Source: a virus. Taken from it: a stretch of 64,000 bases of DNA. Both the position numbers and the translations under genes were made by a program. The notes under the pieces are model-generated. The model was not told the origin of the DNA, searched no databases, and saw nothing but the letters and a program-made list of their open reading frames with translations. The stretch is taken from IMG/VR virus record IMGVR_UViG_3300025168_000036; one strand, given 5' to 3'. Positions 1 to 64,000 of the stretch are shown here, piece after piece. Numbering within the stretch: the first letter of the stretch is position 1; every line of letters starts with the position of its first letter.

Positions 1-16
1 CGGCGGTATTACTCTC

Positions 17-235
17 TCATCCCTCTAACTGGCGCGTATGGCGATTTTTTATCCATTTATCATAAGCATGTGAATATACCTCAAGCCGAGTATATTGTTC
101 AGGATTAGCAATCATATAATTTTCAGCCCATTCTTTTACTTGTTCACGTAAACCATAAGCATTAGCTTCTTCTAATATTTCTTCTATTGCTTGTTCATCA
201 CTCATAAAGTCCCATTCACGTCCGCTATTAATCAT
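17..235 (-). CDS. hypothetical phage protein
   Basis: ORF overlapping its neighbour by 4 nt in the minus-strand operon; no motif recognised. Confidence 0.55.
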   Translation of the reverse strand: MINSGREWDFMSDEQAIEEILEEANAYGLREQVKEWAENYMIANPEQYTRLEVYSHAYDKWIKNRHTRQLEG

Positions 236-483
236 CGAGCTAATCTTATTATAGTGTTGTCCATATCATCTTTAACCCAAGTAGCTATTACATTTCCTTT
301 GTTAAAGTCTACAACTTTTTGCATGTATGCTTTTGGTGCAAATACTCCAGGATATTCTATTGTTCTATTAGTATATTCTACAACAACAGTTTTTCCAATT
401 CCTTTGTGAACCATTTCTTGGCTTCTTTCATTTCTATATTTTGGTGCGCATGTATATGCTTTTCTTTCTTTTGATTTACTCAT
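232..483 (-). CDS. hypothetical phage protein
   Basis: ORF with 4-nt overlaps on both sides. Confidence 0.6.
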   Translation of the reverse strand: MSKSKERKAYTCAPKYRNERSQEMVHKGIGKTVVVEYTNRTIEYPGVFAPKAYMQKVVDFNKGNVIATWVKDDMDNTIIRLAR

Positions 484-779
484 GATTTTTCTCTTATAAA
501 AGTTCCGTTAACAGTTTTTCCTTTACGATCTTTAATTTCGTCCCATGCTGCTTGTAAGCAGTCTTTTGGCTCCAATCCTAGTTGGTAGCAAAGAACTATT
601 AGAGTTACAAAGCTATCGCCTAGTCCATCTACTAATTCAGAGTGATTTTGTTTAAGCATAGCTCCAGCTGTCTCCCCAACCTCTTCTATAACTTTTAACA
701 TTTGTGCTTGACTGTTTCCTTTTTCTAGAAGCCCTTTTTGTTCGGCCCAATATTGCACGTTTTCAATTAATTCATCCAT
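480..779 (-). CDS. mazG: MazG-like nucleotide pyrophosphohydrolase
   Basis: KVIEEVGE...DGLGD acidic motifs and AWDEIKDRKG..NGTF tail typical of short phage MazG-like proteins. Confidence 0.85.
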   Translation of the reverse strand: MDELIENVQYWAEQKGLLEKGNSQAQMLKVIEEVGETAGAMLKQNHSELVDGLGDSFVTLIVLCYQLGLEPKDCLQAAWDEIKDRKGKTVNGTFIREKS

Positions 780-1021
780 TCTTTTTCCTTTTGTTAAAAT
801 TATTCATATCCGACATAAACTTTTTATGCCTTTCTACTCTTTGTCCTTCTTTAATAGCATATCTACCTAATAGATATATAGCTAAAATTGTAGCAATAAG
901 TATATACATTACTTATCTTTTTTATTTATTTTATTTTCAATCCAACCTTCAAGTTGTGTTGTAATGTACATGCCAGCAGCAAAGCCGGTACCAAACATTA
1001 CTAATAATGCAAATGCGTCTA

Positions 1022-1477
1022 TCATAATAAATCTTCTTTTTTCATTAATACTATATTGTTTAATATTTCTAAGCCAGATAAGTCTCTAGCCATTTTGTTG
1101 TGCAAGTATACAACGCGAGTAATTCCTGCTTGCAGTATAAGCTTGGCACATTCTTTACAAGGTGCAAGTGTTACATATAGTGTTGCACCTTCACAGCTAG
1201 TACCATGTCTAGCACACTTAAGTATGGCATTAGCTTCCGCGTGTATTACTCTCCAATCTGTTTTTTCTTCTCCTGCACCTTCAATGCCATCTATTGGAGT
1301 TATAACTTCACATCTATTATCCATACCACTAGGCATACCATTGTACCCATCGCTAATAATCATCTTACCTTTAACAATAAGACAACCTACCTTAGCTCTA
1401 TTACAATGAGAAAGTTTGGCCCATTCAAGAGCCATTCTCATATAAGCCTTATCATATCTCCACTGTTTAGCTGGCAT
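1022..1477 (-). CDS. dCMP deaminase
   Basis: VGCLIV...GYNG, HAEANA and PCKEC zinc motifs. Confidence 0.95.
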   Translation of the reverse strand: MPAKQWRYDKAYMRMALEWAKLSHCNRAKVGCLIVKGKMIISDGYNGMPSGMDNRCEVITPIDGIEGAGEEKTDWRVIHAEANAILKCARHGTSCEGATLYVTLAPCKECAKLILQAGITRVVYLHNKMARDLSGLEILNNIVLMKKEDLL

Positions 1478-1721
1478 AGGTCTTGCTTTTATAAAATTTA
1501 TACAGGCTATTTAACTGCTTAAGGTAATAGGCAGGTGGAGTATAGTCATAATCAGCAATACAATGTTTAATACATTCAGTTAGATCAGATAATACAGTAT
1601 CATAAGTGGCATCTGAACTACCAGGGTCACCACATATGTCATCCATATTACTATTTGAACATACAGTTTCTATTAGATCTCTTAGACTGTATAGTCTACT
1701 TATATACTTATTCTTTTTCAT
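1467..1721 (-). CDS. hypothetical protein
   Basis: ORF in operon context. Confidence 0.55.
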   Translation of the reverse strand: MKKNKYISRLYSLRDLIETVCSNSNMDDICGDPGSSDATYDTVLSDLTECIKHCIADYDYTPPAYYLKQLNSLYKFYKSKTYAS

Positions 1722-1724
1722 AAC

Positions 1725-2108
1725 TTATATACTGCTGTAATACCATTCATAATCTAATTTTGTACTATCTTCTACTTCAGGCCCAGGTATTTGAGCCATA
1801 TCACAGATATCTTGTTCTGTTTCTAGTTTAATACTACCTGCCCGGTGGGTGTGTGCACAACTTCCTGCTACCTCATCTGGTTTAAGTTTATAGTCATATC
1901 TTATTCCATCAAACCTAACCATAATAGCTTGTTCGTTACCAAATAGCTGGTTACCAAATCCTTTGATTACTCCTGCCTTTTTAGTATACCCAAACTTCAT
2001 AAGTGGTCCTTTCCAGGAACTTCTTGGATTACCTTCCTTGTCTAACATAGGTGTTTCTAAACACCATACATCTACTACTACTCTGTCACCTCTTTTTACT
2101 TTTGCCAT
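1725..2108 (-). CDS. hypothetical protein
   Basis: ORF preceded by an A-rich leader and the repeated promoter motif at 2135. Confidence 0.65.
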   Translation of the reverse strand: MAKVKRGDRVVVDVWCLETPMLDKEGNPRSSWKGPLMKFGYTKKAGVIKGFGNQLFGNEQAIMVRFDGIRYDYKLKPDEVAGSCAHTHRAGSIKLETEQDICDMAQIPGPEVEDSTKLDYEWYYSSI

Positions 2109-2424
2109 ATCTATTTATTTATTTGTTATTAGTTAATATAATCATTTTTCCCCAGATAAAAAAATTTTCTCTAGTTATTTTTTACTTTTTCTAGTTTTTC
2201 CTGTTTTTTCTCTGTATGAGTTTTCTTTATCCATACAGTATTCCATTGTCCTTGGTTGTACACCTCTACCAATTGGTAGTCATTCATGTTCTTTGTCATA
2301 TTGCTATTGTCTTTGTTTTTATATGTGTATACATATGTTAGTATTAAACGTTCCTACAGTGCGTTCTGCTTCGATGATATATATGTCGCCCGAAGCGAGT
2401 TTATAAAAAGTTTTTTTCTTGCCG

Positions 2425-2476
2425 GTTACAAGTAATTAGCAGCCCCGGCCACAACACCGGAGCCACCTCTTACAAC
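2425..2476 (-). terminator. G.U-rich RNA hairpin 3' of the AAA ATPase gene (terminator or stabiliser)
   Basis: GGUGGCUCCGGU/GCCGGGGCUGCU 12-bp stem inside a GUUGUAAG/CUUGUAAC stem; pairs fully only on the minus strand. Confidence 0.5.
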
Positions 2477-2486
2477 TAACAACTAA

Positions 2487-3668
2487 TTATTCGTTTTCAT
2501 CGCCAACCTCTTCACTGTTGAATAAGTCCTCGTCTGATCCATCGTCCACAAACTTTTGAACTATTTGCTTGATAAACGTCCTTTCACTGTCCACCCCACC
2601 ACTTGAATCATATTGTGGGTAGACGGTTACTGTGGCTGCATCCTGTAATTCAAATCCATCATACATAATAGATGCCATTTCCACTGTAGTTCTAGTACTA
2701 ATAGATGAGCTAATTCTTGGAGTATCAGTAGCCATTTCCTTTCTTGATGCTTCCGCAATACTAGCAATGTTATCTATTAGTTGTATATCTAAGTTAGGAT
2801 ATAATTCTTTTAACAGCTCAACCTCATCTTGCTTTTCCAGTAAGTCCATTTCCACTATAATGAATCTGTCCATTAGAGCTTTATCCATTACTCTTGTTGA
2901 TGTATATTCGTTACCTATATTGGCGGTAGCTACAAAGCATACCCCTGGTGCGACTGATATGGTTGGAGAGCCTTCTGCCTCATCCAATCGTAAATACCTT
3001 TGGCCTTGATCTAGAACCGTCATAAGGATGTTCCAAGCATCTGGATGAGCCCTTGATAATTCATCTAATAAGATCACTGCATCCTTGGTTTGGATAGCTT
3101 TAACAAAGGTAGATTCTGAGAAGTATGTTCCATCAGCTTTGTTAAAGTGTGTATTACCTATTAGTGTAGATCTTGGGTCCTGAGTAGCACCTAAGTTGAA
3201 ATAAAATTCTGGCCTATCCAATGCATTAACCAGTGATTTGGCAGCCATTGTTTTTCCACAACCTGCAGCACCAGTCATCATAATATTTTTACCACGAACT
3301 GCTGACCTTATAAGATACTTCCATTTAAGATCACCCATTTTCATTAGAGTTGGTTTAAGATCTGGAGCCTTATTTATAAAAGCCATTAACTCTTGTTGTG
3401 CCTTTGGTATATCCGAAGGAACAGTTGCAACTTGATAGTCAATAGGTAATGGAGCGCATCCTTTAAGGTTAACTTCCACCTGTTGGGTAGTAGTCATCTT
3501 AATAGAATCGTCCTCTACTACGCATTTAATAGCCTTTCCTTCACGGATAGCTTTCTGAATAGTAGCTTTGTTAAGTTTAGTTGATTTAGCATCGTTAAAT
3601 ACGTTGCCTTTGCTGTCCTGGAGAGTATTAGTGTCCAGTGGAGCAAGATAAAATGTTGTGTTTTGCAT
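2487..3668 (-). CDS. MoxR/CbbQ-family AAA+ ATPase
   Basis: Walker A GAAGCGKT, Walker B LLDELSRA, ATAN and ALMDRF motifs. Confidence 0.9.
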   Translation of the reverse strand: MQNTTFYLAPLDTNTLQDSKGNVFNDAKSTKLNKATIQKAIREGKAIKCVVEDDSIKMTTTQQVEVNLKGCAPLPIDYQVATVPSDIPKAQQELMAFINKAPDLKPTLMKMGDLKWKYLIRSAVRGKNIMMTGAAGCGKTMAAKSLVNALDRPEFYFNLGATQDPRSTLIGNTHFNKADGTYFSESTFVKAIQTKDAVILLDELSRAHPDAWNILMTVLDQGQRYLRLDEAEGSPTISVAPGVCFVATANIGNEYTSTRVMDKALMDRFIIVEMDLLEKQDEVELLKELYPNLDIQLIDNIASIAEASRKEMATDTPRISSSISTRTTVEMASIMYDGFELQDAATVTVYPQYDSSGGVDSERTFIKQIVQKFVDDGSDEDLFNSEEVGDENE

Positions 3669-3731
3669 TTTTTATTATTTATTTGTTAGTTTGTGTCCCC
3701 TCGTGGGACGTTTGTTGTTTATTTATATATA

Positions 3732-3805
3732 AATATAATCAATTTCTGCCATATACTTAAACTTTTTAACGTAAAGTTATTAACAATTAACATAAGTTAT
3801 TAACA
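3732..3805 (-). promoter_or_regulatory. phage promoter (TTAAGT-17-TATATT) with two upstream TGTTAATAACTT boxes
   Basis: near-identical architecture at 12081-12155; TTATATT core recurs 12 times in upstream regions. Confidence 0.7.
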
Positions 3806-3885
3806 TTATACAGTTCATGGTAGTATGGTTGATGGTTGAATATAGTATAAATATAATAAAAAAAACCCATATAAAAAAATTTCTC

Positions 3886-3923
3886 GTATGACAATGTGTC
3901 AGGTTTTGTATGACAATGTGTCA
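3886..3923. repeat. two 16-bp direct repeats GTATGACAATGTGTCA, each containing the palindrome TGACA-N3-TGTCA
   Basis: exact copies at 3886-3901 and 3908-3923, 22-bp period. Confidence 0.85.
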
Positions 3924-4124
3924 TCGTACCCTGCCTTTACAGTAGTCGCTCCAGTCACTTCGAACGCATTACTTTGTATACATACAGCCTCTCTAGATAA
4001 CGTATCAGCAGCTAAGAGAATCGTAGCACGGAACGAGTGTGTATGGTCGAATAGTATATCTGATACACTTATCATCATACTATATACATATATACTAATA
4101 TAAAGATATAAAACATTATACACT

Positions 4125-4904
4125 TTACACATTAGTTTCTGAAGTATCATTTTGTGCATAGTCATTTAGTTCTTGTTGTACTTTATACCAGTAGCTAAGT
4201 GTTTGAAGCTTTGAGCCACCTCTTGGGCCTCCATTCCAACAACGAGCTATATCTTCAGCAGTCTGTAAGTTATAGTGGCTACAATAGATCTTTAACATTT
4301 GTATTGAGTGTACTCTATCCCACCTATCACTATAACTATATAAGTTATCTGTTACTCCTTGCCTACCTAATATACGGTTAACATCATCAACCATACACTT
4401 TCTAATTTGTAAACAACCTACAGCATCTTCTGGTTCACAATAAGCATTATCATTACCTGTTGACTCTACTTGTATAATAGCATTAATAATATCTTGTTCC
4501 CCAAAGCTTATTGTTTCACTCCATATTGTATCTATAGTATACCATCTAATACCATCTTCTTCTATTACAAATCTTTTTACAATAGCGTCTATACTAACTG
4601 TATCATTATAGCGAAGCTTTAATGAGCTTTCTTTAAACCATCTAATCGAATCTGATGTGCCATCCGGATACTGGATAACTCCTTTTCCATTAGGCATTAT
4701 ACTTCTCATAGTATCTAGTACACTTTCTTCTGTTCCATCTAAATAGCTATCTATAGTTATTTCTTCCGGTGTATCATCAAAGTAAAAATAATAAGCATCT
4801 TTAATTGTAATAGTAAACATTAATCCAAAGATTGCTATAGCTGCTATTGAAAATAATACTATACTATCTCTTAATTGTCTTGGTGTCTTTCCTTGATTTT
4901 CCAT
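4125..4904 (-). CDS. membrane-anchored lysozyme-like/lytic transglycosylase protein
   Basis: N-terminal TM helix; AIIQVES, GCLQI and ARCWNGGP motifs (SLT/destabilase-like). Confidence 0.8.
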   Translation of the reverse strand: MENQGKTPRQLRDSIVLFSIAAIAIFGLMFTITIKDAYYFYFDDTPEEITIDSYLDGTEESVLDTMRSIMPNGKGVIQYPDGTSDSIRWFKESSLKLRYNDTVSIDAIVKRFVIEEDGIRWYTIDTIWSETISFGEQDIINAIIQVESTGNDNAYCEPEDAVGCLQIRKCMVDDVNRILGRQGVTDNLYSYSDRWDRVHSIQMLKIYCSHYNLQTAEDIARCWNGGPRGGSKLQTLSYWYKVQQELNDYAQNDTSETNV

Positions 4905-4907
4905 AAT

Positions 4908-5084
4908 TTATTTGTTTTTGTTATTTAATTTCCAACCATTGTGCTTATCCGGTATAACTTCCATACCTGTATATGTTTGGTTAGTTTCATTATCTATTAA
5001 AGTCCATTTGCTAGGACATTTAGTATAAACCTTAAGTGTCACCGGTTTATCTAATTCTTTATATTTGTTTTTTCTAAGCTTCAT
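4908..5084 (-). CDS. small hypothetical protein (58 aa, not in ORF track)
   Basis: hand translation MKLRKNKYKELDKPVTLKVYTKCPSKW...; fills the gap with a 4-nt overlap. Confidence 0.55.
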   Translation of the reverse strand: MKLRKNKYKELDKPVTLKVYTKCPSKWTLIDNETNQTYTGMEVIPDKHNGWKLNNKNK

Positions 5085-5335
5085 TGATTTTCTATGCTAT
5101 CTATAAATTGTTCTATACTACCTTCCATGTCTGCATGAAAGCCCCAAACATTTTTTCCATCACTTAACCACCAAAAAGGATAAACTCCTTTAATCATATG
5201 CTTTGGTACTTCATGTTTCATTTTTATATCGCAATGCATACCTCTTTCATTAGCAAGCTTAATAGTAGGTTCTGTTACTCTATCACAAAATTCACAACCT
5301 TCTTTCTTTATTAGTAATATATGTTTTAGTTTCAT
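5081..5335 (-). CDS. glutaredoxin/thioredoxin-like protein
   Basis: CEFC motif after a beta strand and a YP cis-Pro-like motif; start chosen at MKLKHILL. Confidence 0.65.
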   Translation of the reverse strand: MKLKHILLIKKEGCEFCDRVTEPTIKLANERGMHCDIKMKHEVPKHMIKGVYPFWWLSDGKNVWGFHADMEGSIEQFIDSIENQ

Positions 5336-5535
5336 TTTGTTATCTCTTTTATAAAGCTGTATGAGATTATGCAAATACATAGTGGCCATAATAGTATCAA
5401 TATAAGGTTATCTACCCATCCAAATTCTTCTAGAATTTGTGGTGGCTTCTTAAACCTATTTGGCATCTTATCTAATGCAAGGTTACATATAAAGCCAAAT
5501 ACTAAACCTATAAATATGTATGTTGTTAAACTCAT
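5332..5535 (-). CDS. small membrane protein
   Basis: two hydrophobic helices. Confidence 0.55.
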   Translation of the reverse strand: MSLTTYIFIGLVFGFICNLALDKMPNRFKKPPQILEEFGWVDNLILILLWPLCICIISYSFIKEITK

Positions 5536-5594
5536 CTAATTAAAAGTTAGGATCATTTGGATGTACCTCATCTATTATATGGTCCTTCCAAAAC

Positions 5595-6302
5595 TTATTC
5601 ATCCTCTGTAAAATTTTCTTGTATATACTTTTTAATGTCTTCATTACTTATCTCTGTATCTTTAATATCAAGTTCACTTTCATTCATAGTTACTTGATTA
5701 ATAGTATCTAAATTTGTTGGTAAACCATCTTCATCAACCTCAACTCCTTCTATCATATCTTTCTTTCTCATATCATCCATAGAGTTTCCGGCATTCTTTT
5801 GGTATTTGTGTCTACCCCATAAATTACCATATTGATTATAGTAGCAATTATAGCATACTAATTCTAAATTGTCTTGTGAATAGTTAAGTGGATTACCATC
5901 GATTTGACCTAGTATTAACGGAGCTGTTCCATCCGATATTCTACGTTCTTCGAATCCACACTGCTTACAAACCTCATCTAGGAGACCCGCCTTAACCATC
6001 CGGTGATGGAGTTTTCTAAGAGAGTACCTACCCGCGCCTCCATTGAAAATGTCTTGAAGAGAGTAGATCACGCCGCCTTTATTCTTTCTGCCTCTTGCTG
6101 CATATTTAGGTATACCTCTACCATATTCATTAAGATGAATATCAAATAGTGTCTTACCTGTTTCCTGATCTATATATAGTTTGGCCCACTTCTTATAAGT
6201 AGGGTATGATACCTTACAATATCTTGCAGCTTGTTTGTTAGATTTGGTATACTTCATAGCCTCTCTAACGTTTGCTTCTAATATGATAATTCTTCTTGAC
6301 AT
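5595..6302 (-). CDS. HTH + degenerate HNH/zinc-finger protein
   Basis: SNKQAARYCKVSYPTYKKW HTH-like segment; CKQC...QIDGNPLN...NLELVCYNC HNH-like segment with His replaced. Confidence 0.6.
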   Translation of the reverse strand: MSRRIIILEANVREAMKYTKSNKQAARYCKVSYPTYKKWAKLYIDQETGKTLFDIHLNEYGRGIPKYAARGRKNKGGVIYSLQDIFNGGAGRYSLRKLHHRMVKAGLLDEVCKQCGFEERRISDGTAPLILGQIDGNPLNYSQDNLELVCYNCYYNQYGNLWGRHKYQKNAGNSMDDMRKKDMIEGVEVDEDGLPTNLDTINQVTMNESELDIKDTEISNEDIKKYIQENFTEDE

Positions 6303-6314
6303 AAACCTTTATTA

Positions 6315-6823
6315 AAGTGTACTGAGTATAACACTATTTACTTAATTGTAATTGTTTTTGGCTTTGCTTCCTCAGCCACTGGAATTGTAATACTTAACAA
6401 TCCATTTTCCATAGTAGCACTAATAGCATTAGTATCATACTTTGGATTAATTTTCCACCCCATATTAAATGCTTTCCTTACAATACCTCTATGTATATAA
6501 TGTCCAGCATCCTCATCTGATGGATTTGATTCAATACTAGGCCTTTCATAGATAACCCGTAAGGTGTTATCAGCAATATCAAGCTTAATATCATTTTTGT
6601 TTAATCCAACACAAGCTATATCAAAAAACAGTCCTGCCTCGTTAACCTTAATATCACATGGATACCCTGGCTTAACATCAGCAAAAGACTGAAATTCAGA
6701 TGTTGTGTCAAAAAAGTTTTTGAAAAATAGGTCTGTTGGTAACAGACGTTCATGTAAAAATTGTAAATTTCCCATATTTAATCTCCTTAGATAATTTTAA
6801 TTTTGTGCCTACTCAGTACACTT
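6315..6823. repeat. perfect 14-bp inverted repeats flanking hsp20
   Basis: AAGTGTACTGAGTA at 6315-6328 and TACTCAGTACACTT at 6810-6823. Confidence 0.85.
6338..6775 (-). CDS. small heat shock protein (Hsp20/alpha-crystallin)
   Basis: YPCDI, YIHRGI..KAF, ATMENGLLSITIP motifs; AAGGAG SD. Confidence 0.92.
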   Translation of the reverse strand: MGNLQFLHERLLPTDLFFKNFFDTTSEFQSFADVKPGYPCDIKVNEAGLFFDIACVGLNKNDIKLDIADNTLRVIYERPSIESNPSDEDAGHYIHRGIVRKAFNMGWKINPKYDTNAISATMENGLLSITIPVAEEAKPKTITIK

Positions 6824-6845
6824 GTTATAACCTTTAATATAAATA

Positions 6846-7553
6846 TCATTCTTTTATTAAATTTGTCTTCATTGGTAGTATTTTCTTAAGACCATCTGGT
6901 GTTTTTATTCTACCTACATTTTGATTTGTTTCTTTTGCCAAATCATAAACACTTTGGTATTTTCCAACTATATGCTGTATACCTGTCTTGTCTTGCTTTA
7001 TACATTTCACTATATCAGATGCAGCTTTATCAACATATTGCCTAACTGTAAATTGATCATCAAATGCATTATCATATTCAAATGTTTTTGTTCTTATAAA
7101 TGGAGCTCTTATGATTAGATGATTACTTAATGTACCTACAATAAGCTCACTACAAGCTTTTGATACTCCATATACATTTTTTGGATTCATAGGTGTACTT
7201 TCACTAATCTTACCATCATAATCAAATACATATTCACTTGATATATAGACCAATTTTATGTTTCTAGTTCTACAAAAGCTAACAATATTTTGCGTTCCTC
7301 CAACATTAATATCTAAACACTTTTGAGGATTGTCTTCACAACCTTTTGTATCTATATAGCCTGCTGAATGTATTATTGTTTTTATGTTTTTTGGTACCTT
7401 TAGTCTTAATTCTGGTAAGCATGTTATATCAAGCTGTTTTCTAGTTGGTGCTATACAATCTAGATTAGAAAGTATATTACTTCCTAAGTGTCCAGACCCT
7501 CCAAGTAGCATAATATTATTCATATAGTTTATCTTTAAGGCTTTCATATACAT
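6846..7553 (-). CDS. RmlD-like NAD(P)-dependent sugar-nucleotide reductase
   Basis: GGSGHLG, YISSEYVFD, YGVSK motifs. Confidence 0.8.
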   Translation of the reverse strand: MYMKALKINYMNNIMLLGGSGHLGSNILSNLDCIAPTRKQLDITCLPELRLKVPKNIKTIIHSAGYIDTKGCEDNPQKCLDINVGGTQNIVSFCRTRNIKLVYISSEYVFDYDGKISESTPMNPKNVYGVSKACSELIVGTLSNHLIIRAPFIRTKTFEYDNAFDDQFTVRQYVDKAASDIVKCIKQDKTGIQHIVGKYQSVYDLAKETNQNVGRIKTPDGLKKILPMKTNLIKE

Positions 7554-8283
7554 AAGGATTTGAATCTATAAGTTTTCCGCTTTTATCTAGCTTACTATGT
7601 AATAAGTCATAGTATTCCTTGTCTAGACCTTTTGTGTCTTTTCTATTTGCACCACCCCAACACATTTTCATCCATGTCTTTTCAAGATTTGTAGCACCTC
7701 CAGATGGAATTCCAATATTTGACATAAATACATTATCCTCCCAGCCGCCTGACATACTATCTAATTCAGATTGTAGTGGCCAGGTTGACCCTATACTTCT
7801 AATGTGAGATATTGAGCCTACATCAGACCAAGGATTATTTTGCCTTCTCATATTATATAAATCATCAAATGTTTTACTACAAATATTCTTTACAGTATTA
7901 TCTGGTTCCCCCAATAGTACACTATCGTAATTCAATATGTTTGGTTGTGATGTGCCCATAGCATAGTGTGACTCGAGGTGGTTAGGATATAGTATATCAT
8001 CATCAAGTAGATAGCAAATCATCTCACCTTTTGCCAATTTTATACCTAGATTAAATGATACTGCACCTAAATTATAGACGTAAGGGTCTTTATTTTCTAT
8101 AAATTTTATTCTACTATCATCTTTAAAGTCATTACATACAAGCTCTGTAAATGGGTCATGATCTGAGATAATAAGATGTTCAAAGTCTTCTAATGTCTGT
8201 CTTTGTGCTGATTGTATTGCTCTTCTAAGTAGATCTGGTCTAAAATATGAGCACGTTATTAATGTGATTTTTGGTTTTTTCAT
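7516..8283 (-). CDS. glycosyltransferase family 2
   Basis: ITCSYFRP..LRRAIQS..RQT and YLLDDD DXD motif. Confidence 0.85.
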   Translation of the reverse strand: MKKPKITLITCSYFRPDLLRRAIQSAQRQTLEDFEHLIISDHDPFTELVCNDFKDDSRIKFIENKDPYVYNLGAVSFNLGIKLAKGEMICYLLDDDILYPNHLESHYAMGTSQPNILNYDSVLLGEPDNTVKNICSKTFDDLYNMRRQNNPWSDVGSISHIRSIGSTWPLQSELDSMSGGWEDNVFMSNIGIPSGGATNLEKTWMKMCWGGANRKDTKGLDKEYYDLLHSKLDKSGKLIDSNPYVYESLKDKLYE

Positions 8284-8528
8284 TCTGAAAATATCTCTAT
8301 AAGTAGGACATTTTTATCATTTATCATGATAACTCTATTATCCTTATCTTTAAACTTTGTAAACTGACCTTGCTTTATTGATGTTGAGTCAATACCATGA
8401 AAAGTCCTCTTTTCACCTCCTATGAAGTGTATTACCTGTGTTACGTATTTACTACCTAACATTGTTTGTGATGATGATTTTAAGTCCATATTAGTCTCCA
8501 AATGGTTGATTGTCTTGTGGTACATCAC
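8280..8528 (-). CDS. hypothetical protein (true start may be internal)
   Basis: ORF in operon context. Confidence 0.5.
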   Translation of the reverse strand: MMYHKTINHLETNMDLKSSSQTMLGSKYVTQVIHFIGGEKRTFHGIDSTSIKQGQFTKFKDKDNRVIMINDKNVLLIEIFSE

Positions 8529-8805
8529 CAGTTATATCATCAATGTCCTCAATTTGTTCAGTATGTTCTCTATTTCTGTTATATTGTTCTATTAGCCAAT
8601 TATGAGAGTCACGAGCAAATTTCTCCTCATCCTTAAACAGATTTTCCTCTGGCTTACTAAAGTCCTCTAATTGTGCAAAATCATCTGTTGATATAGATAC
8701 TTGCACCCATTCATCATTTCTGTCATGATAAGGTCTAGTTAATTTATAGTCTGTTACTGTTCCTGAAATTGCATCACTTTTATGTATCCAAATATATACT
8801 TTCAT
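8491..8805 (-). CDS. hypothetical protein
   Basis: ORF in operon context. Confidence 0.55.
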   Translation of the reverse strand: MKVYIWIHKSDAISGTVTDYKLTRPYHDRNDEWVQVSISTDDFAQLEDFSKPEENLFKDEEKFARDSHNWLIEQYNRNREHTEQIEDIDDITGDVPQDNQPFGD

Positions 8806-8984
8806 TTTTTATTCTCTTTCTTAACCTTTTCAGATGCATATCTCCATCTTTCTCTTGTATCCTTATATCTATGTTTCTCTTGGCTATCCATTTTTTTAAG
8901 TTTTGAATCAAACTCCTCTTTGAGTCCTAGCTCCTTCATTTCATAATAAATTTCCATATATAAATCATCCCAAGACATAATCAC
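8802..8984 (-). CDS. hypothetical protein
   Basis: ORF with GGAGG SD. Confidence 0.55.
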   Translation of the reverse strand: MIMSWDDLYMEIYYEMKELGLKEEFDSKLKKMDSQEKHRYKDTRERWRYASEKVKKENKK

Positions 8985-8991
8985 CTCCTAT

Positions 8992-9423
8992 TTAGTCCAT
9001 TAAACTTTCATACAAATCACTTTTGTATGCTTCATGATCAAATGACTGACCATCCTTTGTTTGTGGCATCTTCTTTCTGATATCCGCCTTTGCATCATTA
9101 ACTGGTATGTTCTTTGTATTACCTACAGCATTTGAAATATCTCTTGCTGTTCCTTTAATATTTCTACTTTCTGTTTGTAGCCAATGATTAGTTATAAATG
9201 CATTTTTCCATGCACCCCAAACAGTATCTGATAGTCTTATATCTGCATACTGTTTTGGCATAAGATTATTACCAAACTGGTCACCTAAATAGTATTGTCC
9301 ATTTGGAGCTCTTCTGGTAATTGCACCTTTATATCTTTTTAACCTTCTTACTGTTTGTTTTACCAGTTGAAAGTTTTCTGGATTGATTTCTCTCCAGTCA
9401 ATTTGAATCTTTCTTCTTCCCAT
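8992..9423 (-). CDS. hypothetical protein
   Basis: ORF in operon context. Confidence 0.6.
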   Translation of the reverse strand: MGRRKIQIDWREINPENFQLVKQTVRRLKRYKGAITRRAPNGQYYLGDQFGNNLMPKQYADIRLSDTVWGAWKNAFITNHWLQTESRNIKGTARDISNAVGNTKNIPVNDAKADIRKKMPQTKDGQSFDHEAYKSDLYESLMD

Positions 9424-9427
9424 AATT

Positions 9428-9820
9428 TTATTTTTTACCTTTTTCTAAATAACTTTGCCACCAACCTGCTGTTAAGAATATAGCAGTAAAGCTAACAAAC
9501 ATATACAATACAAACCAAGGAGTATATGTTATATCACCATGCCATATAACTGGTGTTGCCATAAGTGCCATCCATGCAATAAAGAATAGCAAAGGATTTC
9601 TCTCTAACTTCTTTTCTACCTTAACAGTTCTTTCTGTATTGATTAATCTAGATAATGCATCTTGCATATCTGTACCATAGGCTGGTTGCTTATGGATTGT
9701 TCCGTCCTTTTCCGCAATCGTAATCATATACTTACAATATCCTTTGTGAGTTTTTGACTTTTCAAGAAGCTCACAATCAATAGCTCTTCTTCTTTCGTAT
9801 TTACTTTTCATTTTTACCAT
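9428..9820 (-). CDS. hypothetical membrane protein
   Basis: two C-terminal TM helices. Confidence 0.6.
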   Translation of the reverse strand: MVKMKSKYERRRAIDCELLEKSKTHKGYCKYMITIAEKDGTIHKQPAYGTDMQDALSRLINTERTVKVEKKLERNPLLFFIAWMALMATPVIWHGDITYTPWFVLYMFVSFTAIFLTAGWWQSYLEKGKK

Positions 9821-9937
9821 AACTTTTTATTTTGTACATTACATATCCTACTACTGGTGTACCATATAATAGTGTTAACAAACTAGGATGAGGTTCACCA
9901 CACATTCCTGTTGCATGTTTTAGAAATTCTAACATAT

Positions 9938-12046
9938 TTATTTTTTTAAGAACATTAAATTAAGTGTTTTAGCTAATGGAAGTAATTGAGATACATTGAT
10001 TCCTTCAGCATCCTTTCCGTACATTTTTTTGAATGTTTCAGTACCATTTTTGGATGCATCAATCATGTAGCTAAGTATTTTGATACCTCTATCTCTCATT
10101 TTGTTAACCATTCCCCTGGTGTGATCAATTGCATAGTTACCATAGTATTCCATCCCCTGTCCATTAAACCAAGGTTCACCATCAGAGAAGTTAATAAAGT
10201 AGCTATCCATTTTGCTATTTCCTTCAACCATTTCCTTTTGGATAGCCTCGAAGCATAAGCCTTCCGGTGTTGTACCATTACAATCAATATATTTGAATAA
10301 ATTTTTAATTTTTGTAAACTTATCTTTTCTAGAATCATAAGCAATTAAGACACATGGTGTGTGTTCATTTCCAACATTTGTTGTTGTTCTGTATGATATT
10401 ACCACATCTAATCCTTGAATCATTGAGGCCGCCTTAGCGATTGCAACACAAGAAATTGTAGCCTTATCAAACCTATTACCAGACATAGAACCAGAAGCAT
10501 CTATTGATAGATGAACATGAGCATCATTAAAATTGGTTACAAATGTTTGTTCAAATACATTTTCATTTCCAAATCCTAGTGAAGCCAACAACCTTTTGTC
10601 AATTCTACCTTTATTAAGCCTAGAATTTTTAAGTGATGTTGATTCATTTCTAACTTGTAGCTTTTTTCCAAGCATAATACCAAGCTTGATACCTCTGTTA
10701 ACACTATCTTGGTACCTTTCCTGCCTCCATTCAGTAAATAGATCTGAATAAATATCTGAATCAATTAAACCTTTAGTTAGATTTTTAATAACTAATGTAT
10801 TAAAACCTTTATAGTTTTTTGTACCTCCCCATGGGTGGTCATAGTTACCTGCACCTGCATTAACCATTTCAGATCCAGATGCATCCATTGCATCAACTTT
10901 TTTTGCATCCTTTTTAGAAAGCTTTGACTTTTTAACATCTGCATTATTGAAGTCTTTTTGCTTTTGAATTTGCTTATCCAAAGACCTTTCCTGTTGAGGT
11001 GTAAGTGGTTTAACTGGTGTTGAAGATGAATTATTTCCACCTGTTTGTTGGCCACCTTTTGGTGTATTATCAAGGTTTGGTGTGTTGTCCTTAACATCTG
11101 TACCTTTTGCTTTTGAACCATCATCCGTAGCACCACCAGAAGGGCCTTGTTTAGGTTGTTGGCCTTGTTGACCATTTCCATTACAAGTACCTTGTTGACC
11201 ATTTCCATTACAAGTACCTTGTTTGCCTTGTTTTTTACCTTCCTTACCTTTTCCAGAACAATTTCCTGGTTTTGGTATTGTAGCCTCGATAGTGTTAAAC
11301 ATTGTAATTGCAACATTAAGAGCATCTGTAGTATGTCTTAACCTTTTGATATCTGATAGGTTAATGATATTCCATGCATCCCTAAGAGCTGGAAGAGTAT
11401 TTAGATTTCTGTTTGGATTTGCAAAATTACAAATATGGAATAAGTAGTCATCCCATTTTGTTGGATCGTTTTTGGCACCTTGTTTTAATGCCTTATCAAT
11501 AATAGAAGCATTAAAGTATTTGTCATACATAGAGTGATAGTAGCCTTTATAGCCTGGTGCATTTGTAAATATGTGATAGTCAATTCTTCTGTCTTCCACA
11601 ATGTTAAGGAGCTGTGAAACAATACCTTGAACTTTATGAGTTGCTGACCATTCATCCATGTCATATTTATCCATTATGGATTGTAGATCAATTCTTTTGT
11701 TTTCTTTATCCTGTATAATTTCAGTTATTCTTGGAAGAACACTGAAGTCTGTTAGCTTAATGTGACTACCTTCATGTAGTGCAAGACCAACAGTTGAATC
11801 AAAGTCCTTGTCCTTGATATTACTTGATATGACTACTGATTTGCCATCAGTGTAAGAGTCATTTCCAGAAGAGAATTTAACTGGGATTGAGTCACCAGTT
11901 GTGATATTAACAAAGTTTGATATAGCCCTACGGATACCTGATAGTTTGTGTAGGTCCTTACCAATTGTTAGTTTTTCACCTGTTAGAACATCATAATCGT
12001 CCTCAGTGTTGAGCCAGAATGATGAGTTGTTGTTTGTGTTTTTCAT
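9938..12046 (-). CDS. VWA (MIDAS) domain protein with N-terminal HExxH domain, likely MoxR partner
   Basis: LALHEGSH, NIVEDRRI, low-complexity linker, DASGSM and SDGEP MIDAS motifs. Confidence 0.88.
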   Translation of the reverse strand: MKNTNNNSSFWLNTEDDYDVLTGEKLTIGKDLHKLSGIRRAISNFVNITTGDSIPVKFSSGNDSYTDGKSVVISSNIKDKDFDSTVGLALHEGSHIKLTDFSVLPRITEIIQDKENKRIDLQSIMDKYDMDEWSATHKVQGIVSQLLNIVEDRRIDYHIFTNAPGYKGYYHSMYDKYFNASIIDKALKQGAKNDPTKWDDYLFHICNFANPNRNLNTLPALRDAWNIINLSDIKRLRHTTDALNVAITMFNTIEATIPKPGNCSGKGKEGKKQGKQGTCNGNGQQGTCNGNGQQGQQPKQGPSGGATDDGSKAKGTDVKDNTPNLDNTPKGGQQTGGNNSSSTPVKPLTPQQERSLDKQIQKQKDFNNADVKKSKLSKKDAKKVDAMDASGSEMVNAGAGNYDHPWGGTKNYKGFNTLVIKNLTKGLIDSDIYSDLFTEWRQERYQDSVNRGIKLGIMLGKKLQVRNESTSLKNSRLNKGRIDKRLLASLGFGNENVFEQTFVTNFNDAHVHLSIDASGSMSGNRFDKATISCVAIAKAASMIQGLDVVISYRTTTNVGNEHTPCVLIAYDSRKDKFTKIKNLFKYIDCNGTTPEGLCFEAIQKEMVEGNSKMDSYFINFSDGEPWFNGQGMEYYGNYAIDHTRGMVNKMRDRGIKILSYMIDASKNGTETFKKMYGKDAEGINVSQLLPLAKTLNLMFLKK
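11163..11223. repeat. 27-bp tandem duplication encoding QGTCNGNGQ x2
   Basis: exact repeat ccttgttgaccatttccattacaagta at 11163 and 11190. Confidence 0.9.
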
Positions 12047-12080
12047 ATATGAATTAATATTAGTTATTTATTTATATATA

Positions 12081-12155
12081 AATATAATCAAAATTAACGT
12101 AGGACTTAAATATTTTAACGTAAAGTTATTAACAATTTTACCAAAGTTATTAACA
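12081..12155 (-). promoter_or_regulatory. phage promoter with two TGTTAATAACTT boxes
   Basis: copy of the 3732-3805 element upstream of the VWA gene. Confidence 0.7.
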
Positions 12156-12239
12156 ATGTCTTTTATTCGAGTTCCTTGCGGTTTCATTTTGAAGTATTTA
12201 TAGTTAAATATAATCAATTTCTCGCAAGAAAAAAAATTT

Positions 12240-12464
12240 CTAACGAACTATTTTCAAACTATTTTCTACTTCCTTCCAAGAAGTATCACCATAAAACGCA
12301 TCTAATACAAGATCTACGTATTTCCCAGACCCTACGAATGCATCTACTTTATTGCATAACCCCTTTAGACCTTCTATACCTTCTTGTCTATACGTATTAA
12401 TTATTCGTTCATCATCTAAATATCTTTTATTAAATCCCATATATCTAGTTCTTGACGTTTTCAT
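12240..12464 (-). CDS. hypothetical protein
   Basis: ORF. Confidence 0.55.
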   Translation of the reverse strand: MKTSRTRYMGFNKRYLDDERIINTYRQEGIEGLKGLCNKVDAFVGSGKYVDLVLDAFYGDTSWKEVENSLKIVR

Positions 12465-12509
12465 AGATGACTTCTATGTCACCCCAAGTTGTAGTTGTTG
12501 TCCAGTATT

Positions 12510-12692
12510 TCATAAACAGTTTCTCCTTTTGCTGCAATAGCTTAATAGTGATTCCCATAAGTTTGTTTCACCGTATTTCTTTTTATATAACCATACCCAA
12601 TTGTATGCTGTACGTAGTTGAGGAAGTGTTTTACAACTTTTAATTATATCCATTCCTTTATTGTATGCTTTCATTTCCATTTTATTCTCCAA
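12510..12692 (-). CDS. hypothetical protein
   Basis: ORF; start uncertain. Confidence 0.45.
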   Translation of the reverse strand: MENKMEMKAYNKGMDIIKSCKTLPQLRTAYNWVWLYKKKYGETNLWESLLSYCSKRRNCL

Positions 12693-12762
12693 AAGAAAAA
12701 GGAGGGGACATTAAGCTACTGCTAGTAAGACTAGTTTAAGCTACCTATTCTCAGTCCCCTCC
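12691..12762 (-). terminator. structured terminator-like element
   Basis: GGAGGGGAC/GTCCCCTCC 9-bp stem enclosing 44 nt, followed by a U-rich tract on the minus strand. Confidence 0.55.
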
Positions 12763-12781
12763 AATTAATTATTAGTTAAAA

Positions 12782-13006
12782 CTATTTCTTCACGAAAAAT
12801 GACATTACAATTACTAATACAATCAATCCTACAAATCCACCTTCTCCAAGTGAGCTTACAAGAGCAGATAAGTTAGCAATTACATCCATTCCGAATACTG
12901 TTCCGCCTGTTAAGACAGTCCAAAGGATAGTTACTGGTAAAACTGCTATCATAATTGATAATAGCCCACCAAAAAACCCTGTTACGTATTTGATTACTGA
13001 ATCCAT
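12782..13006 (-). CDS. small hydrophobic membrane protein
   Basis: almost entirely hydrophobic, 2-3 TM helices. Confidence 0.7.
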   Translation of the reverse strand: MDSVIKYVTGFFGGLLSIMIAVLPVTILWTVLTGGTVFGMDVIANLSALVSSLGEGGFVGLIVLVIVMSFFVKK

Positions 13007-13075
13007 TTGTTTTCCTCTTTTCTTTTATTAATGGTTATTTGGCAAAATTGCCAGTTAGAGAGCTCGCTTATATTA

Positions 13076-13483
13076 TTAGAATCTAAACCCGAATCCTAAA
13101 GTAAGATTCGTAGTTTTTTCTCCTGTATTATAAACGATTTTTGGGTCCACATAGATATTACCTCTTAATGTGAACAACTTCCCAGCACCGATTACCATTC
13201 CATCTGTGCTAAGACCGTCTGTTGCTAAATAAGCAAAATATCCTTTTACAAAATATCTTGCATGAAAGTCCACTGCCATATCGACAGTAGAGTCAGCTTG
13301 TGAAACAGATGCACCTACCATAAGTTTATCAGTTACACCATAGCCAATTGTTGGTGATACAGACCATTCAGTCCATGCCACATTTGCAACGTCACCAGTA
13401 CCTACATACCAGTCGCCAGTTGTTTGTGCATTTGCTGCAGTAAAACCACATACTAATGCTAATGTTAAAATTAAATTTCTCAT
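13076..13483 (-). CDS. small outer-membrane beta-barrel protein
   Basis: signal peptide ending ANA-Q, alternating beta strands, C-terminal LGFGFRF BAM-type motif. Confidence 0.8.
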   Translation of the reverse strand: MRNLILTLALVCGFTAANAQTTGDWYVGTGDVANVAWTEWSVSPTIGYGVTDKLMVGASVSQADSTVDMAVDFHARYFVKGYFAYLATDGLSTDGMVIGAGKLFTLRGNIYVDPKIVYNTGEKTTNLTLGFGFRF

Positions 13484-13622
13484 ATAATTATCTCCTTATT
13501 TATTCTATTATGCCAAAATTGGCTAATTACCTTATAAAGGAGCTCTCCAACTTATTCCACACGAAAGTGTGCAATTCCTTTAAGTTATCTAATATAATAA
13601 AAATAATTGATAAAAAAAAATT

Positions 13623-13805
13623 TTAGTCAATTTTTATTACTATAGCGACATCTTGTTTATTACAATATTTTTCCTTGATTTTTCTTGCAGCCTTTATTGT
13701 GTCATCAAGTGAATCTGAGACATCTGCAATAAGATTATTACCTGTATCATCTTTTAGGTACGCAATATGTTCGCCTGTTTGTAGCTCTTTAATTTCTATT
13801 AACAT
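13623..13805 (-). CDS. hypothetical protein
   Basis: ORF. Confidence 0.5.
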   Translation of the reverse strand: MLIEIKELQTGEHIAYLKDDTGNNLIADVSDSLDDTIKAARKIKEKYCNKQDVAIVIKID

Positions 13806-14223
13806 ATTCTTCCCTTTTTTGTTTTAATTCCTCTAATCTATCGATGTAGAAGTTTAGGCATTTGTTATAAATATCATCCTCATAATAATACTTAACGTAT
13901 TCTATGGCTTTATTTTCCATAAATATTTCATGATCGTAATAGGCTTCATCCCTCCTAGCCTGTACTGCTTGGTGCATTCCATTATAGTGTATTATGTGAG
14001 CCCTTTCATGTCCAATAATATATGGTTCAATCCAAGAACCAAACTTTTTAATGAGATCTATATTAAGCCATATCTGCCTGCAAAAGCCTGCATAGTGTGT
14101 GCAACCAAATTTATTTTTAACAAATATGTGTGAATCTGGTAAGTATTCTAGATAAAATGTTTTATCATACTTACATATTAGCCTACCATCAATTGGTGAC
14201 TGTATATAACTCCATTCCTTCAT
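13789..14223 (-). CDS. putative zinc metallopeptidase-like protein
   Basis: IIGHERAH (HExxH) with downstream E..A. Confidence 0.55.
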   Translation of the reverse strand: MKEWSYIQSPIDGRLICKYDKTFYLEYLPDSHIFVKNKFGCTHYAGFCRQIWLNIDLIKKFGSWIEPYIIGHERAHIIHYNGMHQAVQARRDEAYYDHEIFMENKAIEYVKYYYEDDIYNKCLNFYIDRLEELKQKREEYVNRN

Positions 14224-14241
14224 TTTTATAACCTTTTAATT

Positions 14242-14430
14242 TTATTCCCACTGCCTATTGTATTTATCTCTTTGGTCTTGTAGGACATATTGTACTGAAT
14301 CATGGTGGCCACAATGTGGGCATCTTAGCTTATCCAAGTTCTTTGCTTCGTTTATCTTCCACTCTTCCTTACACTTTTCATTACTACACTGGTAGATAAA
14401 TGTATGCCTTATAAATACCTTATGACCCAT
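14242..14430 (-). CDS. zinc-ribbon protein
   Basis: CSNEKC and CPHC pairs. Confidence 0.6.
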   Translation of the reverse strand: MGHKVFIRHTFIYQCSNEKCKEEWKINEAKNLDKLRCPHCGHHDSVQYVLQDQRDKYNRQWE

Positions 14431-14953
14431 ACATGCGCTTTACGACATTACCGCCTTTCTTTAGCTTTCTTTCATAATATCCATCTTCTAAGTGCTTAAT
14501 AAATTTAGGGCCCACCATCTTTTCAATCTTCTTTTTATCCAAGACAACTGGTGCACCCTTAGATGACATAATCTGATCCATCTTCTTACTGCCTTCAAGA
14601 GAGTATCCAGTCTTTACCATTTTAACAACCTTCTTTACAACAAGAGACTTACTTAGTGAGCCTCCATCTGTTGCTAATAGCTTAACCCTTCTACCTCTTG
14701 TAAATATAAATGCATCTGGCATTGGGTCTTTATCTACATCTATTAACATTACCAATTCATACCCAGACTTTAATTCTGCAGCTGAAAATGCTGATAGTTG
14801 CATGCCTTGTGCTTGATATACTGCTTTATAATCCTTAAATATATTATCCAATATCTTGCTATCTATAGTAGAAAGCTTCTGTGTTATCCACTTCTTTTTT
14901 GGATGATTATTTAGATCATAATCTTCACCTAATATGTTGACAAGCTTAATCAT
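14420..14953 (-). CDS. putative internal virion protein (MIKLVNILGE leader)
   Basis: shared N-terminal motif; start set at the Met that gives the motif. Confidence 0.6.
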   Translation of the reverse strand: MIKLVNILGEDYDLNNHPKKKWITQKLSTIDSKILDNIFKDYKAVYQAQGMQLSAFSAAELKSGYELVMLIDVDKDPMPDAFIFTRGRRVKLLATDGGSLSKSLVVKKVVKMVKTGYSLEGSKKMDQIMSSKGAPVVLDKKKIEKMVGPKFIKHLEDGYYERKLKKGGNVVKRMYGS

Positions 14954-15528
14954 TACCACTTTTTACAAGACCAATAGCCTGCTGATGTTTTATCTTTCTT
15001 TTGATCACACTTATGTCTAGCCCTAAATGATCTTCTAGCTTCAGGATTGTCCTTTTTTATTCTTGCACCCTTCTGTCCAAAGTTCACCTTCTTAACACCC
15101 ATAGAGCCATCAGCATTCTTTTTGCCTGATGCAACATAAACCTTAAACTTTCCAACATCACCAGCCATAGGTTTGTTTAACTTAACCTTACGACCTTCAT
15201 ACTCAGCCTCAAGAATGGGACCTTCATTTGTTGCTTTGTGCATTGCTGTAAGATATTCCATGAAGCACTCCATTTCAGATTCCCTTACTAGTTCCTCATT
15301 TTCCTTTATCTTAACACACTTATCTTTACCATTTTTTGTACCAGCGTATCTATATCCATCCCAACATGCTTTTCCATCAGCGCCTTTTATTTTACCTTCA
15401 ATATCTAGAGTCTTTGGGTAGTCCTTGTCTCCAGGTTTTGCAGGTTTTTCACCACGCTTTCTCTTAGCATGTATGTTTGCCCATAAGCCTTTGTTCTTTT
15501 TTTCTTTTAATATCTTTTTTAACTTCAT
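14953..15528 (-). CDS. basic putative virion protein (MKLKKILKE leader; C-terminal RARHKC...GYWSC domain seen in T4-like phages)
   Basis: GKACWDGY module and ARRSFRARHKC...AGYWSCKKW; GGAGG SD. Confidence 0.65.
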   Translation of the reverse strand: MKLKKILKEKKNKGLWANIHAKRKRGEKPAKPGDKDYPKTLDIEGKIKGADGKACWDGYRYAGTKNGKDKCVKIKENEELVRESEMECFMEYLTAMHKATNEGPILEAEYEGRKVKLNKPMAGDVGKFKVYVASGKKNADGSMGVKKVNFGQKGARIKKDNPEARRSFRARHKCDQKKDKTSAGYWSCKKW

Positions 15529-15537
15529 TGTTGCCTC

Positions 15538-16851
15538 CTAGAATCTATCCAATTTATCTATTTTAGCCATTAACTTCTTAAACTCGGCTTTTTTCTTTTT
15601 ATATTCTTTTTCTAATTTAGCTATTTCCTTACCATATTTATCAGCAACCTTACCACCTTCTGGTTCAGCTTCCTGCTCCATATCCTTATGAGTTTGTGAT
15701 AAATCTTTAGCAATACTTCTCATATCATCTTCAAGGTCCATACTATCCATTCTCAGATTCTGTAGCTTATCAAAGTGCTTCCATAGAGATGTAGCTTCCT
15801 TAAGCTTTCCTATAAAACTTTTGCCTTCTTCTAATTTAGCTTCATTAAGATCAATTAGCTTATTGCCTGACTTTTTGATAATTAAGTTATCCTTTTTCAT
15901 CATTATTGCCAAAGCCCTACCAAAGTCTTTTCCTTGAGGTCCTTTATTAGGAATTCTGCTATATTCTTTTGCACTTTTATTAGCCCATGCTAACCATATC
16001 TGCCTTAGTGCAAGGAATGTATCAGTACCAGGATCTCTACCATTCCCTACAGACTTTAATATTATATTCTTTACAGCCTTTCTATTTTTATATACCCATT
16101 TCTTAAAGTCTAAATATGCAAACTCATTGGGTGTATCTTGAAACATTGGTTGGCCTTCGTTTACTGATTCTTCAACCTCGCCGTATTTATTAACTCTATT
16201 CATATTGATATCTGATACCCAGTAAGCAGTCATTCCGTGAGATGATTTTGGCCCTATATATTTTTCAGCATCTTTATAGCTTTTGAATACTTGAGGCTTT
16301 TTCCAATTTGACCCAGATGACTTAAGTATACCTTTACCTTGACCTCTACCCTTATTATACGTTACATAGAATTTAGCTTCTCTCATTTGATCTGGATCAG
16401 AAAACCCTTCATCAGGTAGTTCAGCTTCAGTATACATGTCTCTTTCAAATCCACTAGGTAAGTTATTCCACTTAGATTCAATGTATTCTTCTGCATCATC
16501 TGGGTCTTTAACAACAGTAAGTAGAGCATCATATTTTTCATCATCGCTCATCTTCTTCCACATATTCTTTGTGACTTTTTTTGCTTTTGCCTCATTAATA
16601 CTTTCTGTGTATAAATCTTTACCTTTATGTTTGCCTTTATACTTAACTGTAGATACTAATATAGGATGAAAACTCTTAGGGTTTGAGCCAAACTTAACAT
16701 ATGCAACCTGGCCTTTTACTTTATTTACCACACCAATCTCACCCATTGATTCTATGTGGTCACCCTTTTTAAGTTTAACCTCGGTCATCTTAAATGCCTT
16801 GCCGTATCCTGTAAATACTTGGCCTTGTTTTATATTTCCTGGTAGTTTCAC
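15538..16851 (-). CDS. multi-module putative internal head polyprotein
   Basis: repeated (I/V/L/M)xE-(A/G) junctions such as ESINEA, ESVNEG, DLNEA. Confidence 0.6.
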   Translation of the reverse strand: MKLPGNIKQGQVFTGYGKAFKMTEVKLKKGDHIESMGEIGVVNKVKGQVAYVKFGSNPKSFHPILVSTVKYKGKHKGKDLYTESINEAKAKKVTKNMWKKMSDDEKYDALLTVVKDPDDAEEYIESKWNNLPSGFERDMYTEAELPDEGFSDPDQMREAKFYVTYNKGRGQGKGILKSSGSNWKKPQVFKSYKDAEKYIGPKSSHGMTAYWVSDINMNRVNKYGEVEESVNEGQPMFQDTPNEFAYLDFKKWVYKNRKAVKNIILKSVGNGRDPGTDTFLALRQIWLAWANKSAKEYSRIPNKGPQGKDFGRALAIMMKKDNLIIKKSGNKLIDLNEAKLEEGKSFIGKLKEATSLWKHFDKLQNLRMDSMDLEDDMRSIAKDLSQTHKDMEQEAEPEGGKVADKYGKEIAKLEKEYKKKKAEFKKLMAKIDKLDRF

Positions 16852-17552
16852 TATTTTCTCCTTATCTCTAATTCTTTTTTAATCCATTTTTTGGCAATAT
16901 AGTTTTGAATTGGCCTTTTAACAAATTCCCTTGCTTTTGCTTTTACTATGTTTGCAAATTCTTTATATTCACTATTGTCAACAACAAGTATATTACTTGC
17001 ACCAAATAGAGACTGGAATTTACCTAAGTTCTGGTTAACTTCTTGCCAGGACTTTTTAACTAAATCTTCTGGTACAGTTCTTTCTCTTTCTGCATTTCTT
17101 TTTAATGCAACCTTAAGATCTGTATTTACATATACCATATAGCAGTCATAGCCTTGAGATTGTAGCATGCCTTTCATTTTTTGTATCTTATTATAATTCT
17201 TACCTGTACCATCAATTAACATTCCTAGCCTACTATTGATAAAGCCCTGCATTCTCTTAGCTGTGACTGATTTTGCCTTGCCTCTTAAGTTCATTGCATC
17301 TGCATGCTGATCTTTTGTAAGCTTTTCAAGATCCAGTGGCATTTTTGCTTTTTTCATATATGCCTCAAATGCCTGATCAGAGTTTACACCTTTTAATCCT
17401 TGTGATGAAACATAGGGCATCTTTTCTGGCATACCAAAAAGTGTAGATGCTGCATATGACTTTCCACTACCAGGGCCTCCAGCAGTAAATACTGCCTTAA
17501 ATATACCTGGATCGTATACACCTTCGCTTAATATGTCAGTTAACTTAATCAT
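16851..17552 (-). CDS. zeta-toxin-like P-loop kinase with MIKLTDILSE leader
   Basis: GGPGSGKS, VNSD, IDGTG, GY...V...ALKRNAER, RTVP motifs. Confidence 0.75.
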   Translation of the reverse strand: MIKLTDILSEGVYDPGIFKAVFTAGGPGSGKSYAASTLFGMPEKMPYVSSQGLKGVNSDQAFEAYMKKAKMPLDLEKLTKDQHADAMNLRGKAKSVTAKRMQGFINSRLGMLIDGTGKNYNKIQKMKGMLQSQGYDCYMVYVNTDLKVALKRNAERERTVPEDLVKKSWQEVNQNLGKFQSLFGASNILVVDNSEYKEFANIVKAKAREFVKRPIQNYIAKKWIKKELEIRRK

Positions 17553-17767
17553 TTTAACTTATTAATGAGCTCTTTGATAAACGGTTTTATATTATGAGAG
17601 CCATACTCATCTTTTATTATTGTTGCAACATCTGCTGCAAGATTCTTGTATGAATAGTTATCAGGGATTGCTTTAAGCATATTATCCTTGACACCTTCAC
17701 TAATTCTATGCAATTGCTTTGAGTGTTCTAATATCTTCATTTTATATACCTCATGTACTTTTTCCAA
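17549..17767 (-). CDS. hypothetical protein
   Basis: ORF; probable start at 17740 (MKILEH). Confidence 0.5.
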   Translation of the reverse strand: MEKVHEVYKMKILEHSKQLHRISEGVKDNMLKAIPDNYSYKNLAADVATIIKDEYGSHNIKPFIKELINKLK

Positions 17768-18159
17768 TTCTTTTCTGCACTTGTTGCTGCTTTTTCGTAA
17801 GGATGTGTTGCGTATGTATATTTACCTGAATCATATCCATCCTCAAACTTTTTTTTATTTTGTAATGAATGCGTATGCTCATGTAAAAGAGACCTTATTA
17901 CCTCCTCAATATTTTTTATAGCCGAACCATATAAATATATCTTCTTTAAGTCCCAGTCATATTGTGCATAAGGATTATTATCTTTCATTAAGTCATCAAT
18001 TGCAACTGCACCTAGTCTTTTATAGATATTATTATGTACTTCAACTTTTAACTCCCTGCCGCCTAAAGATCTTACTATATAAGGATACACACTATTAACA
18101 ACACCAATAATATCTTTTGTTGTCATTCTTTCTGATAATATGCTTTTTAGCTTAATCAT
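17737..18159 (-). CDS. HExxH metallopeptidase-like protein with MIKLKSILSE leader
   Basis: LLHEHTHSLQ and HPYEKAA motifs. Confidence 0.7.
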   Translation of the reverse strand: MIKLKSILSERMTTKDIIGVVNSVYPYIVRSLGGRELKVEVHNNIYKRLGAVAIDDLMKDNNPYAQYDWDLKKIYLYGSAIKNIEEVIRSLLHEHTHSLQNKKKFEDGYDSGKYTYATHPYEKAATSAEKNWKKYMRYIK

Positions 18160-18686
18160 CTTGGATATATTACTCCCATCAAATCATCTACTCTTAATAT
18201 AGCATTTATTTTATTACCAACGTGAAATGTTTCTTTTTCATTCTTACTTAAACCAACTTCCTTACCAACCTTATACAACCAGTTGGGATTTCCAACGAAA
18301 CTATTATCAACTTTAGCTACGATAATTGCAGGTGTCTTATTCTGTGATGATGCATTAAATTGTGAAAACTTCCTAGCTATAAACTCATCATAAGTGAATG
18401 ATTGAACTCCTCTTCTAGATTTATATGGTATTTTATAATACAAATATCTTTCTTCCACCTTTGAAGGTTTCATTTTCTTCAACATTTTTGTATCAACAAC
18501 TGTACCTCTGTATACTTCACCACTCTTTGGTTTTAATTCTTTAGGATAATCTGACTTTTTTTTATATAGAGACATGATTGTACTATCTATATTGGTTGAC
18601 CTTTCACCACCAGCTTTCATGTACTTCTTTAACATTTCAATTTCTTTTGAAATATCTTCATTTAATATGTCTGTTAGTCTAATCAT
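18156..18686 (-). CDS. ADP-ribosyltransferase-like protein (R-S-E clade) with MIRLTDILNE leader
   Basis: VYRG, QSFT....IARKF and EKE in the canonical order. Confidence 0.65.
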   Translation of the reverse strand: MIRLTDILNEDISKEIEMLKKYMKAGGERSTNIDSTIMSLYKKKSDYPKELKPKSGEVYRGTVVDTKMLKKMKPSKVEERYLYYKIPYKSRRGVQSFTYDEFIARKFSQFNASSQNKTPAIIVAKVDNSFVGNPNWLYKVGKEVGLSKNEKETFHVGNKINAILRVDDLMGVIYPR

Positions 18687-18693
18687 CTTATTG

Positions 18694-19224
18694 TTATCTT
18701 CTAGGTTGAGATGATAGTCCGTATCCTATTCTACCTGTATCAGCTTTACTTCCGTAATAGTCTGATTGTGCTTTAGCTTCTTTATCTAATGCTGCTTTGG
18801 CACCTGCTTCGTTCTTCTTGATTGCAGACTTGTTTTTCTTCCAAAATTCTAATAGATGTTCGTTTGTAAAGTCTCTCCATTCAACTGGATTACCTTTAAA
18901 CTTAAATACCTTTTTGCCATCTATATCTGCTGGGCCAGTTTTATTTTTATCATACCAACTGTAGTTAAAGTATTGATGCTTGCCATTCCTCCTAAAGCTT
19001 ACTCCTATCTGCCCACCCATATTTCTTGAATGATGCCATTTGAAACTAAATCCACCTGTGCCATCACCAAATCTAAATTCACTGTATTCGAATGATGAAC
19101 CATAGTCATCTTTATATTTGGTTAGCTTTTTAATATCAGCTACTATCTTACTAACTGTAGACTGATCAAACATCTTAGTGTTGTCCATTCTATCTTCATT
19201 TAATATATCTTTAAGCTTTATCAT
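18694..19224 (-). CDS. putative internal virion protein (MIKLKDILNE leader)
   Basis: shared N-terminal motif. Confidence 0.6.
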   Translation of the reverse strand: MIKLKDILNEDRMDNTKMFDQSTVSKIVADIKKLTKYKDDYGSSFEYSEFRFGDGTGGFSFKWHHSRNMGGQIGVSFRRNGKHQYFNYSWYDKNKTGPADIDGKKVFKFKGNPVEWRDFTNEHLLEFWKKNKSAIKKNEAGAKAALDKEAKAQSDYYGSKADTGRIGYGLSSQPRR

Positions 19225-19399
19225 ATTACTTTTTCCCTTTTTTTGGCATTACTACACTTGAGCACAGACTTTTTACCTTACTTTTAATTGCACTGTTTTC
19301 AGGGTTCTTTCTAAGTTTCTTTTTTAGCATAGAAATTTCAGTTAATTTCTTTTTCCAATCTTTTCTAACACCGTTTTTTCTTCTAGACATAGATATCTC

Positions 19400-19615
19400 C
19401 TATTTTTTTGCAAACTTTTCCAAGCCTGCTATTCCAAAGCAACCAAGAACAACTAATACGAATGAATCATAAACAAACTCATTTATAACTAGGTCTTTTC
19501 CAACCCAACCAGTTACTAGATCAGCAATCATAATTAAACACATAATAATAAACGCAATAAAGCCAACAATGGCTTTTTCATTCCAGTTATTATCATCTTT
19601 GAATATATTCCACAT
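19400..19615 (-). CDS. two-TM membrane protein (holin-like)
   Basis: two TM helices and a basic C-terminus. Confidence 0.5.
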   Translation of the reverse strand: MWNIFKDDNNWNEKAIVGFIAFIIMCLIMIADLVTGWVGKDLVINEFVYDSFVLVVLGCFGIAGLEKFAKK

Positions 19616-19644
19616 AGTAGTCCTCTATAATTTTATAATAAATA

Positions 19645-20004
19645 TCAAAATGAGTCCATTAAAATTTCGTCTATTGCCTCCTGAACCTCATCTTTTGTTA
19701 CTTTCATTGTAAAAGATATATCAGCTTGATACCTTTTAACTTCTTCACCTTCATAAAATATAATAATTGTTGGTACAACTACTATTTCGTATTTATTTTG
19801 AGCCTTTGTATCTGTTGCAATGTCACAAGATTTTAATTTTGCATCATTTAGGCTTGAGACCCATTCGACATCATTTGCAGAGTTCCATCCTGCATTAAAG
19901 TGTACTATAGTAAGATCACTGCCTAGTTTTAGTGTTTGGCCTATTGCTGTAGACATACATAGTAAAAATAATATTGTTAGTAAATAACCTAATTTTGTTT
20001 TCAT
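19645..20004 (-). CDS. exported thioredoxin-fold protein lacking CxxC
   Basis: signal peptide; HFNAGWN at the WCxxC position; VVPTIIIF..GEEVKR. Confidence 0.7.
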   Translation of the reverse strand: MKTKLGYLLTILFLLCMSTAIGQTLKLGSDLTIVHFNAGWNSANDVEWVSSLNDAKLKSCDIATDTKAQNKYEIVVVPTIIIFYEGEEVKRYQADISFTMKVTKDEVQEAIDEILMDSF

Positions 20005-20013
20005 AACTATCTC

Positions 20014-20298
20014 CTATCTGAGTCTGTCTATTTTTTGTTCTATTCTATCTAAGTCTTCTTTTAACTCTTCCACATCATCTGCAGTATTTTCGATAGTTAG
20101 ACGTATATTTTTATCTTTCATGTCAAATTCCATTCTTGTGACATCTGGTGGTGGTGGGACCGGAAGTTCTTTTGCTTCCTGAATATCCGCTTGTAGTGCA
20201 AACCACATACCTACAACAGTTGCAATTGCAAATGCTATTCCTATTAATGTTTTTATACTGACCTTAAAGCCTGTATCTTCGTTTAACTCTTTTGCCAT
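20014..20298 (-). CDS. TM + coiled-coil protein
   Basis: single TM helix, Pro-rich linker, heptad C-terminus. Confidence 0.65.
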   Translation of the reverse strand: MAKELNEDTGFKVSIKTLIGIAFAIATVVGMWFALQADIQEAKELPVPPPPDVTRMEFDMKDKNIRLTIENTADDVEELKEDLDRIEQKIDRLR

Positions 20299-20307
20299 TT
20301 CATTCTC

Positions 20308-21381
20308 CTAAAATATGACGTAATTAACACCTATACTAAAGTCATGCCAATTACGGTTCCAGTACTTATTATATTTACCCTCTATAAAGCAACCTAAGTG
20401 CTTATCAAACTTATATCCAAATATCAAACCACCTGAATAGTCTATCCATTGGCCACCATTATAAGCATGGTAGCTAAATTCACCACCATCATCATAGTGA
20501 TATGGCATTAAATTACCCCATGAATGTACCCAAAATGTCTTTGTGTAATGATAAAAGTCAAATCCAATTACAACAGAGTGTTGAAGTGTACTTTTTAATT
20601 CATTTCTTTTGTTTTCGGTATACTCAGACAACATTGTTGGTATAACAACAGCTTCCCAGACCTCTGTGCTTGTAGCTACTTCGTTACCAGATTGATTAAT
20701 ATATGCAACGCCACCTTGACCATCAAATTGTACACTATAGCCCTCTTGTATTGCTAATTCTGTATAGTGTAGATTGCCATTTGATAATAGCCACTCTTCC
20801 AAAGGATCATAGCCATAAGGTTCAGCCAATCTCTGTACTGCACCTACATTGAATGATAACTTGTTTCCTAGTTTATATCTGTATCTCTCGGAAGCTTCAA
20901 AGTATTCTATGTCTGCAAATCCATCTTGTAAATATTCAACCTTAGCAATCCAATCGTTTGCAACATATCTTAAAAAGTGGTTTTGATTTAAGAAATTAGT
21001 ACCTTGCTGTCTTGTGTAGTCTGCCTCGAATAAAAACTCAAACCCCTTTAACTTTCCAATAGTAGCAGCATCACTAAATGAATTTTCTGTACCATTATAG
21101 AATGTATTTGCTCTATTTTCATATCCTAACCTAGCAATCTTTCTTACACCGAATGTAATTGAATAATCAAATGGTGTTGCAATTGTTTGAGTAGACAATC
21201 CATTGTTTACTGAAAATACATCTACATCAGAAACTGAATTTCCTCCGTTGATTGCGCCATAAAATGTTGCAAACTTAAATATCTTTTTAAGATCTACTTT
21301 TTTCTCTTGTGCACAGCACTTATTTGGGACTGCACAAGATGCAATTAATATTGCTAATAAAATTACTAGTATTTTTTTCAT
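20308..21381 (-). CDS. outer-membrane beta-barrel protein
   Basis: signal/lipobox-like N-terminus, aromatic-rich alternating strands, C-terminal VNYVIF. Confidence 0.7.
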   Translation of the reverse strand: MKKILVILLAILIASCAVPNKCCAQEKKVDLKKIFKFATFYGAINGGNSVSDVDVFSVNNGLSTQTIATPFDYSITFGVRKIARLGYENRANTFYNGTENSFSDAATIGKLKGFEFLFEADYTRQQGTNFLNQNHFLRYVANDWIAKVEYLQDGFADIEYFEASERYRYKLGNKLSFNVGAVQRLAEPYGYDPLEEWLLSNGNLHYTELAIQEGYSVQFDGQGGVAYINQSGNEVATSTEVWEAVVIPTMLSEYTENKRNELKSTLQHSVVIGFDFYHYTKTFWVHSWGNLMPYHYDDGGEFSYHAYNGGQWIDYSGGLIFGYKFDKHLGCFIEGKYNKYWNRNWHDFSIGVNYVIF

Positions 21382-24305
21382 TGTTTTATTATCCTCTTAC
21401 TGTATCTATTTTCTTTATGTGTTATGACCATATTATATGTACCTGGAGAAACACCCTCTAAGCTTAATCTTATTGTATTACTTCCTGCCTCACTTAATAT
21501 TGTTCTACCCATCATATCATATAAATCAACCCTAACATCAAGCCTTGTTTCTATATTTAATATGTTATTAGTTGGATTTGGGTAAACTACTATTCCTAGT
21601 GCTGATATATCATCTATCCCTACTGGCCAACCTAATTGACAATAGTCATACATTGATTGACAACTTGCATCCCAACTATTTGTACAACAATAGTCATCTA
21701 CATCAATTACCCAAGCATAGCATCCATCATTTAACCAATAAGGAATTCCTGGTCCTCCATAGCATCCTGCATTATATAAGCAAGATGTTGAGTCTGATAC
21801 ATTTGCTAATGGATCATAATTCCATGCACTTACATCTGTACAACCTATCACTATGTCAATACAACTACCATCATCATAACAAGCATCTGGGTCATAGTTT
21901 AATGACCAATCTTGAGTACATCCAGCTATATAACAACATGAATTATCTAATGTATTTGCTAGTGGATTAAAGTTTAATGATGTATTATCTGTACAACCAT
22001 AGACAAATGGTTCACATGTTCCATTATCTGTATTTGCTAGTGGGTCATAATTAAATTGTGTTGAATCTGTACATCCATAAATAAATGGTATGCAGTTACC
22101 AGATGGTGTATTTGCTAGTGGATCATAGTTAAACATCGTTACATCCATACATCCAATTACAACTTGTATACAAGATGAATCATCTACATTAGCTAATGGA
22201 TCATAGTTAAATGCTGTTGGGTCTGTACAACCTAACACTGGATAAATACACCCATTATTTACTGTTGCTGTTGGGTCATAATTAAGAGCTGTAATATCTG
22301 TACAACCTATATAATAACAAGATCCATCATCTGTATTTGCAGAAGCATTATAGTTATCTGCTATTGTATCAGTACATCCTGTAATAATTGGTACACAGCT
22401 ATTATCATCTACATTAGCTAATGGATTGTAATTAAATGCTAAATCATTAGTACAACCTAATATCTCAGGAATACAATTTCCATCATCTGTATTAGCATTA
22501 GGGTTATAATTAAATGCAGTAGAATCCATACATCCTAACACTGTTGGTATACATGTTGTTCCACAAAATGGTATTGCTGTATATTTTGTAAAGAATGGAG
22601 AATCAAATCCTTGAAGTGCTCCTTGACCGTTATTTGCAAATGGATTTTGTCCTTCATATAATAACTCAACACCATTAGCATTTGTTAGCTTAAATGAATT
22701 ATGCCAAGTTTGAAATTGTACTTCTTGTGGTGGTTGTTGAGGTCCACCTACTTCAAAATAGAATACATCTACTGGTACACCTGGATCAAGAATTATATTC
22801 CATGTATTTTGATAATTTCCTGGGCCTAATGTATAAGTTCCAAGATTAATACCATTCTGATATACACCTATATATGAATTACCCCAGCCATCTCCTCCAG
22901 CATCTCCAATCCATAATTCGTAATTACAATCTGGTATTAAGTCCATCATAGTAGCTGTTGAGTCATAGTTAAATGCATTAGGGTTAGTACATCCGTAAAT
23001 ATGTAGGTTAGTACAAGATCCATCATCAACATTTGCTTGGGGATTAAATTCTACATAATCATCATCTGTACATCCAGGTATTTCTGATATTGTAGGGCAA
23101 GGTGTTGCTGTTTGTGCTCCTGAATATAAAGTATTTCCAAAGCCTGGATTGTCCATATACCAAATAGTGTCACCTGTACAATCGTAAATAACAATTGAAC
23201 CATCCATTGTTCCACCAGATGTAGAACCTGCCATTCCATCACCAAAGTCATCATTAACTATTAATTCAAACCCTGAATTTTGGTCTACACAAAAATTATA
23301 TGTGTATGTCTGTCCTATATCATTAAAGTCATATTCTCCTACAAGTACTGAGTCAATAACCCCTAAGCTATTCATTATCCATGATGTTTCACCTGGCCAG
23401 TTATCTAATGTAATTTCCATTGTTATTTGGTATTCATTTGTTGTATCACATATTGTACCAGCACAACTTCCGTCATCATTTGTTGCCCAAGGATTATAAG
23501 ATATTTGAGTAGGATCTGTACAACCATCTATACATGGAGTAGGTGTGTAAGTAATAGTATCAGACATTGTGCCATCTGCAAACTCTACTTGTAAATAATG
23601 TTCTACACTCCAATTAGGTGGCATTTGGCCATTACCTGCATTTACTGCAAAATTAGTTGCATTTGCTGGTACACCGTATTGATATGGTCCAACACCTTCT
23701 GCATTTGTATACCATACCTGAACTGTTTCACAAGAAGGATTATAATCTTCTGTAGTCCATTCAAATACAATTAAGGCTTGTCCTCCTGGATAACAATTTT
23801 GATATGCATTAGACGACAAAATCCCACCACAGGCAGGATATGTACAACTACCATCATCTGCAGTTGCTAGTGAGTCATAGTTTAATGCATTTGTATCTAT
23901 ACATCCAAACACATCTGGTGCAGGTGGTGCACAAGGTGCAATTGTTAATGTATCTATATATGATAGCCCAAAATTACCAGCTACATATAATAATGTATCT
24001 TGACAATCATTTTGAATTAAAAACCATCCATCAGTTCCACCCCATTGCGAAGCAGCTAATCCATCACCATACTGATCAAATATAGATACAACAATATCTC
24101 CTCCTATTGGAATAATTGTATCATATAAAAAATTAGCTTCTGTGATTGAATCATTTCCTATAATAATAGGTGAACCTCCTGGAGGTGTAATATTCCAGCT
24201 TGTTTCTGATGGATAATTATCTGTTAATAGTTGTATGTTTATCCAACTATTTTGTGCTAATAACATTGTTGGCAATAAAGCCAATACTAATAATAATTTT
24301 CTCAT
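21378..24305 (-). CDS. secreted Cys-repeat protein with T9SS type A C-terminal sorting domain
   Basis: signal peptide, 14 GCTD..A.NY.P.A..DDGSC repeats, C-terminal YPNP...YDMMGR...G.Y...KRIIKQ. Confidence 0.9.
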   Translation of the reverse strand: MRKLLLVLALLPTMLLAQNSWINIQLLTDNYPSETSWNITPPGGSPIIIGNDSITEANFLYDTIIPIGGDIVVSIFDQYGDGLAASQWGGTDGWFLIQNDCQDTLLYVAGNFGLSYIDTLTIAPCAPPAPDVFGCIDTNALNYDSLATADDGSCTYPACGGILSSNAYQNCYPGGQALIVFEWTTEDYNPSCETVQVWYTNAEGVGPYQYGVPANATNFAVNAGNGQMPPNWSVEHYLQVEFADGTMSDTITYTPTPCIDGCTDPTQISYNPWATNDDGSCAGTICDTTNEYQITMEITLDNWPGETSWIMNSLGVIDSVLVGEYDFNDIGQTYTYNFCVDQNSGFELIVNDDFGDGMAGSTSGGTMDGSIVIYDCTGDTIWYMDNPGFGNTLYSGAQTATPCPTISEIPGCTDDDYVEFNPQANVDDGSCTNLHIYGCTNPNAFNYDSTATMMDLIPDCNYELWIGDAGGDGWGNSYIGVYQNGINLGTYTLGPGNYQNTWNIILDPGVPVDVFYFEVGGPQQPPQEVQFQTWHNSFKLTNANGVELLYEGQNPFANNGQGALQGFDSPFFTKYTAIPFCGTTCIPTVLGCMDSTAFNYNPNANTDDGNCIPEILGCTNDLAFNYNPLANVDDNSCVPIITGCTDTIADNYNASANTDDGSCYYIGCTDITALNYDPTATVNNGCIYPVLGCTDPTAFNYDPLANVDDSSCIQVVIGCMDVTMFNYDPLANTPSGNCIPFIYGCTDSTQFNYDPLANTDNGTCEPFVYGCTDNTSLNFNPLANTLDNSCCYIAGCTQDWSLNYDPDACYDDGSCIDIVIGCTDVSAWNYDPLANVSDSTSCLYNAGCYGGPGIPYWLNDGCYAWVIDVDDYCCTNSWDASCQSMYDYCQLGWPVGIDDISALGIVVYPNPTNNILNIETRLDVRVDLYDMMGRTILSEAGSNTIRLSLEGVSPGTYNMVITHKENRYSKRIIKQ

Positions 24306-24474
24306 ATTTCAAACCCCAAATTTAATATCATAAATCTAAACTTAGATTTTTCTATTTTAATTTCTAATACTGTAAAAGTACCTATCCTAAACTCTAGGTA
24401 GTACTTTTCTTTTTTATTACCGGCATCAAATCCGTTTATCCAATTTATTTTCATAACAATTCTCCTTTATTTAA

Positions 24475-24688
24475 TTAATCATTTGCAGGGTCATGAGGTA
24501 CTATTGTATCATTCTGTAAATCATGAATTGCCTGTCTTAATAACTGCTCTTTTAATTCCATTCCACGAGCTTTACCTTCAAGTTCACTAATTTGTGCTTC
24601 CATTTTACAACATTTTTCATCAAATGTTTTTTGTGACACCATACATGAACTTAATGCTAGTATCATTAGTATTGCAATTATTCTCATA
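24475..24688 (-). CDS. lipoprotein with coiled coil (spanin-like candidate)
   Basis: MRIIAILMILALSS-C lipobox. Confidence 0.55.
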
Positions 24689-25078
24689 TTAAGCTCCAAA
24701 TACTTTTTTTGTGCCACCATCGTATTCATATGCGTGACCTTCAACTTTTAATTGCTCATTAATACACATAGAGTTTCCATCTATGTCTTGTATAAATAAT
24801 TCACCTAGAACTCTACCATACTTTCCTACACCATGAGACTTTAGCCTAAAATATCCAGACTTAGCACTTACCTTTTCCAAAAGCTCTTTGTTTCTAGCCT
24901 TTGCTGCAAGCCCTTTTTTCTTTTCATCAAGATCTCTTGTTCTTGATTCCCAAGTATCAATACCCATGTATCTAATTCTTCTTTTAATCCAGATATCAAA
25001 TCCTATATCAATCATAGCATCAATGGTATCACCATCAACAACTCTTTCAAGTTTAGCTCTGTAGATGTATTTATCCAT
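24689..25078 (-). CDS. thermonuclease (SNase-like)
   Basis: VVDGDTID, RYMGIDTWES and GKYGRVLG motifs. Confidence 0.88.
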   Translation of the reverse strand: MDKYIYRAKLERVVDGDTIDAMIDIGFDIWIKRRIRYMGIDTWESRTRDLDEKKKGLAAKARNKELLEKVSAKSGYFRLKSHGVGKYGRVLGELFIQDIDGNSMCINEQLKVEGHAYEYDGGTKKVFGA

Positions 25079-25515
25079 TATTCGTACCCTACAATTTTAG
25101 CCATCAACTTAGGATAACCCTTTACAGTTAAAAGATTCTTTAGCATTTTTTGCAATGTTGACTTATCAGAACCTTTAGCAGTCTTTATTTCTTCTTTTAT
25201 ATGGTTTATAAATGCATTGCAGCTTGATTCGAATTCCTTTTCAAATCCTTTATCCATACCTGCTTCATTAACACCTTTAGACTCTGAGTACATATAAGTA
25301 TGCTCTTTGCCTTCTGGGTCAGTTTTTACAAGCTCACCAGTGTTATGTAGTACTTTCATTTCATCTGAAGTAAAAGTAATTGTATGTTCGTTTATTGGTG
25401 TTGTATTGTTGGCAATCCACTTCTTTGAATTAAATTTGCCTTTCTCTACATAATTATCCATTGCAACAAGCTCCTTTCTCACCACCCCTACATGGCTTAC
25501 ATTTACAGACAGCAT
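25078..25515 (-). CDS. hypothetical protein (probable start at MDNYVEK)
   Basis: contains INE/VNEA motifs like the putative virion proteins. Confidence 0.5.
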   Translation of the reverse strand: MLSVNVSHVGVVRKELVAMDNYVEKGKFNSKKWIANNTTPINEHTITFTSDEMKVLHNTGELVKTDPEGKEHTYMYSESKGVNEAGMDKGFEKEFESSCNAFINHIKEEIKTAKGSDKSTLQKMLKNLLTVKGYPKLMAKIVGYE

Positions 25516-25759
25516 ACCAAGCCCATCCAGCAGTCACTGCCAATAAACCTAATGCCACCCAATTATTAACACCAAACATACAACCAACACCTATTGCAGT
25601 TATATATGCACCATAGCAATTAATATAACATAATGCCAAATCATAAGTAGATTTGTTCTTATTATATTTTGCAATGAGCTTTTCATCTAGTTCTGTTTTA
25701 TCCAAAACTTTTTTGACAACTTTCTTAGCCGCCTTCTTTACTGTAGCCTTTTTAGCCAT
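25454..25759 (-). CDS. membrane protein with basic N-terminus
   Basis: two TM helices, Cys-rich tail, SD. Confidence 0.6.
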   Translation of the reverse strand: MAKKATVKKAAKKVVKKVLDKTELDEKLIAKYNKNKSTYDLALCYINCYGAYITAIGVGCMFGVNNWVALGLLAVTAGWAWYAVCKCKPCRGGEKGACCNG

Positions 25760-25768
25760 TTTATTCTC

Positions 25769-26383
25769 CTATTTTATATCACCACTATTAATAAGCGTAT
25801 ATGTGAAGTTATTACTCCACTTTTCTCTTGCTGCTTGACAAATTCCTAAGAATTCCATCCAATCATCATTTGATGCTATTACTTGACAACCTGCAGACCA
25901 TTTGTCTACATAGGTGGATGTTTTACCAGACAATGCTGTTGCTCTGTGTATATTGATTCCAAATAATCCTGTGTCAGTTTTTGACTCATCAAGATCATAG
26001 TTATCATCACGATTAGCATCTCTATATACTGTTACTGGTTTTTGTTGGCCTAGAGCCAAATACTTTCCACCATGTAGCCTAAGCTTATGTGATCCTCTAT
26101 ATTGTCCTGGTTTTAGAATTGCACAACCTTTAGACATCATTGGGTTATCCATCCAATTATCTCCAGGATCTGTTGTACATTTATAACATTCAAATTGCCA
26201 TTCACCATCTATCTTATAAGATATTGTTATATGATCATCAAATTTATTTGTTACCTTACCTTTTGTTTCGTCGTTTCTTACCCCTACTATGTTGACATTT
26301 AAGTCTCCACTTTCAAACCACTTGTATCCTTTGTTGATTACTGCTTCTTCAATTTGTTTTCTTGTATACATATTTCTCCTCAT
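25769..26383 (-). CDS. L,D-transpeptidase-like peptidoglycan hydrolase (endolysin candidate)
   Basis: GINIHRA...WSAGCQV matches the H...SxGC catalytic motif. Confidence 0.65.
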   Translation of the reverse strand: MRRNMYTRKQIEEAVINKGYKWFESGDLNVNIVGVRNDETKGKVTNKFDDHITISYKIDGEWQFECYKCTTDPGDNWMDNPMMSKGCAILKPGQYRGSHKLRLHGGKYLALGQQKPVTVYRDANRDDNYDLDESKTDTGLFGINIHRATALSGKTSTYVDKWSAGCQVIASNDDWMEFLGICQAAREKWSNNFTYTLINSGDIK

Positions 26384-26593
26384 GTAAAAACTTTAATTTA
26401 ATAACAGTAATAAATATCAGCTAGACATTTAATTGTTTAATATCTACCCAGAAGATTCTACCTGACATATCTTTAATTCTGATATTATGTATGTCAAGGT
26501 ATTCCTCAATCTTAACCTTTGAGCCTGCCGATAACATACCATTAATATCTTCAATTGATATTTTCATTTTACACTTCTTGCCAACTAAATTTT

Positions 26594-26842
26594 TCATTTT
26601 TGTATCCTCACTTGGAGTTTTTGTATATTTTTAAGAAACTGATCTACTGTGATAGTTTCATTTTTATCTGTTTTTATGTTTATGTGTTCTAATAGTTCAG
26701 GTTGCTTATCTACAATAGACATTAACTTTTTTAAGCCTGAACCTGCCCAAAATACTCCAAAGCCATTGTCTTTTCCAAGTAGATTTGCATCATGATATGA
26801 ATTACTTTCACTTTCACCTGCACCTATAATAAAGTAGTCCAT
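26594..26842 (-). CDS. hypothetical protein
   Basis: ORF in operon context. Confidence 0.55.
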   Translation of the reverse strand: MDYFIIGAGESESNSYHDANLLGKDNGFGVFWAGSGLKKLMSIVDKQPELLEHINIKTDKNETITVDQFLKNIQKLQVRIQK

Positions 26843-27829
26843 CTATTTAGCTTCAGCCTTATAATATTCTAACCAGTGGTCAACCATCTCTTCCATCATA
26901 GCTTCAAAAGTATATTCTGGCTTCCATCCTAAAGTTTTTCTAATTTTTGTAGAGTCACCTCTAAGATATGGTAGCTCTTCCGGTCTCATATATGCTGAGT
27001 TTTGTACTACATGATCATACATATTTAGGCCAACCCTATCAAATACTATTTGGCACATTTCTCTAACTGAATGTGTTTGCATTGTTGATACTACCCAATC
27101 TTCTGGCCATGCATGTTGCATTATTTGATGCATTGCTCTAACGTAGTCATATGAATGCCCCCAGTCTCTATATGAATCCATATTACCTAGTTCAAGCTTA
27201 TCTTGTAGTCCTAATGCTATCCTTGCAGCTGCTTTTGCTACCTTATTTGTTACAAAATTACTACCTCTACGTGGAGATTCATGGTTAAAAAGAATACCAT
27301 TACATATATGAAGATTATATGCTCTTCTATAGTTTCTTGTTATATTATAGCCAAATACCTTTGAACAACCATAAGGAGACACTGGATTCATTGGTGTTGT
27401 TTCTCTTTGGAATTTGTCATCATCAACTGATAGTCCAAACATCTCAGATGAGCTTGCCTGATAGAACTTAGCCTTAGGGCAAGATCTTCTATATGCCTCT
27501 AATATATTTAATACACCTAGCGCATTTGTCTGAACTGTAAATTGTGGTATGTCAAAGCTTATTCTTACATGTGACTGTGCTGCTATATTATAAATTTCAT
27601 CTGGCTGTATCTTGTCCAATAGTCTTTCAATTCCGCCTTGATCTAATAGATCTCCATAGTATGTATGAATCTTGTCATCTAGGTGATCAATTCTATTATG
27701 TTGATTTTCAGCTGTTGAATTTCTCCTAACAATTCCATGAACTTCATATCCTAATTCTACTAAATATTCTGCAAGATAGCTTCCATCCTGGCCTGATATT
27801 CCTGTTATAAATGCTTTTTTATTTTCCAT
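26843..27829 (-). CDS. gmd: GDP-mannose 4,6-dehydratase
   Basis: ITGISGQDGSYLAE, AAQSHV..SF, QASSSEMFG, FNHESPRRG, RDWGH. Confidence 0.97.
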   Translation of the reverse strand: MENKKAFITGISGQDGSYLAEYLVELGYEVHGIVRRNSTAENQHNRIDHLDDKIHTYYGDLLDQGGIERLLDKIQPDEIYNIAAQSHVRISFDIPQFTVQTNALGVLNILEAYRRSCPKAKFYQASSSEMFGLSVDDDKFQRETTPMNPVSPYGCSKVFGYNITRNYRRAYNLHICNGILFNHESPRRGSNFVTNKVAKAAARIALGLQDKLELGNMDSYRDWGHSYDYVRAMHQIMQHAWPEDWVVSTMQTHSVREMCQIVFDRVGLNMYDHVVQNSAYMRPEELPYLRGDSTKIRKTLGWKPEYTFEAMMEEMVDHWLEYYKAEAK

Positions 27830-28523
27830 TAAAGATCTCCTTTTTTGATATATCTGAGTATGTATTTGAGTTTCCAGTGTCTTCATTCCACTCTGGTATT
27901 TGGTCCATTAAGAGTATTCCTCTTGCAGCATCTTCTGGTGTCATATAAAAGTGCCAACCTATCATATTAAAGTCATCATCCATATATTGCTTTGTTAGGT
28001 CTCTTCCATCATAAGATGCATACTTAAACCACTCATACGCCTCTTTGCTGTCTGTCATTATTATTCCGCCTTTTCCTATAGGTACCCTTTTCTTTATCTG
28101 GAATGACACAACTTGTAGTGCATCATTACCAACATACATCCCTTTTTGCCACCTAACTGCACCATCCCATATATTATATGGCTTAAATTGATAGACACCT
28201 GACCATTCTAAGTCTTCAAATTCAACCTCACAGCCTGCATGTATAATTTGCATTGGAGGTGAACAATATGTGTTTTTAGGTATTGTTATCTTACCTTTAC
28301 ATTTCATATATTTCATGCACAAGAATAGGCCATGTGAACATGTATCTAATGCAACTGCATATTTACTACCTGCAAATTTTGCAACCTTTTCCTCAAACAT
28401 ATCTATTGCATCTCTTGGGTCATCCCATTTATAACCAGCCTCTCTTAGTTGGTCTAGCTCAGGCCTTTGTAGCTCCTTAGGTAGCTTGCCTACTGGCCAG
28501 ACTGTGTATTTTTTATTTGCCAT
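27819..28523 (-). CDS. short DegT/DnrJ-family PLP aminotransferase
   Basis: FEEKVAKFAGSKYAVA and SFQIKK...GKGG; only 234 aa. Confidence 0.8.
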   Translation of the reverse strand: MANKKYTVWPVGKLPKELQRPELDQLREAGYKWDDPRDAIDMFEEKVAKFAGSKYAVALDTCSHGLFLCMKYMKCKGKITIPKNTYCSPPMQIIHAGCEVEFEDLEWSGVYQFKPYNIWDGAVRWQKGMYVGNDALQVVSFQIKKRVPIGKGGIIMTDSKEAYEWFKYASYDGRDLTKQYMDDDFNMIGWHFYMTPEDAARGILLMDQIPEWNEDTGNSNTYSDISKKEIFNGK

Positions 28524-28934
28524 TTATAATAACTCCTTATCAAATTCTTGGCCTTCATATGGGCCAGTTTTATATTCATATACTATTGTATCTTCTTCTA
28601 AGATCTCATATGTGTGTCCACCATATAGTGTAAAGCTAGCATCGCCAGGCTTAAGTATTGGCTCTGCAATTAGTGTATTGTCAACATCATAGAACTTACA
28701 CCTAACACTACCTTTTATTACTACCCAAGATTCTTGTGCTATCTTTTTGTCATAGTGTCTTTCTTTTACTATATGCTTATGTGCTGGGAATGTCTTTCCC
28801 TTTTCCATTTTAAGTGTCGCACATTGTATAAAGTTTTCTTCTGGCACAATATCAGTTCTTGTTTTAATATAATCAAATCTGTTGACAATATGTAATAATT
28901 TGCCATCTATTTTTGAATAAATTTTCTCTATCAT
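28524..28934 (-). CDS. WbuC-like cupin
   Basis: AHKH...QE...GGH..E.KTGPY motifs. Confidence 0.75.
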   Translation of the reverse strand: MIEKIYSKIDGKLLHIVNRFDYIKTRTDIVPEENFIQCATLKMEKGKTFPAHKHIVKERHYDKKIAQESWVVIKGSVRCKFYDVDNTLIAEPILKPGDASFTLYGGHTYEILEEDTIVYEYKTGPYEGQEFDKELL

Positions 28935-29836
28935 TTTCTTGCCCTTTCATAGTTCTCTGTAAACCATTCTACAGTCTCTTTTATTCCTACCTCAATCGGT
29001 GTAAACTCAAGGTCTGGAATTATTGATAATAGTCTCTTATTTGATGCTGGCTTTCTGTATTGGCCATCTGGTTTATCATCAAGCCACTTTACATTCCCCT
29101 TAAACTCCATTGCATTAACTATTAAACTTACTATATCCTTTATAGAATACTCAAGGCCACTAGTTAATATTATAGGATCTGTTCCATTGTGATTTTCTAT
29201 CAAATAATTACATATCTTTCCTATGTCTTTTGAGTATAAAAACTCTCTTAGTGGCTCACCAGAACCCCAAACCTCAAAGTCTGTATTTGTGTGTTTTGCT
29301 ATATAACACTTATGTATTAGTGAAGGAATTACATGGCCATTTTTTATATTAAAGTTATCATTTATTCCATAGACACCACATGGTATAACAGATAAGTATT
29401 TTAGTCCATATTGCTCTTTATATGCCCTAATTTGTACATCTGCCATTCTCTTTGCATATGCATAGCCAAAATTTGAACTATGTGGCTCTCCTTCATGGAT
29501 CATTTCCTCTGTTAGTGGGTAAGTGGCATTATCTGGGAATACACACGTAGATAAAAAGCATATAAGCTTTTCTACATTATATTTTCTACAGGCCTCTATA
29601 ACATTAGTGTTCATCATTATATTATCATAGTAAAACTCGCCTTTTGCATCCATATTACCACCTAAGCCTCCTACTCTTGCTGCACAGTGGATTACGTGTG
29701 TTGGCTTCTTTTCATTAAATATATTATTGCATTGGTCAGCACACCTTAGATCAGCATCTGCAGAATTTAGCCTAAAGTTAGCGTCTTTTATTGCAGAACC
29801 AACTAATCCTGTGCCTCCTGTAACTAGTAATTTCAT
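28931..29836 (-). CDS. fcl: GDP-L-fucose synthase
   Basis: TGGTGLVGSA, AARVGG, YAYAK, VWGSGEPLREF, KPDG. Confidence 0.93.
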   Translation of the reverse strand: MKLLVTGGTGLVGSAIKDANFRLNSADADLRCADQCNNIFNEKKPTHVIHCAARVGGLGGNMDAKGEFYYDNIMMNTNVIEACRKYNVEKLICFLSTCVFPDNATYPLTEEMIHEGEPHSSNFGYAYAKRMADVQIRAYKEQYGLKYLSVIPCGVYGINDNFNIKNGHVIPSLIHKCYIAKHTNTDFEVWGSGEPLREFLYSKDIGKICNYLIENHNGTDPIILTSGLEYSIKDIVSLIVNAMEFKGNVKWLDDKPDGQYRKPASNKRLLSIIPDLEFTPIEVGIKETVEWFTENYERARK

Positions 29837-30450
29837 AATCTCTCCCAGCTTTCCCAGCAAAATTCATAGTTCCAAGATAGCTTATGAGTCTTCTTCAGAC
29901 TATCATGTATATCTTTTCTTATATTAGTTGCACCTTCTATGCCATCATTTTCAGAATGAAATTGTACAAGTAAATTATCTATAAATTTTATCTTCTTAGT
30001 ATTTATTAAGTCTATTACTACTTCATATTCTGAACCTTCAATGTTCATCTTTATTAGGTCAATATTTGAGTCTATTAGATCAGAAAGTCTCTTTAATTTT
30101 ACAGCTTCATAGTCTGCATCTTTGTCTTGAACTAGGTATTCCGATGAACCATCCTTCTGTAAGTATATATTTGCAGCTCTATTTTGGTTTGATACTCCAA
30201 ATTTATTAATTTGCACTTTTTTATTATTACCTAATAGCTGCTTAATATATCCTTGGTATTCTTTTAGTGGCTCGAATATGTGTATATTACACTCATACTT
30301 ACTATATATGTTGCTAGACCAATTGCCCATATAGCCTCCACAGTCGAACACTACAGAATCACTATTAAGATTATAGTTAAGTAGCCTTGTTGTGTCACCC
30401 ATATCTCTGAACCATCTGTCATGTTCTTGTTTAATAAATTGATCTTCCAT
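29833..30450 (-). CDS. FkbM-family methyltransferase
   Basis: FDCGGYMG, FEP, KMNIEGSEY motifs. Confidence 0.85.
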   Translation of the reverse strand: MEDQFIKQEHDRWFRDMGDTTRLLNYNLNSDSVVFDCGGYMGNWSSNIYSKYECNIHIFEPLKEYQGYIKQLLGNNKKVQINKFGVSNQNRAANIYLQKDGSSEYLVQDKDADYEAVKLKRLSDLIDSNIDLIKMNIEGSEYEVVIDLINTKKIKFIDNLLVQFHSENDGIEGATNIRKDIHDSLKKTHKLSWNYEFCWESWERL

Positions 30451-30451
30451 A

Positions 30452-31105
30452 TTATTTGTCCATTATACTATAGTATCCACCTACAATAAATTTATTTTTC
30501 ATTGTTGCACTTTCTAATTCATATCCTGCATCATAGTTACAAGGAGGTACAATCCTAAAGTCAAAGCTACACCTTGTCTGATTTGTGTCGTTAAATTTAT
30601 TAAAGTGTCTTTGTCTATTTCCATAGAACATCATAACTTCTCCAAACTCCATCTCATGAGAGTTATAGTCACCTAAACCTGGCATTGACTCAACATACAT
30701 ACCATTGTTTCCGTACATTCTTGTTAAAGGCATTAATATATTTATCTCTCCAGCTGGGTGCTTATGATCTTTATCTCCATCACAATGAGGCACATATATA
30801 GCCTTACCTCCTGGCTGATTAACTCTAAATGAAGGAGTTTTTTGGTAGATTATTTCTGACTCGTCTTTAAACATTGGTGCCAGCTCATCTTTTATAAATG
30901 CTTCGTATAAAGAGATAAACTCAGGCCAGCCTTGTCTTAGCCTGTCATAGAATCTTGTATGCCATTGTGAGTCTGTATCTGCACCTAGATCTCCACCTGT
31001 ATGGTCTAGATTATCATCTAATGTGCTTAATGGTACATCATATAGATTAGCAACCATCTTATCAAATGGGTATTTTTGTTTGTCAAACTTTATAATTTTT
31101 GTCAT
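30452..31105 (-). CDS. 2OG-Fe(II) dioxygenase-like protein
   Basis: HCD...H...TRCSFDFR double-stranded beta-helix pattern. Confidence 0.65.
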   Translation of the reverse strand: MTKIIKFDKQKYPFDKMVANLYDVPLSTLDDNLDHTGGDLGADTDSQWHTRFYDRLRQGWPEFISLYEAFIKDELAPMFKDESEIIYQKTPSFRVNQPGGKAIYVPHCDGDKDHKHPAGEINILMPLTRMYGNNGMYVESMPGLGDYNSHEMEFGEVMMFYGNRQRHFNKFNDTNQTRCSFDFRIVPPCNYDAGYELESATMKNKFIVGGYYSIMDK

Positions 31106-31677
31106 TTATCTCTCCTTGATAACATATAGCCTTCTATTCTTTCGACAGGTAGATTCTTAATTAATCTATTATCTAGGTCAGAAAACTGTGTATTTTTATA
31201 ATTCATTTTATGCATTAAGCCTTCAAAGTCAAATTTAGCTCTATTAAGATTATTATTTCCTAATAAATAGCCTCCTTCAATAATATTATTTGCAAGCCAT
31301 CTATGAGTATGTATCTTTAGCTCAGGTGTGTGAGGTAAGCTACCCATATCATTGTGTGCAAAAGCAATAGGAATATTATCTATATCAGATAACTCCATAC
31401 AGTCTTTAATTTTAACTCTTGGGTGTTCTGAGGGATTATATAAGTCAAATCCTATACACCTATCCTCACCAAAATGCTTACATAATATATCAAAAGAAAC
31501 TGCCCTTGCTGTTCCCATTACAACTATATAGCCTTCATCTGGGACGTCCAGATTAACTACTATATCATTATAAAATGTATTAACATAATAGCTACTACCG
31601 AATTGATCGTGATCATCAAACTCTGGATTTTCAAACCAAAAGTCAAACTCTTCTGCTTTATTTAATTTTCTATTCAT
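31102..31677 (-). CDS. hypothetical, possibly a degenerate SAM-methyltransferase fold
   Basis: VVMGTARA, GFDL, GGYLL pattern. Confidence 0.45.
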   Translation of the reverse strand: MNRKLNKAEEFDFWFENPEFDDHDQFGSSYYVNTFYNDIVVNLDVPDEGYIVVMGTARAVSFDILCKHFGEDRCIGFDLYNPSEHPRVKIKDCMELSDIDNIPIAFAHNDMGSLPHTPELKIHTHRWLANNIIEGGYLLGNNNLNRAKFDFEGLMHKMNYKNTQFSDLDNRLIKNLPVERIEGYMLSRRDK

Positions 31678-32578
31678 ATCTAAACTCTCCTATTGTGTCA
31701 TATTCTTTATTACTAATGCACTTATAAATTAATTCAAGAAGTACATCATCTGAGCTAATATATTTTTTAGCCATATTAAAATTATTCTGTGCAAATGGTA
31801 GCATATCATAATACTTCTGTTTTGTTATACTATTTAATATTGTGTCTAACTCATCAAGTGTATTCCATTCTATTATACCTCTCTTGTCAAAGAATTCAGA
31901 TATATTCTTGGCACCTCTATATATCGGAATGTTACCTGTTATAAAACAATCAATGATCTTTTCTGTATAGTAAAAGTTGTCTACTGAGTTTTCAATAGCT
32001 ACTGAAAACATATAGTCATTTAGTGTTGATGATTTTAATTTAACTTCACCTGCAGGTCCTCCAAAAAGATCTATTTTATCAGAAAACATATCAGCAACAT
32101 TATGCCTCATAGGCCTATCTATCCCTCCCTTGTTAGAGTACAACATTGATACAAGCTTTGTCTTGCCATTTACATTTAATCCATGAGATTTTTGCTCTAT
32201 ACAGACCCAATCTGCTGGAATAAATTTATATTTATTTGGATCCTTATCTATTAATTGCTTATTAAATGTAAATATAAAGTCTAGTAGATCTTCAACTTCC
32301 TGAATGTCATTATATGGTTTGTATTTGTGTGCAATTGGCTCCATTACTAGGCCTACCTTGACTGTTGAGTTTACAGATGAAATTAATTCTCTATCTAGAT
32401 AGCTATCTGTAAATACTGTTATGCCTTCAAATGACTTTAGTCCTCTAACCCATTCAACATTTTCTGGTCCAGTAATAAGTGGTGAGCTATCTATTCTTAT
32501 ACCACACTCAAGGCCAGCTTCTTTCCAGCTATTTGAGTGAGCATTATTTGTATCCCATATGTTTACTTTTACAGCCAT
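31670..32578 (-). CDS. glycosyltransferase family 10 (alpha-1,3-fucosyltransferase-like)
   Basis: YMFSVAIENS....YYTEKI.D....G.IPIY.G signature. Confidence 0.88.
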   Translation of the reverse strand: MAVKVNIWDTNNAHSNSWKEAGLECGIRIDSSPLITGPENVEWVRGLKSFEGITVFTDSYLDRELISSVNSTVKVGLVMEPIAHKYKPYNDIQEVEDLLDFIFTFNKQLIDKDPNKYKFIPADWVCIEQKSHGLNVNGKTKLVSMLYSNKGGIDRPMRHNVADMFSDKIDLFGGPAGEVKLKSSTLNDYMFSVAIENSVDNFYYTEKIIDCFITGNIPIYRGAKNISEFFDKRGIIEWNTLDELDTILNSITKQKYYDMLPFAQNNFNMAKKYISSDDVLLELIYKCISNKEYDTIGEFRYE

Positions 32579-33189
32579 AACCCCTCAAACTCCTTTAATA
32601 TAGTACTACCATAATTATCTCTAAATCTCTCTCTCTCAGTCTTATAATCTCCACCAAAGTGGTTTTCATTTATCACACTATCATCACCTATAGACTGCTT
32701 TAGGTTCTTTAAAGTTGACTCATTACATATTTTTGCAAGAGTGTCCTCTCTAACATCTTGGAATCCTATAAACTCAAGAATCTTTGTAAATGAAGAGACT
32801 GGGTCGGCTTTTATATCTTCGTACTTTATAAACATGATGTGTTTAATATCACTATTGTTATTTAGCCATCTATTAAGATGGATTTTATACTCTTCTATTA
32901 TCTCACCTCTTCTATCATCTCCCCAGCTTTCATACTTTAGCAGAGAATATACAACATCAACTGGATTTCTATATAAATAGATTACTCTGTCAAATCCCTC
33001 AGTGATGCCTTCATCTCCATTTCCTACTTCTCTATCGTGTAAGTGAAAGCCCCAATGAAGTTTAGAGTTGTAAAATGATGTTGGTAAGCAATATTCTCCA
33101 AGATATTTTTCCATTACCATTCTTACCCAGTGACTTCCTGTTCTTGGGTAAGAAACTAATTGTGTTATGTTTTTGTCAAAGTTTTTCAT
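32569..33189 (-). CDS. PAPS-dependent sulfotransferase
   Basis: SYPRTGSHW 5'-PSB loop, RNPVDVVYS 3'-PB motif, KYEDI. Confidence 0.88.
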   Translation of the reverse strand: MKNFDKNITQLVSYPRTGSHWVRMVMEKYLGEYCLPTSFYNSKLHWGFHLHDREVGNGDEGITEGFDRVIYLYRNPVDVVYSLLKYESWGDDRRGEIIEEYKIHLNRWLNNNSDIKHIMFIKYEDIKADPVSSFTKILEFIGFQDVREDTLAKICNESTLKNLKQSIGDDSVINENHFGGDYKTERERFRDNYGSTILKEFEGLWL

Positions 33190-33235
33190 ATGTATAATAT
33201 AACAATTTTTTGTGAATTACTTAACTTTTTTAATT

Positions 33236-33994
33236 TCATATTTTTATCCATTCTTTTGGTATTAAGTCATTTGTATTTAGTTTCTTATCTGTTCCAAACC
33301 AAGTCATAGGTGCAACAACTCTTTTGTCACTATTTCTATTTAGCCAAGCAGCCCACCAACTAAATGTACTATTTGCTATAACGTTGTCGCTACACATAGA
33401 CATTGTATACATATCAATATAGTCCTTCTCGCCTTCAATAAAGTTAAATTCACTACTAAAGTTATCCTTACACCAGTTGATATCATCACTAAAGATTATG
33501 TAATTACTGTATAACTTCTTATCTGCTAGTAAGCCTATAGCCTTTGAGTAGTATTCCATATTACATACTGGATGCATTGTTGGGTATTTTATATAATCAC
33601 CCCTTCTTATATGTATCCCAAGACTATTGAATAATATGTTTCCGTATTTATTATCTATATAATCTTCTATCTCTTTTGTTGGTGAGAGCATATCATATAT
33701 AAAGCCACCATAGTCATAAAAGTATTGCTCTGACTGAAAGTATCCATCTAGTGAGACGTTTGGCGGTATTTCATTATATTCAAATGACTGCTCTTTGTAG
33801 ATATTGTTTTGTATACTTTCTGATATCTTTATATTTCTAAGTATATTATCTTTATACTCATTATATCCTGGAGGTATTGTGCTTGTCATTTCTACACCAT
33901 CCCTTAAAGATGCTGCCTTTGCAGCTGCTAACTGAAATAGTGTATTTCCGAGGCCATTATTATTGATACTATCTTTTATAATTACACTTGCCAT
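33236..33994 (-). CDS. glycosyltransferase family 11 (alpha-1,2-fucosyltransferase-like)
   Basis: GLGN.LFQ, GYFQSE, HIRRGDY, FSDD, NSTFSWWAAWL. Confidence 0.93.
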   Translation of the reverse strand: MASVIIKDSINNNGLGNTLFQLAAAKAASLRDGVEMTSTIPPGYNEYKDNILRNIKISESIQNNIYKEQSFEYNEIPPNVSLDGYFQSEQYFYDYGGFIYDMLSPTKEIEDYIDNKYGNILFNSLGIHIRRGDYIKYPTMHPVCNMEYYSKAIGLLADKKLYSNYIIFSDDINWCKDNFSSEFNFIEGEKDYIDMYTMSMCSDNVIANSTFSWWAAWLNRNSDKRVVAPMTWFGTDKKLNTNDLIPKEWIKI

Positions 33995-35304
33995 TATAAC
34001 CTCATCATTCCGTAGTCTACATTTCTTTGTTGTATATCACTCCATCCATCCTCTTGATACATTAGCCAAGGGTGGAAAGCATATGCATTTAGCTGGCCAG
34101 CAGCTTGCATCTCTGCATATTGTACATCAATTTGTCTGTTAATGAATCTTGTTGCTTCAAGTAGCTTGTCGTAGGCGGTATCTTTTATAATATAAGCTGA
34201 TGTTGTATATGCAAAATTACATTTTACTATTTTGTCATTTACTCTTGTATATGGCTTTTTGTGATTGCAACCTAAATAGATCATCTCCCAATCTTCTGGT
34301 ATATTACTATAGCCTTCAAAAAACTTTTCAAGCATATTGTCAATAAATACTACATCATCTTCCAATATAAGAATTGACTTTAGGCCCCTTGCCTTTGCCT
34401 CTGATATTATATTAAAATGTGATAGATAGCATCCTACCTCTCCTGAGTTTAAGTTTTGGTGTCTAGCTTGTGTATTGCCATCTACTGCCTCAAACCTTCT
34501 AAAGTTTATAGAAAGATCTTTTAACCTAGACTTTGACCTTATCATTCTATCTGGTCTTGACTTCATATTTACAACATAGGTCTCTTCAAACATGTTATTA
34601 AACTTTTTTGAAAGTTTTGTCTCATTTCTTATGAATGTATCTTTACAAAAGTCAAGCAGCTCATCCTTCTTGGATCTTAACTCAGTCTGTCTACCTTGAT
34701 CATGCTGATCAGACTCAAGAATGAAATTATTATTTGATCTCTTAAGGTTGCCTTTATATTTGTGCTTAAAGTAATAGCTTAACCATAAATCTTCAATAAA
34801 TTTGTACTTATCTGGCAAATTATCAAAAAGTTCGTTTTCGGTAAACACACGAATTGGTAATATCATACCACCAGTACCACAGTAATCGACATCCTCTCCA
34901 GGAGTATCAACTCCTTCCTTATCCCAGTAGGACTCTTTTATTCTATGTGCATAAAATGAAAATATTGTATCTGGTCTATATTCTGATAAGAATGTCTCTA
35001 CCATATCTTCACCAAATTGTACATCATCATCTATAAAAATACATGGGCCTTCGTATTGATCTGTTAGATTCTTTGCAAAATAGAATCTTCCTATTCCTCC
35101 TACATTATCTTTGCTATGGTGAACTTCAATATTATATGATAGCTTATACATTGACACTATTTCATCTAGTTTTTTACTATCATCAGCATTATTATTCCAA
35201 ATATACAAATCGAATTCATGAGTTGTTTGGCCTTCAAGCATTGCAAGAGTTCTAGGTATATTATCTGTCCTCTTCCAATTACACATTATAATTGGTGTCT
35301 TCAT
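33994..35304 (-). CDS. GT-A/GT2 + GT25 glycosyltransferase fusion
   Basis: N-terminal FIDDD; C-terminal FEAVDG, GEVGCYLSH, ILEDD. Confidence 0.85.
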   Translation of the reverse strand: MKTPIIMCNWKRTDNIPRTLAMLEGQTTHEFDLYIWNNNADDSKKLDEIVSMYKLSYNIEVHHSKDNVGGIGRFYFAKNLTDQYEGPCIFIDDDVQFGEDMVETFLSEYRPDTIFSFYAHRIKESYWDKEGVDTPGEDVDYCGTGGMILPIRVFTENELFDNLPDKYKFIEDLWLSYYFKHKYKGNLKRSNNNFILESDQHDQGRQTELRSKKDELLDFCKDTFIRNETKLSKKFNNMFEETYVVNMKSRPDRMIRSKSRLKDLSINFRRFEAVDGNTQARHQNLNSGEVGCYLSHFNIISEAKARGLKSILILEDDVVFIDNMLEKFFEGYSNIPEDWEMIYLGCNHKKPYTRVNDKIVKCNFAYTTSAYIIKDTAYDKLLEATRFINRQIDVQYAEMQAAGQLNAYAFHPWLMYQEDGWSDIQQRNVDYGMMRL

Positions 35305-35951
35305 TTCCTTAATCCCATTTCTCTTTCTTTATTATCATGCCAGTCATTATCACTAACTTGTTTTTCCAGTGTTTTTCTATGATATATTGCATAAAGCTCT
35401 TCCTCTGGTAGTGCTGCGAATGTGTCTTGCCCTATTAGTCTTCCGTGAGGTATTGGATTAAAATGAATACCTTTATTATTTCTGAATAGCCTGTCCTGAA
35501 CATCTGGCCAGTTAACTCTACCTTTTTCATCTAAGACCCAACCTCTTGAAGCTCTATATTCCTCTGTAAGCCCTTCTACAATATTAGTTCTTGGTAGAAA
35601 GAATACATCAACATCATTTGTACTTATTAGATTATGAACTATCATATAGAATCTTTCATCAAGCAATTCATCTGCATCTAAATAGAATAAATAGTCTGTA
35701 TCTGCTTGTGTTGCCAGCCAATTTTTTTGGTCATGAATTGCCTTATCTACAGGCTTTTCAAATGATATAATATCATCCTTATAGCTTTCAATTATATATT
35801 TTGTCTTATTATTTGATCCGTTTGAGTCTCGAACAATATAAACTTTGTCACTAGTGCCTTTTAATTCAGTAATTTGTTTTAATAATTGATTAAGTGATTC
35901 ATCTTCATTCTTACAGAGAATCATGTATCCTATAGTGAGTTCTTTCGCCAT
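35301..35951 (-). CDS. glycosyltransferase family 2
   Basis: CKNED, YLDADE, NWPD.Q.RLFRN. Confidence 0.82.
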   Translation of the reverse strand: MAKELTIGYMILCKNEDESLNQLLKQITELKGTSDKVYIVRDSNGSNNKTKYIIESYKDDIISFEKPVDKAIHDQKNWLATQADTDYLFYLDADELLDERFYMIVHNLISTNDVDVFFLPRTNIVEGLTEEYRASRGWVLDEKGRVNWPDVQDRLFRNNKGIHFNPIPHGRLIGQDTFAALPEEELYAIYHRKTLEKQVSDNDWHDNKEREMGLRK

Positions 35952-36412
35952 AATTTTTCTACCTTACTGTTAAATTTATAATCTAATAATTGTATTCCTC
36001 TTAGCTTAGCAGTGAAAAAAGTTCTATAGCTATCACCTAAACCAAAAGTATCTGTCTTATATGTTGCCTTTAATACTGTTTTATAGAAGTTTCTTGGGTC
36101 TGCCTGCATTTGAAGAACTGGTATATCTAATGCCAATATTTCAGGTGTTGTATCTAGTGTTCTTAAACCTACAGATTCAACCCATCTATTAAATGCACTA
36201 TATGATACTTTATCCAATGACATACAATGAGTCTTCTTTAGGTGTTCTGCATTTAGTACAACTAATACTTGCCTCTTACTTGCACCTTCTAGCCCTTTGT
36301 ATCTACACTCAATTAACATACCTCTTTCTAGTTTAGCTATATTTGTTGGGTACTTACCTTGCACTCTAATCAAGTGCTCATTTAATCTACCTTCTACCTT
36401 TTGCTTAGCCAT
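35930..36412 (-). CDS. hypothetical protein
   Basis: ORF in operon context. Confidence 0.6.
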   Translation of the reverse strand: MAKQKVEGRLNEHLIRVQGKYPTNIAKLERGMLIECRYKGLEGASKRQVLVVLNAEHLKKTHCMSLDKVSYSAFNRWVESVGLRTLDTTPEILALDIPVLQMQADPRNFYKTVLKATYKTDTFGLGDSYRTFFTAKLRGIQLLDYKFNSKVEKLWRKNSL

Positions 36413-36866
36413 CGAATTTTATCTCGCCCATTTCATTACATGCCTCTAAGAATCTCTTAAAGTGCTTAGTGTCTTTTGTTTCTAATTTAGACTCATACTT
36501 TAGTGTGCCCTGCGAAGCACTAGAAGCCTCATCTTCTGTTAGCTGAACAATTGGTGTGTATGACCAGCCCCATTTATCCTTGCGCCCCTCAGGATATATC
36601 ATTCCTCTCTCAGTCTGTATAGTTGTTGGGTACCAATATGATTCTCCATCATCAAATCTTAGGTCTTTCATTAATTTTGGCATATTCGATTCATACTTTT
36701 CTATATCAAAGTCTGGGTTCTTTTTATAATTTAACGGATTTTCATTAGTATAGAATCCACTTCCAACACACATCTTTGACACTCCATGTCTATCATCAAG
36801 CTCTTGTATTACATGCTTTTCATTTGTTATTGGGCTTACTACCCATTCAGCTTTGCTATTATCCAT
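36405..36866 (-). CDS. hypothetical protein
   Basis: ORF in operon context. Confidence 0.6.
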   Translation of the reverse strand: MDNSKAEWVVSPITNEKHVIQELDDRHGVSKMCVGSGFYTNENPLNYKKNPDFDIEKYESNMPKLMKDLRFDDGESYWYPTTIQTERGMIYPEGRKDKWGWSYTPIVQLTEDEASSASQGTLKYESKLETKDTKHFKRFLEACNEMGEIKFDG

Positions 36867-38119
36867 TATACTTTCTCCAGTTTTGGTATGTTTAACTTAA
36901 TCTTTTTTGCAAACTTTGGAAGATTTGATTCAAGTATTTTATCAAAACTTTTTGTCATTTCATCCAAATTAAAGTCTTCTCTTATTAATCTTGCCTGCTT
37001 TCTTGCATCTGGTATATATGTCTTATAATTCTTAAATACATCTTTTAATATACTTGATGCATAGCCATAATCAACATAAAACCATTTCGAGCCTTTTAAT
37101 ATCATATTATTTGCTGCAGATTTGTCCACTTCCATTAGCTTACCTGGTAGCTTAATTGCATGTGTAGTGAAGTCTACTTGTCCTGACCAATTTGATACAA
37201 TTAGTGGCTTTTGTGTTATACAGAATTCTGCTAGTGGCCTTCCATATCCTTCACCATGAGAAAATGACACCATAGCCTTAATCTTTGGATGATTATATAA
37301 ACCATTCATCTCGTCTTCAGTTAATTTACCTTCAAGAACATATATGTTTGGAGGATTATCATATCCTTCAGTAATTTGTTGTATCTTTTTATCTATTTCG
37401 TTATATTCAAGTATGCTAAATGTTGCACCAGATGTCTTTATTACTAGTGCTGGCCTCTTTGATTTGCCTGTATTCTTAAATGTTTCTAAGAATGTCTTTA
37501 TTGTTCCACCAATATCTTTTCTGTCATGGCCAAACCCTCCTGCAATCCAATGTCCTGTAAATAAGAAGCAAAAGTCTTCATCTATATTGTCTAGGCTATC
37601 TACTATTGTAGCTGGTATCTCAGCCTTGTCAACCTTTCTAAATACATCTGTATCTATTCCTTCAAATAGTACGTCTATTGGAACTTCACACTTAAGCGAG
37701 CCTATAATTTCACCTGTTTGGTCATTTTTTTTATCATATACTGTATCCACAAGAATTTGCCTTGCGTGGTGTGATGGTACGATTACTCTGTCCATTCTAT
37801 TACAGCCATCTATCCACTCGTGAGGTGCCTGTGTTGTTTCTATTCCAGCAGTAATTCCTATATTATATTTTGCAACTTTCTTGAATTCATTAGGTACTGA
37901 TAGCTGCATGAATACATCAATTTGTTGCTTTTGATCTTTAAGTACATACTTTTCAAATTCTGGAAACTTATCATTTGGGCAGTCTCCCCAGTTTGTTGGA
38001 ACACATTTAATATCAAACCTATCCATAGCTATTAAGCTTTTTAATAGATCTCTTGCATGATCTCCATATCCAGATCTTGAAAATATTGGGGCCTGAAAGC
38101 CTATTGTTGTTTTACTCAT
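36866..38119 (-). CDS. GT-B glycosyltransferase (GT4-like)
   Basis: SGYG, GEGYGRPLAE, SNWSG motifs. Confidence 0.85.
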   Translation of the reverse strand: MSKTTIGFQAPIFSRSGYGDHARDLLKSLIAMDRFDIKCVPTNWGDCPNDKFPEFEKYVLKDQKQQIDVFMQLSVPNEFKKVAKYNIGITAGIETTQAPHEWIDGCNRMDRVIVPSHHARQILVDTVYDKKNDQTGEIIGSLKCEVPIDVLFEGIDTDVFRKVDKAEIPATIVDSLDNIDEDFCFLFTGHWIAGGFGHDRKDIGGTIKTFLETFKNTGKSKRPALVIKTSGATFSILEYNEIDKKIQQITEGYDNPPNIYVLEGKLTEDEMNGLYNHPKIKAMVSFSHGEGYGRPLAEFCITQKPLIVSNWSGQVDFTTHAIKLPGKLMEVDKSAANNMILKGSKWFYVDYGYASSILKDVFKNYKTYIPDARKQARLIREDFNLDEMTKSFDKILESNLPKFAKKIKLNIPKLEKV

Positions 38120-39537
38120 CTTATAACTCCCGTAGGGTATTTTATTAATTTATTATTTGTTTTTCTTTTTAGTGTAAATATTTTTCTAGGCTTAAATGAA
38201 TTAAGACAAATATCAATAGAGTTAGATACGCCATCTGCCATTGCTTGCGCAGTAAAATTATTTGCTAAGGCCCATTCTCTACCTTTTGTTCCAGCTGAAG
38301 ATCTTTCATCTTTGCTTAATGAATATACACTATTTATTGCATTTGTTATATCACTTACACTAACTCTACTATCATAAATATAAGGTGTTACTGGTGAACC
38401 TACCAAGTTTATTTGTGGCCACATTGGAAATGCCCATTCACCATGTTCTTTATATCTACCATTACTATTACTTGGCCAAGATTCTGTATAGTCATTTACT
38501 GTTAGGTCATTACCTTTTTCATTCTTAAAGCCCATCTGGTCCTGCAGGCCACCTATACAGCTTGCAATAATTGGTGTTCCTGACATTATTGATTCCATTA
38601 CACTAAGACCAAATCCTTCAGCTGAGCTTGGTTGACAGGTTACATCTGAAAGATTGTATAGATAATTTAGCTGATTTGATGGTATCTTTCCACTTGAGAA
38701 TATAACATTTGCTTTAGGAGCTAATGCTTTAACTACTGCAGGGAGATCTGTTCCATTTTGATCTATTGGATCTGTATGTAGTATTAGAAATGCATTTTGC
38801 CTTTCAGCCTCAGTCTCTAGTGAATCAACAAATGTTTTATATGCTAGTATTAAATCTTGTGGTCTCTTTCTTTGTATATTTCTGCTATTAAATAGTAAAA
38901 CAAAAGAATCATCACTTAGTTGTGGGAAATATTTATCCTTAAATTCAATTAAGCCCTTATCAGATTTGTCAAGTGGCTTAAATACCTTTTCATCAACTCC
39001 ATGTGGTACATATGTTAAATCTACACCTTCTTTTCTCGGATTCTTTTGGCATACATGCTTATTTATATTATATGTTTGTTTTGATATTGCAATTAGTGAA
39101 TCACAACAGTCATAGAATGGCTCATTCCAATGAGGAAAAGGAAGGTCATCCCATATATTATAGTACATAATAGGAGTAGTTTGTCTTAATTCATGCTCCA
39201 TTTGATATAGCCAACCCCAAAACCTTGGGTCTGTAAAGTGTATTATTGCATCAGGCTTCTCGATTGATAATATCTGCTGTAATATTTGCTTGTTTCCATA
39301 ACCATCTACTGGATATAACTTAAGATAGAAGTTATCAACACCGCTATCCCTTTTTACATCCTCATTTTTACTTAAGTCAACTACATTACCTTTATCTGGT
39401 GATTGTAGTGCACCTGCTATCTGTACCCAGTCATATTTATCTAAAGACTTTAGTACTATTTCTTTACTCATTGTGCCAACACCAGACGGTAGCCTAATAT
39501 CATCACCTAATAAGAGTATCTTCTTCTTTTTTGTCAT
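38116..39537 (-). CDS. GT-B glycosyltransferase (GT4-like)
   Basis: PHGVD, RNIQRK, EGFGLSVMES..SGTP, GGL. Confidence 0.88.
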   Translation of the reverse strand: MTKKKKILLLGDDIRLPSGVGTMSKEIVLKSLDKYDWVQIAGALQSPDKGNVVDLSKNEDVKRDSGVDNFYLKLYPVDGYGNKQILQQILSIEKPDAIIHFTDPRFWGWLYQMEHELRQTTPIMYYNIWDDLPFPHWNEPFYDCCDSLIAISKQTYNINKHVCQKNPRKEGVDLTYVPHGVDEKVFKPLDKSDKGLIEFKDKYFPQLSDDSFVLLFNSRNIQRKRPQDLILAYKTFVDSLETEAERQNAFLILHTDPIDQNGTDLPAVVKALAPKANVIFSSGKIPSNQLNYLYNLSDVTCQPSSAEGFGLSVMESIMSGTPIIASCIGGLQDQMGFKNEKGNDLTVNDYTESWPSNSNGRYKEHGEWAFPMWPQINLVGSPVTPYIYDSRVSVSDITNAINSVYSLSKDERSSAGTKGREWALANNFTAQAMADGVSNSIDICLNSFKPRKIFTLKRKTNNKLIKYPTGVIR

Positions 39538-39551
39538 AACCTTTTCCCTAA

Positions 39552-39722
39552 TTATTTATTAAATTTGCTTCTAAACTCTTTGTCTTTAATATACATTTCC
39601 AAAGTTAAATTAACTAACTTTTGAAAAGTAATACCTTCCTTAATACTAAGAATTTTGAACTCCTTGTGAATGTTTTTATCTACGTTCACAGATGTTAACC
39701 TTTTTTTGTGTCTATCCATCAT
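39552..39722 (-). CDS. ribbon-helix-helix DNA-binding protein (56 aa, not in ORF track)
   Basis: hand translation MMDRHKKRLTSVNVDKNIHKEFKILSIKEGITFQKLVNLTLEMYI...; GGAGG SD. Confidence 0.65.
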   Translation of the reverse strand: MMDRHKKRLTSVNVDKNIHKEFKILSIKEGITFQKLVNLTLEMYIKDKEFRSKFNK

Positions 39723-39758
39723 AACCTCCAATTATATTTGTATATAAATATATATTCA

Positions 39759-40160
39759 TTATGAAATAATTACGACTTTCTTATTATTTTTTTTAGCTTC
39801 TGTGAGTGCATGGTTAGTTCCTCTTGCCTCGTTTCCAGTTGCTACAAATCCTATAACTACATCACAATACTTTGCTAACATAACATTTCTTATAAAGAAG
39901 TGCTTTGTATTATATTGCTTTCCGTAATATTTCTCGTTAAGTGCTGAATAAAAATTGTAGACAGTATGTGCCGGATTAAATTCAACATATTTACAGTTAA
40001 ATTCTAGTGCAAACTTCTTTGCATACCTGTCTGCACCATCTTTGCATCCGCCACTAACAATTGTTAACTTTGACCCGAACTTTTTCTGTAAGTTAAAAAT
40101 TGTGTCCTTAACCTTCTTTCTATTTTCGTATTGCCTACTTCCTATTATTCCTACTTTCAT
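39759..40160 (-). CDS. SLOG/YspA-like protein
   Basis: IIGSR, VSGGC..GAD, RN..LA..CD, GT.H motifs. Confidence 0.75.
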   Translation of the reverse strand: MKVGIIGSRQYENRKKVKDTIFNLQKKFGSKLTIVSGGCKDGADRYAKKFALEFNCKYVEFNPAHTVYNFYSALNEKYYGKQYNTKHFFIRNVMLAKYCDVVIGFVATGNEARGTNHALTEAKKNNKKVVIIS

Positions 40161-40387
40161 TTTCTATTCTTATTTCTATTTGGTCTATATATATACCATG
40201 CCCTTTCGTGAAAATAGTATAATATCATTTTTGTAAAGAGCTCAAGTCCTCCCACCTTTAGCCCAACAATTGGGTCTCCTGTAATTAGCCAACCTAATGC
40301 CATTGTGTCCAATGTTCCTATAGCTCTCCACGTAATAGTTTTAACTATGTGCCTTTTTCTTGCTGGCCAACTATTTCTTACAATCAC
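40157..40387 (-). CDS. DUF2061-like small membrane protein
   Basis: KTITWR.IGTLDT and YYFHERAW. Confidence 0.8.
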   Translation of the reverse strand: MIVRNSWPARKRHIVKTITWRAIGTLDTMALGWLITGDPIVGLKVGGLELFTKMILYYFHERAWYIYRPNRNKNRK

Positions 40388-40737
40388 AAGGAACCCTCCT
40401 TTCTCATTTGAGCTCTAATCTTTGTTGCTGAAATTTGTTCAACTTGATTAGGTGGTACGTGTTCTATAACTTCATATCCTACACCTCTACCATAATTTAC
40501 TGATTCTATGTCTGGAACTATTGTTATTTTTATTCTACCTTCATCTATTAAGCCTTTTAGCTCACTACTTAGATTTGTTAGAACCTCATGTGGTGTCCAA
40601 GGTTGATTTTCATTTGGTTTAACATCTCTTATTGCTATCCATACATTCTTACCTTCATTAAGCCTTTGATCTATTAACCATCGGTGTCCTTTGTGCCAAG
40701 GCTGCCACCTTCCTATAAACATTGAGTACTTTTTCAT
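40384..40737 (-). CDS. HIGH-type nucleotidyltransferase (cytidyltransferase-like)
   Basis: GRWQPWHKGH and ISATKIR motifs. Confidence 0.85.
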   Translation of the reverse strand: MKKYSMFIGRWQPWHKGHRWLIDQRLNEGKNVWIAIRDVKPNENQPWTPHEVLTNLSSELKGLIDEGRIKITIVPDIESVNYGRGVGYEVIEHVPPNQVEQISATKIRAQMRKEGSL

Positions 40738-41495
40738 ATCCCTTTATCCCTTTTTACATTTATTGCTATTGCTCTTTTGCCAGACTTATTTGGGTCCATA
40801 TCATTTATAATATATCTAGGGCCTCTTTCAATACCCATAATTAATTTATCATATGGGATTCCACTTTTTGTTAGCTCACCTATCGTAAGCCCCTTTAATG
40901 TCTCTGGTCTAGCAGTTGTTAATATTATCATATGGCCATCATCATACCATTCATTTAACTTATCCACTGTTGCCTTTATTGGTTCTGCATCTGTAGATTC
41001 ATATGTTTCAAATTTTCTGTACTTAAATATTGTTCCATCAATGTCGCAGAAGTATGTATTTTTCTTCTTTCTATTAAATTCAATACCTTCAAGGCACTCA
41101 TCAAGTGTCGGAGAGCCTGTTGTATCAATATCTATAAAGTGCTCTATTGGCTTTTCATAATCTTGTGCAAAATATTTCTCTCTTCCCCTTATATCAGTTG
41201 TGTGTACATATATCTCAGTGACATCATTTGTCTCTTTTAATTCATCTCTCATATCTCTATAAGGTGCAACTACTGACACTACTGGTGTAAACCCTTTATT
41301 GTCTAGGAATCTACAAAGGTCTAGTACTGACCTTATATTCTTTCTCCTACCTTCTGGACTATAATTAAAATTTTGAAATAGATCCCTTAATCCATCTCCA
41401 TCTATGTGAATACAATTATCACTACATCTATCTATAAGTGCTTTTGCTAATGTTGTCTTTCCAGCTCCTGGCTGGCCTGTAAACCAATATATCAT
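40734..41495 (-). CDS. cysC: adenylylsulfate kinase fused to a HAD domain
   Basis: WFTGQPGAGKTT, DGD.LR, R..NI, YEKP; C-terminal DIDGT, TAR and ND motifs. Confidence 0.85.
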   Translation of the reverse strand: MIYWFTGQPGAGKTTLAKALIDRCSDNCIHIDGDGLRDLFQNFNYSPEGRRKNIRSVLDLCRFLDNKGFTPVVSVVAPYRDMRDELKETNDVTEIYVHTTDIRGREKYFAQDYEKPIEHFIDIDTTGSPTLDECLEGIEFNRKKKNTYFCDIDGTIFKYRKFETYESTDAEPIKATVDKLNEWYDDGHMIILTTARPETLKGLTIGELTKSGIPYDKLIMGIERGPRYIINDMDPNKSGKRAIAINVKRDKGI

Positions 41496-42409
41496 TTTAC
41501 TAACTTTCTATTTTGTTTTGGGCACAATTCATAATTTTTCTTGAATGAACAGTATGTGCAACCTGTTCTTAGTGCTGGATAGTTTGCATCTTTATTGTGC
41601 TTTCCATCATCTGTAAATGCGTGGGCTATAAATTCAGTTAATAGCTTTTTTGTTTTATTCATAGAGACCTTACCATGTGGAGGTCTATATTGTTGTATCC
41701 TTTTTTGGGGGAAGTCAAAGTTTTCATATAGCTTTCTTTTGACTATAAAGTATTCTATGTTTATATTTTCCTCTGGTACATCATATTGCTTTGAGAAATA
41801 CCTTTTGTATATTCTAAGCTGATCACCTTCTGCCTTTTTCTTTTTTGCCTTCCAACCAAACATTGAAGTTTTAATGTCATATATTGTAATTGTGTCACCT
41901 TGCTTCATTACAATATCTGCAAAACCCATTAACATTATATTTGAGTTGTCATCACTTTCGCATAAAATTGGTATTTCAACACCAAGTAGTTCTGTATTCT
42001 TTTTTGAAAAATATGCACCTCGCCTTTTCTTAAAGTAGTCTATAATTAATACACCTTCATCATAGAATTCTTGCATTTCTGCAGGATCAGAAAAATGGCC
42101 ACCAGTGTCTTTTACTGCTTTTTTATATTCTGTTGCCATACATTCTTTTAACATCTTTTCAGAGTCGAATGCATTTGCTGCGACAGCAGTTTTTTCATAC
42201 ATTGTTGTTAAGTATTGTTGTAATACCTCATGCATTGCCGTACCAAATACTAGAAACATAGAAGGTATAAATTCTCTGTGTTTGTCAATATATGTAAGCT
42301 TCCATTGTAGTGGGCAACCTTTATACATATTTAACTGGCTGTATGAGATGGTCTTTTTCCCCATCATTCTGGCCTTTATAGCTAAGTCTTTTGGTGTTTT
42401 TATTTGCAT
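41492..42409 (-). CDS. PD-(D/E)XK RecB/Cas4-like exonuclease
   Basis: SYSQL..Y..CP, FGTAMH, GFAD...YDIKT, QL..Y, CTYC..C. Confidence 0.85.
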   Translation of the reverse strand: MQIKTPKDLAIKARMMGKKTISYSQLNMYKGCPLQWKLTYIDKHREFIPSMFLVFGTAMHEVLQQYLTTMYEKTAVAANAFDSEKMLKECMATEYKKAVKDTGGHFSDPAEMQEFYDEGVLIIDYFKKRRGAYFSKKNTELLGVEIPILCESDDNSNIMLMGFADIVMKQGDTITIYDIKTSMFGWKAKKKKAEGDQLRIYKRYFSKQYDVPEENINIEYFIVKRKLYENFDFPQKRIQQYRPPHGKVSMNKTKKLLTEFIAHAFTDDGKHNKDANYPALRTGCTYCSFKKNYELCPKQNRKLVK

Positions 42410-42414
42410 ATATA

Positions 42415-42477
42415 AATATAATAAAAATAACGCAAGAAAAAAAATTTCTAACGTAAAATGCTAAAAAGTTATTAACA
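42415..42477 (-). promoter_or_regulatory. phage promoter with TGTTAATAACTT box
   Basis: TTATATT core, ACGT and box as at 3732, 12081 and 51828. Confidence 0.65.
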
Positions 42478-42479
42478 AT

Positions 42480-43139
42480 TTATTTTAATTTTGACCAGTT
42501 AACTGGTGCTACATAAGGTGGAGATCCTGGATGTGGTCCTGTCCATATTCCTTTTATTTGATCAAGATGTTTAACTACAGAGTCTGTATATTTTTGAGCT
42601 ACAGTCTTATATCGCTTTGATGTAAATGCATCATATATCTCAGATGCCATCTTAATTGGTGTACCTGGGAATACAATCATATTAGATATTCCAGGAAGGA
42701 AGCCAGGACTGTGTGGTATTACAGGCAAGAATGACTGGCCAGTCCAGTATGTAATAATTGCAGTTGCAGGTAATAAATACGGTGGCTTACCTAGATTAGC
42801 TGGGACCTTAGCCTGCATTTCAAAGCACTTCTTCCATGCGCTAAATAAGACCTTTACCTTACCTCCAGTAAATTGATACTTACCAGTTACTGCATCCCAT
42901 TTCCAATCATTAGGTGGCTTTGCCTCATCTTCTCCTCTAGCTTGCTTATCTTGGTCTCCCCACCCATTATCCCAACTTGTTGTTCTTATTGCAATATTTC
43001 CAACTGGGTCCATAGCTGGTATTCCTATATTTCTATGATAACTTGTAGCTAAAAATGTTGCACACTGGTCAATGCCTTCTGACTTACCTTCACTTAGATA
43101 AGTTTCTACCTCACTTCTTAGCTGTCTATCTTTAATCAT
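42480..43139 (-). CDS. hypothetical protein
   Basis: ORF. Confidence 0.6.
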   Translation of the reverse strand: MIKDRQLRSEVETYLSEGKSEGIDQCATFLATSYHRNIGIPAMDPVGNIAIRTTSWDNGWGDQDKQARGEDEAKPPNDWKWDAVTGKYQFTGGKVKVLFSAWKKCFEMQAKVPANLGKPPYLLPATAIITYWTGQSFLPVIPHSPGFLPGISNMIVFPGTPIKMASEIYDAFTSKRYKTVAQKYTDSVVKHLDQIKGIWTGPHPGSPPYVAPVNWSKLK

Positions 43140-43140
43140 T

Positions 43141-43347
43141 TTATTTCTGCCTGGTCTTTTCTATAAGTTTATCAAGGTATTGCTTTGCCTTAAGAAGGTC
43201 TTCAATACCATTCTTATGCTTCCATCTTGTAACATACTTTATTATATTACCTTCAAAGAAGTCAAGGTTATGAGAGTGGGCATATTCCCACATCTCTATT
43301 CCCCTTGTATAATGAAGAGGGTGTTTTACGTTATCATTTTTAGACAA
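43141..43347 (-). CDS. DUF3310-like protein
   Basis: HP.HY, GNIIKYV.RW..KNG.EDL.KA..YL. Confidence 0.88.
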   Translation of the reverse strand: MSKNDNVKHPLHYTRGIEMWEYAHSHNLDFFEGNIIKYVTRWKHKNGIEDLLKAKQYLDKLIEKTRQK

Positions 43348-43588
43348 GCTTTAACCCTTTATCATCCTTTTTCTTCTTAGGTAGAAATGCATCATTTATG
43401 TGGCCACATTCATCACACTTAAATATTTGCATAGGTACTAAGCTTTTCTTTCCATTTGGTGATACTACTGCAGACACTTCCTTAAATAAAAATACTGGCA
43501 CAAATGTTTGGTTTTGACACTTATCACAGCAAACGTCTTTCATGTCTTCTGGTTTTATATTTAATTTCATATTGCCTGTATTATCCAT
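43340..43588 (-). CDS. zinc-ribbon protein
   Basis: CDKC and CDECGH. Confidence 0.65.
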   Translation of the reverse strand: MDNTGNMKLNIKPEDMKDVCCDKCQNQTFVPVFLFKEVSAVVSPNGKKSLVPMQIFKCDECGHINDAFLPKKKKDDKGLKLV

Positions 43589-43817
43589 CAGTTTTCTCGC
43601 CTTCTTCTTGCTTTGGTATCATAGAGATAATTAAGCTAATCTTTTCTTCTGCTTCTGCAATTTTTGATATTGCCTTATCCATTTCATCTAATATCTGTGG
43701 GTGTTCTCCTACTCCTACAGATTGATTAGTATAAAGATTTAATATTGCTATTCCTTCTGCTTTTTGTGCCTGATATCTTTTAACCAATGCATCTAAAAGT
43801 TGTTGTGCTTGAGTCAT
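43581..43817 (-). CDS. hypothetical phage protein
   Basis: VGVGEHP motif, helical. Confidence 0.65.
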   Translation of the reverse strand: MTQAQQLLDALVKRYQAQKAEGIAILNLYTNQSVGVGEHPQILDEMDKAISKIAEAEEKISLIISMIPKQEEGEKTDG

Positions 43818-43828
43818 ATTTTCTCTCC

Positions 43829-45487
43829 TTACATCATTCCAAATCCACCACCCATTGGTTGGGCAGCTTCTTCTTCATTGTTATTTTCATTAATAATTAT
43901 ACACTCAGTTGTTAAAATTGTACCTGCAACTGAAACAGCTTTTTCTAATGCAACTCTTGTTACTTTTGCTGGATCAATAATACCAGATTTCATCATATCA
44001 ACAACTTGTTCTGTTCTTGCATCAAAGCCCATAGTAAAAGGTACAGAGTCTTCATCTGACATTCCATCAAATGCATGAATCTCATTCCAGATATTTGCTG
44101 CATCAAGGCCTGCATTTTTCATAATGATTTCAAATGGCTCTTGTACTGCTTCCATCACAATTCTATAGCCTGTAATTTGGTCCTCATTTTCAAATACATC
44201 ATCAACAACATCATCATCAAAGCAACTTCTTAGTGCAATTCCTCCACCAGGTACTATACCTTCATCAAGTGCAGCCCTAGTAGCATGTAATGCATCCTCA
44301 ACTCTGTCCTTCTTTTCCTTCATTTCAATTTCTGATTCAGCACCTATTTTAAGAATTGCTACACCTCCAGCCATCTTTCCAACTCTTTGCTGATATACTT
44401 CTTTTTCATAGTCTGAGTCTGATGTTTCAAGTAGTACCTTAATCTCGTTTACTCTATTTGCTATTGATTCTGGGTCACCTGCACCATCAACTATTGTTGT
44501 TGACTTTCCACTAACAGTTACTGTTTTTGCACTACCTGCAAAGTCTGATACATTAATAGTATCTAGTTTATGACCTTTATTCTTACTTATTACTGTTCCT
44601 CCAGTAATTGTTGCAATATCCTCAAGCAATTGAGTTCTCTTTTCACCAAATTCAGGTGCCTTTACTGCAGCAACCTTAAGTGTTCCCCTTGCCTTATTTA
44701 CAATAAGTCCAGCTAGTGCCTCGCCTTCAACATCATGAGCAACTATTAATAGTGGCTTGTCTTGTGCGATTGCAGCTTCTAATGGTTTTACTAACTCTTT
44801 AAGTGTTTGAATCTTTTTGTCAACCAATAATATCCATGGGTCTTCAAATTGTGCATGCATGTGATTATTATCTGTAACAAAGTATGGTGATATATAACCT
44901 CTATCAAATTGAACACCTTCTACTGTTTCAAGGTATGTATCATTTGTTCTAGACTCCTCTACTGTAATTACACCTTCTCTTCCTACTTTATCCATTGCAG
45001 TTGCAATTAACTTACCAACCTCAGCATCATTGTTTGCTGAAATTGTAGCCACCTGTTCTATTTCTTCTTGAGAAGAGATATCTGTTGCTATATCATCAAG
45101 CTTTTCTACTACTGAAGTTACCCCAATATCCATTCCCCTTTTTATATCAACTGGATTAGCCTTTAGTTCTGTGATACAATTAAAACCTCTTCTTAGTATT
45201 GAATTTGCTAATACAGTGGCTGTAGTTGTTCCATCACCTGCCTCATCGTTAACTTGATTTGCAACCTCTTTTACCATTTGTGCACCTGCATTTTCAACTT
45301 CATCTTCCAAAAATACTTCCTTTGCAACAGAAACACCATCTTTTGTTGATACAAACTCACCATTTTTTTCAAGAATTACATTTCTACCTTTAGGTCCTAA
45401 AGTTGCACTAACTGCTGTTGAAAGTTTTTGAACACCTTTTCCAATTAGGCTTCTTGCATCTTCGTTAAATTCAATTCTTTTCTTCAT
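43829..45487 (-). CDS. groL: chaperonin GroEL
   Basis: [44 protein letters not shown]-like tail. Confidence 0.97.
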
Positions 45488-45780
45488 TATTTTGTCTCCT
45501 TATAAATTGTTAAAATTTCATCTTCTCTACATACGATGAACTCTTCTCTATTAACTTCAAGTCTTTTAGCTGAAAATTTTGGATAGTATACTACATCGCC
45601 TACCTTACATTGCATATGACCTCTTTTTCCAGTATTTAGTAGTGGGCCGGGACCTACTGCTAATACTTCGCCTTTAAGTGATACTTCTGCATCAACTTCT
45701 GGCATAATTACTCCACCTGATGTCATTTCATCTGGTTCTAATCCTTTTAATACTACATTTCCTCCTGTTGGTGTAAACAT
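45487..45780 (-). CDS. groS: co-chaperonin GroES
   Basis: TSGGVIMP, GEVLAVGPG, KVGD.V. Confidence 0.93.
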   Translation of the reverse strand: MFTPTGGNVVLKGLEPDEMTSGGVIMPEVDAEVSLKGEVLAVGPGPLLNTGKRGHMQCKVGDVVYYPKFSAKRLEVNREEFIVCREDEILTIYKETK

Positions 45781-46499
45781 TATATTGCCTCCTTATCTTT
45801 AATTCTTAATTTATTTTCTATTTCATGTGAGCTTCTTACACATGATATTCCTAATTGGTCTTTCATTACTTCTGGTGTTGTGCAAGACTGGTTAAAGCTT
45901 GCAAAATCTGTTTTACTTGGGAACCTTCCACAACCTGCAAATAGACACCCAAATGCATTTGATAAATAATCTGCAGCTGCGTAGTCACACTTTCCTATTA
46001 AGTCACATCCTGGCTTGAAGCTTTTTGCAGCTTCAATTCCCATATCGATCATCTTCTCTCTTAATAGCCAATGTAAACCTACAATAAACTCTTCCTCGCA
46101 AAACTTAAGCCTTCTCATCATCTGTCCTCTAAGAGAATTAATATTTTGCTCAACTACGTATGTACATTCTCTTGACATTAAATTAAACAATTCAGGATTT
46201 TCGCTTTCAGATACTCTGTGCTTTTCCAGTTCAGATAGCGTTTTTATGGTTTTGTCGCGAAAGTCTGAGTTCTTCTCCATTAACTCATATACCTGAGTAT
46301 AAACCACATATGTTGGGTTTGGATTAACCTCATATTGCTTAAATTTAATTCCTACTCTAGCCCTTGAATGTTGATCATATTGGCAAATTGGTGTCCCTTT
46401 TACTCTATATGTTATCATACCAGAAGCCTGATGCCAATTCAAAATGTCTACTTCTAGACCTTTCACTCCACACTTTATTTCAATGTTATTAACTTTCAT
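45780..46499 (-). CDS. ThyX-fold protein B (keeps QxxRxR, lacks the SxR motif; Cys-rich tail)
   Basis: ITYRVKGTPI..YDQHSRAR and N..SL.....RR align by eye with ThyX. Confidence 0.6.
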   Translation of the reverse strand: MKVNNIEIKCGVKGLEVDILNWHQASGMITYRVKGTPICQYDQHSRARVGIKFKQYEVNPNPTYVVYTQVYELMEKNSDFRDKTIKTLSELEKHRVSESENPELFNLMSRECTYVVEQNINSLRGQMMRRLKFCEEEFIVGLHWLLREKMIDMGIEAAKSFKPGCDLIGKCDYAAADYLSNAFGCLFAGCGRFPSKTDFASFNQSCTTPEVMKDQLGISCVRSSHEIENKLRIKDKEAI

Positions 46500-47307
46500 A
46501 AAATAATTCTTTATCCTTTTTGCTTAAATCTTCAAATTTATATTCTCTTATCTTATGTAATACAACATCTGTATTTTCAAATATTACACTCAGATATAAA
46601 CCTATAAATGGGAATTGTTTTTCAACAACACTTACAAGTTCTTTATAGAGTATTGCCAATGACTGCTCTTTTACATTATCACCAAACTTTCCTGATGCAT
46701 TGAATCCTCTCATTGATACTAATGAAAGTAAATTTTGGCCAAAATGATATGAGTGTTGATAGCTTTGTGGTAAGAATGTTCTACCAGACTGCCAACTTGA
46801 TTGATCTTCATTTAATACATCTGCATATATTTGCTTTAAGTCATTAAATGTTTTCTTTTCTTCTGATGATAGTTTTCTTTTGCCTACAGTAATAATGTCT
46901 ACATCAGACTTATTATTGTCTCTGCATCCTATACTCATAAAACTTGTGAATGGGGTCTGAGTGTGGTAGTCAAATAGCCATCTTGGTACACCTCTTACTC
47001 TGAATATAAATTGTACCATTTCTCTTGCTTGTGGTAGTGTATTGTGAGTCAATACAGCTTTTACAACCTCAAACTTACCTTCAGGAGTTGTTTCTGGCCA
47101 TTTTTGCTTAAACTTATTGTCACCCCAAGTAGAAGTACTTGTCACAAACATTGACTTATAAGGATTTGTCATGTGGTCTTCTAATGTGACCTCAACCTCA
47201 TCAATCATATCGTGAAATTCAGTAACAACTGGTGGCCTCTCTTCTGGGAGAGTTCCCATAACTTTTCTTAGGTTTTCTACAACCTCGTAACTTAATTTAT
47301 CTTCCAT
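46489..47307 (-). CDS. ThyX-fold protein A (keeps xCRD and R..LP, lacks RHR)
   Basis: EMVQFIFRVRGVPR, SIGCRD and GRTFLPQ...QNL.SL align by eye with ThyX. Confidence 0.7.
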   Translation of the reverse strand: MEDKLSYEVVENLRKVMGTLPEERPPVVTEFHDMIDEVEVTLEDHMTNPYKSMFVTSTSTWGDNKFKQKWPETTPEGKFEVVKAVLTHNTLPQAREMVQFIFRVRGVPRWLFDYHTQTPFTSFMSIGCRDNNKSDVDIITVGKRKLSSEEKKTFNDLKQIYADVLNEDQSSWQSGRTFLPQSYQHSYHFGQNLLSLVSMRGFNASGKFGDNVKEQSLAILYKELVSVVEKQFPFIGLYLSVIFENTDVVLHKIREYKFEDLSKKDKELFYES

Positions 47308-47343
47308 AATTTTATATAACCTTTATAATATAATAAATATCTC

Positions 47344-48312
47344 TTAAATATAAAAATGTAACGAATCAAATTTTATATTTATTTTAATATTTTCTACTTT
47401 AGTATTTTTATCAAACCAGATTTTTATCATTTTGCATATAGATATAAAGTCATGGTTAAATAGCCCTACGTTTGAGGACCTAAAGTTTACACTTACATTT
47501 AATGTATTATTTCTAAGTAGAATATGAACATATGACAGGCACTCATCATCTGTAAATACAAATCTTCTACTATGTGAGTCTTCCTTCTTTCCATAGTATC
47601 CTGATAGCTCTGATTCTATCTTTTTTGTGAATTTAGCTAATTGGAATTTATAACTGTCAACTTCAAGCTGCATATAGTCATTTATATTCTCCAACCCTGT
47701 ATATAGATCTTTTGATGCCCAACTTTCCACATCGTCATAAGACATATCTAAATCCATCTTATAATTTATAAGCTCCTTAGTACCACCAACACTAGCTCCG
47801 TATTCCTGTAATGCAGTCATTGCTGTTCCTATTTGGTGCTCTGGGCTTAATAAAAATTCATTATACATTTCTATAATGCCATTAATTCTTTTTGCAATAG
47901 ATCCTGGATCATCCTCTCCATCTATTACCCAAAAGTTTCTATGCTTTTCAAATCTAATGCATAGATCTTTATATATTCTTGCCACATGCTTTATTGACGA
48001 CCAAGACTGGAATTCATCTCCCCTATTACAATATCTCCTATGCAACTCTGCCTCACTAATGTCAAAATAGAAAACTATATTGTCATTAAGATAAGATATA
48101 AACTCATGTTCTCTTTCTTCATTATTGTCGAATCTGTTATGTAGCATGCCGTAAGCCATTATTGACATCAAGCCTCTATCGTTTAAGAGGACGTCATAGT
48201 CGTTGCCAGATTGTATAATTTCCCAAACCTTTTGGTATTGAGTTGTCTTACCTGAACAGTCAGGTCCTTCAAATATCAATTGTAGTCTTTTATTCATCAT
48301 TAAACCTTTCAT
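47344..48312 (-). CDS. dNMP kinase fused to a ThyA/dCMP-hydroxymethylase-like domain
   Basis: EGPDCSGKTT and DR..SIMAY; C-terminal SRR..C...LLR..LN..VNFRSS.....HDF...SLHFY. Confidence 0.75.
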   Translation of the reverse strand: MKGLMMNKRLQLIFEGPDCSGKTTQYQKVWEIIQSGNDYDVLLNDRGLMSIMAYGMLHNRFDNNEEREHEFISYLNDNIVFYFDISEAELHRRYCNRGDEFQSWSSIKHVARIYKDLCIRFEKHRNFWVIDGEDDPGSIAKRINGIIEMYNEFLLSPEHQIGTAMTALQEYGASVGGTKELINYKMDLDMSYDDVESWASKDLYTGLENINDYMQLEVDSYKFQLAKFTKKIESELSGYYGKKEDSHSRRFVFTDDECLSYVHILLRNNTLNVSVNFRSSNVGLFNHDFISICKMIKIWFDKNTKVENIKINIKFDSLHFYI

Positions 48313-50536
48313 AAATTTTATTTAAGAACATTGTCTCACTATCTTTAAATCTACCAAGAGATATTAGCACCAATTCACCAGGTTCTATTTCCTCAAAACC
48401 TTTCATCTTATTCTGCCATATAAAGAAGTCTATTGAGCCATTGTCATCTTTTAGTGTTGCAATACCCATAGGCTTACCAGAAGACTTACTTCTTTTTGCA
48501 ATATATTTATCTACTATACCTATAATATAACAACCCATCTTGTCACCAAGTTTCATCCTTACTTCACTTGGTAGCATTGTATTTTGAAACTTAAAGTCTC
48601 TTTCTGTAAGTATTTGTACCATCTCTTTAATAGTGTCATTTATAAGATACTTTACATTAGTAGACATTGCACCATATTCAAGTTCTTTTAACTCTGTAAA
48701 GTTAAACTTTTTATCTTCATAGTCAGGTTGCTTTTTCTTTGGTAGCCTACCTTTATGAAATTGATTATAAGTATCCACCTCCTCATCCCATGAATCAAAT
48801 GCACCTGCAAATATTAAGTTTTCAACCTTTGACTTATTTTTAATTTCAGATCTGTCCAAGAAGTCCTGGAAGCTATTATATGGTGCGTGATTTAGTATTA
48901 GCTCCACATCACTAGGTGAAACAGTCTTAATTGCATCAAAGCCAAATAGTATACTTTTATCAACTATTGTAAATCCTTTTTGAGATGCATTTATATTTGC
49001 ACGTTCAACTTTAAAGCCTAGTTTCTTTGCAACATTAATGTGCTTCATCATATCAGTTCCTGGTTCAGAGTTGTCAAGCATAACCTTCATATATTCAATT
49101 GGGTAATTTGCCTTAAAGTATCCACCCCAATAAGATATTAATGAATAAGATACAGAATGGGCTTGATTAAAGCCATAGGCTGCAAATGCAGCACACTTTT
49201 CAAATAGATCCATTGCATCTGATTCCTTGATATGAACTGATAAGCCTTTGATAAACTTTTCCTTGTATAGACCAATATTCTTTTGCCTTTGCTCCATTGA
49301 TTCCCAGTCACGGTACTTAACTAATACCTTTCTAAACTTATTTGATTCTGAATCTGTAAACCCTGCAATAAGTGCCAGTTTCATAATTTGTTCTTGATAG
49401 GTAATAATTCCATATGTTTCTTCTAGGACTGTGTTAAGTGGTTCTGGCCACCTTTCGTACTCACCTGAATGTTTACGTTTGGCATACTCAGTTGGCATAC
49501 CTTCCATAAGTGGGCCAGGTCTTAATAGTGCAGAAACTGCTGATAGTTCAGCAACTGAGTCTGCCTTAACATCTTTTAAGATACCTTTTGCTGTGCCTGA
49601 TTCAAATTGAAATATTGTATCAGTATCTGATGTGTGGAATATTTTCTTAAATGTATATTCATCATCTAGTGGAATGTCACCTAGTTTTAGATTAAGTCCA
49701 TGCCTTTTATTAACAAGGTCCATAGTTGCACCTACTATTGATACATTTTTAAGGCCAAGTATATCAAACTTTACATATCCCATATGCTTAAGGCCGTAAG
49801 TTCCAGTACCTTCCTCCCATGCTGATGATATACCATCACCAATTTTATTTAGTGCAATATTTTCATCTAAGTTTTCAGATGATATAATAACACCAGCTGG
49901 ATGTGTTCCGTAATTCCTAAGCATACCTCTAATCTTTTCTGCATAGAATTTAACCTTGGGGTATTTTGTAAAGTATTGTTTTAGTTTGTCAAAGTCATTA
50001 GCAAGTTCATCAAATGTTTTCTTTTCAGTTGACTCACCAGCCATGATAGTCTTTGTCATACCGAATGTATCCTTTGCAGGGACACCTAATGCACCAGCAA
50101 CATCTTGTATAATTGCCCTTGTTTTTGCAAGCTGATATACACCAATTTGTTTTACCTTTTCTCTACCAAACCTTTCATAGATGTAATTAATGACCTTTTG
50201 CCTTCCATGCCTACATACATCTTGATCAATATCAACAAGATCGACATCACCATCAGTTATAATCTCTGGCTTTTTATTTGTTTCAATGGGGTTTTCCTCA
50301 TAAATATCCAACAGCCAGTACAACAGACTATTTTGTTTATTACCTGGCAATTTCTTGCCTTTATTTTCGGTTATAAACGCCTGAATCTGCTTGTACTGGT
50401 CTGGATATCGTGCCTGGTAAAAATCGATTGCATCACACTCTTGTTGTAGCCAAGCAATATGCTCATCAAGACCTCTTTCCCTAAGGACCTTTGATGCATT
50501 CGTAAATATTTTATCTCCAATTAGTATCTTACTCAT
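48290..50536 (-). CDS. dnaE: DNA polymerase III alpha, C-terminal half of split gene
   Basis: DIDQD, HPAG, KFDILGL, FQFES, RPGP, YQEQ, YGFN.AHS..Y, OB fold. Confidence 0.93.
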   Translation of the reverse strand: MSKILIGDKIFTNASKVLRERGLDEHIAWLQQECDAIDFYQARYPDQYKQIQAFITENKGKKLPGNKQNSLLYWLLDIYEENPIETNKKPEIITDGDVDLVDIDQDVCRHGRQKVINYIYERFGREKVKQIGVYQLAKTRAIIQDVAGALGVPAKDTFGMTKTIMAGESTEKKTFDELANDFDKLKQYFTKYPKVKFYAEKIRGMLRNYGTHPAGVIISSENLDENIALNKIGDGISSAWEEGTGTYGLKHMGYVKFDILGLKNVSIVGATMDLVNKRHGLNLKLGDIPLDDEYTFKKIFHTSDTDTIFQFESGTAKGILKDVKADSVAELSAVSALLRPGPLMEGMPTEYAKRKHSGEYERWPEPLNTVLEETYGIITYQEQIMKLALIAGFTDSESNKFRKVLVKYRDWESMEQRQKNIGLYKEKFIKGLSVHIKESDAMDLFEKCAAFAAYGFNQAHSVSYSLISYWGGYFKANYPIEYMKVMLDNSEPGTDMMKHINVAKKLGFKVERANINASQKGFTIVDKSILFGFDAIKTVSPSDVELILNHAPYNSFQDFLDRSEIKNKSKVENLIFAGAFDSWDEEVDTYNQFHKGRLPKKKQPDYEDKKFNFTELKELEYGAMSTNVKYLINDTIKEMVQILTERDFKFQNTMLPSEVRMKLGDKMGCYIIGIVDKYIAKRSKSSGKPMGIATLKDDNGSIDFFIWQNKMKGFEEIEPGELVLISLGRFKDSETMFLNKIYERFNDE

Positions 50537-50537
50537 A

Positions 50538-51821
50538 TTATATCATTTTTGGGAATGAAGCTTTATCTCTACCTAGGTCTAAGAACCTCTCAAAGATTAA
50601 ACCCCAATCTAGTGGATTGACTTCTGTTAAGCCTAGCACAAATGCAATTAGGCTTCCTGCAACTGAACCTCTACCAGGTCCAATATATATCTTTTCTTTA
50701 TTACAATATTGTATTATGTCCTCAAGTATAAGAAAGTATCCAATGTAATTCATTTTACGTAATACTGAATATTCATATCTTATCCTATCTTTTACCTCAT
50801 CTGATATATCATTGCCAAATCTGTACTTAAGTCCATGTTTTATCTTTTCTTGAAATATGACTTGTTCATCATCATATAATTTTGGAAGCTTTACATCGGC
50901 ATCAAAGTTTGTGTCTTGAACAAGGTCAAGTATTTTGTGACAGTTATTTGCCGATTCAATAAATACATCTTCAGTAAACCACTCATTGCAGTGGTGCTTT
51001 TTCCAAGATGCATGCATTTCGTCATAGTTTTTATAATAAAGTTCTCTGGCATGATAACCTTTTAAGTTTTCACAATCAGTAATACCATCCTTATTAGATC
51101 TATCTCTAATTGTTATTAGCATGTCATGAACTTCCTGATCATCATAGCGAATATAGTGAGCGTCATTGGTCACAACTGTTTCTATATCAAGTTCTTTTGC
51201 AATCTGAACAAGTTGTTTATTACAATCAATTTGTTCTTGCATCTGATGTACTTGTAGTTCTATAAAGTATTTGTCGCCAAATCTGTCCTTATATCTTTTG
51301 GCCACACTTTTGGCCTGTTCGTAGTCACCATTCATTAAATGAAACGGTATTTCACCACCTAGACATGCAGAAGTGATTACAAGACCCTCACCATATTTAC
51401 TAAGCATTTCAAAATCTGTTCTTGGTTTAGAATAGAAGCCATTCATGTGGGCATCATTATTAATTCTAATTAGATTTTTTATTCCTTTATTATTATATGC
51501 TAAGACAAGAAGGTGAAAATACTTTCTGTATTTTTGTTTGTTTTCATCTATCTGCCTATCACCCTCAGACATAAATCTGTGATTGTTAACATATAGTTCA
51601 CAACCAAACACAGGAGTAATACCCTCTTGTCTAGCATACTTCCATAACCTGGCCCAGGATGAGATCACACCGTGATCAGTAATTGCTAAGTGACTTAAAT
51701 TGTTCTCCTTGCCGAAGTCAATAAGTTCCTGCAACTTTGAAAGTGCATCTCTGGTTGAAAATTCACTATGGCAATGTATTTGTACGAAGCCATTCTTAAC
51801 ATCTTTCCTGGGTTTTATCAT
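50538..51821 (-). CDS. dnaE: DNA polymerase III alpha, N-terminal half (PHP domain)
   Basis: HCHSEFS, TDHG, TNDAHY, GPGRGSVAGS, FERFL. Confidence 0.93.
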   Translation of the reverse strand: MIKPRKDVKNGFVQIHCHSEFSTRDALSKLQELIDFGKENNLSHLAITDHGVISSWARLWKYARQEGITPVFGCELYVNNHRFMSEGDRQIDENKQKYRKYFHLLVLAYNNKGIKNLIRINNDAHMNGFYSKPRTDFEMLSKYGEGLVITSACLGGEIPFHLMNGDYEQAKSVAKRYKDRFGDKYFIELQVHQMQEQIDCNKQLVQIAKELDIETVVTNDAHYIRYDDQEVHDMLITIRDRSNKDGITDCENLKGYHARELYYKNYDEMHASWKKHHCNEWFTEDVFIESANNCHKILDLVQDTNFDADVKLPKLYDDEQVIFQEKIKHGLKYRFGNDISDEVKDRIRYEYSVLRKMNYIGYFLILEDIIQYCNKEKIYIGPGRGSVAGSLIAFVLGLTEVNPLDWGLIFERFLDLGRDKASFPKMI

Positions 51822-51827
51822 AGTACT

Positions 51828-51890
51828 AATATAACAATTTTTATTGAAGTAAAAAAACTTTTTACGTATTATTTTTGAAAGTTATTAACA
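51828..51890 (-). promoter_or_regulatory. phage promoter with TGTTAATAACTT box upstream of dnaE-N
   Basis: same motif family as 42415-42477. Confidence 0.65.
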
Positions 51891-51891
51891 A

Positions 51892-52242
51892 TTACATGCA
51901 ATGGTTCATCCACTTTCCGTAAAACTTAAGGTATTCTTTTTCCAGTCTGCCAAACGTTAGTGTCTTATAGTGCACACTTTCTAGCTTATCATTTGGGAGG
52001 TGTGTTGAAAGATAGTTATCTATTAAATTTTGCAAACCTTTTATATCATGATACTGTATGAGATTAGTGGGAAAGCAAAACATGAACTCTTTTGTGCCGT
52101 CTTCTCTATTTAGTATATAGCTCCAAAAGTCATCTATATATAATCTTGAATCTATATTACTCTCTACTTGTGATTCCCAAAATTTAATCTCAGCCTTTGC
52201 AGCTGGATTTTCATAGAAGCAGGTTGTTAATTTTACTTTCAT
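51892..52242 (-). CDS. hypothetical protein
   Basis: ORF inside the nucleotide-metabolism block. Confidence 0.55.
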   Translation of the reverse strand: MKVKLTTCFYENPAAKAEIKFWESQVESNIDSRLYIDDFWSYILNREDGTKEFMFCFPTNLIQYHDIKGLQNLIDNYLSTHLPNDKLESVHYKTLTFGRLEKEYLKFYGKWMNHCM

Positions 52243-53161
52243 GTTTTATACCTTTATTTAGTTTTCTATCTAGTGTCTCTTCTGTATATAAGCCAAAGTT
52301 TGGCTTTAAGTATACTTCAAATCCACTATCATTTAATTTATTTGCATTATTTATATCATCATCTATACAAAATGCAACCTGTTCGGGGTCAAAGTTATTT
52401 ATAATATACTTTTCCTTCTCTTCATCAAACACAATTGCATCATAGCATATACCATTGTCCTTAAGCCACTTAATTGTGTCTGAATATATTCTAAAATACT
52501 TTTTATATGGCCTTGCGGTAAGAAGTACAACACTATATTTCTTGCATGCGTCTTTCATAAACTGCTTTGCACCATCTAGCACATCTAATGTTGCTTTTAC
52601 ACCACATGTTCTATATTCAGATTTTATTCTATATTGTTCTTTTTTATCAACTTCTGATTTGAATTGACTTAGACTTTCATAGCCAGACCACTTTAAGAAT
52701 CCACCTGGCCAATCTGCAAGTACACCATCTATATCTATAAAAGCAATCTTTTTATCAGATGCCTTAATCTTTTTCATTACCTTTTCTTGGTTAAATTTAG
52801 CCTCTACAACTCTTGATTTGTCCATAAACTTTTCATATAAGTCATCTACACTAAAGCCATTAAGTTGAATTATTCCAAATAGATATTTTAATACATCAAC
52901 ACATTCCTCTAATACATTATCATTTACATCTTCAGTCTTTTTTGATGTGTGCATCTTCCAATCTATTTCATCTAGTACTTCATATACTTCCTTAGATAAT
53001 GCTAGAACATATTCTTTATTCCATTTTATCTTTAATTCCTTATCATTAACGACATCATCTATTGTAAGATTGTGTTTATCTTTAAAGAACTTCTCTGTAA
53101 AGCTCTTTTGTAATTCGAAAATTTCTTTTAATTTATCTTTCATCTTAATTCCTTTGTCCAT
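52211..53161 (-). CDS. all-alpha dNTP pyrophosphatase (dimeric dUTPase/dCTPase-like) fused to a HAD 5'-nucleotidase-like domain
   Basis: EVYEVLDEIDWK, EECVDVLKY; DIDGVLAD, LTAR, IDD. Confidence 0.8.
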   Translation of the reverse strand: MDKGIKMKDKLKEIFELQKSFTEKFFKDKHNLTIDDVVNDKELKIKWNKEYVLALSKEVYEVLDEIDWKMHTSKKTEDVNDNVLEECVDVLKYLFGIIQLNGFSVDDLYEKFMDKSRVVEAKFNQEKVMKKIKASDKKIAFIDIDGVLADWPGGFLKWSGYESLSQFKSEVDKKEQYRIKSEYRTCGVKATLDVLDGAKQFMKDACKKYSVVLLTARPYKKYFRIYSDTIKWLKDNGICYDAIVFDEEKEKYIINNFDPEQVAFCIDDDINNANKLNDSGFEVYLKPNFGLYTEETLDRKLNKGIKHESKINNLLL

Positions 53162-54099
53162 CCTAGAACTCTATCTAGTACCTCATTTGCCTTTACCTTA
53201 TGATTCCATTGTGCGAATCTACCTAACATATATATTTTGTCTATCTTATCTAGATTAATACTATTTTGAATTTGGAATGGCAAGCCTTCAAATTTATGTA
53301 TTATAGGATAAGGTGGAGTTATTGGCTCCACAGACTCATATACCATATAATTATTAAAGTATGTCTTTCTTGACCAGCCTTCTGTGTGACCATAAATATA
53401 GTCAAACTTGGATAGCTCACCTTTATTTGTCTGGTAGAAACATTTTGGTAGTGTTGTAAGATCATATTTATCTAGCTCATCTCCATCCCATATTGAACCA
53501 AGTGGAGATTCCTTAGTAAGAAGCTTTAGATTAAGTGTGTTTATAACAACATTATAGCTTCTACACATTGAAGGTCCTGCACCATCCTTTGCATATATGT
53601 ATCCGTGTGAGTCTACCTTTGTAATTCTTTCTCTTTTAAGCTGACCTCTATCAATATCAATTATTTTTAATAGTGTTTCAAATAAGAATTTATAGCTATC
53701 CTCACCCATGTCTTCTATTTCTAGGTGCTGTATTTCATTCTTGCCTTCAGATAGGTAGCTTGACTCAGACTTACTTTTTCCTCTAGTAAGTTTTGTATAC
53801 TTATTCTTAAAACCTGGAGGTAGGACTACGTCTCTTTTTCCATCTTCCTCATACCCAACAATTGCTACAACTGTTTTTATTCTATATGAATGCAAACCTG
53901 CATCATTTAATACACTTCTAACGAATTTTTCTGAATTTTCTGTTTTTTGGATTAATCTAGGTCCTGGAATAAACGGTAAATTTAACTGGCCTAGTGGATT
54001 TTCATCATAAACAGCATATTCTGGAAAGTAGTATCCAGCTATTAAACCTGCCGGACCTCCACCTAATATACAACCTTGTTTCATTTTATTTTCTTTCAT
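53140..54099 (-). CDS. FAD-dependent oxidoreductase (Glf-like architecture)
   Basis: GGGPAG dinucleotide-binding motif, PGPRL, C-terminal LGRFAQW. Confidence 0.7.
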   Translation of the reverse strand: MKENKMKQGCILGGGPAGLIAGYYFPEYAVYDENPLGQLNLPFIPGPRLIQKTENSEKFVRSVLNDAGLHSYRIKTVVAIVGYEEDGKRDVVLPPGFKNKYTKLTRGKSKSESSYLSEGKNEIQHLEIEDMGEDSYKFLFETLLKIIDIDRGQLKRERITKVDSHGYIYAKDGAGPSMCRSYNVVINTLNLKLLTKESPLGSIWDGDELDKYDLTTLPKCFYQTNKGELSKFDYIYGHTEGWSRKTYFNNYMVYESVEPITPPYPIIHKFEGLPFQIQNSINLDKIDKIYMLGRFAQWNHKVKANEVLDRVLGWTKELR

Positions 54100-54134
54100 A
54101 CTTTAATATAACAAATTTTTGTGAATAAAAAAAA

Positions 54135-55019
54135 TTATAAGCAACTTAAATATCTTTCACCTCTGTCACATAGTATTGTAATTGCGTTTGTTTTATCATT
54201 ATCTCTTAACCATTGAAATGCAGCTTTAACATTAGCACCTGCACTTATTCCTACAAATAGTCCATATCTTAGAGCTAAGTGTCTTGCAGCTGCCTTAGCA
54301 CATTCAGTTTTAACTGGTACAATATCAGAAACAAAGTTTAGATCTACTAAAAATTTGCTTCCATCACCAATTCCTTGTATGCCATGAAGTCCTGGTTCTC
54401 CTCCGCTCATTACTGCACTTTCCTCTGGCTCAACTGCTACTATATTTATTCCTGGAACTTGCTCCTTTAGATATCCTCCTGCACCCATTATAGTTCCTCC
54501 AGTTCCTGTGCCTACTACAAATGCCTCTGGCCAGTGATCTGTTAGTTCATAGTATTCATCATGTATTTCTGGTCCTGTTGTTTTGTAGTGTGCCTCTATA
54601 TTAAGTGGGTTATGAAATTGATTGCAATTAAAGTATCCAAATGTTTCTGCTAAAGTATCTCTAGTTTCTATTGCTCCATCAAAATCTCCGGCATCAACTT
54701 GTATTAAGTCTGCTCCGTAAAACTTTAGCATTTGTTTTCGCTCTTCAGACATATTAGATGGCATAACAATTTTCATCTTATAGCCCCTTTCTGCTGCTAA
54801 CATTGCAAAAGCTATTCCTGTATTGCCCGAAGTTGCCTCTATTAGTGTGCCTCCTTTTTTAATTAGCTTTCTATTTTCGGCATCATTTAATATGTATGTT
54901 GCCATTCTGTCTTTAACACTACCTCCTGGGTTCATAAACTCACATTTGCCCCATACTGTATACTTTCCAAATCTAATTGGTATAAGCGGTGTATTACCTA
55001 CATTTTTGCTTAATCTCAT
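54135..55019 (-). CDS. cysK: cysteine synthase (PLP)
   Basis: VGNTP, NPGGSVKDR, TSGNTG, GTGTGGT, HGIQGIG, DRGERYLS. Confidence 0.93.
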   Translation of the reverse strand: MRLSKNVGNTPLIPIRFGKYTVWGKCEFMNPGGSVKDRMATYILNDAENRKLIKKGGTLIEATSGNTGIAFAMLAAERGYKMKIVMPSNMSEERKQMLKFYGADLIQVDAGDFDGAIETRDTLAETFGYFNCNQFHNPLNIEAHYKTTGPEIHDEYYELTDHWPEAFVVGTGTGGTIMGAGGYLKEQVPGINIVAVEPEESAVMSGGEPGLHGIQGIGDGSKFLVDLNFVSDIVPVKTECAKAAARHLALRYGLFVGISAGANVKAAFQWLRDNDKTNAITILCDRGERYLSCL

Positions 55020-55222
55020 TTCTTTTTCGAAACAAAATCTATTGTATCCTCTTGTGATGGCCACCTTATCTCCTTTTTGCAATCTTTACATACCCACATT
55101 ATGTTACTGCTACCTTCCAAAAATGATAGCTCTTGCATTTTATGTGTACACTCTTTTTGTATTTTATTTATTTCTTTTTGTAAACCTTTAATCTTATCAT
55201 TAAGATTTTCTACTGGTTTCAT
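55016..55222 (-). CDS. small zinc-binding hypothetical protein
   Basis: C.H and CKDC. Confidence 0.5.
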   Translation of the reverse strand: MKPVENLNDKIKGLQKEINKIQKECTHKMQELSFLEGSSNIMWVCKDCKKEIRWPSQEDTIDFVSKKK

Positions 55223-55227
55223 AGTGT

Positions 55228-56997
55228 TTATCCCTCACAGACAGCACACTCCTTCATGGCATTAGCAGCAATATCTCCTCTAAGAACACTTTCTGTTCTA
55301 AAATAATATAGAGTTTTTATACCTTGCTTCCAGGCTTCCAAGTGAACTTGATTAATCCACTTTGGTGTAGCCTCTTTTGGGAAAGCTAGATTAAGAGAGA
55401 CTGCTTGGTCAATATATTGTTGTCTAATACCACCCTGTCTTACTAGTTCTAATTGGTTAATTTCCTTAAAAGTTTTATAAACCTCTTTAACCGAAACTGG
55501 ATCATCTAACTCCGTTGAGTCACTACATAAAATTAACTTTCCATTTAAGTAGCACCACTTATCCAATTCTTTAATATCTTGCACACTTCCTCCATCTGCA
55601 AGTATTTTATCCCAAGTCTCTTTATTATTTATTCCTGCTTTTCTTAATACTTTTTCTAATTCTTTATTCTTTCTAATAAATGTACCTTTTGCACTTTGTT
55701 CTGTATATACATTTGCCGGTATTGGTTCAATTCCAGAACTAACACCACCAGCCAACTTTGAATTTGATACAGTTGGTGCAACTGCTCTTAGGTGTGTATT
55801 TCTCATTCCTGTTCCAACACACCATAGTGGTTCACCAAACTTTGTTGCAAGATCTCTTGATGCATGATCAGATTCAGTCTTTATTTGTCCAAATATTCTT
55901 CTTGTTTCAAATTGTGCAGGCAAACCTTCAAAAGGGATACCTTTTTGCTGTAGATATGTATGCCATCCTAACACACCTAGCCCTAATGCCCTACCTTTCT
56001 CTGCACTCCTCACTGAGTTTTCAAATCCTTGTCTATGCTTAGCCTTTTCAATAAACTCTTGCAAGACACCATCTAAGAACCAAGTTGCTGTATAGATTAG
56101 ATCTGTATCTTTCCATTCCTCATATTTTGATAGATTCAGTGAGCTTAGACAGCAAACAAAAGAGTGACTTTCATCTGTATGTAATACTATTTCACTACAT
56201 ATATTTGTCATATACACCTTTAGTGCATTCTTTTTATATGCCTCTGGGTTTTGTTTATTAACATTTCCTCTATACATTACATAAGGCTCACCAGTTTGTC
56301 TTCTCTTCTTAAGTAGGTTCATCCACTTTCTTCTAGATTCTGGATCTCCTGCCTCAAGGTTTCTCATAAACTTGTCACCAACAACTGCACACTGGTGCAT
56401 ATTAAGAGACTGTCTATTTACATCACCTTTTGGTTCTCTTATTTCTAGCCAATCATCAAAATCTGGATGTTCGATATTTAGATTAACACTAGCTGCACCT
56501 CTTCTTACTGCACCTTGATTTGTTGCAAGTATTGTAGAGTCATATATCTTACAAAACGGAACAACTCCATCACTGGTTCCATTACCTGATATTTTTGCTC
56601 CAGCTGGTCTTATTTGGTTTATTCCTATACCTACACCTCCACCATGTTTTGCTAGCAACATCATTTCCAGATTCTTTCTACCAATATCAACAATACTATC
56701 TGCTACATCTATTCCAAAGCAGCTAATTGGCAGTCCTCTTTCTAGGCCTGTGTTACTTAGTACTGGACTAGCTAAACATAGCCAACCTTTCCATATATAG
56801 TCAAAGAATTTTGTTGCCAACTCAGGTCTATCTAACCTTTTTGCTACCGTTGTACATACTCTCCAGTATGCATCTTTAGGCTTCTCTCCATTATACAGAT
56901 ATCCATTGGATATTGTTTGTACATATACTTGATTATTTGCCCAACTTGGGAAGTCTACATCTATTTCCCAACCTAAGTGTTCTGCGTGATTTTTCAT
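55228..56997 (-). CDS. nrdA: class I ribonucleotide reductase alpha subunit (no ATP cone)
   Basis: ISCF, GGGVG, NICSE, APT, YYFR, C-terminal CAVC. Confidence 0.95.
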   Translation of the reverse strand: MKNHAEHLGWEIDVDFPSWANNQVYVQTISNGYLYNGEKPKDAYWRVCTTVAKRLDRPELATKFFDYIWKGWLCLASPVLSNTGLERGLPISCFGIDVADSIVDIGRKNLEMMLLAKHGGGVGIGINQIRPAGAKISGNGTSDGVVPFCKIYDSTILATNQGAVRRGAASVNLNIEHPDFDDWLEIREPKGDVNRQSLNMHQCAVVGDKFMRNLEAGDPESRRKWMNLLKKRRQTGEPYVMYRGNVNKQNPEAYKKNALKVYMTNICSEIVLHTDESHSFVCCLSSLNLSKYEEWKDTDLIYTATWFLDGVLQEFIEKAKHRQGFENSVRSAEKGRALGLGVLGWHTYLQQKGIPFEGLPAQFETRRIFGQIKTESDHASRDLATKFGEPLWCVGTGMRNTHLRAVAPTVSNSKLAGGVSSGIEPIPANVYTEQSAKGTFIRKNKELEKVLRKAGINNKETWDKILADGGSVQDIKELDKWCYLNGKLILCSDSTELDDPVSVKEVYKTFKEINQLELVRQGGIRQQYIDQAVSLNLAFPKEATPKWINQVHLEAWKQGIKTLYYFRTESVLRGDIAANAMKECAVCEG

Positions 56998-57011
56998 TTA
57001 TAACTCTCCTC

Positions 57012-58004
57012 TTAAAATATTTCATCCCAATTATCATCTTCACCGGCTTTGCTATAATCAGTAGGCCTAATACTAAAAAAGTCAGTATGAGTATGGCCAC
57101 CAGTAAGATGATAGAACCAATCCAGATTGCTGGCTTGCTTTTCATTAACTGTGAAAATTTGTTCATATCCTAGCTCCTTTAATTTATCATTTGTTCTTTG
57201 TTTAATAAACTCCTTTAAGTCTGATGCTGATAAATTCTCCAAGTCACCCATTTCAAACATTTTATCTATAAACTTTTCTTCCAAATCAACAATAAGCCTT
57301 GCAGCTTCTAGTATTGACTCCTTAGATTGCTCTCTTAATTCTGGAAATTCATCACACGTATGATTAAATAGTTGGCAACCCATTCTACTATGTAGAGATT
57401 CATCTCTTACACTCCATTTCATTTGTTGACCTACACCTTTTAGCATGTTTCTCATCTGAAAGCTATATAGTACTGCAAATGAACTATATAAGCTTACACC
57501 TTCTGCAAATGCGGAGAAGATTGCCAAACTTTTTGCAACTTCCTTTCTAGCATCTGGTGAAGTTGCTAAGTCTTCGTGAGTATAATCACCACCAGTATTC
57601 ATTAGTAGATCAAACTTATCTGCAGTTGCAGGTTCATGTAAAAATGCCTCAAAATCTTCTAAGCCTAGTGTTTCGTTTAAGTAGCTATATGCAACTGCAT
57701 GTATTGTCTCTTGTGAACCAAACATCATTGCCATTTGCCTTATCTCATGCTTTGGATACCATTTAGTAACCATATTTGTCCAATAGTCAGAAACTGCACA
57801 CTCAGTTTGTGCAAACCCTAAAAGTATATTTCCAACTAAATTTTTTTCTGCTGGTGAAAGATTTTCTTTCCAGTCTTTTACATCACCTTGCATTGCTATT
57901 TCTGTATGCAACCAAAATGCTTGTGCCTGTTTAAGCCAACCCTCTGTATAATATATAGGGTATTCAAAAGGCTTAAAAGGCACTCTTTCCTCAAAAAGCG
58001 CCAT
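57012..58004 (-). CDS. nrdB: class I ribonucleotide reductase beta subunit
   Basis: ETIHAVAYS, EGVSLYSSF, DESLH, DFF...TDYSK. Confidence 0.95.
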   Translation of the reverse strand: MALFEERVPFKPFEYPIYYTEGWLKQAQAFWLHTEIAMQGDVKDWKENLSPAEKNLVGNILLGFAQTECAVSDYWTNMVTKWYPKHEIRQMAMMFGSQETIHAVAYSYLNETLGLEDFEAFLHEPATADKFDLLMNTGGDYTHEDLATSPDARKEVAKSLAIFSAFAEGVSLYSSFAVLYSFQMRNMLKGVGQQMKWSVRDESLHSRMGCQLFNHTCDEFPELREQSKESILEAARLIVDLEEKFIDKMFEMGDLENLSASDLKEFIKQRTNDKLKELGYEQIFTVNEKQASNLDWFYHLTGGHTHTDFFSIRPTDYSKAGEDDNWDEIF

Positions 58005-58035
58005 ATTATTCTCCGTTTATTTTTATTTTTGTATC

Positions 58036-58045
58036 TATAAATATC
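58036..58045 (-). promoter_or_regulatory. second upstream motif GATATTTAT (candidate late/middle promoter)
   Basis: also at 6839-6847, 19638-19646, 26410-26418 and 47333-47341, each 20-65 nt upstream of a start codon. Confidence 0.55.
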
Positions 58046-58059
58046 ATTATATATGTATA

Positions 58060-59418
58060 TTAAGATGGTTCCTCATTAAGCTCCTGAAATTTATTTTTAA
58101 GTAATTTTCTGGTTGTCTCCTCATGATTATCCATTTTATGCTGAACCTCCTTACCTTGTACTGATGATTGTGCAAATATCTCTATGTGTCCGTTACTTGC
58201 ATTCATCTTACTTGGTAGTGTAATTCCATCTGGTCCAAATCTATTCTTAATTACATGCCATCTTCCTGTTCCATCGACCTTGTCTTCTATCTTTCTACTT
58301 AAAGAAACTACAAAGTCTGCTGTCATAATTTTACTATATGATTCAGCAATTTTATCTGCCTGTATTATGTCTTCTTGCAATGCAGACCTATTTGCTTGAG
58401 ATGCAGTCCATACTGGTATCTCTTGTTCTCCTGCTAGGCCTCTTAAGTCTTCATAGATATTACCTAGCTGTATTCTTAGCTCAGTTGTTTTGCCTTGACC
58501 TCTTAATAGATCTGCGTAGTCAACTATAACAAGGTCTGGGTTTATTCCTTGCATCCTACATCTTTCAATATGACCTGCAATTGTACTTACAGATGCACCT
58601 TTTGTAGGATAGTATTTTACTATAAGATTTCCTGTTAGTTTTTCAACAGTCTCTTTTACCTCATCTATATTATACTTTAAGTTTTGTGCTGCAATGCCTG
58701 TAAATACACTATCATATCTTAATCCTACATATGCCTCATTTAGCTCAAGTGTATAGTGTAATACTGTCTTTCCTGCCTTAACTGCATTTGCAGCAACATT
58801 AACCAATGCCCAAGACTTACCAATACCTGCAGGGGCAACCATAACTCCTAGTTCGCCTTTACCTAAGCCTCCATCTGCCAATTCATCTATTACATCCCAA
58901 CCAGTAGTACAAGTATTTCTTACTGACTCAGAGTATCTGTCATCAATATTTTCCATATACTCATGCCCCAGGTTTCTTTCTGCACCAGCCTTCATTGCAT
59001 CATCAATTAGCTGCTTTATTGAGTCATATTCACCACCTTTTAGTAGATCAACAGACTTAACAATTGCATTCTTTAGATTCTGATTTTTACAGAAGTCTAG
59101 TGTTTGCTCCTTAACAAAGTCAAGATCCTCTGCACCAATATATCTATAAACATCTTTTAGATGAGATATCACAGTCTCCTTTAGGACATCATTATCTATC
59201 TCTGTCACCTTTACCTTAAGTACCTCTTTTGTTGGTACTCCTTTATACTCAGCAAAATAATCTCTTATAACATCTACCAAAAACTTATTTGCATCATTCT
59301 CAAAGAATTCAGAACTTAATATGTCTATGATCTGCTGAGTAAATGCTTTGTCAGTAAATAGGCAAGTCAATACCTTTATCTGAAACGCATATCCGTATTC
59401 TGATAGTTTATTGCTCAT
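58060..59418 (-). CDS. dnaB: replicative DNA helicase (DnaB/gp41-like)
   Basis: APAGIGKS, TLEL, VDYADL, TASQANR, KNRFG. Confidence 0.93.
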   Translation of the reverse strand: MSNKLSEYGYAFQIKVLTCLFTDKAFTQQIIDILSSEFFENDANKFLVDVIRDYFAEYKGVPTKEVLKVKVTEIDNDVLKETVISHLKDVYRYIGAEDLDFVKEQTLDFCKNQNLKNAIVKSVDLLKGGEYDSIKQLIDDAMKAGAERNLGHEYMENIDDRYSESVRNTCTTGWDVIDELADGGLGKGELGVMVAPAGIGKSWALVNVAANAVKAGKTVLHYTLELNEAYVGLRYDSVFTGIAAQNLKYNIDEVKETVEKLTGNLIVKYYPTKGASVSTIAGHIERCRMQGINPDLVIVDYADLLRGQGKTTELRIQLGNIYEDLRGLAGEQEIPVWTASQANRSALQEDIIQADKIAESYSKIMTADFVVSLSRKIEDKVDGTGRWHVIKNRFGPDGITLPSKMNASNGHIEIFAQSSVQGKEVQHKMDNHEETTRKLLKNKFQELNEEPS

Positions 59419-60469
59419 TTTTGTCCTCTACTATTGAATATGAATCTAAGCCTTTCCATGTATCTTGAAGCCAAAACTCTGGGTTCTTCATTGTACTATT
59501 TATTCTGTCCTCTAAGAACATTTTTAGGAATTCAAACTTTATAAGCCTTTGTATTGGCCTTTTTACTATATCCATAATAGAAGTTTTAGCATATCCAGAT
59601 ATATCAACCTCTCTTAGTTGCATTAGATCAAAATTAAGCTCTATCTTCTTTGATTGTTCTGATATATCTTTTAAGACTTTTGCCTCATCTTTGTGGTCTT
59701 CTGCATAGCTAATAATATCTTGAACGCTAATTTTCTTGTCCTCAAATATTATTGGTAATCTTTTCTGTAGAGTTTTAAGGCCACAACCTTTAATACCTGG
59801 AATATTATCTGAGCTGTCACCTAGTAGTGTTCTATATTCCAAAAAGTTCTTTGCCGGTACCTTAAATTCCTCAAGTATTGTTTCCTCAAAGTAAAACTTT
59901 TTCTTTGTAGGGGACCAAACCTGAACCTTATCATTTACAAGCTGCAAATAATCTTTATCTGTAGACATTATAAATTTCTGAGAATTAGGGTATATTTGTT
60001 CACATATATAAGCTATTGCATCATCTGCTTCTATGTTCTCTGTTGCTAATACAGTAACTGGTAGTGTTTCTAAGTATTGTGTGAGCCTTTTTATTTGTTG
60101 GCCCATTGCAATTGACTCATCGCTAACATTTCCATAATTAGACATCCTAGTTAGTCTTGTCCTAACTTTTCTATTTGCTTTATAGTCTGGAAATATCTTC
60201 CTACGTTTTGCAGATCCTCCTTTTCCATCCCAGCATATAATAACTCTAGTAGGCTTAATATTCCTTACAGCATAACCTACGGATTGAAGGAAGCCAGTCA
60301 TACCACCTACATGTACACCATCATCATTTGAGCTGGGGTTAACAGCAAAGCTTCTGATAAATGTATTTAGTCCATCAATTAGTAGAATCCTACTATTTTT
60401 GTGAGTCTCCTCAGTGGCCTTTTTTAGACCGTCAAGTATCCTAAAATACCTTTCTCTTCTTTCATCCAT
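59408..60469 (-). CDS. 5'-3' exonuclease / RNase H (T4 RNase H or Pol I N-terminal-like)
   Basis: IDGLN, YKANR, EADD, DKDYLQ, GDSSDNIPG. Confidence 0.92.
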   Translation of the reverse strand: MDERRERYFRILDGLKKATEETHKNSRILLIDGLNTFIRSFAVNPSSNDDGVHVGGMTGFLQSVGYAVRNIKPTRVIICWDGKGGSAKRRKIFPDYKANRKVRTRLTRMSNYGNVSDESIAMGQQIKRLTQYLETLPVTVLATENIEADDAIAYICEQIYPNSQKFIMSTDKDYLQLVNDKVQVWSPTKKKFYFEETILEEFKVPAKNFLEYRTLLGDSSDNIPGIKGCGLKTLQKRLPIIFEDKKISVQDIISYAEDHKDEAKVLKDISEQSKKIELNFDLMQLREVDISGYAKTSIMDIVKRPIQRLIKFEFLKMFLEDRINSTMKNPEFWLQDTWKGLDSYSIVEDKNEQ

Positions 60470-60488
60470 AAATTATAACCTTTTTATT

Positions 60489-61613
60489 TTATCCCGTAGG
60501 GACATCATCATTACCAATTACGATATCATCAATACCAAATTCATCTGCCTTATAGTTCATAACAAGAGCATCACAAATCATCTTATAGATTCTCTTTTTA
60601 TTAACATCATCCTTTAGTACTCTTGATTCGAAGTCCTTAGACTGGAACTTAATTTCTTCATTTGTTTCTGGGTCTGTATAAGTGTACCATGCACCAGATA
60701 CTGTGACTAGTTTATAGTCTTTTAGTACCTGTAGCCATCCACCTATGTCATCTACACCAGATTCAAAGAATATGTTAAACTCAGCAGTCCTTAATGGTGG
60801 TCCCATTCTGTTTTTTACAACAACACACTTAGTCTTAATTCCAATAACCTGTTCTTTGCCATTAACCTTAGCCTTAATTTGGCCTGCAGCCTTTAACCTC
60901 AACCTACAACTTGCATGGAATTGTAGTGCCTTTCCACCACTTGTTGTCCAAGGGTCTCCAAACATTACTCCAAGCTTTTGCCTAAGCTGATTAGTAAATA
61001 CACATGCAACTCTTTGTCTACCAATAAGGTTTGTAATTTTCCTCATTGCCTTAGACATTACAATTGCCTTTCCAGTAGACCAACCGTCCTTATCATAGTC
61101 TGCTGACTGTTCAACTCTTGTGGTTGCAGCTGCAATTGAATCTACAACTATAGTTACTAGCTTATCCTTATTAGATTCCCTAGCTTTTATAATAATAGTT
61201 TCCATTACCTCAAATATATCCTCAACTGTTTCCAGCTGAACATATAACATTTTTGATACATCTATTCCAATTGCTCTTAAGAACTCTTCATTCATAGCAT
61301 TTTCAGTATCAATATAGACTGCAGTACCACCTTGCTTTTGTGTATTAGCCAAGAGATGGGCAGAAAGCAGTGACTTACCACTTGCTTCCATACCCGTTAT
61401 CTCAGTTATTCTACCTACTGGTATTCCACCATGAGGTCTATTGGCAATAGCTAGGTCAAGAACAGAAGAGCCTGTACTTATCCATTCAGTTAGATCTGTA
61501 GGTGTATCCTCAGATCCATCCAAGAAATAAGCAACCTTAAAGTCCTTAAACTTTTTATTTAGTGAGTCAGCAAGCACAGTTGCCAAATCATCTCTTTTGT
61601 TTTTCTTAGCCAT
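60489..61613 (-). CDS. recA: RecA/UvsX recombinase
   Basis: GMEASGKS, IDTE, VDSIAA, NQLR, TTSGGKAL.F, KNR. Confidence 0.95.
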   Translation of the reverse strand: MAKKNKRDDLATVLADSLNKKFKDFKVAYFLDGSEDTPTDLTEWISTGSSVLDLAIANRPHGGIPVGRITEITGMEASGKSLLSAHLLANTQKQGGTAVYIDTENAMNEEFLRAIGIDVSKMLYVQLETVEDIFEVMETIIIKARESNKDKLVTIVVDSIAAATTRVEQSADYDKDGWSTGKAIVMSKAMRKITNLIGRQRVACVFTNQLRQKLGVMFGDPWTTSGGKALQFHASCRLRLKAAGQIKAKVNGKEQVIGIKTKCVVVKNRMGPPLRTAEFNIFFESGVDDIGGWLQVLKDYKLVTVSGAWYTYTDPETNEEIKFQSKDFESRVLKDDVNKKRIYKMICDALVMNYKADEFGIDDIVIGNDDVPTG

Positions 61614-61623
61614 GTATTACCTC

Positions 61624-62382
61624 TTAGTTTTTGTCATTAAATAAGTCATCAAATGCATCACCAATATCATCTTTCTTTTCAACACCTGCAGGTGCAGCAG
61701 CTACTTGTGCTGGTTGAGAAGATTCCTCTTCGCCTCCATCAAGCCAAGTTTGTAGTGCAGCCTTCATTGTATCATAGTCTACTTTTTTATAGATATCAAA
61801 GATGTCTTGTTGACCATTCATGATCTTATCAGCAATGTTTTTATCTTCAGTTGCTGGTGTCTGATTTGGTTTTACCATGATAGTAGTCTTAGGGAACCTT
61901 TCAGCTCCTTCAGCTGGATGAAAAGTCACCACTACATCTCTACCACTATTAACATCTGTGATGTCACCATAGTCAGGATCAGCTATAAATTGTAATAACT
62001 CTTGGTAAACAGTTTTACCAAATCCCCATAGCTTTACACCTTCTGATTCTGCACCTCTTACCAATACTGGTAGATAACATCTCATTTTAGGTTCCATTTT
62101 CTTTCCTAATTTCCAATCATCTCTATTACCCGATGATTTTAGTTTCTCAGAAAATTCTACTACTGGGTCAGTTTCACCAAATGTTACTGGTGATAAATAG
62201 TTTTTCTTTCCTAAGTCATAATGAAAATACATTTCTATGAATGGATTATCTTTATTAAATTGGTAAGGTACTATTCTTACTTGGTTTTTGCCTGGATCAG
62301 GCTTCCAAAGATTATTTGTTCTAGTCGTTTGACTTTGTAAATTGTTGAGCTTAGCTCGGATTGCATTTAGATCAATTGCCAT
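61624..62382 (-). CDS. single-stranded DNA-binding protein (gp32-like)
   Basis: VRIVP, WGFGK, DYGDITD..GRD, acidic C-terminal tail DDLF. Confidence 0.8.
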   Translation of the reverse strand: MAIDLNAIRAKLNNLQSQTTRTNNLWKPDPGKNQVRIVPYQFNKDNPFIEMYFHYDLGKKNYLSPVTFGETDPVVEFSEKLKSSGNRDDWKLGKKMEPKMRCYLPVLVRGAESEGVKLWGFGKTVYQELLQFIADPDYGDITDVNSGRDVVVTFHPAEGAERFPKTTIMVKPNQTPATEDKNIADKIMNGQQDIFDIYKKVDYDTMKAALQTWLDGGEEESSQPAQVAAAPAGVEKKDDIGDAFDDLFNDKN

Positions 62383-62398
62383 TTTCTTCTCCTTTTAA

Positions 62399-62572
62399 TT
62401 ATTTATTATTTTTAATTTCTTGCACATTTAATCTTAACTCTTGTGCTTGAGCCTTTAGTTCTTGCATTGCCTTTCTAATTCTTGTTCCTGCTGACATATT
62501 TCCATTATTGAATTTGTCAACATCTGTTAGAATGTTAGTTAGGGTCGCTTGGATGTTTTCTGTTGAAACCAT
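62399..62572 (-). CDS. Hc1-like histone H1-like protein (57 aa, not in ORF track)
   Basis: hand translation ...DVDKFNNGNMSAGTRIRKAMQELKAQAQELR...; AGGAG SD. Confidence 0.8.
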   Translation of the reverse strand: MVSTENIQATLTNILTDVDKFNNGNMSAGTRIRKAMQELKAQAQELRLNVQEIKNNK

Positions 62573-62631
62573 GTTTTTCTCCTGTTTTTGTTATTAATTA
62601 TTGATTATTGTTTAATATAATAAAAATTTCC

Positions 62632-63654
62632 TTAACTTGAAACTTTTACTAAGCTTTTTTCGTATTTATTTAAGTATCCTAATACTGCAACCTCTTTATG
62701 TTTTGCCTCGACAACAACATCTATATCAAGACCATAGTCATATATTTCATCTACGATAAGATCTGAATGAGCTTGTACTTTTATTTTATTTGCTTCCTTA
62801 TACAGCTTTTCCATTGTTGGAAATTCACCAATATTATTTAGTGTTATATTACTTTTATTTAAGAACTCTTCTACGATGAGTGTTTGTTCTTTTCTGCGTG
62901 ATTCTGAGTAGTGAGTGCATTGCTTTACTCCAGGTGGCCAAGTAGATGCAGCCAATTTTAGAGCCTCCTCTTCTGATAATTCACCTGGACAGAATTTATG
63001 GTGGTGATAGTCGAATACAATTGGGATACCAACACGTTCATATACACTGTAATATAGATCATGGACTGAATACATAGATGCTTTGTCATCATTTTCCACA
63101 GTGAGCCTTGCTTGAACAGATGGTGACGTCCTTAGGTAATTTTTACAGAATCTGTCTAGTGCAGACTTTTTATCACCGTATGCACCACCAATATGTATAT
63201 TTATCTTTGACATGCGAGATTTAGGTAGCCCCATAAGATCCATAATTTCTGCATTTTTATCCAATTCTCCAATAGCAGCATCTACAACATCTGGATTAGG
63301 TGATGCCAATACACAAAACTGGCCTGGGTGGAATGATAGTCTTTGACCATATTTTTTAGCCAATGAGCCTGCACCGCTGAGTAATGTACATATTTTTTTG
63401 TAGTCTGGTAGGTCTGAAAAATTATAGTGTGACATCCAAGGGAATATATCTGATGGCATTCTGTATACCTTGATTCCGTTGTTATGATTCCACTTAATAA
63501 TTTCAATTAGTCCTTTTACATTTTCGACACATAGCTCTGATACATATGGGAGTCCTTTTGTGTCAAATGTTCTTTTTATAAGGCCACGTTTTGCGTGAAT
63601 GCCTTCCTTACGTAGTTGCATATTTATACATGCGTATCCTAGTTGTTTTGCCAT
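62632..63654 (-). CDS. uvsE: UV damage endonuclease
   Basis: LGYACIN, RLSFHPGQF, HIGG, VENDD, FDYHHH, HSD, EAK. Confidence 0.95.
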   Translation of the reverse strand: MAKQLGYACINMQLRKEGIHAKRGLIKRTFDTKGLPYVSELCVENVKGLIEIIKWNHNNGIKVYRMPSDIFPWMSHYNFSDLPDYKKICTLLSGAGSLAKKYGQRLSFHPGQFCVLASPNPDVVDAAIGELDKNAEIMDLMGLPKSRMSKINIHIGGAYGDKKSALDRFCKNYLRTSPSVQARLTVENDDKASMYSVHDLYYSVYERVGIPIVFDYHHHKFCPGELSEEEALKLAASTWPPGVKQCTHYSESRRKEQTLIVEEFLNKSNITLNNIGEFPTMEKLYKEANKIKVQAHSDLIVDEIYDYGLDIDVVVEAKHKEVAVLGYLNKYEKSLVKVSS

Positions 63655-63677
63655 AGTTTAATATAATAAATTTTTAT

Positions 63678-64000
63678 TTATTTCCAAAACAATTGTACAC
63701 AAATTATACCAGCAGATAAAATTAGTGAAGTTATTGTTTTTAATGAAAGTCCTTCTCCCATAAATGCCCAAGTTAAAATTGCGTATGATGATATACCTAA
63801 AGCAAAGCCTAAGAATCTACCTGGCCATAATAAGCCGTCAAAGGATTCATATGCAAACTTTGTACCCATTATAAAACAGTATGAAATTGTTGTGCCACCT
63901 ACTAAAGATAGAATTAGTGGATTTTTCTGGAACCATGTCCAAAGGAATTGGCCATTTGTTTGGAACCAAATTAAGATTTGACCTGTTAGGAAGAACAGAA
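63678..64000 (-). CDS. multi-TM membrane protein (5' end outside the window)
   Basis: hydrophobic ORF; the reading frame appears to continue to the window edge. Confidence 0.55.
   Translation of the reverse strand, partial: LFFLTGQILIWFQTNGQFLWTWFQKNPLILSLVGGTTISYCFIMGTKFAYESFDGLLWPGRFLGFALGISSYAILTWAFMGEGLSLKTITSLILSAGIICVQLFWK

Follow-up and report, generated by a model that had tools for sequence, protein, structure and literature searches.

A phage gene joining a Tmk/YorR-type kinase to a minimal thymidylate-synthase-fold domain with the residue signature of 5-hydroxy-dCMP synthases

A single gene in a 64,000-nucleotide stretch of marine phage DNA (IMG/VR record IMGVR_UViG_3300025168_000036; the whole stretch is referred to below as the window) encodes a P-loop nucleotide kinase of the Tmk/YorR type fused to a minimal domain with the thymidylate synthase (TS) fold. 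Sequence comparisons and structure predictions indicate that the protein is very probably a bifunctional enzyme, which would modify dCMP at C5 and phosphorylate the product of that reaction; that the product of the TS-like domain is 5-hydroxy-dCMP is given about an even chance on the same grounds. On this reading, the window protein would be a kinase-fused, minimal version of an enzyme class discovered very recently, and it belongs to a sizeable, uncharacterized family.

The TS homologs gp48 of phage RB69 and gp80 of phage DLP3 convert dCMP to 5-hydroxy-dCMP in an O2-using reaction with a flavin that is bound loosely (Lee et al., NAR 2026; PMC13326640), and the same paper cites structural work on AfhB of phage HY126. 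According to that study, the 5-hydroxy-dCMP synthases carry L143D/E and N177D, as do dCMP hydroxymethylases, and the substitution D169N was proposed as diagnostic; nine metaviromic D169N homologs selected by its authors all gave 5hodC, and not 5hmdC, in vivo. The gene-cluster table of PMC13326640 places a Tmk/YorR-like “nucleotide kinase” no more than three genes from the synthase, namely, DLP3 gp78 (best match, YorR), RB69 gp45, and RL38J1 gp214, whose role was left without a test there, and its Discussion raises a move of the fold from folate to flavin.

Gene and genomic context

The fusion gene and the neighbors that bear on its function are as follows.

47344..48312, minus strand: whole ORF (P0001), 322 aa, from translation of the window
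48290..51821, minus strand: split DnaE gene (two ORFs), directly upstream of the fusion gene, from context
45780..47307, minus strand: ThyX-like gene(s), directly downstream of the fusion gene, from a weak Pfam Thy1 match
52211..53161, minus strand: dUTPase_2/MazG-type dNTP pyrophosphatase fused to an NT5C-type nucleotidase, from context

A single ORF fills positions 47344..48312 of the minus strand, and the motifs on which a preceding sequence-only reading had relied, SRRFVFTDDEC, LLRNNTLNVSVNFRSSNVGLFNHDF, and DSLHFY, are all present in its translation. That reading had the gene running from 48312; the ORF and its 322-aa translation stand, but the probable start is the ATG at 48297 (MNKR...), the third of three possible in-frame ATGs, since the homologs and the Atlas record begin there. 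This ATG overlaps the stop codon of the upstream DnaE gene as ATGAATAA, and the two genes are apparently translationally coupled.

Every sizeable ORF in the 64-kb window lies on the minus strand, and the G+C content is approximately 33%. The fusion gene belongs to a replication and nucleotide module containing genes for a gp32-like protein, RecA, a 5'-3' exonuclease, DnaB, both ribonucleotide reductase (RNR) subunits, a PLP enzyme, the dUTPase_2/MazG-NT5C fusion, DnaE in two ORFs, the fusion protein itself, the ThyX-like proteins, GroES, and GroEL; a dCMP deaminase gene is also found within the window. The dUTPase_2/MazG-NT5C fusion is a candidate for the depletion of a canonical nucleotide, and its presence together with that of the dCMP deaminase is compatible with base replacement. 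The neighboring ThyX-like genes are the probable source of dTMP. Because they adjoin the fusion gene, and because one relative has a canonical ThyA gene beside its fusion gene, the fused domain would be unnecessary for dTMP production. The ORF at 53140..54099 was considered as an FAD enzyme that might supply reduced flavin, and this assignment was unsupported by Pfam and PDB sequence searches.

The window also contains sugar genes, including GT4-, GT2-, GT25-, GT11-, and GT10-type glycosyltransferases, a GDP-mannose dehydratase, epimerases, and a DegT aminotransferase. A sulfotransferase gene and an APS-kinase-HAD fusion gene sit with the glycosyltransferase cluster, 8 to 20 kb from the fusion gene. 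The cluster could serve the decoration of DNA or, equally, the synthesis of a glycan without a link to DNA.

N-terminal kinase domain

47854..48297, minus strand: P-loop nucleotide kinase domain of the Tmk/YorR type, residues 6-153, from Pfam, PHROG, PDB profile, and hhalign matches
48244..48267, minus strand: P-loop GPDCSGKT, G16-T23, from invariant columns
48175-48180, minus strand: D45-R46, invariant kinase residues
48022-48036, minus strand: LID arginines R93 and R97, invariant kinase residues

The N-terminal half had been described as a dNMP or thymidylate-kinase-like domain, and matches to Pfam, phrog_761, YorR, and Tmk profiles bore this out. The Pfam model Thymidylate_kin (PF02223) was matched with an E value of 2.5e-5 and 24.5 bits, under its gathering cut-off of 27, and phrog_761 (thymidylate kinase) was matched with an E value of 5.6e-10. 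When a 12-sequence full-length profile was searched against the PDB, the best kinase matches were SPbeta YorR (2axp; E value, 5.9e-9), followed by bacterial Tmk proteins (approximately 1e-6). In the alignments with Tmk, residues ~38-84 of Tmk, a stretch of ~45 residues between the P-loop and the DR motif, had no counterpart in the window kinase, and YorR is likewise short.

RB69 gp45, the “nucleotide kinase” encoded in the gene cluster for arabinosyl-5-hydroxycytosine, was aligned to the window kinase with an hhalign probability of 94.6% and an E value of 7e-8, and the two are homologs. Given this homology, the window gene fuses homologs of two neighbors in known clusters. Rhizobium phage RHph_N34 also has a kinase gene next to its synthase gene, annotated in the record as a dNMP kinase. 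This kinase was rejected as a further relative; it gave a match in the P-loop only, with an hhalign probability of 3%, and belongs to another family.

Fold of the C-terminal domain

47347..47850, minus strand: minimal thymidylate-synthase-fold domain, residues 155-322, 168 aa, from an AF2 model, Foldseek, VIA, and the family profile

The C-terminal half had been proposed to be a short ThyA-fold domain resembling a minimal dCMP hydroxymethylase. A ThyA fold is present in the AF2 model of the domain alone, which was built from a 37-sequence alignment (pLDDT, 95.6; pTM, 0.90), and this model superposes on ThyA with Z scores of 11 to 12; the pLDDT of the whole-protein model was 84.5. Foldseek returned 396 PDB matches at an E value of ≤1e-3, and all of the best matches listed belonged to the thymidylate synthase superfamily, the first being the dCMP hydroxylase AfhB of phage HY126 (9iqu; E value, 1.2e-7; TMq, 0.64). 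With VIA-align, Z scores ranged from 11 to 13 and 145 to 156 of the 168 domain residues were aligned, including 148 residues at 3.5 Å for MilA (Z score, 13.0), 147 residues at 3.4 Å for AfhB (Z score, 13.0), and ~151 residues for the ThyA enzymes, with the match to Escherichia coli ThyA confined to its residues 1-210.

Since all 168 residues are spanned and the ThyA match covers residues 1-210 only, the domain corresponds to a TS core that ends right after the H207-Y209 strand. The ThyA segment beyond Y209, which closes over the folate cofactor, is absent, the protein ending one residue after Y321, and ~60 internal residues of ThyA are missing as well. The domain is probably homodimeric, because the Arg pair that is given across the dimer in ThyA is kept.

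The relationship of this domain to known proteins became apparent only with a wider family profile and with structure. Direct searches with the window protein gave no match to the C-terminal domain in Pfam or, by phmmer, in the PDB, and the 12-sequence full-length profile gave none to this domain in the PDB. PF00303 was not matched by the window protein in Pfam, and only 2 of the 37 family members reached an E value of 0.03. When the 37-sequence family profile was searched against the PDB, matches were obtained to T4 gp42 (1b49; E value, 1.4e-8), which substantiates the parallel drawn earlier with that enzyme, and to AfhB (E value, 1.7e-4); furthermore, 14 of the 37 members matched PHROG 160 (thymidylate synthase). 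The T4 gp42 chain in 1b49, which aligned to the family profile, reads MCTNTVQYLIRDKKINAVVNMRSNDVVFGFRNDY...GSLHVY, so that the gp42 string previously quoted is correct.

Active-site residues

47563..47571, minus strand: S248-R249-R250, equivalent to ThyA S125-R126-R127 (phosphate binding, across the dimer), from alignments
47539..47550, minus strand: D255-D256-E257-C258, with C258 as the catalytic Cys (ThyA C146) and D255 at the L143 position, from alignments
47470..47481, minus strand: R278-S279-S280-N281, with R278-S279 equivalent to ThyA R166-S167 and N281 at the D169 position (D169N signature), from alignments
47449..47451, minus strand: D288, at the position of ThyA N177 and T4 gp42 D179 (cytosine specificity), from alignments
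47350..47358, minus strand: H319-F320-Y321, equivalent to ThyA H207..Y209, from alignments

Residues were mapped with a MAFFT alignment that contained RB69 gp48, a Rhizobium phage homolog, an enzyme of the gp42 type, one from a Bacteroides phage, and a canonical ThyA-like protein encoded on a related contig, and with profile and hhalign alignments; codon positions were checked. The TS-like half carries the full three-residue signature, as D255, N281, and D288. The catalytic Cys and the cytosine-specifying Asp noted from the raw sequence were both recovered, C258 being aligned with the nucleophile of gp42, AfhB, and RB69 gp48 and D288 lying at the N177D position of RB69 gp48, the Rhizobium phage protein, and the gp42-type enzymes. 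In the MAFFT alignment, Asn at 177 was found only in the canonical ThyA-like row, and all dCMP-type enzymes had Asp, as D288. There is a one-residue deletion between N281 and D288 relative to ThyA, and the spacing of 20 residues from the Cys to the RS motif is equal in the window protein, T4 gp42, and AfhB. D255 makes the L143 position acidic, as in dCMP hydroxymethylases and hydroxylases, and Y221 corresponds to ThyA Y94 in the same mapping.

The change from RSxD to RSSN was likewise upheld, with N281 placed at the D169 position. Asn at this position was confined in the MAFFT alignment to the window's clade, RB69 gp48, and the Rhizobium phage homolog (RSQN), whereas the gp42-type and ThyA-like rows had Asp. 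In ThyA, the Asp at 169 touches the pterin ring, and Asn there is not known to support the folate reaction. The earlier suggestion of a possibly altered or missing use of folate gains from a published precedent, the Asn at D169 in flavin- and O2-dependent synthases, and from AfhB as the best Foldseek match. By analogy with these enzymes, 5-hydroxy-dCMP would be a more likely product than 5-hydroxymethyl-dCMP, which refines the earlier reading.

R249, C258, R278, S279, and H319 are invariant, and the R250 position is occupied by Arg or Lys. The window protein has Y321, a position that varies across the family, and D255 and D288 are invariant within the window's clade. Two nearly invariant family residues, E180 and E217, are sequence-based candidates that may be equivalent to ThyA E58.

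Family distribution and exchanges at position 169

A word-indexed search identified 21 homologs of 310 to 329 aa, all from marine or other metagenomes, which had both halves in every case and extended down to 36% identity. The aligned homologs had 64 invariant positions across both halves, and the motifs quoted above were invariant across the 21 homologs. An exhaustive profile search with the domain yielded at least 188 representative clusters, either ~300-aa proteins with the domain at the C terminus or ~170-aa stand-alone proteins; the fused clusters numbered ~65. Given the invariant motifs, the 188 clusters, the PHROG 160 matches, and the domain model, the motif resemblance is not a matter of chance.

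In relatives, the fusion gene again directly follows DnaE, split or unsplit, and its downstream neighbor varies among a ThyX-like gene, a canonical ThyA gene, and a gene for an NTP-transferase/phosphodiesterase fusion; one relative has the NTP-transferase/phosphodiesterase fusion and methyltransferases beside the gene. No fused homolog was found among 50,697 phage records by tblastn with the window protein and two divergent fused relatives, and no protein in BFVD matched both domains well; the fusion is thus known only from metagenomes. The family is uncharacterized and metagenome-only. No paper describing such a fusion was found in the literature, and the words “fusion” and “fused” are absent from PMC13326640.

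Asn predominated over Asp at position 169 in the fused forms (45 versus 16), and Asp predominated over Asn in the stand-alone forms (39 versus 10, with some rows probably representing fragments); Glu, His, and Leu were also found at this position in the family. In a FastTree phylogeny of 137 domains, the clade of the window protein (support, 99) contained nine representatives, eight with Asn and one with Asp, the latter (P0023) being a singleton sequence on a contig of 1.6 kb. Across the family, Asp and Asn interchanged ~17 times on the best tree and at least 5 times on well-supported branches, and D-type and N-type fusion genes share one genomic slot, after DnaE. No signal of sites co-varying with the switch was detected in a comparison that was underpowered, with only five independent well-supported pairs. 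This lability may reflect easy switching of chemistry or a residue of less weight in this family; the repeated flips, together with no co-changing site having been shown, suggest that residue 169 is perhaps less decisive here than in full-length enzymes.

Proposed function and alternatives

The protein is best explained as a two-domain enzyme that serves a phage pathway for pre-replicative DNA modification. Its TS-like domain would bind dCMP via Asp288, attack C6 with Cys258, and place a substituent at C5, putatively by a flavin- and O2-dependent hydroxylation of dCMP to 5-hydroxy-dCMP as in AfhB and RB69 gp48. Hydroxylation appears the most likely reaction because N281 replaces the pterin-binding Asp, D255 is acidic, and AfhB is among the closest structures. 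The Tmk/YorR-type kinase would then convert the modified nucleotide to the diphosphate, a host NDP kinase would convert the diphosphate to the triphosphate, and the phage DnaE, encoded immediately upstream, would put the modified nucleotide into DNA. A functional link between kinase and synthase is suggested by the homology of the kinase to RB69 gp45, which is encoded beside the synthase, and by the similar kinases of DLP3 and RL38J1. The present analysis shows the ORF, the two folds, the residue correspondences, the conserved state of the fusion, and the gene neighborhood; from these, we infer the substrate, the cofactor, the product, the specificity of the kinase, the channeling between domains, and any later glycosylation of the base.

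The alternatives differ mainly in the chemistry assigned to the TS-like domain. A miniature dCMP hydroxymethylase that resembles T4 gp42 in depending on folate and is fused to a kinase for 5-hydroxymethyl-dCMP is considered unlikely, even though T4 gp42 is the best solved relative by family profile (E value, 1.4e-8), D255 and D288 are common to gp42-type enzymes, many family members, mostly stand-alone, have Asp at 169, and D-type fusion genes likewise follow DnaE. In the clade of the window protein, eight of nine representatives carry Asn at this position, and Asn, by what is known of ThyA, fails to support the folate reaction; moreover, the domain lacks the C-terminal segment of ThyA past Y209, and the D169N homologs of PMC13326640 all gave 5hodC rather than 5hmdC. 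A catalytic TS-like domain with an undescribed chemistry, involving another C5 substituent, another cofactor, or a ribonucleotide (MilA uses CMP), is also improbable, if slightly more so. It would accommodate the equal standing of MilA and AfhB as best structural matches (Z score, 13.0), the separate lineage formed by the minimal family, with His, Glu, and Leu among its variants at 169, and the relative in which an NTP-transferase/phosphodiesterase fusion and methyltransferases adjoin the gene. The triad D255, N281, and D288, however, matches the published hydroxylase signature exactly, and the gene lies in a deoxynucleotide and replication module with RNR, dCMP deaminase, ThyX, and DnaE.

Least probable is an inert C-terminal domain, retained as a dCMP-binding or dimerization module in a phage thymidylate kinase that serves ThyX. 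A Tmk-type kinase does adjoin ThyX-like genes, and approximately one-third of the ThyA fold has been lost, but no variation is seen, down to ~20% identity, in the nucleophile Cys, the two Arg motifs that bind phosphate, Ser279, His319, or the specificity Asp, a pattern indicating that the active site is under selection, and stand-alone versions without a kinase are common.

Under the favored hydroxylation of dCMP, a flavin may present its uracil-like edge to Asn169, as a pterin pairs through its 2-amino-4-oxo edge with Asp; by analogy, this would be the same logic by which position 177 uses Asn for uracil and Asp for cytosine. A bolder proposal, which we hold doubtful as a whole, is that, through a single residue, ~170-aa TS cores repeatedly change their cofactor site from pterin-type (Asp) to flavin-type (Asn) or back, and that abundant marine phages (probably infecting Bacteroidota) obtain 5-hydroxycytosine DNA from the Asn forms, which are joined to a dedicated YorR-like kinase and coupled to DnaE; this DNA would possibly carry fucose-containing or sulfated glycans from the glycosyltransferase cluster.

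Significance

DNA containing 5-hydroxycytosine and the TS-derived hydroxylases were described only in 2025-2026, and the phages concerned were all cultured ones, of Enterobacterales, Acinetobacter, Shewanella, and Rhizobium. If the window gene makes 5-hydroxy-dCMP, a widespread group of marine phages shares this chemistry. The fusion also offers “Rosetta-stone” evidence on the Tmk-like kinase that stands unexplained in the published clusters, namely, that it acts on the modified nucleotide. Furthermore, the domain would define the smallest thymidylate synthase core still capable of C5 chemistry, and the repeated Asp/Asn exchange could be taken as a natural experiment on the move of the fold from folate to flavin. 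For the production of modified DNA in vivo, it would be convenient to have the synthesis and the activation of modified dCMP in a single gene.

Comparison with known systems

The window domain shares the TS fold with AfhB (PDB 9iqu and, as the FAD complex, 9iqc), RB69 gp48, DLP3 gp80, and RL38J1 gp216. Common to the window domain and the 5-hydroxy-dCMP synthases are the catalytic Cys, an acidic side chain at position 143, Asn at 169, Asp at 177, and a chain end soon after the H-x-Y/F strand. A Tmk/YorR-like kinase partner is also found in both, fused in the window protein and encoded nearby for the synthases. The window domain is smaller, however, with 168 aa compared with 217 to 238 aa in the 5-hydroxy-dCMP synthases; it is ~65 residues shorter than AfhB, and relative to the synthases it lacks ~39 residues before SRR and another 16 from SRR to the Cys. 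It also appears to belong to a minimal family of its own, apart from the AfhB/gp48 clade, with an hhalign probability to RB69 gp48 of 40% and profile scores that place gp42 above AfhB.

T4 gp42 (1b49), the best solved relative by profile, shares with the window domain the 20-residue Cys-RS spacing, the cytosine-specifying Asp, and the GS-x-H-x-Y strand; it differs in being a stand-alone, 246-aa user of CH2-THF with RSND, whereas the window protein is fused and has RSSN. The ThyA enzymes of E. coli and L. casei have the same core fold, in which the window domain has Asp for Asn177, Asn for Asp169, and Asp for Leu143. On the kinase side, YorR (Bacillus subtilis SPbeta; PDB 2axp and 3kb2), RB69 gp45, and DLP3 gp78 resemble the window kinase as short, Tmk-like P-loop proteins, and GPDxxGKT, the DR motif, and the RGDE lid are common to all. 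These three are single-domain proteins without a defined substrate, whereas the window kinase forms the N-terminal half of a fusion.

Nucleotide-metabolism genes around the fusion gene

The fusion gene, which encodes the kinase joined to the minimal thymidylate-synthase-fold domain, lies among the following genes, mostly of nucleotide metabolism and replication, together with one dCMP deaminase gene elsewhere in the window.

1022..1477 (-), dCMP deaminase
45780..47307 (-), two consecutive genes downstream of the fusion gene
48290..51821 (-), DnaE split between ORFs of 427 aa and 748 aa
52211..53161 (-), one protein with a dUTPase_2/MazG-type NTP pyrophosphatase domain and an NT5C-type 5'-deoxynucleotidase domain
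53140..54099 (-), 319-aa protein
54135..55082 (-), PLP-dependent (PALP, cysteine-synthase-like) enzyme

A single base separates the two DnaE ORFs, and the second ORF's stop codon shares sequence with the start of the fusion gene. At the same position in contigs of relatives, DnaE is split in L005 and L011 and unsplit in L015. The specificity of the two-domain pyrophosphatase/deoxynucleotidase would reveal which canonical nucleotide the phage removes, and L015 also carries a similar NT5C-like gene of 314 aa. The first of the two genes downstream of the fusion gene had a weak Pfam match to Thy1 (ThyX; E value, 2.6e-4), and the second had no Pfam match. The 319-aa protein likewise had no Pfam match, and a PDB sequence search returned nothing for it beyond 19 residues at the N terminus that resemble a dinucleotide-binding motif (E value, 0.49); these searches gave no support to reading it as an FAD enzyme. 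The gene for the PLP-dependent enzyme has the RNR genes on one side and the nucleotide cassette on the other.

Glycan cluster and host

Other parts of the window encode sugar-related, secretion-related, and chaperonin functions.

21378..24305 (-), 975-aa protein with a C-terminal type IX secretion (Por_Secre_tail) sorting domain
26843..41495 (-), large glycan cluster
32569..33189 (-), sulfotransferase within the glycan cluster
43829..45780 (-), GroES and GroEL

The glycan cluster also encodes GDP-mannose 4,6-dehydratase, an epimerase/reductase, a DegT aminotransferase, an FkbM methyltransferase, transferases of the GT2, GT2+GT25, GT11, GT10-like, and GT4 types, an APS-kinase-HAD fusion, and a small protein resembling a cytidylyltransferase. 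The cluster may act on a DNA base, the virion, or the host surface. The sorting domain of the 975-aa protein points to Bacteroidota as the phage host.

Comparison with relatives

Throughout the family of the C-terminal domain (P0023-P0170), the Cys, the RS motif, and the Asp that specifies cytosine were all invariant. The residue at the ThyA D169 position varied, being Asn in 80, Asp in 66, Glu in 11, His in 4, and Leu in 3 of 170 family sequences, with flips between Asp and Asn among close relatives (P0023-P0170).

The relative L010 carries, two genes after its 38%-identical fusion gene, a short canonical-type ThyA of 225 aa that has Asp169 and Asn177 (L010:1304-1981), so that a single phage has thymidylate synthases of both types. 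In L005, the 36%-identical relative, the fusion gene is followed by a gene for a 599-aa NTP_transf_3 and phosphodiesterase protein (L005:10993-12792), and its neighborhood includes genes for methyltransferases, an Aminotran_5 enzyme, a UDG, and a dUTPase_2-like protein, which suggests that the downstream elaboration of the modified base differs in this relative.
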